From assembly GCA_043228905.1 (NCBI GenBank), contig JBHGNT010000015.1:4092001-4156000 (forward strand): a stretch of DNA of 64,000 nucleotides. The letters run 5' to 3'. Shown here piece by piece: positions 1-64,000 of this stretch (the stretch's first letter is position 1; every line of letters begins with the position of its first letter). The notes under the pieces are model-generated. The model worked only from the letters and a program-made list of their open reading frames with translations. It was not told the DNA's origin and did not search any database. A program made the translations under genes and the position numbers. Source of the DNA: Azolla caroliniana. Lineage: Eukaryota; Plantae; Polypodiophyta.

Positions 1-430
1 ATTGAAAATTTTTCTTTGAAAAGAATATTACGCGGCTTGGCTTTCGTATGACCATATGAGCTCTATGTTTTGGTCAAGTACATTCATGTATCTTTCGTTG
101 ATTCATACATAAAAAACGAATGGGTTTTTGACCATAGCGCTCGAGCCCATGATGACAAGACTTAGAGTGTTTTCCTCTACCATAAATATAAGTGGCCCAT
201 GATGACAAGACTTAGAGCGTTTTCCTCTACCATAAATATAAGCGGGCTGGACACCACCTTTACTTAAATCAACCCCAGAACAATTGCATTCTTCCGTGTA
301 TGCTAAGTCTCCTTTTCTCACATTAACTCCCTCGCGGAGCACCATATGATCTGAGGCTTGCCCGTAAGGAAGTTCTTGCAGATATGGTTCACTAATAGAA
401 ACAATAACATTTTACTTCTAGACCAATGAT

Positions 431-503
431 CGCCGACCATGGGGCTCGAACCCATGACCACAAGGTTAAGAGCCTTGCGCTCTACCATCTGAGCTAGGTC
501 GGC
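431..503 (-). tRNA. tRNA-Lys(CUU), structurally intact
   Basis: Reverse complement is GCCGACCTAGCTCAGATGGTAGAGCGCAAGGCTCTTAACCTTGTGGTCATGGGTTCGAGCCCCATGGTCGGCG (73 nt). It has a perfect 7-bp acceptor stem, anticodon arm CAAGG-CTCTTAA-CCTTG, T arm ATGGG-TTCGAGC-CCCAT and intact A/B boxes. Confidence 0.9.
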
Positions 504-1167
504 TTCATGCACTTTTCACTATAATGGTGTATTGACTGGGAGTGGACCAAACGTTTTACTTCCACAATAGGAGTAAGTGCCCTACACACCACCATTGAAT
601 TTAGTGTGCGACTCATTACAACTCGAACTATTTTCATGGGTATAGGGATTTGTGGAATTTTGAGTTAGAGGCTATTACGATTTTCCATTGAAGGTACGTC
701 GCCCCTTCGTAACTCCGGCGAAACACTTCTAGTCATCTAAAGGTAACTGCTAAGTTTGGTCTGAAAAGAATATGAAACGGCTTGCGTACGACCATATGAG
801 CTCGATGTTTTGGTCAAGTACATTCATGCATATTTCGTTGACTACTACAAAATAAAAAATGGTTACTGACGATAGGGCTCGAGCCCATGCTTAGCGAGTT
901 TTCATCTACTGTAAAACTAACCCGGCTCGACGAGCTCTTTTCATAACTCAACCCCGGAATAACTGCGATCTTCTGTTGATGCTAAGGTGCTTTCTCTCAG
1001 AGTGATGACGCACTTGCAGTCATCTTCACTTGACCCAGCATTTTGTTCTCACAAAAATATTAACACACTCTCGGACAACCATATGATCTGAGGCTTGTCA
1101 TGAAGGAGTTTGTTGCAGATATTGTTCACTACTGTAAACAATAACAGTTTATGTTGACACCAATAAT

Positions 1168-1239
1168 CGCCGACCATGGGGCTCGAACCCATGACCACAA
1201 GGTTAAGAGCCTTGCGCTCTACCATCTGAGCTAGGTCGC
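1168..1239 (-). pseudogene. tRNA-Lys(CUU) copy with a 1-nt deletion in the 5' acceptor strand
   Basis: Identical to 431-503 except that it ends ctaggtcgc instead of ctaggtcggc. Confidence 0.8.
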
Positions 1240-1596
1240 TCCATGTGCTTTTCACTAAGGTGTATTTATTGGGAGTGGACAAAACGTTTTACCTTCACAA
1301 TAGGAGTAAGTGCCCTACACACCACCATTGACTTTAGTGTGCGACTCATTAGAACTCAAACAATTTTCACGGGTATAGGGATTTGTGGAATTTTGAGTTA
1401 GAGGGTATTACGATTTTCCATTGAAGGTACATCGCCGCTTCGTAACTCCGACGAAGCACTTCTAGTCATCTAAAGGTAATTGATAATTTTGCTCTGAAAA
1501 GAATAGGAAGTGGCTTGCGAACGACCATATGAGCTCGATGTTTTGGTCAAGTACATTCATGCATATTTCGTTGACCGCTACAAAATAACAAATGGT

Positions 1597-1668
1597 TATT
1601 GACCATAGGGCTCGACCCCATGAGCACAAGGCTTAGCGCATTTTCCTCTACTATAAACCTAACCCGGC
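1597..1668 (-). pseudogene. Representative degenerate second (B-type) tRNA-like copy present in each repeat unit
   Basis: gaccatagggctcgaccccatgagcacaaggcttagcgcattttcctctactataaacctaacccggc aligns along the tRNA-Lys copy. The anticodon arm and the A/B boxes are degenerate. Confidence 0.75.
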
Positions 1669-4362
1669 TCGACGAGCTCTTTCCATAACTCAACCCCAGA
1701 ATAATTGTGATTTTTCGTCAAATACTAAGGCGGCTTATCTCACATTGATGATGCAGATGGAGTTATCTAGACTCTACTCATAATTTTGTTTTAACAAGAA
1801 TATTAACACCCTCACAGACAACAATATGATGTTAGGTTTTTCCGTGAAGGAGTTTCCTGCAGATATTGTGCACAAATAGAAACAATAACATTTTACTTTG
1901 AGACCAATGATCACCAACCATGGGGCTCAAACCCATGACCACAAGGTTAAGAGCCTTGCGCTCTATGATATGAGGTTGGCCAGCTCCACGTGCTTTTCAC
2001 TAACATCTATTTACTGGCAGTGGATAATATGTTTTACTTTGACAATAGGAGTAAGTGTGCTCTACACCACCGTTGAATTTAGTGTGTGACTTATTCCAAA
2101 TTGAAGTATTTTCACAGGTATAGGGATTTGTTAATATTTAGTTAGGACCTATTCTGATCTTCCATCGAAGGTACGTCGCTGCTTCATCGGACGAAGCACT
2201 TCGATTCATCTAAACGTAATTCATAATTTTTCTCTAAAATGAATATTAAGCAGCTTTCGTATGACCATATGAGCTCGATGTTTTGGTCAAGTACATTCGT
2301 GTATATTTTGTTGATTAATACAAAAAAAAAAAGGTTGCAAACCATAGCGCTCGAGCCCATGACGACAAAGCTTAGCGTGAATATAAGCCGGCTACACATG
2401 GTCTTCAATTAAGTTAACCCTAGAACAATTGTGATCTTCTGTCGATGCTAAGGCGTCTTCTCTCACTGTGATGACACAATTGGAGTCATCTAGACTTGAC
2501 TCATCATTTTGTTCTACCAAGAATATTAACACCCTCGCGGGCAACCATATAATCTAAGGCTTTCATTTGAAGGAATTGCCTGGAGATATTGTTCACTAAT
2601 GGAAACAATAACATTTTACTTCGAGACCAATAATCGCCGACAATGGGGTTCAAACCCATGACCACAATGTTAAGAGCCTTGCGCTCTACAATCCGAGCTA
2701 GGTCGGCTCCATGTGCTTTTTACTAAGGTGTATTTACTAGAAGTGGACCAAATGTTTTACTTTGACAATAGGAGTAAGTGCCCTGCACACCATCGTTGAA
2801 TTTAGTGTGCGACTCATTACAACTCCAAGTATTTTCATGAGTATAGGTATTTCTGGAAATTTGAGTTAAAGGTTATTCCAATCTTCGATCGAAGGTATGT
2901 CGCCGCTTCCTAGCTCCAACAAAGCACTTTTATGCATCTAAAGCTAACTGATAATTTTTCTCCGGAAAAGAATACTAAGCGGCTTTCATACGACCATATG
3001 AGCTCGATGTTTTGGTCAAGTACATTCATGTATCTTTTGTTGACTGCTAGAAAAATAACAAATGGTGGATGACCATAGGGCTTGAGCCCATGAACACAAG
3101 GGTTAGTGTGTTTTCCTCTACCGTAAACCTAACCCGTCTCGACGAGCTCCTTACATATCTCAACCCCAGAATAATTGTGATCTTCCGTCGATGCTAAGGT
3201 GCCATCTTTCTTTGTGATGAGGCACTTGGACTTGACTCATCATTTTGTTTTAACATGAATATTAACACCCTCACGGACAACCACATAATCTGAGGCTTTC
3301 CGTGAAGGAGTTTCTTGCAGATATTGTTCACTAATAGAAACAATAACATTTTACTTCGAGAGCAATAATCGTCGACCATGGGGCTCGACCCATGACCACA
3401 ATGTTAAGAGCCTTGCACTCTAGTATCCGAGTTAGGCCGCCTCCATGTGCTTTCCACTAAGATATATTTACTGGGAGTGGACCAAACATTTTACTTTGAC
3501 AATAGGAGTAAGTGGCCTGCACACCGTCGTTGAATTTGGTGCGCAACTCATTACAACTGGAAGTATTTTCACAGGTATACGGATTTTTGGAAATTTGAGT
3601 TACAGGATATTCTGATCTTCCATCGAAGTTACGTCACCACATGGTAGCTTCGACAAAGAAGTTCTATTCATCTATAGGTAACTGATAATTTTGCTCGGAA
3701 AAGAATATTAAGAGGCTTTCGTACACCACATGAGCTCGATGTTTTGGTCAAGTACATTAATGTATTTTTTGTTGACTGCTACAAAAATAACAAATGGTTG
3801 TTGACCATAGGGCTCGAGCCCAAGAATACAAGGCTTAGCGTGTTTTCCTCTACCGTAAATTGAACCCGGCTCGACGAGCTCTTTACATAACTCAACCCCA
3901 GAATAACTGTGATCTTCCGTCGATGGTACGTCGCCTTCTCTCAGAGTGATGACACACTTGGAGTCATCTAGAGTTGACTCCTCATTTTTTTCTAACAATT
4001 ATATTAACACCCTTGCGGAGCACCATATGATCTAAGGCTTTCCGTCAAATCCTTTCGTGGAGATTACTAATAAAAACAATAACATTTTACTTCCAGACCA
4101 ATGATTGCCAACCATGGGGCTCAAACCACATTTTCCTCTACCGTAAACCTAACCCGGCTCGATCAGCTCTTTACATAACTCAACCTCAGAATAACTGTGA
4201 TGGCGCACTTGGAGCCATCTAGAGTTGACTCCTCATTTTGTTCTAACAATTATATTAACACCCTCGCGGAGCACCATATGATCTAAGGTTTGCCGTTAAA
4301 GACTTTTGTGAAGATATGGTTCACTAATAGAAACAATAACATTTTACTTCGAGACCAATCTT

Positions 4363-4435
4363 CGCCGACCATGGGGCTCCAACCCATGACCACAAGGTTA
4401 AGAGCCTTGCACTCTACCATCTGAGCTAGGCCGGC
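4363..4435 (-). pseudogene. tRNA-Lys(CUU) copy with a mutated B box
   Basis: Full length, but the T loop reads TTGGAGC instead of TTCGAGC. Confidence 0.75.
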
Positions 4436-6939
4436 TCCATGTGCTTTTCACTAAGGTGTATTTACTGGGATAAGACCAAATGTTTTACTTTCACAATACG
4501 AGTAAATGCCATGTACACTAGCGTTTAATTTAGTGTGCAAGTCATTACAACTCGAAGCATTTTAAAGGATATAGGGATTTGTGATATTTTAGCTAGAGGC
4601 TATTCCGATCATCCATCGAAGGTACGCCGCCATTTCATAGCTCCGATGAAACATTTCTAGTCATCTAAAGGTAACAGATAATTTTCCTGCGATGATGCAC
4701 TTGGAGTCATCTAGACTTGAGTCATCATTTCTTTCTAGCAAGAATATAAACAACCTCGTGGACAACCATATGATCTGAGACTTGTCGTCAAGCATATTCA
4801 TGTATTTTTCATTGATTGATAAAAAATTATACTCAAACTCAAATGGTGGCTGACGATAGGGCTTGAGCCCATGAACACAAGGTTTAGCGCCTTTTGCTCT
4901 ACCATAAGGCTAACCCGTCTCTAGGTGGTCTTTATTTAGCTAACCCCCATAACAATTGTGATCTTCCGTTGATGGTAAGACTCCTTCGCTCACTGCGATG
5001 ATGCACTTGGAGTCATCTAGACTTGAGTCATCATTTCTTTCTAGCAAGAATATAAACAACCTCGTGGACAACCATATGATCTGAGACTTGCCGTCAAGGA
5101 CTTTCATGTAGATATTGTTCAATAATAGAAACAATATCATTTTACTTCGAGACCGATGATGGCAAAGCATGGGGTTCGAACCCATGACCACAAAGTTAAG
5201 AGCCTTGTCCTCTACCATCTGAGCTTGGCCGGCTCCACGTGCTTTTCACTAAGGTGAAATATTTATTGGGAGTAGATCAAACATTCTACTTTGACAATAG
5301 GACTAAATGGCCTACACACCATTACAACTCGAAGTATTTTTACGGGTATAGGGATATGTGGAAATTTGAGTTAGAGGCTATTCCGATCTTCCATCGAAGG
5401 TACATCGCCGCTTCGTATCTCCAACGTAAACCTAAGCCGGCTCTACGCGCTCTTTATTTAACTCAACCCCAAGGAAATTGCAATATTTCGTCATTGTTAA
5501 GGAGCCATCTCTCACTATGATGACGCACTTGGAGTCATCTAGAGTTGACACATCATTTTCTTCTAACAAGAATATTACCACCCTCCCGGCCCACTATATG
5601 ATCTGAAGCTTGCCGTCAATGACTGTCGTGCGGATATTGTTTACTAATAGAAACACTAACATTTTACTTCGAGACAAATGATCGCCGACCATGGGGGTCG
5701 AACCCATGGCCACAAGGTTACGAGCTAGGCCGGCCCCATGTGGTTTTCACTCAGGTGTATTTATTGGGAGTGGACCAAACATTTTACTTTGACAATAGGA
5801 GTCAGTGCCCTCCACACCATCATTAAATTTAGTGTGGGACTTATTACAACTCGAAGTATTGTCACGGGTATACGGATTTGTGGAAATAGAGGCTATTACG
5901 ATCTTCCATCGAAGGTACGTCGTCACTTCGTAGCTCCGACAAAGGACTTTTATCCATCTAAAGGTAACTGATAATTTTTCTCTGAAAATAATATTACGCG
6001 GCTTTCGTATGACCATATGAGCTCGATGTTTTAGTCAAGTACATCCTTGTATCTTTCGTTGATTGATACAAAAAAACAAACGGTTTCTGACCATAGGGCT
6101 CCAGCCCATGACAAGAAGGCTTAGCGCATTTTCGTCTACCATAAATATAAGTCGGCTACCCACGCTCTTTACTTAAGTCAACCGCAGAACCATTGCGTTC
6201 TTCAGTCGATGCTAAGGCGCCTTCTCTCTCTGTGATGACGCACTGGCAGTCATCTAGACTTGACTCATCATTTTATTCTAACAAGAATATTATCACCATC
6301 GCGGAGCACCATATGATCTGAGGCTTTCCGTCAAAGACTTTCGTGCAGATATGGTTCAATCGAAATAATAACATTTTACTTTGAGACCAATCATCGTCAA
6401 CCATGGGGCGCGAACCCATGACCACAAGGTTAAGAGCCTTGCACTCTATCATTTGAGCTAGGCCGGCTGCATGTGCTTTTCACTAAGGTATATTTACTAG
6501 GAGTGCACCATACGTTTTACTTTCACAATAGGAATAAGTGCGCTTCACACCACCGTTGAATTTAGTGTGTGACTCATTACAACTCGAAGTATTTTCACGG
6601 GTATAGGGATTTGTGGAAATCTGAGTCAGAGGCTATTCCGATCTTCCATCGACGGTACGTCGCCACTTTGTAGCTCCGAGAAAGCACTGCTATTCATCTA
6701 AATGTAACCGATAAGTTTGCTCTGAAAAGAATATTAAACAGCTTTTATATGACCATATGAACTCGATGTTTTGGTCAAGTACATTGATGTATTTTTGGTT
6801 GACTGCTACAAAAATAACAAATGGTTGCTGACCATAGGGTCGAGCCCATGAACACAATCCTTAGCGCGTATTCCTCTATTGTAAACCTAACCCAGCTCAA
6901 TGAGCTCTTTACATAACTCAACCCAAGAATAATTGCAAT

Positions 6940-7705
6940 AATGAGCATCAGTTCCTCTTCAGTTGTCGTGATTTCCGGCAACCAAAGATCTTTACCCACC
7001 AGCATATCCCTCATCTTCGACTTCCACACTGAGTAGTTGGAGCCGGTGAGCTTGAACATACTGCCAAACAATTCTTCCATTTCCTGTGTTGTTCGCTCTG
7101 ATACTAGTTTGAAGAGAAATAGCATGGAATACTTCTCGGCCACAACCGAGTAATGAAACACTACAATGAGAATCAAAGACAGTAATGGGAAGTAGAGAGT
7201 GAACGGACGTACACACACAACGATAGAGAGTACACATAATGTTTACGTGGAAAACCCTTAATGGGAAAAACCACGGGAGCCCACAAACTCCAACTATCAC
7301 TATGAAGAAAAGGGTACAATCAGAGACTCGAAGGCAATGACCTCGACCTCTGTATCTTCGCCAAGCGGCGGTTACAACTGAGTATAGGTCTGTATCTCTC
7401 TCTCTGTATGCAACAGTTATGCACATCCAACAATTTGACAACCACACTTCTTTTGTGATTGCCCTAGGTCATATATATACTCATATGAACTTAGGGCTAT
7501 TTACAAATATAGCCTCAATAGGCTTACTCAAAACATATTTACAAATATGTCTTTTCTTCCGGTTCTCACTAGGTCCATCCGATCCGGTTTCTGGATCTCT
7601 TCGAGAACTGGGTCCATCCGATCCGGTTTCTGGATCTCTTCCGGTTCTCACTAGGTCCTCTTCATTCATAACCGGATCCCATCTAGAGGGACCGACATCC
7701 CAATA
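6940..7705 (-). mobile_element. Truncated Ty1/copia remnant (LTR 7110-7705, decayed Met PBS, gag N-terminus) within the array
   Basis: Encodes MEELFGSMFKLTGSNYSVWKSKMRDML, homologous to the gag at 57593. The PBS-like sequence ctctgatacta lies at ~7096-7106, and the LTR resembles those at 37158 and 62564. Confidence 0.8.
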
Positions 7706-8685
7706 GTTGTCGCTCCGTAGCTCCGATGATGCACTTCTAGTCATCTAAAGCTAACTGATAATCTTTCTATGAAAAGAATATTAAGCAATTTCCTCACGGC
7801 CACATGGGGTCGATGTTTTCGTCAAGCACATTAATGTATGTTTCATTGATTGATACAAAAATTATGCTCAAACAAAAATCGTTTCTGACCATAGGGCTCC
7901 AGTGCTTGACGGAAAGGTTTAGTGCCTTTTCCTCTACCGTAAAACCTAATCGTCTCCACGCGCTCTTTACTTAACTAAACCCCATAACAATTGCGATCTT
8001 CCGTCCATTGTAAGGCGCCTTCTCTCACTATAATAATGCACTTGGATTCATCTAGACTTGACTCGGTCATTTTTTTCTAGCAAGAATATTAACATCCTCG
8101 TGGACAACCATACGATCTAAGGCTTGCCGTCAAGGACTTTTGTCCAGATATTACTCAGTAATAGAAACAATAACATTTAACTTCGAGATCGTCGACCATG
8201 GGGCTCGAACCCATGACTACAAGATTAAGAGCCTTGCGCTCTACCATCTGAGTTAGGAAGGCTCCATGTGCTTTTCTATTTATAGGGATAAGAGCAAACA
8301 ATTTACTTTGACAATAGGAGTAAGGGACTTGCACACCACTGTTGAATTTACTGTGCGATTTAATACAACTCGAAGCATTTTCATGGGTATAGGGATTTGT
8401 GGAAATTTTTGTTAGAGGCTATTCGAATCTTCCATGGTAGGTACGTCGCCGCTTCATAGCTCCGATGAAGCACTTCAAGTATTCTAAAGGTACCTAATAA
8501 TTTTGCTATGAAAAGAATATTAACCGGCTTCCATACGACCATATGCGCTCAATGTTTTGGTCAAGCATATTCGTGTATCTTTCCTTGATTGATAAAAAAA
8601 TTATACTCAAACACAAATGGTTGTTGACCATAGGGTTCGAACCCATGACCAAAAGGGTTAGCACATTTTTCTCTACCGTAAACGT

Positions 8686-11600
8686 TGTCGTGCCTTTCGG
8701 CTCCGGATCGTTTGCGTGAGTCGGGTGGGAACCACCGGGGTTTTGGACTTGGAGAAAGAAAAATACAAATAAGGCTAGTAAAGAATAGGTATAAAGAGTT
8801 ATAAGATAAGAATCTCGTGAATCCCACGAGTTTAGTATATTTAGTCAATATTTAGGTAGTAAGAGAGAATTATTTTAGCAAATTCGTGAATCCCAGGAAT
8901 ATTTTAGATTGATTGATCATTATAGAAAAATAATCAACAAAAAAAGAATATGTATTTAGATTGAAAGAAAGATATAAGAAACTTGTGAATCCCACAAGTA
9001 TAGATTATATTATTTTCGTGAATCCCACGATTATATTAATTGGTGTTTTAGGAAATATATCCAATTTCCCAAATATTTTTCACACGCCTATTACATTGTG
9101 CTCCCCATCCTTATGTAGTGATGGGAGAGACTAAGCATAGCTACATGCTTTTTTTTCTAATATGTTCATGCACACTAAATATGCATGTGATGCTTTTCTA
9201 ATCCTTCCTTTTATTTGCTAAATATAGTGCTCATGCACGCTAGATGTGCATGAGTCACTTTTTAGTTGCTTGCGTTTTTCTATAAAATATTCACGCACTC
9301 TAAAAATGCACGATTTACCTTTTAATAAAGGTAGGTGCAAATAAAGCACTTATAGTTATTAAATCTTTTTGTAGAACACTAAAGATAAGGTAGCATAATG
9401 GTAAAGTTGAGGTTTGGCTACGTGGAGGTACAAGGTTCAAATCTTGCCCTATGCATGTGATAAATATCTTGATATTCTTATTTTATTTATTTATATGTAA
9501 TTAAATCGGTTATATTATTTTTACTTTTTCACGTAGTGTACGAAATACACTACGACACTCGCCCCCTCCGAACCCGCACATCCTCCGGTATGTGCCGAAG
9601 TTGCCGATGCTCGTTGTCTCCCCTTCATCCTCCGTTTGTCCCGCTATGTCAACTTTGTCTCTCCATTTTGAGTAGACCCATTCTTTCCACCCGAACCATT
9701 GTCGCCATCCGATCCACCATATTATTTGTTCTCTCTCGTCATATTCTTGGCCCTTGTCATTCATGGTAGTGTCTTTTACTGGCCTCTTTCTTGTCTTCAT
9801 CAACCTTGACTTTTTTCCGGATCGCTCTCGTCCGATCGACTTTCGGTTTGATCGGCTTCCGATCGGATTCGTATTCGGCCGAATCGGAATCGGTTGTTTG
9901 GTTTTGATTGAGTCGGTCTCCTTCCGCCCCGGTTTCGATCTATCGGTTTCGGTTTCGGTTGGCTTTCTTTTCCTCGTTTTCACCAGCCTCGACCGGTCCA
10001 ACCTTCGGTTGAGTCGGATTAGCTTCTTTCCGGATCGATCTCGTCTGATTGGCTTTCGGCTAGGTCGGCTTCCATCCATATTCGCGTTCGGCCAAGTCAG
10101 ACTCGGTCGATCGGTTTTGACCAAGTCGACCCCTTTTCGGGTCGGCTTTCTTTCGGGTCGTCTTTCGGCCGAATCCTCATTCGCCCGATTCAGCTTTCGT
10201 TTGTGTCGTCTTTCGGCCGAATTCTCTTCCTTTCGGTTCGGCTTTCTTTTGGGTCGACTTTTGGTTGAATCCTCATTCGCCCGGTTCGGCTTTCTTTCGG
10301 GTCGTCTTTCGGCCGAATCCTCATTCGCCCGGTTCGGCTTTCGTTTGTGTCGTCTTTCGGCCGAATTCTCTTCCTTTCGGTTCGGCTTTCTTTCGGGTCG
10401 ACTTTTGGTCGAATCCTCTTTTACCCGGTTCGGCTTTCTTTCGGATCGGAATCCCGTCCGGATCACCTTCCATCCAAACCGGCTTCCGACTTTACCTTTC
10501 TTGCTGCCACCTCCCGTCTCTCCGGTCTCACGTTGGTTCTCGGACACAACTGCCGAAGTCTCTAGAATTAGTGGGTAGGAATCCTCGGTATTATCATCCT
10601 CCATTGTTTCACCCATAGCCATATTCTCGGCTATCTCTCCGTCGTATGCATCGACTTCGACCTTTGTTTTCTCTCCGCCACCTTCTGTCTCTTCGGTCTC
10701 ACGTTGCCTTTCGAACGCAACCGCCGGAGTCTCTAGAATCAGTGGTGGGGAAGTCTCGATATGGCCATCCGTCATTGATTCGTCCATAGCCACCTTCGAT
10801 TCGATGTCATCTTTCGTGGCGACCTCCTCAATCAAGTCCTCCTTGCTCTCTTTCACTGCATCAATTATGCAAACATCAATTATGCTTACCCCTTTTTCAC
10901 CCGATGTTTCGGACACTTGTATTCCGAAATCTTCTTCTACACTTGGGTTATCGGCCTTATCCTTCGCCATCGTTCTTTCGCAAGACAAGAGGGTAGCTTG
11001 TTTTACACCCTCTTCCGTCGCACCATCATGTTGTATTTCGGCCTTCATATCGGCTCCATCGTTTGTCTTCAATCGACCATCCTTCATCGGCCATGTCGTT
11101 GACAAGATTCTCATCTTCCTCTCATCATGTCTCCGGCATACCCTTTGGACTTCGGCCCAATTTTCGGTAAGACCATTCGTACCGTCATCGTCTTCGAGTT
11201 CGATCCCGATGTCCATCCTTTCTTTTCGATCGATCGATTTTACGAACATTAGGACTTTATCCTCCCCCACCAACCGTTGTTCCCGCTCCGAGAGTCGAGC
11301 AAAACGATTCTCGAACTCTAGGAATGCTTGTGTTGCACTTCGGTGGGTCTTCTCCGATGCCACCCATTCGTCGAATTCTCGTCGATCTTGTCCCTTCGAT
11401 CTCTTGTAATCATATGCCTCTCGTAAAGCTTCTTCGAATGACCCCCATGTCGAGTTTTGTTGCCGTATCTTGTGGATTCTCTCTTGTAGCTCATCCGTGG
11501 CCACCCGATTGAAGGATGTCACTTGCAATCCTTCCGGTATCCCACATCGTATCATCTCTGCCTTGTAGTCATGTAGATAGCGTGACAGATCGTTTCCGTT

Positions 11601-12636
11601 GAATTGTCCGTTTCGTTGTACGAGCCGCTTTACTACCACCGTGATCTCCGACATCGCTCGTTGTTCTTGTAGCATCCGTTCGAACATCATCATCATCATG
11701 TTCATCGCCTCTTGTTGATTCTCCATCTCCTTGCCACCCGCCTTCACGTCGGGTTCACCAACTGTGTCGTGCCTTTCGGCTCCGGATCGTTTGCGTGAGT
11801 CGGGTGGGAACCACCGGGGTTTTGGACTAGGAGAAAGAAAAATACAAATAAGGCTAGTAAAGAATAGGTATAAAGAGTTATAAGATAAGAATCTCGTGAA
11901 TCCCACGAGTTTAGTATATTTAGTCAATATTTAGGTAGTAAGAGAGAATTATTTTAGCAAATTCGTGAATCCCAGGAATATTTTAGATTGATTGATCATT
12001 ATAGAAAAATAATCAACAAAAAAAGAATATGTATTTAGATTGAAAGAAAGATATAAGAAACTTGTGAATCCCACAAGTATAGATTATATTATTTTCGTGA
12101 ATCCCACGATTATATTAATTGGTGTTTTAGGAAATATATCCAATTTCCCAAATATTTTTCACACGCCTATTACATTGTGCTCCCCATCCTTATGTAGTGA
12201 TGGGAGAGACTAAGCATAGCTACATGCTTTTTTTTCTAATATGTTCATGCACACTAAATATGCATGTGATGCTTTTCTAATCCTTGCTTTTATTTGCTAA
12301 ATATAGTGCTCATGCACGCTAGATGTGCATGAGTCACTTTTTAGTTGCTTGCGTTTTTCTATAAAATATTCACGCACTCTAAAAATGCACGATTTACCTT
12401 TTAATAAAGGTAGGTGCAAATAAAGCACTTATAGTTATTAAATCTTTTTGTAGAACACTAAAGATAAGGTAGCATAATGGTAAAGTTGAGGTTTGGCTAC
12501 GTGGAGGTACAAGGTTCAAATCTTGCCCTATGCACGTGATAAATATCTTGATATTCTTATTTTATTTATTTATATGTAATTAAATCGGTTATATTATTTT
12601 TACTTTTTCACGTAGTGTACGAAATACACTACGACA
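8686..12636 (-). mobile_element. Non-autonomous Gag-only LTR retrotransposon (TR-GAG-like, gypsy-related)
   Basis: 872-bp LTRs at 8686-9557 and 11765-12636 (TGTCG..CGACA, about 3 differences seen), 4-bp TSD ACGT, tRNA-Trp PBS (ttcacgtcgggttcacca, 11743-11760) and a PPT at 9558-9571. No PR/RT/IN motifs. Confidence 0.92.
9510..11726 (-). CDS. Gag-like protein with long acidic and basic-repeat extensions (~738 aa)
   Basis: The uninterrupted ORF most likely starts at MENQQEAM just after the PBS. Its N-terminus (FNGNDLSRYL..ELQERIH..WGSFEEAL) aligns with the gag at 50761, and the stop lies inside the 3' LTR. Confidence 0.8.
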   Translation of the reverse strand: MENQQEAMNMMMMMFERMLQEQRAMSEITVVVKRLVQRNGQFNGNDLSRYLHDYKAEMIRCGIPEGLQVTSFNRVATDELQERIHKIRQQNSTWGSFEEALREAYDYKRSKGQDRREFDEWVASEKTHRSATQAFLEFENRFARLSEREQRLVGEDKVLMFVKSIDRKERMDIGIELEDDDGTNGLTENWAEVQRVCRRHDERKMRILSTTWPMKDGRLKTNDGADMKAEIQHDGATEEGVKQATLLSCERTMAKDKADNPSVEEDFGIQVSETSGEKGVSIIDVCIIDAVKESKEDLIEEVATKDDIESKVAMDESMTDGHIETSPPLILETPAVAFERQRETEETEGGGEKTKVEVDAYDGEIAENMAMGETMEDDNTEDSYPLILETSAVVSENQRETGETGGGSKKGKVGSRFGWKVIRTGFRSERKPNRVKEDSTKSRPERKPNRKEENSAERRHKRKPNRANEDSAERRPERKPNRANEDSTKSRPKRKPNRKEENSAERRHKRKLNRANEDSAERRPERKPTRKGVDLVKTDRPSLTWPNANMDGSRPSRKPIRRDRSGKKLIRLNRRLDRSRLVKTRKRKPTETETDRSKPGRKETDSIKTKQPIPIRPNTNPIGSRSNRKSIGRERSGKKSRLMKTRKRPVKDTTMNDKGQEYDEREQIIWWIGWRQWFGWKEWVYSKWRDKVDIAGQTEDEGETTSIGNFGTYRRMCGFGGGECRSVFRTLREKVKII

Positions 12637-14291
12637 ACGTAACCCAGCTCCACGTGCTCTTTACTTAACTCCACCCCAGAACAATTGAAATTTTCGGTCG
12701 ATGCTAAGGCACCTTCTCTCTTTGTAATCACGCACTTGGATTCATCTAGACTTCACTCATCATTTTGTTCTACCAAGAATATTAACACCCTCGCGGACAA
12801 CCATATGATCTGAGGCTTGTTGTCAAGGAGTTTCGTCCAAATATTGTTCACTAATAGAAACAATAACATTTTACATGGAGACCAATGATCATCGACCATG
12901 GGGCTCGAACCCATGAACACAAGGTTAAGAGCCTTGCGCTCCATGTGCTTTTCGATAAGGTGTATTTATTGCGAGTGGATCAAACGTTTTCCTTTGACAA
13001 TGGAAGTAAGTGCCTTGCACACCACTATTGAATTTATTGTGCGACTCATTACAACTTGAAGTATTTTCATGGGTATAGGGATTCGGGAATATTTTAGTTA
13101 GAGGCTATTCCGATCTTCCATCAAAGGTACACCCCCACTTTGTAGTTTCGACAAAGCACTTCTATTCATCTAAAGGTAACTGATAATTTCGCTATGAAAC
13201 GAATATTAAGCGGCTTTCGTACAACCATATGAGCTCAATGTTTTGGTCAAGTACATTCATGTATCTTTCATTGATTGATACAAAAAACACAAATGGTTGC
13301 TGACCATAGGACTCGAACCCATGACCAAAAAGCTTAGCGCTTTTTCCTCTACTGTAAACCTAACCCGTCTCCACACTCTCGTTACTTAACTCAACCCCAC
13401 AACAATTGCAATCTTCAGTCGATGCTAAGGCGCCTTCTCTCACTGTGATGACACACTTGGAGTCATCTAGAGTTGACTCATCATTTTGTTCTAACAAGAA
13501 TATTAACACCCTCGCGGACCACAATATGATCAGAGACTTGCATGCAGATATTGTTCACTAATTGAAACAATAACATTTTACTTCGAGACCACTAATCGCT
13601 GACCATGGGGCTCGAACCCATGACCACAAGGTTAAGAGCCTTGCACTCTACCTTCTGAGCTAGGCTGGCTCCATGTGGTTTTCACTAACTTTCACAATAG
13701 GAATAAGTGCCCTATACACCACCATTGAATTTAGTGTGCGACTCATTACAACTCAAAGCGTTTTCAAGGGTATAGGGATTTGTGAATAATTTAGATACAG
13801 CCTATTCCAATCTTCCATCGAAGGTACGCCGCCGCTTCATAGCTCTGATGAAACACTTCCCAGTCATCTAAGGGTAACTGAAAATTTCTCTATGAAAAGA
13901 ATATTACACGACTTCCGTACGGCCATATGAGCTCGATGTTTTGGTCAAGGATATTCATGTATCTTTCGTTGATTGATAAAAAAAACACAAATGGTTAATG
14001 ACCACAGGGCTCGAGCCTATGACTAGAAGGCCTAGCGTATTTTCCTCTATCGTAAACCTAACCCAGCTCCATGTGCTCTTTACATACCTCAACAACAGAA
14101 CAATTGACATCTTCCCTCGATGCTAAGGTGACTTCTCTCATTGTGATGACGAACTTGGATTCATCTACACTTGACTCATCATTTTGTTCTCACAAGAATA
14201 TTAACACCCTCGTGGACAACCATATGATCTAAGGCTTGCCGTCAAGGAGTTTCGAATAGAAAGAATAACATTTTACTTCGAGACCAACGAT

Positions 14292-14364
14292 CGCCGACCA
14301 TGGGGCTCGAACCCATGACCATAAGGTTAAGAGCCTTGCACTCTACCATCTGAGCTAGGCCGAC
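14292..14364 (-). tRNA. Near-intact tRNA-Lys(CUU) copy
   Basis: 73 nt with intact A/B boxes and anticodon; one anticodon-stem mismatch and extra G-U pairs. Confidence 0.5.
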
Positions 14365-17300
14365 TCCATGTGCTTTTCATTAAGGTGTATTTATTGGGAT
14401 AAGAGCAAACGTTTTACTTTGACAATAGGAGTAAGGGCCTTGCACACCACCGTTGAATTTAGTGAGCGACTTATTACAACTCAAAGCATTTTAACGGGTA
14501 TAGGGATTTGTGGAAATTTTCGTTGGAGGCTATTCTGATCATCCATCCAAGTATAGCACCGCTTCGTAGCTCCGATGAAGCATTTCTAGTCATTTAAAGG
14601 TAACTGAGAATTTTGCTATGAAAAGAATATTAGGCGGCTTCCGTACGACCATATGAGCTAGGTGTTTTGGTCAAGCATATTCATGTATCTTTCATTCATT
14701 GATAAAAAAATTATACTCAAACACAAATGGTTACTTACCATCAGGCAACTAGTGGTTTGGTATGTTAGGTACAATATGGATACCATACGTATATAACATA
14801 TTAATACTCGTATAGTACCTCCCAATTTAAAAATACTTTAAATACGTTTTCTTAATATGTTAAATACTTATTAAATACATAAAATACGTATTTTACATAT
14901 AGTATGTTAAATACTTCTAGAATTTGAAATTTATTTACCTAAGGTATAATTATTGGGAGTCGACCAAACGTTTTACTTTGACAATAGGAGTAAGTGCCCT
15001 GCACACCACCATTGAATTTAGTGTGCGACTCATTACAATGTGAATATTTTAGATAGAGCCTATTCCGATCTTCTATCGAAGGTATGCCGCCGCTTCGTAG
15101 CTCCAATGAAGCACTTCTAGTCATCTAAAGCTAATTGATAATTTTACTATGAAAAGAATATTGAGGGGCCTCCATACGACCATATGTGCTAGTTGTTTTG
15201 GTCAAGCATATTTGTGTATCTTTCGTTGATTGATAAAAAAATCATACTCAAACACAATTGATTGCTGATTATAGGGATCGAGCCCACGACCACAATGTTT
15301 ACTTACCTAAACCCATCTGCACGCGCTCTTTAATTCAAGACAAATGATCGCCGACCATGGGGCTCGAACCCATGACCACAAGGTTAGAAGCCTTGCGCTC
15401 TACCATCTGAGAAGGGCGGCCCCATGTGCTTTTCACTAAGCTATATTTATTGGGATAAGAGCAAACGTTAAACTTTGACAATAGGAGTAAATGGTATAGG
15501 GATTTGTGGAAATTTTACTTAGAGACTATTTCGATCTTCTATGGAAGATACGCCGCCGCTTCGTAGCTCTGGTGAAGCACTTCTACTCATCTAAAGGTAC
15601 CGAATAATTTTTCTATTAAAAGAATATTACAGAGCTTCCGTACGACCATATGATGTTTTGGTCAAGCATATTCATGTATCTTTCGTTGATTGATAAAAAC
15701 ATTATATTCAAACACAAATGGTTGCTGACCATACGGCTCCAAACCATGACCAGAAGCCTTAGCACATTTTTGTCTATCATAAACCTAACCCAGCTCCATG
15801 CGCTCTTTACTTAACTCAACCCCAAAAAAATAGTGATCTTCCGTAGATGTTAAGGCGCCTTCTCTCACTGTGATGACACACTTGGAGTCATCTAGACTTG
15901 ACTCATCATTTTGTTCTAACAAGAATATTAACACCCTCATTGACCACCATATGATTTGAGGCTTGCCGTCAAAGATGTTCATGCAGATATTGTTTACTAA
16001 TAGAAACAATAACATTTTACTTTGAGACCAATGATCGCTTTTCGACCATGGGGCTCGAACCCATGACCACAAGGTTAAGAGCCTTGCCCTCTACCATCTA
16101 AGCTAGGTCGGCTCCATGTGCTTTTCACTAAGGTGTAATTATTGGGATAAGACCAAATGTTTTGCTTTGAAAATAGAGTAAGTGTCATGCACACCACTGT
16201 TGAATTTAGTGTGCGACTCATTACAACTCGAAGCATTTTCAAAGGTATAGGGATTTTGTGAATATTTTAGTTAGAGGCAATTCGGATTGTGCATCGAAGG
16301 TACAACGCCGCATTGTAGCTCCAATGAATCACTTCGAGTAATCTAAAGGTAACTGATCATTTTTCTATGAAAAAAATCTTAAGTTGCTTTCGTACGACCA
16401 TATGACCTCGATGTTTTTGTCAAGCACATTCATTTATCTTTCGTTGATTGATAAAAAAATTATACTCAAACACAAATGGTCACTGACCATAGACCTCGAG
16501 CCCATGACCACAAGGCTGAGCAGCTTTTCCTCTACCCTAAATCTAGCTCTCATCTCAATGCACTCTTTACTGAATTCAAACTCATAACAATTCTGATCTT
16601 CGGTTGAAGGTAGGGTGCCTTCTCGCACTTTGATGACACACTTTCAATTATCTAGACTTGACTCATCATTTTGTTCTAACAAGAATATTAATGATGAGCC
16701 TCGCGTACACCGATATGATCTTAGCCTTTACATCAAAGCCTTTCGTGCAGATATTGTTCACTAATAGAGACATTTTAATACAACACAAATGATCGCAAAC
16801 CATGAGTCTCGAACCCATGCCTTGCGCTCTACCATCTGAGCTGGGCCGGCTCTATATGCTTTTCGCTAAGTTGTATTTATTGGGACTAGAGCAAACGTTT
16901 TACTTTGACAATAGGAGTAAGGGCCTATCACACCACCGTTGAATTTAGTGTGCGGCTCATTACAACTCAAGCATTTTCACGAGTATAAGGATTTGTGAAT
17001 ATTTTAGTTATAGGCTATTCCAATCTTCCATCGAAGGTACGCCACCACTTCCTAGCTCCGATGAAGCACTTCTAGTCATCTAAAGCTAACTGATAATTTT
17101 GCTATGAAAATAATATTTTGCGGATTCTGTACAACCATATGAGCTCGACGTTTTGGTCAAGCACATTCATGTAAGTTTTGTTGATTGATACGAAAATTAT
17201 ACTCAAACACAAATGTTCGTTGACCATAGGGTTTAAGCCCATGACCAAAAGGTTGAGCGTCTTATCCTCTACCCTAAACCTAACCCGGCTCCATGTGCTC

Positions 17301-17662
17301 TTTATTGAATTCAACCCCATCACAATTGTGATCTTCCATCGAAAGTGGGGCTCCTTCTCTCACTCTGATGATGCACTCATCATTTTGTTCTAACAAGAAT
17401 ATTAGCATCCTCATGGACAACCATATGATCTGAGATATTACGTCAAGGACTTTCGTATACATATTGTTCACTAATAGAAACATTTTACTACAATATCGAT
17501 GATGGCTGACCATGGGGCTCAAACCTATGACCACAAGGTTAAGAGCCTTGTAGTCTACCATCTAGGCTAGGCCGGCTCCATACGCTTTTCACTATGGTGT
17601 ATTTATTGGGAGTGGAGAAAATGTTTTACTTTGCCAATAGGAGTAGGGGTTGTGCACACCAC

Positions 17663-18279
17663 TTTTGCCTTCCTCTCCAGACAGAACACCTTCGATTCCT
17701 AACCGGAATCGGACCAAAGGACTGTGGTACGTGGTGGTCAGGTCTCTTTTACGAAACGGTGTCGCGTTGTTACGCGCGTGCGTGTAGAAGGGCGAGACCA
17801 CGGGGGTCTTGGACTAGGGAGTGGAGGAGAAAGATTAGCTCAAGAGGAGAAGAGAACGAATATGACATTATGATAGAAGAAGAAGATGCAATCAAGATAC
17901 TCAACAAGAAGTTCTATTAAGAAATCAATGATTACAACAAATGGTGGCCGCCATGGCCGCACCAAACGACTATATGAAAAACCCTAAAGGAAAACCCAAG
18001 AAGAAAATCGTAACCGAAACCCTAACCCTAAAACGAAATGGGAAGAAGTAGAACCCTCGACTAAGTGGTATACCTTACTCACACAAAATAGGCAACCCCC
18101 ACAATGGTGCCTTCTCTCTCCTTTTATAGCACAAGGAGGGAAGACCGCTTACAAAAGTGAGACTAAAATATCCCCTTTCATTCAAAGGGGATATTTGCCT
18201 TGATTTGGGGGAGGGTGAGATTGATGGCCCCTTAACTCCCACCTCCTCACAAACAACTAGGTACCTATGTACCGCATAG

Positions 18280-18341
<62 letters not shown>

Positions 18342-18905
18342 TCTCTCTCGCGTGGATGTGCGTACAACCACATCACCTTTATACCTTTATTACTATTACA
18401 AATACATTATGTACGTGTGCAACGTTGCACATTGCTCTTTGGCTCTCGTTGCTCGGGTTTCCGCTTGTGGACGAAAATCTTCACGACAACGGGATGACAC
18501 CCTACAGATTATGTAAGAGGATACCTCGGGTTATGCATACACGATAGGGAGAGATAGATTACTTAACAATTATTGAAAGCGAACAATGACACAAAATAGA
18601 CCCAACATTGTTTAGATTACGGAAATGAGTACTGATTACAGTTACACGGCTATCTACCGAAATGTATCAGATACACTTTAGTAGGATTAATTACGTACTA
18701 GTACCCTCAGACTTCTCTCCTATAGGTCTCTCTTTCTTCCTTCTATCTCCTACTCCTTATATAGAGGCTCCTCGTCACACTCCTTCTCCTTCCACGTTTT
18801 CGGTTGTGTTTTTTTTGGCTCCTTCTGATTGCTTTCGGTTGTTTACGTACTGCTACCTAATTCCTATTGTGATTCGTATGTTACTATTCTGGCCCATGGA
18901 AAACA
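17663..18905. mobile_element. ~510-bp solo-LTR-like insertion, itself interrupted by a second solo LTR
   Basis: 5-bp TSD ACCAC at 17658-17662 and 18906-18910 inside a repeat unit. The ends are ttttgcc and ggaaaaca. Confidence 0.7.
17760..18488 (-). mobile_element. Solo LTR of the TGTCG..CGACA gypsy group
   Basis: Termini tgtcgcg and cacgaca, 4-bp TSD ACGG, the shared U5 motif at 17797-17814 and a (CT)n tract at ~18282-18349. Confidence 0.85.
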
Positions 18906-20795
18906 ACCACCGTTAATTTTAGTGCGTGACTCATTACAACTCAAAGCATTTTAACGAATATAGGGATTTGTGAATATTTTAGCTAAAGGCTATTCGAAGG
19001 TACGACACCGCTTCATAGCTCGGATGAATCTCTTCGAGTCATCCAAAGCTAACTTCTCATCTAAACCTATCTCGGCTCCATGCACTCTTTACTTAACTCA
19101 ACCCCAGAACAATTGCAATCTTCGGTCGATGCTAAGGTGCCTTCTCTCACTGTGATGACGCACTTCGAGTCATCTAGACTTGACTCATCATTTTGTTCTA
19201 ACAAGAATATTATTAACACCCTCGCCGACAACCATATGATCTACGGCTTTCCGTCAAGGACATTCCTGTAGGTATTGTTCGCTAATAGAGACATTTTACT
19301 ACGACACCAATGATCTCCGACCATGGGGCTCGAACCCTTGACGACAAGGTTAAGAGCCTTGGGCTCTACCATCTGAGCTAGGCCGGTTGCATGTGCTTTT
19401 CACTAAGTGTATTTATTGGGAGTGGATTTACTTTGACAATAAGAGTAAGAGCCCTCCACACCACCGTTGAATTTATTGTGCGACTCATTACAACTCGAAG
19501 CATTTTCATGAGTATAGGGATTTGTGAATATTTTAGTTAGAGTCATCTAAAGGTAACTGATAATTTTGCTATTAAAAGAATATTAGGAGACTTCTATACG
19601 ACGAGATGAGCTCGAGTTTTTGGTCAAGCACATTCATGTATCTTTCATTGATTGATTAAAAAATTATACTCAAACACAAATGGTTGCTCACCATATGGCT
19701 CGAGTCTATGACCAAAAGGCTTAGTACCTTTTCCCCTACCGTAAACCTAACCCGGCTCCACGCGTTCTTTACTTAACTCAACCCCAAAACAATTGCGATC
19801 TTCGGTCAATGCTAAGGCACCTTCTCTCACTATGATGACGCACTTCGAGTCATCTAGATTTGACTCATCATTTTTTTCTAACAAGAATATTAACACCCTC
19901 GTGGACAACCATGTGATCTTAGGCTTTCCGTCAAGGACTTTCGTGCAAATATTGTTCAATAATAGAAAGATTTTACTACAGGACCATCATGCAAATATTG
20001 TTCCCTTTAATAGAAACATTTTACTACAAGACCAATAATCGCTGACCATGGGGCTCAAACTGATGACCACAAGGTTAAAAGCCTTGCGCCCTACCATCTG
20101 AGCTAGGTTGGTTCCATGTGCATTTCACTCAAGTGTATTTATTGGGACCAAACATTTTACTTTTGACAATAGGAGTAACGGTCCTACACACCGCCATTTG
20201 AAGTTAGTGTGCAATTCATTACAACTCAAAGCATTTTGAAGAGTATAGGGATTTCTGAATATTTTAGTCAGTGGCTATGCCGATCTTCCATCGAAGGTAC
20301 GCCGCCTCTTTGTAGCTACGATGAAGCACTTCTATTCATCTAAAGGTAACTGATAATTTTGCTATAAAAAGAATATTAAGTGGCTTCTGTACGACCGTGT
20401 GAGCTCGATGTTTTGGTCAATCACATTCATGTATCTTTCGTTGATTGATACAAAAATTATACTCAAACACAAATGGTTGTTGACCATAGGGCTCGAGCCC
20501 ATCACTAGAAGCCTTAGCACCTTTTCCTCTACCGTAAACCTATCCCGGATTCAAGCGCTCTTTACTTAACTCAACCCCAGAACAATTGCGATCTTTTGTC
20601 GACAGTAAGGTGACTTCTCTCACTGGGATGACACACTTGGAGTCATCTAGACTTGACTCACAATTTTTTTCTAGCCACAATATTAATTGTTAAGCCTCGG
20701 GGACAACCATTGGATCTGAGGCTTTCCGTCAAGGACTTTCGTGCAGATATTGTTCACTAATAGAAACAATATCATTTTACTACGAGACCAATGAT

Positions 20796-20868
20796 CACCG
20801 ACCATGGGGCTCGAACCCATGATCACAAGGTTAAGAGCCTTGCGCTCTACCATCTTAGCTAGGCCGGC
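20796..20868 (-). tRNA. Near-intact tRNA-Lys(CUU) copy (last copy of the array)
   Basis: 73 nt with the anticodon arm and B box intact; a few substitutions in the D stem, variable loop and acceptor stem. Confidence 0.5.
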
Positions 20869-21083
20869 TCCATGTGCTTTTAACTAAGGTATTTATTGGG
20901 AGTGGACCACATGTTTTTATTTGACAATGGGAGTAAGGACCATGCACACCACCGTTGAATTTAGTGTGCAACTCATTACAACTCGAGGCAGTTTCACGGG
21001 TACAGGGATTTGTGAATATTTTAGTTAGAGGCTATTCCGATCTTACATTGAAGGTACGTAGTCACTTTGTAGCTCCGATGAAG

Positions 21084-23486
21084 ACAATAGCCAAAGAACA
21101 TCTATAACAAGAATCATGAACCCCAACTAATGTTGGCAAAGAAAAGGAGCCCGAGTCCACGACTGATGAGCTCATAAAGGGAATGAAGGATTTACAACTC
21201 AAGTTCACAAAGCTTGAGAAGGGAGAAAGCTCAGGTATCAGATAAAAGCCCAATGGGGAAGAAAAAGGTGAATTAGTTTGTCGATGCATATGGTGCAATA
21301 GCACGGAGCACCTCAAAAGGAAGTGTTAGAAAGAAACTTTATCTTCTATCAAAATGAGAGGATCCACTCATCGGAGACCTAATAACCCCTAAAATCTAAC
21401 TTCGGCAAAGGTGGGATGAAGAAATTGATGAAGGACAAAGAGTCGAAGAATGTTCAAGCGATGTACTTTTCGACTACCTTCAGGTTGAAGGTTGATGATC
21501 TCAAGATTGGATCAAGATTTTGGGGAAAGGTGATAAAGTCCAGTAATGACAAAGAGTCCAACCACCGGACTTACGAGAGGTCGGCGACGAGATGAATAAT
21601 ACTAGGTGGAATGACCTAGTATATTTCAATGATCGCCAAGATAGCAAGGATGAATGCCCATGAGGTGATTGTTGAAGAAAAGAGAAGAAGAACGGAAGAA
21701 GCGAGTCCTTCAAGAAAAACCGAGATCCGTGAGCAAAAGAAAGAAGAAATGGATAGAGCTACTGTGGGGCGATGAAAGAAGACAAAGGTAAGAAGAAGGT
21801 CGCCCCGTCATTCAAACTTGCTTCCGATATCGAAACACCCACCGACCTAAACCAGGTGCTCTAGAATCTAGGATTCTTGACAACGAAGTCGAGTAAACAC
21901 TTCGCGAAGTATTAGGGATCGAGAAGGAGTTCCACGAAGTGATTATCGACGTGATTCGAAGAAAAAGACAAGTGATTGAAGAAACATGTGCAGTAAATAC
22001 CGTCATGATATGGGAGGAAGATGAAGATATGGACACTGCATTGTTAGCTAGGGTACGGAGTGCCAACATGTAGTGTAGTCGTGAAGTGGAAAGAAGCCAT
22101 TACACCCGCGTGCACTGGGCTCGAGCAACAACCGAGTTTCCAATCAGAATTGGAGATCAGATGGAACCGTGTGTGGTGCGCATCAACCATGGCTCCGAGA
22201 TCAACATCATATCATTTGATTTCTACAATCACGGCATATTGCCAATAGAGAGGAACCATGGCTGGAAGGTTAGAGTAGCAATGAAGGTCATGAAGGATTT
22301 ATGTGGTGCATGCCCCAATATTAAAGCTACGATTGGGAATATGTTAGTAGATCAAAACTTCTTCGTCCAAGAGAAGTCATTTTATCTGGTAATCCTGGGG
22401 TAGTCGTACATCACATCAATATGGATGGAGACTAAAGTGATTGATAATGGAGCAGCATTTGGCAAGATTCGGAGTCAAGATGGGAAGAGGTCGGTAATGT
22501 TCCTTCTGTTCAACCAAATCAAGAAAGGAATAAGGAGCATCTATGGGATCATCCACAACGAGATGTGGAGATTTCGTACAAGATTTGCAAGATAGGCCCT
22601 TACAAAAAAGGGCCATGAAGCCCCAAGGGAGAACATGAGGATTTTGAAGAGGATCAAAATGAAGTAATGTGAACTCGCCCACAGGTGTCCAAGTTTAGAG
22701 GGGGTGGGTGTCGTGAAGTTGAGGATTCACGATATTGAAACAATGTTAAAAATATTTCGAAGTACATTTTCCATTTGGAGCTTGAGACGAGGAGCATGTA
22801 GGATTTTTATATTCATGAATTGGAGTTTGGAAGCCCAAGATACAACCTCTAGAAGGATCAATGTTACCTTCAAGATCACTCAGGACACAAATGTAATTAT
22901 ATAAAAAAGGGGAGTTCGAAATTAAATGAGGGCAATTTTGTAATTTCTGGATTGTAAAAAATATAAAATAGAATTTATAAATAAATAAAAATTAAAAGAA
23001 ATAATAATAATAATAATAATAGTGTCCATGCATGAGGCGGTTTGTCAATGGCCTCAAGGAGGGTGGTTGGGCAGTTTACCCCCTATAAAAGCCACTTCCA
23101 TGGTGGTTGAGAAGGGGGGAAGAAGAGAAAGCCAGTGAAGAAGTTCACGAGGGTGGGGATGCAGAGGTCACGAAATCAAGAAAATGAAGAAGTTGAAGTA
23201 GTTTATCTCAAAACCTTATCGGAAATAAAGGTTGTGAGTTTAAATCCTACCAAAATCACTTCCATTTGCTAAACAAGTTTTGTAAGATAAGCATACTATA
23301 TATAAAGACAAAGTTAAAATAATAGAGAAAAAAAAGAGTTTAAGTGGTTTATTTGATAAACCTTATTTCTAAGAGAGGAGCTAAGTTTGAGTCTTGCAAA
23401 ATAACATTTGGCAAACAAATATTGTAACTGGTTTTCTACAAATAAAATTATTTTCATCACAACATCACATCTATCTTGTCATGACA
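21084..23486 (+). mobile_element. Degraded gypsy element (gag-protease remnant, PPT, 3' LTR ~22709-23486)
   Basis: Fragments RSHYTRVHWARATTE..INHGSEINII..GACPNIK match the ORF at 48587-50761. The PPT agagggggtggg is followed by tgtcgtgaag, and the LTR ends catgaca. Many stop codons and no RT. Confidence 0.75.
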
Positions 23487-24480
23487 CCATTCGCATGATT
23501 ATCCTTGAGTTACAGAACCCCAACGGTTGTGACACACAACTACAATCTTTATGACAGCATCTGATGCGGCGAAAGAGGCCTTAATGGCTCGGTCAGCTGC
23601 CGCACACGTTTCAACAAGTCGACTCCAACTCGGCTCCAATTGTCTTTGTCGAAAATTCCGGTTCAGCATAACACCTCGAAGCATATAGACGTGAGATATC
23701 ACTTCGTTTGGGACTACGTCATTCCAAGGAAAATCAGCCTCAAGAAGATATCTACAGTCGACAATGTGGCAGATGGGATGATCAAGTGTCTTCTGAAAGA
23801 TCGATTCTGATCCCTTCAGCACCAGATGGGTGTAACAAAGAACCATTCTGGTTGAGTCGAACATTCAAGATGGTTTCAAACGATCAACAAATCCGCATAG
23901 TCGACTCAACTTCAGAATCTCTAATTGGGATTCCCTTTTGGACTAGTTGATTCGACTTTAGCTCTTCCAGCCTCGGTCGACCCGGCTTTTTGTTTCCGGA
24001 TGTTGCCGATTCGGACAAAAGTTGACTTGTTCGAGAACCCTTTGTATAAATTTGTATTTTCTATTTATTCTCATGATTACAGATTTTTGTTGTATACGCC
24101 CATTATGGGGGATTGTCGAATACGGGAAATAATGGACATATTCACACTATCCCATTTGGCCATACTAGGTTTTAGGCTATTTATGTAAATAGTGGAAAGG
24201 GTAGTTGGTATTTAAATTGACGCTTGTAACCTAGTTTTCAAGTGGTTGTTGTTCATTTCATATATTGTGTTGTTGTAACTTTGAGAATAATACAGTTACA
24301 TATTGTTGTGCCTAACCCTTTCTCCTCTCACTATTGCTTTTCATTGCTTGATCTTGTCTCTTGTCTAAGTTGTCTTTGTCTTCTTCAATCTATTATTCCT
24401 CTCTGTTATAGCTTTGAGTGTTAAAAAGATCTTCGACTAAGAGTGTTCATTTGTTCCACTACTAACGATTGGTTCCAACA
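23487..24480 (+). mobile_element. Degraded copia RNase H end plus LTR
   Basis: KHIDVRYHF-like coding sequence at ~23680-23710, the PPT-like tgggggat, then tgtcgaat...ccaaca. Confidence 0.65.
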
Positions 24481-24753
24481 ATGCTCACTGAACACCTTTT
24501 ATACAAGTCTTCGAAAGGACTGACAATACAAGTACTTCAATGCTCACACGTGAGCTCTGACACTAAATGCTTATAATATTCCTATTTACTAAAATAGGAA
24601 TGTAGGCCTCTAACAACTTGTCGGCTCCCAGTCGATCTGGTTTTCGGATTCTTCGGCTGATCCTCCTCAACCGACTCGACGGTCGGCTTCTTCAGCTTAT
24701 CCGGCCTACCGGACTTTAGCCGGTTCGGCTCATGTTGAGCTTGTCTCTCAACA
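24481..24753 (-). mobile_element. Partial LTR related to the copia LTR at 53907-54293
   Basis: Reverse-complement matches to tgttgagagacaagctcaacat and gtataaaagtgttcactgagca. Confidence 0.7.
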
Positions 24754-27132
24754 ATATTTGACTATGAGGCGTACGCGCTTGTGCCACAGGATGAATGCCG
24801 AAAACTTGAGCGAAGGTCGCGGAAATGCATTTTTCTTGGAATCTATGAAGCTGACAGCAATTTCAACTATCAGCTTTGGGATCCCAAGAGTCTCCATGTT
24901 GTTTGAAGCTCAGACGTAGTGTCCAATGAGTCGGAAATGCACAAGGCAGTCGAAAGTCCAATTGAACCAAGAAGAGTCACTTTTTCGGATGTGCCAACTC
25001 TTCTAGATGGTCAAGCACAACACATGAGGTCGGTTTCACGAGTAACGGAATCACCATTTCCCGATTCAGTTGAGACCAATACTATGGGGAGGGCCGAAAC
25101 TTTGGCCTAGCCAAATTCGACCAATTCGGCTCCAGCCCATCCGAACACCTGAAATACGGACGTATAGAGTACGATCGTATCAGAACCGGCTAGGCAAGTC
25201 TTATCACGTAGATTTGAGAGACTATGGCAGCCACCAAAAAAGTACTCTCCTAGCCTCTTCTTTACAGATTCAGGTGAGCCGATGTCATTTGAAGAAGCTT
25301 CGGCATGTGCCAGATTAGCAATAGAATAAAAGAAGAATTCATCCTATCGGAGAGCATCAAACACGGGACCTAGTAGCATTGCCGAAAAATCGGCGTGCAC
25401 TTTCGTGCAAATGGTTCTTTCGACTCAAGGAGACAACCGATTTGGCAAGTCCCAAGAATAAGGCCAGGCTAGTTGCAAGGGGTTTTCGGCAAGAATATGG
25501 GGTCGACTTTGATGATTTTTTTCCACCCATAGTGAAAACGAAAACCCTTCGATTCTTAGTCGAAATAGTCACTATTGGGGACTTAGAGCTTCTTCAACTA
25601 AAAATGGTGTTCCATGGTGATAAGAAAAGTCTTTACGGCCTCTAGCAAGCACCGAGGGAATGGTATCAAAAATTCTACGACTTCATACAATCTATCAGAT
25701 TTTCTCCGAGTGATGATGAAAATTGCCTATACTCGAAAGATGCACGACATAGATCACCCATCTTCATTATCCTCTATGTGGACGTTATGTTGCTCTCCGA
25801 CCGAAATATTGAAGAGCTTGTCGAACGCATTCGGCATTTGCGATTGAAATTCGTTATGAAGGACTTGGGTCCTGCGTGTCACATTCTCAAGATGAAGATC
25901 ACAAGGCATCACGCTAAGAAACAATTGTTTCTATCTCAAACGAACTACATCCGATGATTTTTTTGCGATTCAACATGCAATCAGCTTGATCTGCTTTGAC
26001 CCCGCTACCTACCAACCTTCAGTTGTCTCAGAGAGAGTGCCCAACATCCGGTTCGAAGGGGGATCACATGAAGTTGGTATCATACACATCGGATGTTGGC
26101 TCTTTAATGTATGTTATGGTCATGACACAACCAGACATAGTGCATGTGGTAGGAGTCGTAAGCATATTCATGCACTTTCTCAGTCAACAACACTTGAACA
26201 CAGTAAAGCATATCTTCAGATACCTCATTGACATAGAAGACTTTGGCATCCACTTCAGACCAAACGAACCTTTGGGCTTAGTTGACTACACCAACTTGAA
26301 CTTTGTCGACTGTCTGAACAGCCGAAAGTCGACATCAAGTTACCTCTTTCTGATTCAGCATGTAACCATCTCATGGAGGTCGAATCTTCAGGAGGGTACG
26401 GCTACCTCGACGATTGAAGCTGAATATGTAGATGCGTCCAAAGCTGCTAAAGAAGCGTTACGGTTCGGTCAATTAGCCTGCACATTTGGGCAAGTCAACC
26501 TGAATTCGGCTTCGGTCATCTTCATAATGCCTTGAAGCATATCGAAGTTCGATATCATTTTGTTCGGGATTGCATGACCAAAGGAAAACTCAGCTTGGAG
26601 AAGGTTTCTACAGTGACAATGTTGCAGATGGGATGATGAACTGTATTTCAACCGACCGGTTTCGGTCGATTTGACAACTAAAGATGATTTCGGCTCGAGC
26701 AATTCAGGAGCAGATGGGAGTACAACAACTTTCTGCCCAACTACGACAGAAATCGTAGTATGTAATCGTCTTGTTATATCTATGTCTTGTTTCTTTTATT
26801 CTTACAGATTCTTTTGTAATATGCCCATTACGGGGGAGTGTCAAATATGGTAATATAATGGACATATTCACATTACCCTATTGAACAAACAAAATAAGGT
26901 TATTTCAATAAATAGCATAAAAAATAGTTGCCCTAGTTCGATTAGTATATAACCAACTCTATAACTAGTTTGGATGATGATGATGATGTTATTTCGTTGA
27001 TTCTTGAATAAAATAGTTTGTACTTTGTGCCTCTTAATTTTCCCTCTCTCACTCTTTTCACTGTTGCAAGTTGTCTGGTACATCTCTATTCTTTGCTCTC
27101 TTTCATTAACTTGTCCATTACCATAGTGTTGT
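24754..27132 (+). mobile_element. Degraded copia (post-integrase, RT, RNase H, 3' LTR)
   Basis: KARLVARGFRQEYGVDF, KKSLYGL, GSLMYVM..TQPDI and STIEAEY motifs with stops and frameshifts. The PPT gggggag is followed by tgtcaaat at ~26839. Confidence 0.8.
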
Positions 27133-27140
27133 GTTGTAAT

Positions 27141-28223
27141 CATAGAATGAACCATACGTATCATACGTGCATTCCCATTCGAGAATGATTCAATCAAACG
27201 TGCATGGTAAATCATCTCAAAGTTGGATTGGATTGACTATGGTCTATATTATATATTGATTCACTCTCAATCCCAATAAGTGGACTCTAATCCATTGTGA
27301 ACCACCAATATAAGTATGGTTGCAATATTTGCATTGTATCACATGCATAGTTTTGGGATGCTTCTTAAGAATCAAGACATCTCTATCATCCTCACTTTAG
27401 AACTTTACAAAAAAATGAGTATGAACTATAAAGATTGAATCAAAATATGTCATTAAAAATTATAATCAAACGTTCAAAAACTCATAAAATGTATATTCGA
27501 GAATATGAAGAAAACATGACATAAGTAGTACTAGCATAACAACTTACCACTAGGGTGACCTAATTTCTAATAACAAAGAAATAAAGAAAGAAAAGAAAAA
27601 TGAAACGATCAAAAACTCATAAAACATATATTCGAGAATATGAAGAAAACATGACATAGGCAGTAGTAGCATAACAACTTACCACTAGGGTGACCTAATT
27701 TCTAATAAGAAAGAAAAATAAAAAATAAAAAGAGGAACATGACACTAACATAAAATTTTGTCATGACATAGGCAATAGTAGCATAACAACTTACCACTAG
27801 GGTGAGCTAATTTCTAATAACCAAAAAAGATAGAAAAAGAAGAAAAAGGAACATGACACTAACAAGAGGATATGAGAAAGTTAGGAATTGAGCCCAAGAC
27901 ACAAGTAATAATAGCACAACTTACCACTAGGTTGTGCTTAGTTCTAATAATACAAAAAAAGAAAAAAGAAGAAAACTATTATAACACTAACATAAAATTT
28001 TGCTATGGCATGGTACTTATGAGAGAGAGAGAGATGAGAAAATTGGGAATCAAACCCAAGACATAGACAGCAACAGCATGACTCCTTACCACTAGGGCGA
28101 GCTAAACTTGTAATAACAATGAATGCAAACAAAGAAAAAAAAAGGAACGTATTTTCCCCTTTCCAAACATGTTCATTTCCAAACGTTTAAATGTTTGCAT
28201 GAACACGAATATTACAGTCTATG
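27141..28223. mobile_element. Non-autonomous hAT-type element with internal tandem repeats
   Basis: Ends catagaatg and cagtctatg, flanked by 8-bp GTTGTAAT at 27133-27140 and 28224-28231. Confidence 0.65.
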
Positions 28224-28231
28224 GTTGTAAT

Positions 28232-28884
28232 CATAGATTGACATATTCACATTCGTCGGGTTTCCCATTCGAATACGAATACGAATGGGTGGTCACGTAT
28301 TCGTTGAACTCAAAAAAAAAAAAAGATCTGTCTTTTTTAATTTTCTAGGATAAAAAAAAAGGAACTTGACAATAAATAGGGATAATAAAAGAGAGACTTG
28401 GGGATTTGACAATACTAAATTTTTATAATAAATGTATAAGTTATAAGTTATAAGTATTCGTTTTATTTTTAAGAAATAACGAAAATAAAATAAAGCCTCA
28501 TTAATTTCTTACTTTTTATTCCCTCAAAACTTATAGATATTTTTACTTTGACATTAAAAATAGTACTTCAAACTAAACATACCTTCAAAGTTCATACTAA
28601 TCATATTTGTATAATAAATATAAAAATATTCGCTTTTTAAAAAGTAATTAATTAATTGATTAATTAAAATAAGTTTTATAAACTCTCTTGACACTATAAT
28701 CTATTAATGAATAATTGTTCTTTTTTTGGTGAAATAAATTTATTTAAATAAATAAATAAATATTTAATATTTATTTTGCAAAACGAATGGTTTTTTAATA
28801 TTCTTGCGACCATTTCGTATTCTCGAATATTAAGAATATTGCGCATGAAGAATATCATGAATATCATGCATGTGTCAATCTATG
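28232..28884. mobile_element. hAT-type MITE
   Basis: 12-bp TIR CATAGATTGACA/TGTCAATCTATG, 8-bp TSD GTTGTAAT, AT-rich interior and subterminal attcg/cgaat motifs. Confidence 0.85.
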
Positions 28885-29739
28885 GTTGTAATCATCTACT
28901 CAAGATGACCCATCTCCATCAATAACTTCATAAGGGAGGAGATAGAAGTATTTTTTACACAAGCAAGTGATGAACATGAGACCAATATCCAAATCACACA
29001 AAACCAACTTTGCTACCTAATAACTTAATAGAGAGGAGGAGATGGAAGTCTTTTCTACACAAGCAATAAAATTGCATCACCATATGGTGGCCAAACTTGT
29101 GAAGACAACCGAGAATTGAACCAAAGTTGACTACCTATGTATGCAAAGAATCTGTGACATTTAGAGAGACAAGTTGCATCGATGATAAGTTGGTGATACA
29201 CATGATGGTTCAATGCAATTGTACCAAAAATGACAAGGTGTATACATGACACTAATTAATGTCACCTTAGATACTATTTTATGAGAACATTAGAAGGATT
29301 TCATACATCATCACAATGTAGATTTCTATCACCTGATGAGACAAACCATCTTTTCCAAGCTTTTTTATATCTCTCACATTAGATGTAGGCATTGCATTGT
29401 TAATAACATGAGAGCTACTACTAACATGCATCGACTGCCGAAAGTAGATATTTTCCCACAAGAAATACTATAATCAATTGTTTTCTAAACAAAGCAATAT
29501 ACTTTATGAATTTTTATAACCGCTTTGATTTCCAAGATGAACTCACTTTAGTTGGCTCTGAGCAGGTGGTTCTCATTCATGATCGATCAGAAGGCGATTG
29601 ACTTTGAAAAGAACTTTGTACCATGTCCAAATCTAAGGTTTCCCCAATTAAGCTTTTTGAACGAACACACATTACACTAACGTCTCAGCATCGATTTACT
29701 CCATTGTCAGAACTTTATCATTGTAGTTTTGTGTGGATT

Positions 29740-32700
29740 GAAGCATGATCAAGAAAGATTCTTCTTAAATGTGTCCCTTCTAGAAACAGTTTTTCTGAGT
29801 ATTAAAGAACCACTATTGTTGTGATCTAGTCCAGTACATTGTGGTAGATACTCTGCTCCCAATCTGTTCAACAAAGAGAATTAGATGTCACAAATCATGC
29901 AAATCATGCAAACTACTAGACAGTCATTGTGTTTCAAGAAGCAATATAAAGACTTTATCCATCACTCAGGAAGCAATATCAAGATAAGTAAATCTTCATA
30001 TCCTCTATGACGAATCAAAACCCTAAATTATGGTTTTAACTACACTAAATTGACGAATCAGATCCCGCATTAAAAATACATGCACAAACTATACCTGGAG
30101 TTTCCGAGCTACTTCGACATCACCTTGCTCCAGGGTTGTTGGAGTACTTTGGAATTTATCTGCCATGCTTATGCTTTGGTTGTTGATCATTTTTCTGCTA
30201 TCTGCCCCCCACTCTGCTTGCAAAAACCTCTCGTACCTTTTAACCTAAAACTCTCACCAGCTTTGTTAAGTTTCCTCAGTGAAAATCAATGACAAATGTA
30301 TTACACTGCCATGCTCTAAAGATAACAAACCTCATCTTGCAATGATTGGATCTGCTCTGTGAGAGCAGTGATTGTTCTTCGAAGTCTATTAATCTGTCAC
30401 AACATTTTGAAGATTAACATAAACAAACAATACACAAGAACTCTGACAGAAACTTATTATGAATTATCGTGACACTATTGCCAAGAAGACAAATATATAC
30501 TCTGTATTCTATCTTCTCTTTAGTGTGCATATGGCATTCTATTTTTTGAAAACAAATTGTACACACTTAAAATAGGAATTTACAGCTACATGGCAAGACA
30601 TAATAGGATCAAAATATCTAAATATTATGGAGATCATCTTACAAGATAACAAAACCTACTCAACAAACATCACCTTAAATTTTGATTACATTTCACTCAT
30701 AATTAAATAGGTTTACTTATACATGAAAGACATCACTGTCAATGGCATCTTAGATTATCTACTTTAGAATGTAGGGTACATTCTTACAGTCAAGTTTTGC
30801 AGTGATTCTTTCTTAGCGCAATCTGAAGTGATGTTGGCAATTTTCTTTTGGAGCTCTTCAATTTCATTCCGTTCCTTTTTGGTGGGAAGTTGTGCTAACA
30901 ACTTTGTCTGTTTCTCTAATCTTACCCTCTCCTTCCTCAAACGTTGAGTCTTTAATGACAAATTAGAGGGACAGAAACTAAATGTTAGAAATACACGTGC
31001 AATTCTCTTCTAAAACCGTATTCTTATGGTAATAAATTGCTCTTTACAGTTGCTAGCATGAATACCAAAAATACCATAGAAATCGACATATCAGAATTTA
31101 GAAGCATTTTTTATGCCAATATTTTACCTCTTCCTCTTTGAATGCATTGAATATGCTCATTTCAGATAGTTTTTTCTGCTCCCATAAAGCTCGTTCTTTT
31201 GAGAAATCTGCTGTTTCATGTTCTTTCTCCTATCAACAGTTGAAAAAGAAAACATCGCGACTAATTTCACATTCAACATGGTTATAGTTCATTGTTTCAT
31301 AACCACTACTGATTTCTAAAACTTCTAGAATATAGTTGATGTAAAAACTAATTATATTTAATCTAAATAAGAATATCATTCTAAAAGAACCTAAAAATAT
31401 TCATCCTGTCAATCTAAAGAAAATTATAAGGAAAAACGAAAATACCTTCAAAAGCTTTTCTAACCTTTCGTTTTCCATTTGTAACCTATGAACTTCTTCC
31501 TCGAAAGCTTTTGGAACTGTGGTTATCTTTGGTTCTTTTCTTCCATTTTCTGTAACATTACATTCTTGTTCCCTAGTTTGCAAATCATCATTATCTATTG
31601 TATGAAGTGAAACTGAGCTATTCTCAGATGTAGGATTTTCTTGTCCAGCTCTATTCAAGTGGTTTCTTGGCATTTTGTTGTTGATATGAAGGGAGTGTAG
31701 GCTCTTTAATGTTGCACCATATTGTTGTTCAGGATCCATAACCTATGTAAGCAAAGGAATACAATTTTGAAAATTAAGAATTTGCTATGTGTTAAACAGA
31801 CACTATAAACAAGTAGAATAAAATAGAATTTGCCTAGTACGAAAAGGAACACAACATCCACATATCATGAAAATTTGTTTCTTGTAAGTGAAAGCTTCCA
31901 CATGGTTCTCATTATACAGTCATAATCACTATATAAAAAGACAGAACTTATGTTTTTAACATTAACAGAGGCAATGATTTGTTTCATAACCCCCTTGTTA
32001 AGATGGCATTTTACACTTGTCATAACCACCCATTACGACAATATATTTCGTGTTAGATTACTATTTGCTTTTGGAGTTCAGAAAAGGAAGACCCTATATT
32101 GACACATTGATGCATTGAACACACTTTGTGAAAACAGAGCATCAATTTTTAATGCAATAAAAAGTTGTGAATATAAAACTTTAATCTTGTAGCCACCTCT
32201 GAATTGCTGGTTATCCAAGGAGTTGTATCATCGAACTCGCTAATTCTTTTGATATTTCTATGGTCTATGGCTTCCATATAATTTTCTTGCCATGGGTGCC
32301 TTACAGAGTTTGCAATTTTAGATGTTTCATTTTGCCTAATCACTGTGTCATGCAAAGGATCTTCACATTGATCCTCATATAATTCTTTTATTCCATGTCC
32401 ATTGAATGTTTCTTTAACTTTCTTGCTTAGGTTGCAATGCTCTGTAACAAACCAACATTTTCACTTAGAATTCGTAGTCAAAGGTTAAACAATTGGATTT
32501 TAGGAGATCCATATGATGGTCTTTCCATGTGCCAAAGACTAATTCAAGGGTGATACTGAGGTAAACACTACAATTTGAAGTTCGGCGCAAATACATATAT
32601 CTAGGCACAAAAAATTACCCACCTTCAATTTCAAATGCTGCTAGCATATTGGAATTTCTATATAGAAAATCCTCATCCTGTTCAGATAAGGTACTCAAAT

Positions 32701-34038
32701 CCCTCTTATAGCCTTCAAAGCTGTTCCAAAGCATGCTACTTCTACTGGTTGTTACTTCATTTTTTCCATCAACAACTCTACGATCACAAAGCTGCTGAAG
32801 CTTATTGCAGTTCCCTGCAGCTACATTTTTTATACTATATCAGCATTATTGGTAAGGAGCTCAACATGCTTATTCTGCATAGAATAATCATGTTCACGTC
32901 CAAATTTTATATATCTAGAATTGATCGTAGAAAGAAAAAAGTGCACATAGAAATGTAGCACAAGAGCATACCGATAGGTTGTTCCCATCCTCTTTCACTT
33001 TCCTGTTCAGACTTTTCTTGATTTTGATCAAGGTCATCATTCTCTTTGCAAAGAATTCTACGAGTTTTTTCGGACCAAGAATCATTGTGTATTTCAGATT
33101 CTCCAACATTCCTGTCATGAATAAGACGCCTTCTATACTTAGGCAATGTACACATACTTCTTTTTCCCAAAGTTTAGGGGATTGAGTTCTTTCTACCTTT
33201 GGTGGTCAGGATTGATCGCTCTTGGGTCATGATTCTCAAGCACCTTCTCTTCAGGAGCTAAACCGTTTAATGATGAATACAAGTATTTATCATGATTAAT
33301 TGATTTCATATTGTGTTTCTCTAGCATCACTCCTTGGTAAAGAAAATCCTTTGAATCAATCAATGGATCTGAGCATCTATCAGGATAAGTTGCTTTTATG
33401 TTGTGTTTCTCTAGCATCATTCCTTTTTCGTGAAAATCTGTGACCGAGGTTGATGAATCTGAGCATCTCTCGGGATCGAATGTTTTCATATTGTCTTTCC
33501 CTGGCATCATCTCTTGATCAACAAAATCCTTCGTTGATTCGATCGATGAATCCATGTCATAGATGCTACCACTATGAGAAGCTGATGAATTTCCCTCTAA
33601 ATCATAATCATCACCATCCTTATCGAACTGAGAGTTCCAAAAAGTTTCATTTGCATGGCATGCTTCTTTATCTTCACCATCAGATGAATCTATGGAATAA
33701 CTTAAATAACCGTTCTGTGTTGATGGTAAAACCTTTTGGCCACCAAAGGCCTCATTTTTATCATCATGTTCAACCATTACTGGTATGCCTTCTTTATTGA
33801 GAGAAGGAACGTGATCTTCAGACCACAGAGGATTACCATAGACTAAGAGATGATTATCCTTGCCGTTATCATCCTTATCAAACCCTTCGTTTTCATCACT
33901 GTGGAAATCATAAGAAGAAAAGAAAGCGCCTTTCTGAAGAGAGTGTTGGAAACCATTCCCTTGGTTGAAATATGCTCTGTTTCTGCGTGCAAACCCAGTC
34001 ATTCTGTTTCTCCTCCTTCTCTGTGACGAGACGTCCAT
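29740..34038 (-). CDS. Multi-exon gene, SAS-4/CENPJ(CPAP)-like coiled-coil centriole protein (3' end uncertain)
   Basis: GT-AG bounded exons at approximately 34038-33197, 33134-32972, 32815-32624, 32441-32196, 31742-31446, 31230-31128, 30950-30787, 30393-30331 and 30235-30095. The spliced segment FKEEE-TQRLRKERVRLEKQTKLLAQLPTKKERNEIEELQKKIANITSDCAKKE..INRLRRTI resembles the conserved CENPJ coiled coil as recalled (FKKEEMRKLQKERKVFEK..PDKKEREEIQTLKQQIA). Confidence 0.65.
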
Positions 34039-34265
34039 CGGATGAAGAAAGAGAAGGAGATGGGCAGTCTCCTCTGTTTCTCTACTCGCTGTTCTGTTTC
34101 TCTGTGTATGCTCTGTTCTGCTCTCTGCTTGATAATGGCTTCTGTTGGGGCAAGAAAAGGAAGGATTTCATGGAAGAGCTTTCTTGATGGAGTTTGTTAA
34201 AAGGTTTTTCAATGGTTTTTCTTTCTCTCTTCTCTTCTTCTCTACACACTCTCTCTCTCTCATCG

Positions 34266-34586
34266 TCTATTTACCAGAATGCCCCTCCTTGAAAGTTCCA
34301 AATTTACCAAACTACCCCTATGTCCAAAAAATTACACTTTATAAAGTAATTTATACACTCAAATCTTTGGTAAATAGGGCTACTTCGGGTCCATCTCTTC
34401 CATCTTAGGGCTAGCTAGTTCTAGTCCATTTCTTCAATCTTTGGTAAATAGGGCTTGTAGATTTTAGTGTATAATTGCTTTATAAAGTGTAATGTTTTGG
34501 ACATAAGGGTAGTTTTGTATATTTGGAACTTCCAAAGGCATTCTGATAAATACACGAACTTCCAAGGGTATCCTCGTACTTTTCCC
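34266..34586. mobile_element. Foldback (Mutator-like) MITE upstream of the gene
   Basis: ~95-bp imperfect inverted repeat, 34270-34365 versus 34460-34552. The right end is ...cctcgtacttttccc and no TSD was resolved. Confidence 0.6.
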
Positions 34587-34659
34587 TAATAATAATAATA
34601 ATAACTTCATCATGTTCCATGCATATGCTCTTGAAGCATGGCGCGTGGCGTACGGCCGA

Positions 34660-35245
34660 CACCCCAGCACTAGCAGTCGGCAAGGCAACCGGTTCGGTTC
34701 GGCCGACACCCAGCACTAGCAATCGGTTCGGTTTGGTTCGGTTCAAGATTGTCAAACTCGAACCCTCTAAAACCGAAACCGTTTCAAAATTTTAAAACTT
34801 AAACCGAACCCAACCACAAAACCGTTTAGAGCGAACCATTACAAAAAAAAAATCAAGCTCCAAACCAAAAGGGTTTTAGAGACTTTCGAATTGTTTTAAA
34901 CCGTTAATACCACCGCGATTGCGCGGTTCGGCTTTGGTTTTCAAGTTAGGTCAAACTTCAAAATTTCACATTTTTACTTTAAATATCTTCAAATTTTCAA
35001 TATTTATAGATTTTTCTTAAAATATCAAAATTAGGCTTAAAATATTCAAAAAGAAAATTATTGAGCGTAAATCCTAAACCATCAAACTGTTTGAACCAAA
35101 ACAACGTTCACTTGATAAATGCTTGAACCGAACCGATAAACCCCCCAAACCAAATGGAACCGTTTACAAAAACCTGAACCTGAACCGAACCGAACCATTT
35201 AAAGTGTTATGCCATGGTTTCACGATTTGGTTTGGCTTGAACCGA
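34660..35245. repeat. AACCG/CGGTT-rich DNA-transposon-like remnant
   Basis: Dense aaccgaacc/ggttcggtt motifs around an AT-rich core; termini not resolved. Confidence 0.45.
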
Positions 35246-35261
35246 AATGTTGTTGATTATT

Positions 35262-35336
35262 ACCCAGCACAAAGAACTTTGATTGATTGTTCATGTCCAC
35301 GAGAGACTTAAATACATCTATGGGGCCAACCTTGTG

Positions 35337-35374
<38 letters not shown>

Positions 35375-35830
35375 CTCAACACAAAGAACTTTGATTGGTT
35401 GTTCATGACCATGAGAGACTTAAATACATCTATGGGGGCAACCCTGTGGAGAGGGAGGAAGAGAGAGACCCAGCACAAAGAACTTTGATCGATTTGTTCA
35501 TGTCCATGACAAACTTAAATAAATCTATGGGTCCAACCTTGTGGAGAGGAAGAAAGAAAGAGACCCAACACAAAGAACTTTGATCAATTGATAAAAAATA
35601 CTAAAGTAGTATAAACCAATAAGAAAAAAAAAACAAAAAAACAAAAAAACAAAAAAGAACTTTGATCAATTTCTTCATGTCCACAAGAGAAGTAAATACA
35701 TTTATGGGGCAAACCTTGTGGAGAGGAAGAAATAGAGAGACCCAACACAAAGAACTTTGATCGATTTGTTCATGTCCACAAGAGAATTAAATACATCTAT
35801 GGGGCCAACCTTGTGGAGAGGGAGAGAGAT
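35262..35830. repeat. ~95-110 bp minisatellite, about 5 copies, with (GA)n tails
   Basis: The unit acccagcacaaagaactttgat..ttcatgtccac..aaatacatctatggggccaaccttgtggagag is repeated. Confidence 0.85.
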
Positions 35831-35849
35831 TATATTAGATTAAATTTTT

Positions 35850-36775
35850 TAAGCGTCGGTAGAGAGGTCAAATTTGACTTTATGGAACCTAAATCGGCAT
35901 ATCATCTTGTATGTAAGTCCTTCCCAAGAAGGGAGTTTACTACTCTATCATAAAAACTCTCGATTTCAAAATAATGCATGCACATATGTGCTCGCCTTCA
36001 TTGGTGTATATTTGAGTACGACACTTGCATTATCATGCTCATCTAACAAGTTATAATATTTCTTGCAAATTACCTTATAAGCCGAGCATGTTATAAGTAA
36101 GTGGTATTCATCCTCCTTATTCTACATACCTTATTTTGTGATGACACCAAAACGATCTATTGGGTCATAGCCAGATGGTTCCTTGGTGGGTTCTCAATTT
36201 GTTCGAAATGATGGACAGTTTGTGCAATAATGGCTCACGTGATGATCAGAATAATTGAAGGTTGCTTCAATTCAAGCTAATGCCATATTCATTTCTTTTG
36301 AACTAGTTGGTTGGTCATAGACAAACCTCTTCTTTAAAGAGGCATAACTCTCCTCTGCCTTCACATGCAATTGGTTTCACATGTTAACATCTTGCCACAT
36401 CATCCTTAGTGCCTCTAGCAATCTATCCTCAATGATCAAATACTTCATAGCATCACCTGAGAGATCTAGTAAATCTTGTACTCTCTACCTCTTAAACCAT
36501 TTCAACACAACCACCTTGCCAAATGAGAGTATTTTGCTCTTATTAGTTTTTTGTACCTTGCACCACTTTTCTGATATATATTTGTATACTCTTTGCATGG
36601 CTAGTACCTCTATGGGTCTAGCACCTATTTCTAATACCTTGAAAGGATAGGTTGTTGAGGATTTTAGCCCCCCAATTGTCTACATAAGAACTTCTTTTGG
36701 ATTTTCTCTACTTCATTCCATGCACTAAGTGGGGCTGCCTTATGAAACCCAAATCCAATATCCTGCACTTGTTAC
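35850..36775 (-). mobile_element. Degraded LINE ORF2 C-terminal fragment
   Basis: Minus-strand translation gives WNEVEKIQKKFLCRQLG and LEIGARPIEVLAMQRVYKYI, typical of the post-RT region of non-LTR elements. Frameshifted. Confidence 0.5.
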
Positions 36776-38785
36776 GTGATTACAGGGCCACCATGAGACC
36801 ATCATTACAGAAGACATTTGTGATGAAGTAACCATATGATGGGCCACATGGACCTATGGCAAAGTCGGTGGCGTCGATTTCAACCTGGAAAGGGCGGGTG
36901 GGGTTGGGGTGGACTAACATGGGGGCGGAGAGAAAAGCTGCTTTGAGGGCATTAAAATCATTGTGTGTCGAGGGGGTCCAAAGAAATGGAGTATCTTTTT
37001 GGGTAAGCTGGATGAGAGGTTGGACTAGGGAAGAGAACCCGTCTATATATTGTCTATAAAAATTTGCAAAACCAAGAAACGATTGTACCTCTTTCAGCCG
37101 AGTCGGGAGAGGCCAATTAGTGATTGCTGCTACCTTGTGTTCATCCATTGTGATCCCTGAAAGGAATACGGCTTCCTAAGCTATGCTTGGCCACAATTGA
37201 GACGTCAGATCAAGCACAGAAAACAGGGATGTGATGAGATGTATCTACACACGAAACAATAAAGAAGAGAGTGCACTGGATGTTAATGTGGAAAACCCAA
37301 ATCTGGGAAAAACCACGACATCCCTCAAACTGCAAAATATCACTATATCAAGATTACAACAATGGGGCACAGAGGTAACGACCCCTTGCTCCCTCGCTTC
37401 GCCACTAGGCGGTTACAACAGAGCCGGCGACCTCTTCCTCTCTCTCTCTCTCTCTCTCTTCTCTGTACATAGTTACGCTCTGAATTATCGCCACAACGAT
37501 AATAATACAACCAGCTCTACATCATTACTATTAAGTTTGCCCTAGGTCATATTTATATTAATATGACTTTCGGGCTATTTACAAATATAGCCCCAGTGGG
37601 CTCTCTGGAACATATTTACATATATGTCCCTTCCATCCGATGAGAGGTTCTCACCGGGCCTGCAACATCCGGTTCTCACCGGGTCTTCCGTTGTCGGGTA
37701 CTCCACATCCGGATTCGTCCTCGGCCTATCAGCCTCGATCGAGTTGCTCATCAACACTGTTCTTCTCACTTCCCATTCGGGAGGGACCTGTTTCCTAACA
37801 AACTCCCCCTTCACTCCGGCATGGGATGTCTTACTAGTCCGATCCGCTTCCGACATGCATCCAACTTGTCGGGTATCAGTACTTTGGTCAACATATCTGA
37901 CCCATTCTCGGTTGTGTGGATCTTCGTCAGTGCGAACTCTCGATCTTCTACTCGCTCCCGGATCCAATGATACCTACGTTGGATGTGCTTCGTCCTGGAA
38001 TGGTACACTGCATTCTTAGCAAGGTGGATGGCACTTTGATTGTCGCAATAGAGTCAATATTCATCTTGCCGGATACCGAGCTCACTGATGAAGTCCTTCA
38101 TCCATAGTATTTCCTTGCCGGCTTCCACAGTCGCCATGTACTCCGCCTTCGTGGTTGACAACACAACCGTCTTCTGCAGCCTTGACTGTCATTACATACT
38201 CGGATGTGGACCGACTGGTATCCATATCAGCCAACATGTCCGAATTGGTAAAACCGTCAAGTTGAAGTTTACCGAAGACGAATTGGAGACATATATACGA
38301 AGTGCCCTTCAGGCACCGGAGTATCCATTTGACCGCGTTCCAGTGCTCCTTGTCGGGATTGCTCATAAACCGGCTCACCACTCCGACTGCGTATCCAATA
38401 TCCGGCCGAGTAGACACCATTGCGTACATCAAGCTCATGACGGTAGAGGCATATGGAACCTTCACCATATCCGCCTTCTCTGCTTTCGTCTTCGGGCTTT
38501 GCTTACCGGATAATCTGCAGTTTGCCGGGAGTGTCGATCCGACCGGTTTTTCTTCTTGTTGAGAGACAAGCTCAACATCGGCCGGATCGGATGAAGAAGC
38601 CGAGGACCGGATCGGTTGGGACCGATCGGTTAGGCCGAGTACATAAACCGGGAGATCGTTAGGAAAGATATTCCGTGAGGAATATATTTGGGAGTTAGTG
38701 TAGGGGCTCTTGATGAGCATTGAAGTACTGTCAGTACTTCGGTCAGTCCTTCTAGGGCTTGTATAAAAGTGTTCACTGAGCACGT

Positions 38786-41700
38786 TGTCGTGATGCGGCA
38801 TGTCTAGTGCGAGAAAAAAATCAAAAATTGAGGATCCACACACATTTCACGAATACTTGTAAAAATGAAAATAAATAAACCTAGGTCACAATGGCATTGA
38901 GTGCATGTAGAGGGTTGCAAGTAGGATTTGAACCTTGCACCTCTAAGATAAGAGGCAATTACCTTACCACTAAAGCTACTACTAAGTGCTTTAGATGTTC
39001 TATATTTCTTTCTCATATTCAATATTCCGTAGGAAACAAACGAACAAAACCGTGTACACAAAACCACGGTTTTAAGCCCATGGTTTCCTGCATGTCTCAA
39101 AGCAAAACTGTGTGCATAGAAACCATGGCTCCAAGCCCATGGTTTTGTGCATGGACAAACCTATAAAACCCCTAGTACGGCTTGTGTAAGGGGGGGGCTC
39201 AATATGATATGACCATCATCATCACCATCAATAATATAAGCTTCTATTTCTTCTTCTTCGCATCTATCTTGTAATTATTTATCTACTTCTCAAAGTGTAC
39301 AATCTTCAATCTTCTCAAGTGTAATAGGTCTTCCTCCAATCTTACATTCACATCGTCCTCTTCTCAATACCTTGACGGACATCCTCCTTGGTCCAAGACC
39401 CCGGTGGTCCCGCTCAAGCGAAGCACGCTCGCACGCGCATCTTCGCGACATTTTTGGTGAACCCGACATGAAGAGCGGTAGGGGAGGATGAAGCTGGACG
39501 AGGAATATGTAATGAAGGCAATGTCAAAGATGATGATGGAGTTTTCAAGAGAAGGGAAAACACGACATGCGGCCCAACAAGCCGTCGAAAGCATGTTCAA
39601 GAGGAGTGAAGGAAGCAATGAGGCTGGAGTACTTTTGTCAAGTGGTGGCCGAACCAATCTTCGAAGAGATTAAAGAGATTCAAAAAACTCACGATTCGTG
39701 GGTGTCCTTCAAAGAAGCTTTACGAGAGTCATATGGTTACAAAGAGCAAAAGGGACGAGGTCTGTATGAGTTTCACGAATGGGTGTCATTGAGAAAGACC
39801 CACCAGAGTGCTATGCATGCATTCATTGAGTTTGAGTATCGCTTCGCTCAACTCTCGGACCGGGATCGAAGATTGGTGGGGGTGAATAAAGTTCTGATGT
39901 TTGTAAAGTCAATCGATCGGAATGAAAGGAAGGCCATTGGAATCCAACTCGAGGATGACAATGGTGAAAATGGCCTCACTGAGGATTGGGCCAAAGTGGA
40001 AAGGGTATGCCGACAACACGATAAGAGGGAGATGAGACTCTCATCGACAACAACACGACCCACAAGGGATGTTCAAAGGAGAATGGGATGTGGCAATAAA
40101 AACCCACTGAAGGAAGAAAGCTCGAAGAGGGAAGCTTAGACAGAACTCAACATAGAAGCCTTGATGAGAGAGGCATTAATGAACTTAAAGGCACAAGTCG
40201 AGGTTGAAGAGAAGATGAAAACAAAACCGAGGAAAATGGTGATCGACGAAGAGGAGACCTCCCCACAAATGCAGACTATTGATGCGGCCAATACGAAGGC
40301 CCAGGTTCGGTATGACAGTACCATGGGAGAAGGTGTGAAACAAACCACCTTCTCGACTTATGGAGGAACGACGGTCGAGAGAAGGGCCGAAGACTCGAGA
40401 GCGGGAAATGCTGCTTTAAGAGTGGACGAGCATTTCGGAACACATGTTGTGTCCGAAATATCGAGTAATGAAGGTGCAAGCATGAGGGAAGCTTGCTGGA
40501 TCAAGGGATGTAAAGAGTGCGAGGTCGACGTGATTGAGGCGGTAGCCACGAGGAACGACATCGAGTCGCAGATGGCTAAGGAAGAGTCCACGACGAATGA
40601 CCGTGTCGAGACTTTCCCAACACTTGATCTAGAGACTTGGGCAGTTGCGTCCGAGAGCCAACATGAGACCCAAGAGACAGAAAGTGGTGGGGAAGAAAAT
40701 ATTGAAGACAATGCGAATAATAACATTGAGCGAAAGATGGCTACGGATGAGAAGACGGTGACCGATGGTGTCAACGTTCTCCCCACAATTGTTCCTGAGA
40801 CTTCGGCAGTTGTGCTCGAGTGTCAACGTGAGACCGGAGAGATGGAAGGTGACGGCAAGAAATCGAAGGACCAAAGCGTCGATGAGGACGATGACCACAG
40901 ACGAAGGGATCCCTCCACACCGGTTCCGGAGACTTCGGCAGTTGTGCCCAAGAGCCAACATAAGACCGGAGAGATGGAAGGTGGCGGCGAGGAGATGAGG
41001 GTCGAAGCCAGCACATACAGAGGAACGATGGCCAACAAAGAGGCCAAAAACAAAGCTACAATAGAGTTCAATGAAGAGCCAAAGAGCGGAAAGAAAGGAA
41101 GAACCGGAATACAATCTGGATGGAAGATGAAGCCGTTGGTATTCCGACCCGAACGGAAGCCAACCCGAACGAGAGTTGATCAACCGGGCCCGACCCAACT
41201 GAAAACCGGATGGAAACTAACCCGGACGAAAGGCGATCATCTGAGTCTGATTCGGCCGAATGTGAATCCGAACGAAGGCCGACCAAGCCAGAAGTTGATT
41301 GGTCGAGACCGATCCCGACAGAGGTTGAGCCGGCCTAGACGGAGGTCGAAGCAAACGAGCCGCGACATCCAGTCGAGGCTGTTGAGCATAAGGAAAGGCA
41401 AGCATGAGACAAGAAAGGATGATAAAGAAAAGTTAAGTGACCAAGGAGATGGCAGAGATGAAGGTGGCACATGCACGAGGCATGAAGCGTTATGCTCGGG
41501 AGGAGCAAAGGGAGCCATGACAACTAGACATGGCAATAAAACAGGTGAGCGAATGATATGGTGGATCGGATGGCAACGACAGTTCGAAGTAGACGGCAAA
41601 AAGACGGTGCGGACGAGGCGCAAGAAAGGAGGAAATCAAACACCAACTGCCTTTGACCCTTCCACATCACTCTTTTCTTCTTGGCACATACCGGAGGATG

Positions 41701-42380
41701 TGCGGTTTGGTGGGGGTGGATGTCGTGATGTGGCATGTCTAGTGCGAGAAAAAAATCAAAAATTGAGGATCCACACACATTTCACGAATACTTGTAAAAA
41801 TGAAAATAAATAAACCTAGGTCACAATGGCATTGAGTGCATGTAGAGGGTTGCAAGTAGGATTTGAACCTTGCACCTCTAAGATAAGAGGCAATTACCTT
41901 ACCACTAAAGCTACTACTAAGTGCTTTAGATGTTCTATATTTCTTTCTCATATTCAGTATTCCGTAGGAAACAAACGAACAAAACCGTGTACACAAAACC
42001 ACGGTTTTAAGCCCATGGTTTCCTGCATGTCTCAAAACTGTGTGCATAGAAACCATGGCTCCAAGCCCATGGTTTTGTGCATGGACAAACCTATAAAACC
42101 CCTAGTACGGCTTGTGTACGGGGGGGGCTCAATATGATATGACCATCATCATCACCATCAATAATATAAGCTTCTATTTCTTCTTCTTCGCATCTATCTT
42201 GTAATTATTTATCTACTTCTCAAAGTGTACAATCTTCAATCTTCTCAAGTGTAATAGGTCTTCCTCCAATCTTACATTCACATCGTCCTCTTCTCAATAC
42301 CTTGACGGACATCCTCCTTGGTCCAAGACCCCGGTGGTCCCGCTCAAGCGAAGCACGCTCGCACGCGCATCTTCGCGACA
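38786..42380 (+). mobile_element. Second Gag-only (TR-GAG-like) element, nested in the 5' LTR of copia B
   Basis: LTRs at 38786-39450 and 41721-42380 (TGTCG..CGACA), TSD ACGT, Trp PBS tggtgaacccgacatga at 39455 and PPT ggtgggggtgga. Confidence 0.92.
39488..41813 (+). pseudogene. Disrupted Gag-like acidic/basic ORF homologous to 9510-11726
   Basis: Frameshift near 39600 and an in-frame TAG at 40137. Shares KVLMFVKSIDR..GLTE.WA.V.RVCR, the ETSAVV repeats and the WWIGW motif. Confidence 0.8.
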
Positions 42381-42612
42381 ACGTCTTATGTACAGAGATT
42401 GAGTATTATTGTGGAATATAGTTTTTTGTGTTTCTCTCTCTGTCTCTCCTGCGTATACCGTGTAAGCCTAAGCTCTCCATTGAACCTGAGTTTCCTTCCT
42501 CTGTTCTGTCTTCATACTTGCTTCCGCACGCTACTTTCTACATGGTATCAGAGCGCGAGGGTTGAGAACCTCTCTACAGCCGACACAACTTGACGAAGAA
42601 GAACAAGAAAAC

Positions 42613-43546
42613 GATGGATAGAGGCATGGCGAGCTCGCTTCCAACAGAGAAGCTTGACAGAACCAACTACGCGTCTGGGTCCTACAAGATGCACCAATAC
42701 CTGCTCGGGCACGGCTACTGGAGTTATGTCGAAGGAGCTAATGACGCGGCACCCGAATCGACACACAGAGACTTCCCGTCGTGGGAGCAATCGGCGAGCA
42801 GGGTATTGTACTGCTTCGCGTCGTGTGTGGGTGAAAAACTATTGAGCTATGTTCAGGATGCAAAGACGCCGAAGGGTGCGTGGGAAAATCTGAAGAAGAT
42901 TTTCGCCGCGAGCACCACAACCAGGAAGCTTCAGCTCCGACAGGAGTTGAGCAACCTACGACAACGCGACTTGTCGGTGGCGGACTATACCTCGAAGATC
43001 AAGGATATCTGCGACTCCCTCGCCTCCATAGAGGTGAACATCGAGGAGAGCGAGATGGTCCAGATCTGTCTCGGAGGTTTGGCGTCGAAGTTCGGAGCGT
43101 TCCGAACGGCTGTGTGTACCCGGGAGAATACGCCGTCCTTTTTCGACTTACAGTCGATGCTCCTGGTAGAGGAGAACCATGCGGGTGCGTCGACGAGCAC
43201 GCACACCGACAGCAAGATGTTGTACACAGAGGGAGAAAGGCCCCATGGTCGTGGCGGACGAGGCGAGTCGGTACGCAATGGAAGCGGCCGACGTGATCAA
43301 GGAAGAAGGCACCGAAGTGATGCCGACAGCAACTCCGGACCCTCCGGAAACAGGGGGAGTCGAAGCGATGAGAACCGGCAAGGGAAGGCAATCGCGGAGT
43401 GCTGGTACTGTGGCAAGAAAGGCCACAGGGAAAGCGAGTGCTGGAAGAAGCGCGCCGATTCGGAGAGAACTGGTTCCGGGAACGGCTCCAGACATACCGA
43501 CAAGGGAAATCGGCAGCGATCGCACTACGCCAAAGACTCCGATTAA
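42613..43546 (+). CDS. Copia Gag with CCHC zinc knuckle
   Basis: EKLDRTNYAS..AWENLKKIF..CWYCGKKGHRESEC; ends at the deletion junction. Confidence 0.85.
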
Positions 43547-45135
43547 GTGGACCGATTGGACGACTGAGTCGATACGACCAGTCCGATGAAGAGCCGGCGA
43601 GTAGTGGAGACTCGGCCGTGCATTCCCCGCGCAGGAAGCCGAGGAGACGGCTTACGCGCAAAGAGAAAGGGAAGAAGAAAGTGTCGGATTCCGGCACGGA
43701 AAGGAACGAGTCAGACCGACGCGAGTCCGACTCCGAGGGAACCGGTGACGGGTCTTTAAAGGTGAAGACCGCGTCGACCGAGAAGGCCTCGACATCGGCT
43801 AATGTGAGATTATGCCGATCTACCCGCCAGAAGAACCCAGTTGTGCGGTTCGGATACAACGACTACATGGCGCATCATTATGCGTACATGACTCGTGTAG
43901 CGAAAGTGCGTGAGCCGGAGAGCTACGCAGAAGCGGCTAAAGACGCGAATTGGCGAGCCGCGATGGAGGAAGAGATGCACGCATTGGCGGAGAACGAGAA
44001 CCAATTTGTGTCGTGGCGTGGCTCGCCTAGAAGCGTAGCGTTGCGTAGACAAAAGATATCGTGAAAGTGAGGAAGGAATCACTGGGATTATGGACGGAAG
44101 AGACGAAAGAGTAGAGATAGATAAATAGTGATCAACAAGATATGACAAGATAGGATATAGAATGATATTTGAAGCAATAAAAGAGATTTATAATTATTTG
44201 ATAAAAGAGTTACAAAATGATTGTGCACATCATTGAACCTCCGAACTTTGTCTTGCAAGGTAATCGCTCTTCTCTTTCTTGATCGTAGACCATTACAATC
44301 TTCACTTCAATATTTTGATGAAGATAAGGCTCGAACCGCCTCCCTCTTGTTGAGAGTTGACCACCACGACCGCCAAGCTAGAGCTCCACGTTTATGTTAA
44401 ACTTCTTCCCTTCTTTCTCTATTTTTATGGTATCTCTTATGAAGTACATAATTTGATTGATATCTCATACATATCCCCCTTTGATCTTCTCTTTCACCAT
44501 TTAAATAGGTGCCCCCATGCATATGATGCATTGGAGGGTACAAATCATGCATGTAGTGCATGAAATGCATGTGATGCATGATCACCATTTGGCGTTCATG
44601 CATTACATGTGATGCATGATAAACATCTCGCTCATTTGAGCTTTTATGTATGAAACAATATATGCAATAACAATAAACATGAAAACATAATCTTAAAGAG
44701 AAAGGGCCTAGCCTAATGGTAGGTGTGTTGACTTTAGTGTATGAGGTTGTGGGTTCGAGTCTCAAAATACTATTGAATACAACATGCAACTTTATTTTTA
44801 TATCATGAAGCAAATCCTTTATGTAATATAAAGTATATATAAAGTATGCTTTATTTTATGAATATTATTAGTGTAGAGTAAATGGTAAGATTTGAGAGTC
44901 ATAGGGTGGGCTTATTGGTTCAAGTCCTCTCTTGTTCGTGTAATATAATATATTTATATATATATATATATTATTTTTCTTTACATATATATAATATTAT
45001 CATATGTGTTGTTATAAAACATTATCAAATGTTATTTTAGTTACGTATTTATCTTATTGTAGACTTTTAATGTGAAGCTTTCGTACTTCACGACATCCAC
45101 CCCCTCTAGACCTGCACATCCTCCGGCATGTGCCA

Positions 45136-48100
45136 CTATCTTTCATCTTCATGTTGATCTATCGGAGGAGGTTCAAGCTCAAACCTTTTCTTAAATACTT
45201 TTATCCTCTTTCCAGCTACCACGTTTAGGATTAGTGTCCCATCCAATTCACTAAGCTTATAAGTAAAGTTATCATATACTTTTCTTACTATATAAGGCCC
45301 AAACCATCTTTCAGCGAACTTGCGGACGGTGCTATGTTGATTATCTAAACTGCTATCGTACACGAGCACCCAATCTCCTTCTTCTATTTTCTTAGGTCGA
45401 ATTCTATGACTTTTATCAAAACGGATTTTATTCTTTAGTCGAGCCTCCTTTAATCGTTGGGCTGCTATTTCTATATCTTCAGGTCGACGCTCTAATTGTT
45501 GAATTCGCAAAGCAAGTAATTCTTCTCTGCTCACCTCTTCTCTCCATGGAATAGATATCCATGACATAATTGATTCTTCTATCGGCATGATGGGCTTTTG
45601 GCCAAGTATCAATTCAGCTGGCATGTATCCTGTTACTGAACTATGAGTTGTTCGATCCGCCCATAGTGCATAAGGTAGCATGCGTGGCCAATCTCTTATT
45701 TTACCTTTACAGCTTTTCACGATCGCCTTAACTATTGGGCTATGTCCTCTTTCAATCTTTCCATTGGCTTCTGGATTATACGCAGTTGTAAGTGATAATT
45801 TGACCCCTATTCGGCTGAAGAATTCTCTAGCTTCATCAGAGTCGAGTTCTCCTCTATCTGCAATTATTTTACCAACACACCCGTAACGACATATTACATC
45901 TTCTAACAAAAATTTACATACAGCTCTAGTTGTTTTTTGTCGTAGTGGTCTTCCTTCTACTTGGTTTGTAAGGTCTTCTCTTGCTAGTACTAAATATCGC
46001 ATTTGACCTTCCCCAAGTGGCATTGTCACTAAATCAACCATCCATTTATAATGCATTGATGATGAATATGTTGGTTTTAGCTCATCTCGATACCGGATAG
46101 TTGAATACCTCTGGCAAACCTCACAGGTTTCCACAAATTTCGTTACATCTTTATACATATGTGGCCACCAATACTTTTCTTTCAACTTCATAAATGTCGC
46201 CCATATGCCTCTATGTCCTGCCCACAAACTATCATGGAATTCATTAATTAATTTTCTCTTAATGTCATCCTTACAAATGACTCGAAGAGGATTTTCGGTT
46301 GGCCTTTTTGGACGCCTCCATAAATGCCCTTCATGTAAAAAAAACTTGAATGCTCGTCTTCGAAATTCATTTAATTGTTTCTTCGACCATGATGGGTTGG
46401 CTTCTTGAGTCTTTAGAAAATTTCCTATTTCTAACCATTGACCTTCATACTCTGTGTCTTTGAACATTATACTTACATTAAACTCATCATGAGGCGTAAT
46501 AGATTCTTGATGAGCAAATTGATGGCTTGTAGTTGCCCAGTTCCTATATTCAGTTTGCATCACCTTTTCATTTATGAACCTTGCCCTTGACAACATATCT
46601 GCAACTGGGTTGTCTTTTCCCTTTATATGCCGCAATTCTGGGTTCATGGTTCTGATGTATGCAATCCACCGAAGCATTGCAATATCTGGTGTCGTGCAAC
46701 TTGCTATCATTCCAATGAGTGGCAAACAATCTGTTTCAACCACTACATCTGCTCCGATCAAGTAATCTCTATCTGTTTTTAATGCAGTAAGCAAACCCCA
46801 CAATTCTCGTTTAACTTGTGCATAGTTTCTTTGTCTTTCATTTAATATCTTTGCTCCAAATCTGATAGCATATCGATGTTGGTCTTCATCTTCTTGGTTG
46901 ATAACCCAACCGATCCCGATTGGGCTAGTATCAACTGTTACTATAATTGGTCTTTCACCTTTGTAGTCTGGTTGACGAAGAACTGGTGCTTTCAGTAATG
47001 CTTCTTTCAGCTGTTGAACAACTTGTGTATGTTCATCAGTCCAAATAAACTTCTTTCCTTTTCTTAAAAGTTGGTAGAGAGGATCTGAGACATGTGCAAA
47101 GTGTGGTAACCAAATATGATAAAACACACATGCACCCAAAAATCTTCTCACCTCTGTTACCGAGTCGCAAACTTCCTTCATATTTTGTATTGCGTTAATT
47201 TTGATCGGTGAAGGCTTCCTCCCATACCACCCACACATATGACCAACTATTAGAACTTCGTTTTGCCCAAAGCAAGACTTTGTTCCTGATAGTGTCAAAT
47301 GTACTTGCTCAAGCTTATTTAAAATATTTTCACAGTCATTAATGTGATCCATCACAAACTTTCTGCAACCATTTCCAACCATAGTCTCATCTTTCTCTCT
47401 TTCTAAGCATCCCTTAATAGGAATATCATCTAAAAATGGCATAGTTACCTTTGGGATGTATTCATGTAGAACTTTGTTCATTGCATTCATCATATGAGCA
47501 ACCGAATTCGTCGCACCTTGAGGTAGAGTGCACATTCGAACCAACCCAATTGGTGTTTTCATTGTTGTGATATTGCGACTATCAATTGCTAGTTGAAATT
47601 GGTCGTATCCTGAATATAGGTCTCCCATAGAGTAAATCGCTCTGCCAGCAAACGCTTCCGCAAATTCATCAACGATCGGTCCGATTCCCGCATTTCGGAT
47701 TGTGACTTTGTTGACTGGTTGTAGATCTTGAATGAATCTTAGAGAACCATCTTTCTTTGGAACTGTGAACCATCTATTGGAGTATGGTGCATTTGAAGGC
47801 TCTAAAATCTTCATCTTGACTTTATCCTTCAGCAACTCCAACAATTGAGGTAATCGAGCTCTCGGTACTGCAATAGGTTTAAAATTCCAAGGAATATGAG
47901 GGATAGTAAATATTACCATTGGCGTCACCACCTTTGGATTTACACAACCAATCTCCTCAGCTTTGAATGCAAACGCTTTCCCATGCCTAAAGATCATTTC
48001 TTTGAAAGTCACGATCTCTGATTGCAGAAGAAATTCACCCCTTCCGATTCTCAAGTTATTTATTGTCTCCGAAGTGAAGTGATGTCCGATCTTCTCTATT

Positions 48101-48666
48101 GGTCGAAGCATAGGCTCGGTTGCTGCTGCCTCCATCTTCTCTTCACTACCAATAGGTAATGGTACTGCAGCAGGTTTGACCTTTTTATCTATTGTTTTGT
48201 ATTTTGTATTACATAAACTTTCTACTTCTTCATATTTACAATTATACCTATCAATCTCATAATACATATCAATTGAGTTTACATGTATCTTTCTAACATT
48301 CTCATCATCTTCTTTCAAATACATTTCTAACTCTTCTAAAGTATTTGCAAAAGAAATTTCTTCCATAACACTTTCAATCTGCTCTTCCATTTCAAGTACT
48401 CCAGTATCCTTCAATGCCTGCTGAAACAGATTAGCATTCTTTTTCAAGTTCCTCTTGCATTCATACATCCTAGTCACACATATAGCACCACTTTCAGAAA
48501 CATGAAATGACTTATTCATATGTTGTAATGCCCTATATGAGGGTCTTTTAATAATGGGACTATTGCAACCCTCACTCGCAACAGTCCTAGTCAAAAACCT
48601 GATTATCAAAATCATCACAATCTTTTGGTATTGAATGATCACGAAGCTCTTGCTTGTTCCTCTCAT
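45136..48666 (-). CDS. Pol: RT-RNase H-integrase
   Basis: DLYSGYDQF, LPQGATNS, FLDD, VTVDTS, HDSLWAGH..CEVC, EANGKIER and WFGPY motifs; no chromodomain. Confidence 0.93.
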   Translation of the reverse strand: MRGTSKSFVIIQYQKIVMILIIRFLTRTVASEGCNSPIIKRPSYRALQHMNKSFHVSESGAICVTRMYECKRNLKKNANLFQQALKDTGVLEMEEQIESVMEEISFANTLEELEMYLKEDDENVRKIHVNSIDMYYEIDRYNCKYEEVESLCNTKYKTIDKKVKPAAVPLPIGSEEKMEAAATEPMLRPIEKIGHHFTSETINNLRIGRGEFLLQSEIVTFKEMIFRHGKAFAFKAEEIGCVNPKVVTPMVIFTIPHIPWNFKPIAVPRARLPQLLELLKDKVKMKILEPSNAPYSNRWFTVPKKDGSLRFIQDLQPVNKVTIRNAGIGPIVDEFAEAFAGRAIYSMGDLYSGYDQFQLAIDSRNITTMKTPIGLVRMCTLPQGATNSVAHMMNAMNKVLHEYIPKVTMPFLDDIPIKGCLEREKDETMVGNGCRKFVMDHINDCENILNKLEQVHLTLSGTKSCFGQNEVLIVGHMCGWYGRKPSPIKINAIQNMKEVCDSVTEVRRFLGACVFYHIWLPHFAHVSDPLYQLLRKGKKFIWTDEHTQVVQQLKEALLKAPVLRQPDYKGERPIIVTVDTSPIGIGWVINQEDEDQHRYAIRFGAKILNERQRNYAQVKRELWGLLTALKTDRDYLIGADVVVETDCLPLIGMIASCTTPDIAMLRWIAYIRTMNPELRHIKGKDNPVADMLSRARFINEKVMQTEYRNWATTSHQFAHQESITPHDEFNVSIMFKDTEYEGQWLEIGNFLKTQEANPSWSKKQLNEFRRRAFKFFLHEGHLWRRPKRPTENPLRVICKDDIKRKLINEFHDSLWAGHRGIWATFMKLKEKYWWPHMYKDVTKFVETCEVCQRYSTIRYRDELKPTYSSSMHYKWMVDLVTMPLGEGQMRYLVLAREDLTNQVEGRPLRQKTTRAVCKFLLEDVICRYGCVGKIIADRGELDSDEAREFFSRIGVKLSLTTAYNPEANGKIERGHSPIVKAIVKSCKGKIRDWPRMLPYALWADRTTHSSVTGYMPAELILGQKPIMPIEESIMSWISIPWREEVSREELLALRIQQLERRPEDIEIAAQRLKEARLKNKIRFDKSHRIRPKKIEEGDWVLVYDSSLDNQHSTVRKFAERWFGPYIVRKVYDNFTYKLSELDGTLILNVVAGKRIKVFKKRFELEPPPIDQHEDER

Positions 48667-50761
48667 GATTTGGGCGAACGGTCATAAATTGTACAGTTCG
48701 TCGTCCATCTTCACTACGGATTTTCGCATAGGCAGAACCATTGTCGAGGACTTTGGTCTCCATTCGTACGGCTGTAATGTATGGTTGCCCCAGGATTATT
48801 GGATAGGTAGATCCTTCCTGCACAAAGAAATGTTGATCTACCTCTATATCACCAATAGTAACCTTTACATTTGGGCATGCACCAAATAAATCTTCCGTGA
48901 CTGATGTGGCAGCTTTTACTCGCCAACCATGTTGAGTATCAATTGGCCATCTACCTTTCCTGTAAAAATCAGCACTCATTATATTTATTTCAGAACCATG
49001 ATCAATAAGTGCCATCACGGGGTCTGGAACATTTCCAATCTTCACATGATGCTCAGTAGTGGCTCTTGCCCAACATTTGAGAGAGTAATGGCTTCTTACA
49101 TCTGTTGAATTTATCATTGAGGTTGATGCATGTTGAGAGTCAACAACAATATTGTTTGACTCGTTGCTCACCACTTCATATGCCACCTTCGGATTTGTCT
49201 CTTTAACCTGCTCATTTACTTGCTTCTTTCTTCGCACAATATCAATTATTTCATCATGAAATTCCTTTTTTGCAATACCTAACACTTCTCTTAGTGTAAA
49301 TTCTACTCGACTGTCTAGTATTCTTGTTTCTAAAACTTTCTTTAAATCTGTATCCTTTTCAATATCAGACATTAATTTGAATGAAGGACCAGATTTACCT
49401 TTTTCAACTTTTGCGTCCATCTCTTTTCTTTTGCTTTCTCTTGTTTCATGCTTTTTGGTTGAGCCAATCTCCTCATCCGATCTTTTCCTTTTTTCTTCCA
49501 CTATCACCTCATGCTCTTGGTGTTCTGCCATTTGAGCATAGACTGTCATAACATCTACTGGAACATCCCATCCAGTGTTTTTCCTCACAGAATCTCCGGC
49601 AACACGAAGGTCTTCCATCTTCATCTTTTGTTTTTGTGCGGTACTTACAACCTTCTCCCAGAATGGTGATCGGGATGGCATGTCATCGAGACGCACCCCT
49701 GCCGTTGCCGAGTAGTACATTGCGGAAGCCTTCTTTGCTTCAGCTTCTTCAAATTTAACCTTAACACCACCATCACCAAAGTTCTTTGTAAGCAGAGATC
49801 TAGTTTCAGTTAAGTAAATGTTACCATTTTTCCAATAGACCAAGTCTCGATTCTCCATGTCTTTATATTCTTCACAATCACGTAGACGATGGTCGAGACT
49901 ATCACACCACATGCATCGAGGTCGAAATGGTTCCCTTGACCTCGAAGTCTGACCATTCTCAAGCTTTGCCACTTTAATTGTTAGATCTTTCATACTTTGA
50001 ACTAAATCATCAAGCAAAAACTCACTCTTAGTTCCCGTCATTTCTCGTGGTTGATGGACCATTTCGTGTGATGGTTCTCGACCAAGTCTTTGAACTTCGA
50101 TGTTTTGCTCAAGCCGATTTGTGTTTCCCACATGTGGTATTTGTAGCATTACACCATTCCTTTGCATTCTTTTCATAAATTTATTACAAGCATTTGTTAC
50201 CTCATTCCAATCTGTCGTTATACCATCCTCGGTATTTGGCACTTCAAGCATAAATTCCAATTCTTTTCTATATCTCTTGTCAACTGCCTGCAAAAATAAA
50301 GCAACCTTTTGCCAAGACAAAGAATTTCTTTCTTCTGGCTTTAGGTGTCCATACATCCTATCAAACTCTCTTTTTGTGTCAGACACAGATAACCCTTTAT
50401 CTTCTTTTAAGATCCATTCATGAAATGAACGCATAGTAACTCGAGAGAAATCCTCACGAGCATATTCAGACACAAGTGCTTCTTTGAATGCATTCCAATC
50501 CAAACTATGCAATGCTTGTATTTCATGAATTCTATCTCTTAATTCCATGTCCACTAATTTATAAAAGTTTGCTATCATATTGACATCATTTATACCAAAC
50601 ATTTCCATTTCATCATAATATATATTCACATACTTCGAAATATTTGTGCCATCAAACATACCAATCTTCTCTCGGACTTCTCGTAAGGCATGAAATAATC
50701 GATCTTGATTCAACTTTTCAATAAACAACATTACCGGATCCATTGTACTCGTACTTGCCAT
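48587..50761 (-). CDS. Gag-protease
   Basis: Zinc knuckle CMWCDSLDHRLRDC and aspartic protease ALIDHGSE..IILGQPY. Confidence 0.9.
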   Translation of the reverse strand: MASTSTMDPVMLFIEKLNQDRLFHALREVREKIGMFDGTNISKYVNIYYDEMEMFGINDVNMIANFYKLVDMELRDRIHEIQALHSLDWNAFKEALVSEYAREDFSRVTMRSFHEWILKEDKGLSVSDTKREFDRMYGHLKPEERNSLSWQKVALFLQAVDKRYRKELEFMLEVPNTEDGITTDWNEVTNACNKFMKRMQRNGVMLQIPHVGNTNRLEQNIEVQRLGREPSHEMVHQPREMTGTKSEFLLDDLVQSMKDLTIKVAKLENGQTSRSREPFRPRCMWCDSLDHRLRDCEEYKDMENRDLVYWKNGNIYLTETRSLLTKNFGDGGVKVKFEEAEAKKASAMYYSATAGVRLDDMPSRSPFWEKVVSTAQKQKMKMEDLRVAGDSVRKNTGWDVPVDVMTVYAQMAEHQEHEVIVEEKRKRSDEEIGSTKKHETRESKRKEMDAKVEKGKSGPSFKLMSDIEKDTDLKKVLETRILDSRVEFTLREVLGIAKKEFHDEIIDIVRRKKQVNEQVKETNPKVAYEVVSNESNNIVVDSQHASTSMINSTDVRSHYSLKCWARATTEHHVKIGNVPDPVMALIDHGSEINIMSADFYRKGRWPIDTQHGWRVKAATSVTEDLFGACPNVKVTIGDIEVDQHFFVQEGSTYPIILGQPYITAVRMETKVLDNGSAYAKIRSEDGRRTVQFMTVRPNHERNKQELRDHSIPKDCDDFDNQVFD

Positions 50762-51915
50762 GTTGATGTTGATCTTTACTTTAGATGTCTCTTCTACTTC
50801 CCCGTTTCACGTCGGGTTCACCAATTTGTGTCGTGGCGTGGCTCGCCTAGAAGCGTAGCGTTGCGTAGACAAAAGATATCGTGAAAGTGAGGAAGGAATC
50901 ACTGGGATTATGGACGGAAGAGACGAAAGAGTAGAGATAGATAAATAGTGATCAACAAGATATGACAAGATAGGATATAGAATGATATTTGAAGCAATAA
51001 AAGAGATTTATAATTATTTGATAAAAGAGTTACAAAATGATTGTGCACATCATTGAACCTCCGAACTTTGTCTTGCAAGGTAATCGCTCTTCTCTTTCTT
51101 GATCGTAGACCATTACAATCTTCACTTCAATATTTTGATGAAGATAAGGCTCGAACCGCCTCCCTCTTGTTGAGAGTTGACCACCACGACCGCCAAGCTA
51201 GAGCTCCACGTTTATGTTAAACTTCTTCCCTTCTTTCTCTATTTTTATGGTATCTCTTATGAAGTACATAATTTGATTGATATCTCATACATATCCCCCT
51301 TTGATCTTCTCTTTCACCATTTAAATAGGTGCCCCCATGCATATGATGCATTGGAGGGTACAAATCATGCATGTAGTGCATGAAATGCATGTGATGCATG
51401 ATCACCATTTGGCGTTCATGCATTACATGTGATGCATGATAAACATCTCGCTCATTTGAGCTTTTATGTATGAAACAATATATGCAATAACAATAAACAT
51501 GAAAACATAATCTTAAAGAGAAAGGGCCTAGCCTAATGGTAGGTGTGTTGACTTTAGTGTATGAGGTTGTGGGTTCGAGTCTCAAAATACTATTGAATAC
51601 AACATGCAACTTTATTTTTATATCATGAAGCAAATCCTTTATGTAATATAAAGTATATATAAAGTATGCTTTATTTTATGAATATTATTAGTGTAGAGTA
51701 AATGGTAAGATTTGAGAGTCATAGGGTGGGCTTATTGGTTCAAGTCCTCTCTTGTTCGTGTAATATAATATATTTATATATATATATATATTATTTTTCT
51801 TTACATATATATAATATTATCATATGTGTTGTTATAAAACATTATCAAATGTTATTTTAGTTACGTATTTATCTTATTGTAGACTTTTAATGTGAAGCTT
51901 TCGTACTTCACGACA

Positions 51916-53723
51916 ACGAGACCTGGGACCTGGTTGACGCACCGAAGGGTGTGAAGCCGATCGGGTGTAGATGGGTGTACAAAGTCAAGTACAACACCGA
52001 TGGCTCGGTCAACCGGTACAAGACTCGGCTGGTGGCAAAGGGCTACGCGCAGAAACATGGCATCGACTACGATGAGACGTTTGCGCCAGTCGCGAAAACG
52101 ACGACCGTCCGTGTTTTGCTCGCAGTAGCTGCGGCCAAGGGGTGGCAGTTACATCAGATGGATGTAAAGAATGCGTTCCTGCAAGGTGACCTTGAGGAAC
52201 AGGTGTACATGGTACAACCCCCCGGATTTCACTCTGGAACGAACTCTTCGGTAGTATGCCGACTGAAGAAGTCCCTTTATGGACTGAAGCAAGCCCCGCG
52301 TGCTTGGAACGCGAAGATCACGCAACAACTGCATCGGATGGGCTTCGTCACGTCAAAATCGGACTCTTCCTTGTTCATCTAGAAAGGTCGACTCGGACCG
52401 GTTAGTATTTTACTGTACGTTGATGACTTGGTCATCACCGGCGCCGACCTAGGTGAAATCGACCGCGTGAAGCTCTAGCTTGCGGTATCGTTCGACATGA
52501 AGGATCTGGGGGACCTTCATTACTTCCTCGGGATCGAAGTGATCCGTACCCCCGAAGGCATATTGATCAGCCAACGTCACTACGTGCTGAGTATGCTCTT
52601 CAAATTCGGGATGGCCGATTGTAAGTCCGTCTTGACTCCTCTGGATAGAACCGTGAAGCTTCGTCCCGATATGGGAAAGGTATGCGACCCGACGAGGTTC
52701 CGACAAATTGTCGGAAGCCTCATATAATTGACCATCACCCGACCCGACCTCAGTTATCTGGTCGGGGTGATCAGTCAGTTCATGGTGAGACCTACCGAGG
52801 AGCACCTTCAGTGTGCGCAACACATACTTCGGTATGTAAGCGGCACTAAGGACCGCGGACTGCTATATCGGACCAGTGCAGCCGCGCAGTTAGTCGGCTA
52901 CACTGATGCTGATTGGGCTGGCAACGCCGCCGATCGCCGATCCACGTCTGGATACGCGTTCTCCCTCGGGAGTGCCACGATCGTGTGGAGCAGTAAGAAG
53001 CAGCCGACAGTTGCACTGTCGATCACCGAAGCTGAGTACCGAGGAGCGGCTATCGCGACATGCGAAGTCATATAGTTGAAGCGGCTACTTAAGGACCTGC
53101 AAGAGGAGGTGTCCGATCCAACGACGATCTACTGCGACAACCTTAGTAGCATCCAACTTGCGAAGAACCCCGTTTTCCATGCATGGACCAAGCACATTGA
53201 GGTGCATTACCATTTCGTCCGTGAGCGTGTCCTTTCCGGTGAAGTCGAACTTCAGTACGTTCCGACGGATCGGCAGACTGCCGACATCTTCACAAAGCCT
53301 CTTGGTCTGGACAAGTTGCGGCAATTCTCAGGTGCGCTCGGGTTGCGTCACCTCGACGTGCCGAACTTGAGGGGGAGAACAGTCCCGAACGACCAAGCAA
53401 GGCAGCAGGAAAGGAGCGGTGACCATGACACCAAGTCAGACGGATCGGCTGAAGAAGCCGAGGGCAACTTCAGATCGGCTGAAGAAGCCGAGGGCGGACC
53501 CGCGGAAAAGTCCGGAAGCGAACAGAAGGGGAGCAACCAAAGGAGAGAGCTGAAGCCAACCACATATGGGGAAGATGACGACATCGAGGGCGAGAAGACC
53601 GAAGACGAGTTAGAGACAGCCAACTCGGACGAGAGCGAAAACCGATCGGAGATAGCCGAGTCGGTTCGGATGTTTGATTCAGATACGCTAAATCAACCGA
53701 GGCCCAAGCGGAAGAAAAGGTAG
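51916..53723 (+). pseudogene. Copia B RT-RNase H with premature stops and a charged C-terminal extension
   Basis: [31 protein letters not shown] and KHIEVHYHF motifs, with several in-frame stops. Confidence 0.88.
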
Positions 53724-54298
53724 CAGAAGAAGCGTCAACACCGCAACAACAGAAGAGCTGATGAGGGCCACATGAGCAGACAAGCCGATCGGAAGGGTCG
53801 AAGCGCGCGGGGTCGAATAGGTCGAGGAGCGCGAGTGAGGCGAGAAGCCAGGAGGAACCGGTGCTGTGAAGATCCCGAAGAGCCTTAAGTTGAGCTTGAG
53901 GGGGAGTGTTGAGAGACAAGCTCAACATCGGCCAGATCGGCTGAAGAAGCCGAGGACCGGATCGGTTGGGACCGATCGGTTAGGCCGAGTACATAAACCG
54001 GGAGATCGTTAGGAAAGATATTCCGTGAGGAATATATTTGGGAGTTAGTGTAGGGGCTCTTGATGAGCATTGAAGTACTGTCAGTACTTCGGTCAGTCCT
54101 TCTAGGGCTTGTATAAAAGTGTTCACTGAGCACGTCTTATGTACAGAGATTGAGTATTATTGTGGAATATAGTTTTTTGTGTTTCTCTCTCTGTCTCTCC
54201 CGCGTATATCGTGTAAGCCTAAGCTCTCCATTGAACCTGAGTTTCCTTCCTCTGTTCTGTCTTCATACTTGCTTCCGCACGCTACTTTCTACACTTCT

Positions 54299-57200
54299 AA
54301 CATGTTGAACCGCTCAAGCACCTTTGTCACGTATTTCTCCTGTGACAACCACAATTGCTTCTTTGACTGGTCCCGGATGATGTGCATCCCCAGCATCTGT
54401 CTTGCCGGACCCAATTCTTTCATTGCGAAAGTTCGGTTGAGAGCCTTCTTCAACATCCGTATTTTGGCTTGGTCCCATCCGACGATCAACATGTCGTCCA
54501 TGTACAGAAGGAGTATCAGGAAGTTTCCTCCTTCGAACTTCTTCACAAACATGCAGTGATCGGCCTGCGTCTTGTGGTACCCTTAATCGGTCATGAAGGA
54601 GTCGAACTTCCGGTACCATTGTCAGGGAGCCTGCTTCAGTCCATACAGGCTCTTCTTCAACCGGCAAACCAGGTGCTCCTTCCCTTCCTCCACGAATCCT
54701 TCCTGTTGCTGCATGTAGATCTCCTCTTCGAGGTCATCGTGAAGGAATGTCGTCTTCACGTCCAGTTGCTCTACCTCGAGGTTCATGCTTGCCGCTATAC
54801 TTAGCATTGTCCGGATGGAGGTCATCTTTACTACTGGGGAAAATATCTCGTCGAAGTCCACACCCTTCTTTTGCTAGAACCCCTTCACCACGATCCTGGC
54901 TTTGTATCTCGGGGGTTTGCCGGCATCTCCCGGTTTCAACTTGTACACCCACTTGTTTCGGAGTGCCCGCTTTCCTTTCGGCAACTCCACCAATTCGTAC
55001 GTATGGTTCTCATGCAGGGAATCCATGTCATCCTGCATGGCACTTAACCATTTGTGGCTATGGGCGTCACTTTTAGCTTCCTCGAAGCTTTCTGGCTCCT
55101 CCTCATCGGTTAGCAACACATGCTCTGCATCTGGAAATCTCTGGGGGGGCCTTCTCTCTCTGAGAGGATATCTCCATCTTTGGCTTTCGGCAACCGGCTC
55201 CTCTATTTGTTCTTCATCCGAATCCGATTCGAGATCTTGGCCAGTTCCGGTTTCACCTATTCCTTCTGCTTCGGCCTGTCTTGTCTCCTCACCGTCACCG
55301 GCCGGTTCATCGAGTGCTAACCGGTCTCTTGCCGGTTGGGTCTGCTCATCGTAGAATCGATCCTTACCGGTCGACTTGGAGTTCACTATCTTCTTCTCCG
55401 ACTCCCAGTCGGTGAGCGTCTTGTCCTCCATGAAGATAATATCTCGACTCCGGAATACCTTCTTGTCAACAGGATCCCACACTTGGTAGCCAAACTCATA
55501 ATCGCCGTATCCGAGGAATATGCATGGTCGGGTCTTTGGTTCCAACTTTCCTCTCCGGTCCTTAGCAACATGCACGTACGCAAGACACCCGAACACCTTC
55601 AGATGCCAGTAGGACACTTCCTTACCGGTCCATACTCTTTGCGGCGTGTCTCCATCCAAGGGTACTGAGGGTGATTTGTTTATCACATATGTCGCCGTCG
55701 ACAGTGCCTCAGCCCAAAAATTCTTGGGTAATTTTGCATGCGCTAGCATACTCCGGACCCTCTCCATTATGGTCTGGTTCATCCTCTCGGCCAACCCGTT
55801 TAGTTCCGGCGTCTTCGGCACGGTAAATTCGAGCCGGATTCCCTTCGAGCGGCAGTACTCCTCAAACTGCCCCCGGTATTCTCCTCCATTATCTACTCGA
55901 ACCGCCTTCAGCTTCCGGCCGATTTCTCTTTCCACTCTCGCATGGAGCTCTTTGAAGACGGATAGCACCTGATCCTTCGTCTTCAACGGTGTGGCCCACA
56001 ACCTCCTGCTGTGGTCATCTATGAACGTCACGAAGTACTGCGATCCTGCATGTGACTTCGTGTCCACTTGACACACATCAGTATGCACCAACTCTAGTGG
56101 TGCATTACGTCTCATCGGTGTCCTCGATCGGAAGGAGGTCCGGTTTTGCTTACCGGCTAGGCAGTCGATGCACCTCTCAAGATGCACTTTCTTCACCGGA
56201 ATGAGGTTGTCATCGACAAGCCTCTTCATCAACTTCATGCTCATGTGACACAGTCTCTTGTGCCACAGCTCACCGACAGTGTCGGAAGCCATGTTCACTT
56301 CTTCCGGGCATAACCGGGCATTCATCAAGTACAACGTGTTGACCTTCCGGGCCCGAGCCACAATTAGGCTCCCTTTGCTGAACTTCATAACACCGTTCCG
56401 GATGCTACCCGTGTAGCCTTCATCATCTAGCCGACCGGCTGATATCAGGTTCAGTCGAACCTCCGAAACGTGTCGGACATCCTTCAGCAACAACTTGCAT
56501 CTGGTTGGTGTTGTCAACCACACGTCTCCTATGCCGACTATTCGGCATGTACCTTCATTCCCCATCCAGACACAGCCGTGATCACCGGCTGAGTAGGATG
56601 AGAAGCATTTCCGATTCGGAGTAAGGTGGAACGATGCTCCGGAGTCGACCACCCAGGTCATCTCTTTGCCGGCAAGGTTTAGCTCACTCTCCTCCGTGAT
56701 GAGCATCAACTCTTCTTCACTTGCCGCGATTGCCGTCGTCCCCTTCCGGTCCGTTCCCCGCCGATCTTTACCGTTCCGGTCAGGTGTCTGCTTCGAATCG
56801 GTATCGTCAGTTTCCTTGTCTTTTCGGAAGTGCCGACAGTTCTTCTGGAAGTGTCCCAGCTTGCCGCAATAGAAGCAGGTAGGCCTCCCCCTTGACTTTG
56901 ACAGTGTCCCAACTTCTCCCGGTTCTGGGGACTACGATTCCTTTGTCTTCCGCGTTCCGATTCGGTAATGAGCGCTTTGGAGTCGGAGTTCGTATCCTTG
57001 TCTTTCCGACGCACCTCCTCATCCAGCAAGCTCGACTTCACTTTTGCTAGGGATAACTGTTTCCCTTCCGGCCCGGCATTGCCCAAAGTGACAACCAACG
57101 TCTCCCAACTATCTGGGAGGGAACCGAGTTGGAGTAATGCTAGTACCTCATCGGCGAGAGGTACTTCCAATGATGTTGCCTGGTGTATCAGCCCCTGGAA

Positions 57201-57570
57201 GGCATTCATGTGCTCCGCCATGCAGGAGCCATCTTGGTACCGGAGTCTTACTAGCTTCCGAAATACCGAAACCTGATTAACAACATTTTTGTTCTGAAAC
57301 ATAATGCCGATCTTCTCCCAGAGCTCATGAGCCTTGCTCTCTTCATTGAAGTTGTTGTATAGACTCATGTCGATGAAGCACCGTATATATGCCGTTGTCT
57401 TCATGTGCATCACCTCCCATATCGTGGCATCGATTTTGTTCGGTCTCTTCTCCATGAACTGAACCGGCAGCCAAAGATCCTTAACCACGAGCATGTCCCT
57501 CATCTTCGACTTCCACACTGAATAGTTGGAGCCGGTGAGCTTGAACATGCCTCCCAATGAATCATCCATT
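54299..57570 (-). pseudogene. Copia A gag-PR-IN-RT polyprotein, frameshifted
   Basis: WVVDSGAS, LWHKRLCH, VHTDVC, FIDDHSR, DNGGEY, NGLAER and YMDDML motifs. Frameshift near 56900 and stops near 54874. Confidence 0.88.
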
Positions 57571-60500
57571 TTTCTGTGTCGTTTTGCTCTCATACCAGAT
57601 TGAAAGGAATACGGCTTCCTAAGCTATGCTCGGCCACAACCGAGACGTCGGATCAAGCGCAAAAAACAGGGACGTGATGAGATGTATCTACACACGAAAC
57701 AGTAAAGAAGAGAGTGCACTGGATGTTAACGTGGAAAACCCAAATCTGGGAAAAACCACAACAGCCCTCAGACTGCAAAATATCACTATATCAAGATTAC
57801 AACAATGGGGCACAGAGGCAACGACCCCTTGCTCCCTCGCTTCGCCACTAGGCGGTTACAACAGAGGCGACGACCTCTTCCTCTCTCTCTCTCTCTTCTC
57901 TGTACACAGTTACGCTCTGAATTATCGCCACAACGATAATAATACAACCAGCTCTACATCATTACTATTAAGTTTGCCCTAGGTCATATTTATACTAATA
58001 TGACTTTCAGGCTATTTACAAATATAGCCCCAGTGGGCTCTCTGGAACATATTTACATATATGTCCCTTCCATCCGATGAGAGGTTCTCACCGGGCCTAC
58101 AACATCCGGTTCTCATCGGGTCTTCCGTTGCCGGGTACTCATCATCCGGTTCTCACCGGGTCTTCCGTTGCCGGGTACTCATCATCCGGTTCTCACCAGG
58201 TCTTCCGTTGCCGGGTACTCCACATCCGGTTCTCACCGGGTCTTCCGTTGTCGGGTACTCCACATCAGGATTCGGCCTCGGTCGAGTTGCTCATCAATAT
58301 TGTTCTTCTCAGTTCCCATCCGGGAGGGACCTGTTTCCTAACAATCCCGGTAGGTGAGATAATGTAACTCATGAATTTGAGAGAGGGGCTATCGAATTCG
58401 TATTCTCACTTTTGGCGAAAAGCCCATATTCTCGGAGTTTGGTGAGAATCAGTCAGATGTGGTGTGTGTGCTCCTCCTAGTTGAAAGAAAAAACTAGGAT
58501 GTCGTCAAGGTAGATGACCACGAAATGATCGAGATACTCTCGAAAAATATCGTTCATCATGTGCTTGAAGATGGCTGGAGCGTTGGTAAGGCCGAATGGC
58601 ATCACTTTGTACTCGAAATGTCCATAGCGCGTACGAAAGGCCATTTTCCATTCGTCCCCAGACTTGACGCGCACCAAATTGTAGGTGTCCCGAAGGTCGA
58701 TTCTAGAGAAGATATGTGTAGTTCAGAGTCGATCCAAAAGTGCTGGAATTAAGGGTAGGGGGTAACAATTACACACTGTAACTTTGTTGAGACCCTGATA
58801 ATCCACACATAAGCGTAAGGAGCAGTTCTTCTTTTTGACAAATAAGATTGGTGCCCCAATCGGTGATTTGGAGGGTTGAATGAAACCCTTCGCGAGATTC
58901 TCAGCTAGATATCTGAGGAGAGCCTCAAGTTCGGGTTCCGATAACCCATAGATAGGAACGAATGGGGGATGCTCACCATCTTGGAGTTCGATTGGGCAAT
59001 CGTAGGGGCGATGAGCTGGTAACCGATCAACATTCCGCTTTTCGAAGATGTCGGAAAGTTGCTATATCGTATGGGTAAATTGTTGACAAGAACGGTGACA
59101 TCCCCCAACACAACGACTAATGTAGCGAGTGTCGTGACCTAGCAAGAATTAACCTTACTGGAAAAGTGATGGAGTGGTTACACCAATCCACTGTTGGATT
59201 GTGTGTCTCCAACCAAGATAGCCCCAACACAATCGGATGTTGGGGGGTTGCGATGAGGTAGAACGTGAGTTCCTCCTAGTGCGCCCCAACTTGAAATACC
59301 AACGGGATAGTGGCTTCGGTAACTGACCCCGAAGAGAGAACCTGGCCGTTGATCGCTTCAACGGATGTGGGTTGTGATGTGCGAACGGTGGGATATTATG
59401 TGCACGGACAAACGATTTATCGATAAAGCAAGTAGATGCTCCGAAGTCGAGCAAGGCATGAAAATTTATTGAAGTCGAACCAAAACAAAGACTTACTTGC
59501 AAAGAAAACCCTCCTAATGGCGGAACGGACTTGTAGGAGCATGGAGAAGGTGAGTAATGGGAAGCCTCCAGTGGCATGGCTCCTACTACAATCGGACTTG
59601 GTCATTTTTCTGTCGTCGAGGAACCTCCGCAAGACGTGCATGATGGAATTGGTGTTGCGGGCCCCGCTCCGGGCAGTGGCGGATGACATGGCCGGGGTTG
59701 CCACAATAGAGACAGAGTCCATTGTCCCGACGATGTTGGCGTTGGGCTTCGGTTAGTGGTTGGAATCGAGCATGGTCGATCTCCATCGGGATATGGAAAT
59801 TGACCTCTGTCGTGGTATGGGTATCACTGGGTGAAGGTAAGGTTTGCGTGGGAGACAATTAGGGCCTAACGATTGATGTGTTTCGGGAAGAAGCCTGAGC
59901 CCTACAAGTCCCCCTTTCTTCTTGACGAAGTTCGAAGAGACGATTGTCACACTGGACAGCTTGGGAGATTACTTGAGACAACGATGTGGGCTCCAGGAAG
60001 TTTAAAAGAAGGGTCTTGATGTCATTTCGGAGGCCGCGACGGAAATGGTCATCCCAACTAACATCGCAGGCAATCTGATGGAACTCTGAGGCGTAGACCG
60101 AGGCTAGACATGAGCCTTGTTGGAAAGAATAAAGCTTTGTGAGTGTCGTTCGTTGCTGGTCTGTCTCCCCAAATTTCGCTTCGAGCTCCTCAATGAAAGC
60201 GGTGAAGTTTTCTAAGAGAGGGGATGACACCTCGATCAAGGGTGCGAACCATGCTTGCGCCGGCCCGGAGAGAAGCGTGCCGACAAGCCTAACACGAGAA
60301 AAGTTGCTAGCATAACGTTGGGGCTGTAACCGGATGATAAGCCGAATTTGGTTGATGAAGTTGCGAAGATATGCCCTTGTGCCATTATATTTGTCTGGTA
60401 GGCTAATGTTTGGTTCGAGGACATATGGATGCGAAGAGGATGTGGTCAGGCTAGGTGCCGACAGTGGTTGTGACTCGATGGGTGGTGGATTTCTTCAAGT

Positions 60501-61448
60501 GCCGGATTGCAACTCTCGTAATGATTCCCGAAGGATTTCATTCTCTAGCTGAAGTTGTTGCAAGGCTGTCATGATTTGGTTTGGGTTGTCGACGGAGCTG
60601 GACATGGCAACAAGAATAGGGAAGGTGAACAAACTGTCACGAACAAGTATAATAGAGCAAAGCAAAGACAAGACTAGAACACAAGAGAGAGGAAAGGAAC
60701 AAGAACTCAACTAGAATCCATAACTGGTGTTGTTCACCTTGATTAGAATCAAGGTGCACCTGAGTATTTATACAAGAAGGTAGGGCTATGTAAGCCAACT
60801 AGAAATAGAGTATGCGTGATGATGCATGCAATAGAGAATGCATGAGAATGTGTGCAAGCTAGAAACATCCGATGTTCAATCTACACTACATGAAGTTGGA
60901 TTTGGTATAAGGATGCATGTGTAGTTCAATTGGTAGGGTTTCCCAATAGAGATGATGAGGTCTTAGGTTCAATACTTACCTTCCTCTGTGGCATATGTCT
61001 ATAACAGTCAAAAGTATTGACAAGTGCTTTGTTAATAATTAGGTAGTTAACTAGGGTTAATTAGTATCTAATTATGTGAGTAGTTAATAAGCGAAAGATT
61101 ATGTGATATGTGTGTGAGAGGAAGTTACACTTATGAACAATATTATAAATAGGGGATGATTAACGGGAGTGTATATTAAAAAGCATCATCAAATCCAAAA
61201 ATTCCCACAATGAGGTATATATACATCTCATATGCAAAGGTGCACATGTGTGAGTAGAATATAGGTACAAAGGTGTAAGTCCTATATTAAATGAACATGA
61301 GAGTGGAGGATGTACAATGTATCCCACTCAAGTAAAAATCCTATTTAAGGCTTTAAGGTCAACACACTAACTAGATTCTATCTAGGTAACCACTAAGTTA
61401 CGTGTGTTGACTAACTAACTAAATCTAGTTCAGCTTGATATCTCAACA

Positions 61449-62563
61449 TACTTCAATGCTCATAACTGAGCTACTGACACTAACTCCTAGGAAGATAACT
61501 ACCTACTAGACTAGAATCGTAGGCCTCTAACGGTTTGCCAGCTCATGCGGATCTAGCTCTCCCATCCGGGTCACCGATCGGTCTTCATCCGATATGGCTC
61601 TTGGCTTGTTTAGCTGATCTGACCCATGTTGAACTTGCTTGTTAACACTCCCCCTCAAGCTCAACTCAGGGTTCCTCTTGCTCTACCGGTCCGTTGCCTC
61701 GGCTTCTCCTGCCAGCTTGTCTCCTGGCACACGCTCCTTGACCTATTCGGTCCCACACTCTTCGACCTCCTCGGTCATCTTGTGTGCTCGTCAAGCCCTT
61801 CTCAGCTCCCTTGCTGTCGAGGCATCGACAACCCTCGACCCGTCTACTCCTTCGTTTTGGTATCGGCTTTGGCTGCCTCCTTGTCCGCTTGGCCTTCATG
61901 AAATTCGGCTCATCCGAATCAACCAACTTGACCGAATTGGTTCTTGTTCGAGTTGGCTGTCTCCAATTTGTCATCCTTTTTCAGGCCCTTGACTACATCC
62001 AACCATGTCTTGGTCCTGGCCTTTTTCTTCTGGTAAGCTCTGTCCTTCTTGACTCTACCGCCTTTGCTGCTTGGTCCAGCTCCATCGGATGTTTCTACTT
62101 CCTCAATTGATTCGGCTCTCGTTTTGTCCTCCTCTTCGGTTGTCTCATCAGTTCTCCCCCTCAAGTGCAGCAGTCGAGATGCTGGATACCAAGCATCTCC
62201 GAGAAGTGCTGCAACTTGCCCAATCCGAGCTCCTTGGTGAAGGTCTCAACCATCTACTGATCGGTTTGAACATACCGGAGTTCGACTTCACCGCTCTGAA
62301 CCCACTCGTGCACAAACTGATCGGTTTGAACATACCGGAGTTCGACTTCACCGCTCTGAACCCACTCGTGCACAAAGTGAAAAAGCACTTCTATGTGCTT
62401 TGTACAAGCATGGGACATGGGGTTGTTGGCCAGTTGCATGCTACTGATGTTGTCATAGCAGATCAGAATCGGAGTGGTAACTTCGACCCGTAAGTCCTGC
62501 AACAGCCATTGGAGCCATATAGCCTCACAAGTTGCGATGATGGTGCCTCGTTACTCAGCTTCG
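61449..62563 (-). mobile_element. Copia element C (related to B): RNase H end, 3' region and partial 3' LTR (61449-61647)
   Basis: TKHIEVLFHFVHE motif, PPT ctccccctcaagctcaact next to ttgttaaca, and a 60-bp tandem duplication at 62257-62376. Confidence 0.8.
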
Positions 62564-64000
62564 TGTCAGGAACTGCACGCTCCCTATGCGCAACGCTCAG
62601 CCACAACCGAGCTTAGAATCATACAAAGAAAACGGGTAACGAAAGACACACGACACAAAGGAGAGAAGAGTACACAGGATGTTTAATGTGGAAAACCTTG
62701 AGAGGGAAAAACCATGGGAGTCCACAGACTCCAAACTATCACTATATCACAATGATTACAACAGTGAGCTCACAGAGGCAACGACCTCGCGCTCACGACC
62801 TTCGCCACAGGCGGCGGTTACAACAGAGGCAACGACCTCTTCCTCTCTCTCTCTCTGTACACTGTTACGAGCTCTCTCTTCTTGCACCAACAAGAATGAC
62901 AACAACAACATCAAAAGTTTGCCCTAAGTCATATTTATACTAATATGACTTTTCGGCTATTTACAAATATAGCCACGATGGACTCTCAGAAACATATTTA
63001 CGAATATGTCTCTTCATCCGGAGAGCGCTCCTCATCGGGCCTGCATCATCCGGATCTTGCCGGGCACTCATCATCCGGTTCTCATCGGGTCTGCACCATC
63101 CGGCTCTCCGTAGCCGGGTACTCCTCATCCGGTTCTCACCGAGTCTGCGCTTTCCGGCTCTCCGTAGCCGGGCACTCCTCATCCGGTTTCCTAACAAACT
63201 CCCCCTTCACTCCGGCATGGGATGTCTTACTAGTCCAACTCGCTTCCGGCATGCATCCAGCTTGTCGGGTATCAGTACTTTGGTCAACATATCTGACCCA
63301 TTCTTGGCCGTGTGGATCTTTGTCAGCGCGAACTCCTGGTCATCTACTCTTTCCCGGATCCAGTGATACCTTCGCTGAATATGCTTCATCCGGGAATGGT
63401 AGGCCACATTCTTAGCAAGGTGGATGGCACTTTGATTGTCGCAATAGAGTCAGTATTCATCTTGCCGGATACCGAGCTCTCCGATGAAGTCCTTCATCCA
63501 TAATATTTCCTTGCCGGCTTCCACAGCCGCCGTGTACTCCGCCTCCGTGGTTGACAACGCAACCGTCTTCTGCAGCCTTGACTGCCACGAAACAGCTCCC
63601 CCTGCATATGTCATTACATACCCGGATGTAGACCGGTTGGTATCCACATCAGCCGACATGTCCGAATCGGTAAAACCGTCAAGTTGAGGTTTTCCGGAGC
63701 CGAATCGGAGACACATATGCGAAGTGCCCTTCAAGTACCGGAGTATCCATTTGACCGCGTTCCAGTGCTCCTTGCCGGGATTGCTCATGAACCGGCTCAC
63801 CACTCCGACTGCGTATCCTATATCCGGTCGGGTACACACCATTTCGTACATCAAGCTCCCGACGGCAGAGGCATATGGAACCTTCATCATATCAGCCTTC
63901 TCTGCTTTCGTCTTCGGGCTTTGCTTACCGAATAATCTGCAGTTTGTTGGAAGTGTCGATCCGACAGGTTTCGCTTCTAACATGTTGAACCACTGAAGCA
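62564..64000 (-). mobile_element. Copia element D (family of A) inserted in the RNase H of copia C; runs off the window
   Basis: 3' LTR at 62564-63196, PPT aactccccct, and RT/RH motifs VPYASAVGSLMY..FTDSDM..ALSTTEAEY. Confidence 0.88.

Follow-up and report, generated by a model that had tools for sequence, protein, structure and literature searches.

Gypsy-type retrotransposons of Azolla caroliniana carry, inside long terminal repeats (LTRs) that possess a TATA box, pairs of A and B boxes spaced as in tRNA genes, which raises the question of what a Pol III promoter might be doing next to the Pol II promoter of a coding element. The window, by which we mean the whole stretch of 64,000 nucleotides that was analysed (contig JBHGNT010000015.1), consists from base 1 to 21,000 of tRNA-Lys genes and pseudogenes arranged in tandem. 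Beyond 21,000 it holds gypsy and copia elements, which are nested and surround a single host gene. The original prediction had named five cassettes antisense in the U3 region of four gypsy families from two distant lineages and had read them as TFIIIC/Pol III modules.

Host elements and cassettes of the window

All five cassettes were found at the predicted positions and strands, those of elements A, B and C together with their copies in the second LTR (Table 1), but the list was incomplete as a sense cassette of C had been missed in both LTRs. With the textbook pattern and up to two mismatches, only the five known cassettes and this sense cassette were detected outside the tRNA array. Between the A box's GG and the B box there is a gap of 32 nt in four of the first five cassettes and of 31 nt in one, and it is also 32 nt in the intact tRNA-Lys genes of the window. 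Neither the nine copia LTR pieces that we scanned nor two further Phygy-type LTR families of the window (17760-18488 and 22709-23487) possess a cassette.

Table 1: Positions of the host elements, their LTRs, TATA boxes and cassettes in the window.
Feature	Position	Strand	Remarks
Element A, pol-less Phygy-type LTR element	8686-12636	-	gag-like ORF only
Element A LTRs	5' 11765-12636, 3' 8686-9557		99.7% identical
Element A TATA-like box	9111-9117		degenerate
Cassette A, 3' LTR	9391-9444	+	32 nt from A box to B box, GAGGT ahead of the B box; antisense in U3
Cassette A, 5' LTR copy	12470-12523	+	
Element B, pol-less Phygy-type element	38786-42380	+	target duplication ACGT
Element B LTRs	38786-39450 and 41721-42380		TATA box 39162-39168
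Cassette B, 5' LTR	38924-38978	-	antisense in U3; TATA box about 182 nt away
Cassette B, 3' LTR copy	41859-41913	-	
Element C, full-length Phygy-type gypsy	44009-51915	-	7.9 kb
Element C LTRs	50829-51915 and 44009-45095		identical; TATA-like box 44500-44507
Element C inner cassette	44709-44762	+	antisense in U3; TATA box 200 nt away; copy 51529-51582
Element C outer cassette	44874-44927	+	antisense in U3; 31-nt gap; copy 51694-51747
Element C sense cassette	44327-44380	-	about 128 nt after TATA box, R/U5 side; copy 51147-51200
CATGCA/TGCATG-rich block of C	44520-44625	-	between cassette and TATA box
Element D 5' LTR, decayed Tcn1-like gypsy	60635-61448	-	TATA box 60765-60772
Cassette D	60922-60976	+	antisense in U3; TATA box about 147 nt away

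Elements A, B and C have common TGTCG...CGACA ends and the same primer site, TGGTGAACCCGAC, which follows the 5' LTR in all three and may be that of tRNA-Trp. Element A sits within the tRNA-Lys array and is flanked by the 4-bp duplication ACGT, and the insertion site of B is a copia LTR. Element C encodes a gag with DUF4100, reverse transcriptase (RT), RNase H and integrase, a chromodomain was looked for without a match, one of its ends is aberrant, and the only named homologues of its pol are Riccia proteins with up to about 66% identity. A and B are both without pol, and with 57% identity between their gag sequences they do not count as independent lineages. Thus the claim of two distant lineages stands as far as D is concerned, but A, B and C are, judged from their sequences, one lineage of the Phygy type, which leaves D as the only distant one. 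In its available parts, the REXdb description of Phygy gives a 4-bp NCGN duplication, a tRNA-Trp primer in 81% of the elements and a length of 7.7–10 kb (Neumann 2019, PMC6317226), and it is by this description that A, B and C were placed, with the NCGN duplication of A and B (ACGT in both; ACGT, ACGT and ACGG for Phygy-type insertions of the window), a tRNA-type primer binding site, and the length of C together with its missing chromodomain match. Element D was likewise placed by description, as it resembles Tcn1 in having no tRNA primer binding site and a self-priming signature (PMC6317226). The parts of these Phygy and Tcn1 descriptions that were available do not mention Pol III boxes in the LTRs (PMC6317226).

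Element D contains a Ty3 capsid and an RT remnant and is truncated within pol, and we placed the outer end of its LTR, presumably correctly, at the junction with a copia LTR. The sequence following the LTR is nearly complementary to 60729-60740, at the predicted 5' end of the RNA some 30 nt beyond the TATA box, which is what self-priming would require.

The innermost antisense cassette of an LTR lies about 146–272 nt outside the TATA box (272 nt from the TATA-like box for the 3' LTR cassette of A), usually with a CATGCA-rich block in between that is rare elsewhere; A, B and D have blocks similar to that of C. This placement would suit a TFIIIC/Pol III module, as had been proposed. The block, which to us resembles the RY motif of B3 factors, may act as an enhancer. 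Of 20 antisense cassettes, 15 have a run of at least four T (T4) within 60 nt after the B box, where the background is 0.43; in the 3' LTR of A it lies 37 nt past the B box, and for cassette D no such run was detected within the LTR. In some families a second cassette follows the TATA box, so that the promoter is bracketed by outward-facing units.

Conservation of the boxes and decay of the tRNA shape

In alignments of five families, chosen among those with a cassette, 59 of 66 box columns and 21 of 24 columns of the AGGT word are invariant, compared to 50 of 126 in the spacer and 782 of 2090 in the rest of the LTR region; as neither columns nor sequences are independent, Fisher p-values can only be a guide here. 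Gaps affect 577 of the 2090 columns elsewhere and none of the 126 spacer columns, although this zero overlooks a length difference of 1 nt in the L006 alignment, where one member (L012) is slightly misaligned and the box count is therefore conservative. The comparison of the boxes with spacer and flank, which had been suggested as a check of the prediction, thus came out in its favour.

The spacing is similarly narrow, as a search with the gap left free from 15 to 119 nt placed 26 of 36 A/B pairs at 31–33 nt. Among 31 distinct cassettes there are also recurring letters that had not been searched for, namely a TA that follows the A box (77%), a T at position 33 and an A at 38 (74% each) and the word GAGGT at tRNA positions 43–47 (65–97%), which stands 5–9 nt before the B box. 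The sequence between the boxes had been called unrelated, and this is mostly correct, with 34% spacer identity between groups versus 28% for shuffles, but it does not apply to these recurring positions.

In family D the contigs were recruited by overall likeness and not by the boxes. Among the matches listed (40 of 48), the other copies differ at many places in the spacer and the flank, and the differences within the boxes lie at free positions or lead toward the textbook letter only; a contig of high depth links the cassette to the upstream LTR sequence. In L011 and L049 the CpG of the B box carries a C-to-T change, which suggests methylation of the site. The cassettes are a real and apparently selected feature of these LTRs.

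The predicted poor cloverleaves were confirmed: over the 31 cassettes pairing in the four cloverleaf stems is at the level of column shuffles, the folding of six cassette RNAs gave z values of -0.95 to +0.44 compared to -3.34 for a real tRNA-Lys, and Rfam yielded no cassette match at E up to 1 in 37,000–64,000. A functional tRNA gene or a conserved fold is rejected by these three results, and because the boxes are kept while stems and folds are at chance, selection seems to act on a DNA promoter and not on an RNA.

It is known that tRNA-derived SINEs keep their A and B boxes while the cloverleaf decays. The cassettes differ from SINEs as they are without tail, A-run or target duplication of their own and move as part of the LTR. 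Copy-specific SINE insertions, by which the prediction could have failed, were rejected, as the cassettes are features of whole families and present in sister copies, none of the 31 has an A-tail of at least 7, and no consistent flanking duplication was found. We also rejected an origin from the tRNA-Lys array of the window, since spacer identity to it (14–48%) is indistinguishable from background. The spacer of cassette D is 76% identical to that of a cassette in a non-LTR repeat flanking L047, and this repeat shares an end with the repeat at 27.1–28.2 kb of the window, which itself has tandem tRNA-like units. A D-like cassette in a non-LTR repeat suggests repeated capture from tRNA or SINE sequences and exchange between repeats; more than one capture of the module from such sequences is probable, and it would be swapped or lost when the U3 is replaced.

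Distribution and orientation among relatives

Using an integrase alignment we took the best 80 of 199 confirmed metagenome loci as relatives and found the start of the 3' LTR in 64 of them. The textbook A/B pattern, a consensus untrained on these sequences, was applied to 23 families made up of 53 sequences in which the LTR part was 370 nt or longer, 50 of them from the loci and 3 from the window. A pair with at most one mismatch is present in 7 of the 23 family representatives, again among the best 80 of 199 loci, whereas 30 sets of shuffled LTRs gave 0.0 at this threshold and 0–0.07 overall, so that the pairs are much more frequent than chance would allow. In 175,942 bp of pol sequence there were no textbook pairs with up to one mismatch and two with two mismatches. 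A profile trained on the cassettes, with those of each locus left out in turn for that locus, separated the LTRs even more clearly: cassette-bearing ones score 22–47 bits and the others have nothing of at least 14 bits, the 99th percentile of shuffles being 11. The exceptions are L047 and L077, where the matches fall outside the LTR proper.

Within these best 80 of 199 loci, 11 of 30 informative integrase clusters have a cassette of their own, and the remaining 19 are without; L077 is not among the 11 as its match falls in a nested inverted LTR, and 11 clusters with less than 550 nt after the integrase and no match were left out of the 30. The cassette is hence dispensable for the lineage, and together with the two Phygy-type LTR families of the window that do not possess it, these 19 clusters contradict the idea that its recurrence is universal. 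Clusters with and without a cassette are interleaved in the integrase tree, which was built by a quick method, has 35 of its 73 inner branches open and does not separate one gain followed by losses from several gains. L040, L046, L061 and L063, the four informative loci that come from other collections, show no cassette and all belong to one clade; the cassette may thus be limited to a single host group or sub-clade. The close relatives L027 and L035 have lost it through replacement of the U3. In the A-related cluster all 4 informative members keep it, as do all 5 in the L006 cluster.

Counted by cluster, the cassette is antisense in the U3 in nine, sense in the U3 in three and sense after the TATA box in four, and one cluster has a weak antisense cassette after the TATA box. 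The antisense U3 orientation that had been predicted is therefore the most frequent one but not the only one, and cassette orientation is biased, not fixed.

An IMG/VR scan with the Phygy integrase alignment found no relatives, and with the RT of element D three distant loci (56–62% identity), none of them with a cassette and probably all uninformative. In one run, which we guessed to be RNA, two contigs partly match the D LTR, which says nothing on expression.

A predicted boundary and its alternatives

We favour the reading that the cassettes are conserved DNA motifs for a predicted boundary of TFIIIC and TFIIIB, which, at any site where the element inserts, would keep the Pol II enhancer and the TATA box open and pointed inward, and we assign it a probability of about 0.45. 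The B box would be bound by TFIIIC, and TFIIIB would be positioned via the A box, for whose placement the A box is needed according to the accessible part of PMC11724288. Retention of the A box would imply that Pol III initiation complexes assemble completely, which is more than an ETC-type TFIIIC site offers. Pol III would then produce short, unstructured RNAs of about 100–130 nt as by-products, ending at T-runs inside the LTR, and the bound complex would exclude nucleosomes, hold back silent chromatin advancing from the flank and prevent Pol II from starting at the enhancer in the outward or antisense direction, as yeast tRNA genes do. The winged-helix domains of tauB enclose the B box and the region upstream of it (PMC11811891, in the part available), which could explain the conservation of GAGGT. 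For the rigid gap of 31–33 nt the explanation is incomplete, as TFIIIC in yeast tolerates 31–93 nt (PMC11724288, same part). In yeast, Pol III complexes once assembled serve as barriers and insulators and keep Pol II from starting in both directions, as described in the accessible parts of PMC7990762 and PMC4228148; the barrier evidence behind the proposed boundary role would thus come from yeasts alone and none of it from plants. With three clusters having sense cassettes in the U3, facing the TATA box, and one having a weak antisense cassette after it, an outward fence is no rule of the geometry. A cassette after the start site could serve as a roadblock for Pol II. Further points against the boundary are the 19 clusters that do without a cassette, its loss in close relatives and the C-to-T changes in the B boxes of L011 and L049.

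Cassettes that are active Pol III units might also dampen the adjacent LTR promoter, through tRNA-gene-mediated silencing or a position effect, and thereby limit expression or restrict it to certain cells. Box conservation is equally compatible with dampening, the distances of 146–272 nt to the TATA box agree with it, an orientation-independent effect would fit the cassette after the TATA box, and yeast tRNA genes do inhibit nearby Pol II promoters (PMC4228148, available part); still we consider it unlikely, as the same paper found that position effects on neighbouring Pol II promoters were, globally, minimal and selection on replicating copies should favour activating over repressing modules. 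An even smaller chance is given to the short Pol III RNA being important through its sequence, either as antisense U3 RNA pairing with the 3' end of the element RNA or by feeding or decoying small-RNA silencing. Antisense U3 cassettes in 9 of 11 cassette-bearing clusters, the retained A box, which implies transcription, and the T-runs after most cassettes would all be in line with this, and a self-complementary RNA requires no conserved spacer sequence. However, the sense cassettes (in the U3 of three clusters and after the TATA box in four) yield no antisense RNA, cassette D has no T4 run following it, and double-stranded RNA against its own element should usually be costly.

Neutral relics, meaning old tRNA or SINE insertions that hitch-hike in LTRs and were picked up by a box-based search, seem improbable to us and appear largely refuted by the family alignments. 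Their patchy distribution in the integrase tree, the large tRNA array as a possible source, the tRNA-like units of the non-LTR repeat (27.1–28.2 kb and L047 flank), one of them 76% identical to D in the spacer, a D-type cassette within unrelated flanks on one contig, and the many Repbase LTRs with tRNA-like pieces noted by Kojima (PMC10886601, in part available) would be expected for relics. Not expected are boxes that are 89% invariant when the spacer of the same insertion is 40% invariant, the absence of length drift in the spacer, retention in all informative members of the A-related (4) and L006 (5) clusters, the absence of A-tails in 31 of 31 cassettes and the agreement of the D-family data, which were recruited by overall likeness. 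Very improbable is a landing pad or decoy that attracts Pol III-targeting retroelements: Ty elements do target Pol III genes (PMC4228148, available part) and several LTR pieces lie within the tRNA array of the window, but no insertion was found just upstream of the cassettes in the window LTR pairs and in eight LTR regions examined, Phygy-type insertions follow the 4-bp NCGN target and no fixed distance to a tRNA gene, and it is hard to see an advantage for which the boxes would be conserved. Least credible of all is a sense cassette serving as promoter of the genomic RNA of the element in the manner of Helenus or Cassandra. The R/U5 position of the sense cassette in C and three other clusters is where a Cassandra-type start could lie, but from one sense cassette of C to the other there are 26 runs of at least four T (8 of at least five) on the sense strand, the first after 163 nt, which makes a genomic RNA made by Pol III unlikely; moreover C codes for gag-pol and possesses a TATA box, and most cassettes are antisense.

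Pol III promoters in LTRs are known from the tiny non-coding Cassandra, Helenus and Ajax elements, where they have been shown or proposed to drive the element RNA. Cassandra, which had been named as the precedent, is reportedly the subject of a TRIM study by Kalendar (2008), and Donze and Kamakaka (2001) and Simms (2008) are said to be the references for yeast tDNA barriers and ETC sites. In the available parts of the literature, Cassandra resembles our elements as its internal Pol III promoter is conserved in plant LTRs, but that promoter is of the 5S type (A, IE and C boxes), is sense and drives the genomic RNA of a non-coding element, while the cassettes are of the tRNA type (PMC10886601; PMC12786077). 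The closest precedent is instead Helenus (TRIMp3; Kojima 2024, PMC10886601), for which the part available describes tRNA-derived LTR sequences with conservation centred on the A and B boxes and a mostly non-functional tRNA, an origin proposed via SINE insertion and, in Helenus-1_SMo of Selaginella, GGAGGT before the B box as in our cassettes. Helenus elements are non-coding TRIMs of 311–1263 bp with the tRNA part sense and proposed as promoter (PMC10886601, same part), whereas the hosts described here are 3.6–7.9 kb long with gag or gag-pol and have mostly antisense U3 cassettes beside a TATA box, up to three or four per LTR. Elements A–D accordingly share the A/B boxes in the LTR with Helenus and are neither short non-coding TRIMs nor equipped with a sense promoter of the genomic RNA. 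The same source argues that autonomous elements require Pol II and remarks, giving no analysis, on tRNA-like pieces in 'not a few' Repbase LTRs (PMC10886601, available part), so that the bare occurrence of such pieces in LTRs is not new. In yeast tDNA barriers and ETC sites, A/B boxes act independently of a product, be it as a barrier, as an insulator or by stopping Pol II from starting in both directions, as they would in the cassettes; they are fixed host loci whose function was shown experimentally (PMC7990762; PMC4228148, parts available), whereas here the boxes are mobile and stand beside the promoter of their own element.

For coding plant LTR elements we found no description of Pol III boxes in the available parts of the literature, though the Helenus supplement or Repbase may list antisense or autonomous cases. 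A term search of the accessible part of PMC7466625 on P. patens transposable elements gave no mention of tRNA or polymerase III, and the accessible parts of PMC13578239 and PMC13437025 do not mention LTR. What appears to be new here is that several conserved cassettes, most of them facing outward, stand next to the Pol II promoter in elements that code for protein. Conserved boxes in coding elements with a TATA box, together with the unlikeliness of a Pol III genomic RNA, point to a chromatin role independent of the product. More tentatively than the boundary itself, we suggest as a possibility that two or more distant lineages of coding plant LTR elements have on repeated occasions taken promoters of tRNA genes into their service as chromatin fences that travel with them, bracketing their own Pol II enhancer with TFIIIC and TFIIIB. 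This would be a cis-only protection against silencing and would scatter potential Pol III boundaries over the host genome, to which LTRs in high copy number would supply many potential TFIIIC sites. If the boundary reading is true, it would reveal a new cis-encoded route by which transposons resist silencing and offer a natural test of whether tRNA-gene barriers of the yeast type work in plants. Sister LTRs with and without a cassette do exist, sometimes on near-identical integrases.

Cassettes within and beyond gypsy LTRs, and U3 regions

The cassette, a tRNA-type A-box/B-box pair, was found neither in the solo Phygy-type LTR nor in the LTR of the internally deleted Phygy-type element (see table for positions). 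Among the metagenome loci related by integrase (best 80 of 199) we observed swapping of U3 at L027, L035 and L042: integrases that are near-identical go with U3 regions that are quite different, with or without a cassette. In the non-LTR repeat, present in the window and at locus L047, decaying tRNA-like A/B-box units stand in tandem, showing that cassettes in this host group are not confined to gypsy LTRs.

Coordinates of features in the window and at one related locus
Feature	Position	Strand	Remarks
Tandem array with tRNA-Lys(CTT)	1-21000		
Long gag-derived ORFs of pol-less gypsy elements A and B	9513-11930 and 39537-41813		
Solo Phygy-type LTR	17760-18488	minus	TSD ACGG; within tRNA array
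Phygy-type element	21088-23487		old, internally deleted; kin of loci L050/L051
Non-LTR repeat	27120-28230; L047:2690-3654		related ends at both places
Likely host gene with introns	29500-34200	minus	
Inverted-repeat element	34263-34557		directly upstream of candidate host gene
Element C, terminal irregularity	43995-44008 and 51916-51921		3' end aberrant

Target sites and the tRNA-Lys array

The flank past the 3' LTR often opens with ACG (L014, L015, L019, L055, L057, L067 and L080), in agreement with the NCGN target preference that PMC6317226 reports for Phygy. The array is a series of ~730-bp units, and every unit pairs a gene for tRNA-Lys(CTT), or its pseudogene, with another tRNA-like copy that has degenerated further; ARAGORN made 14 tRNA calls in the array, which is broken up by LTR elements.

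Coding regions and the ends of element C

A Pfam search gave no match for the gag-derived ORFs of A and B, whose C-terminal parts are low-complexity and rich in repeats, nor for the candidate host gene, which contains an open stretch of 324 codons. Full-length element C is flanked by a duplication of 6 nt instead of 4, and the 8 nt following its 3' LTR repeat those with which the primer-site region begins. Its aberrant 3' end may represent an unprocessed cDNA end.
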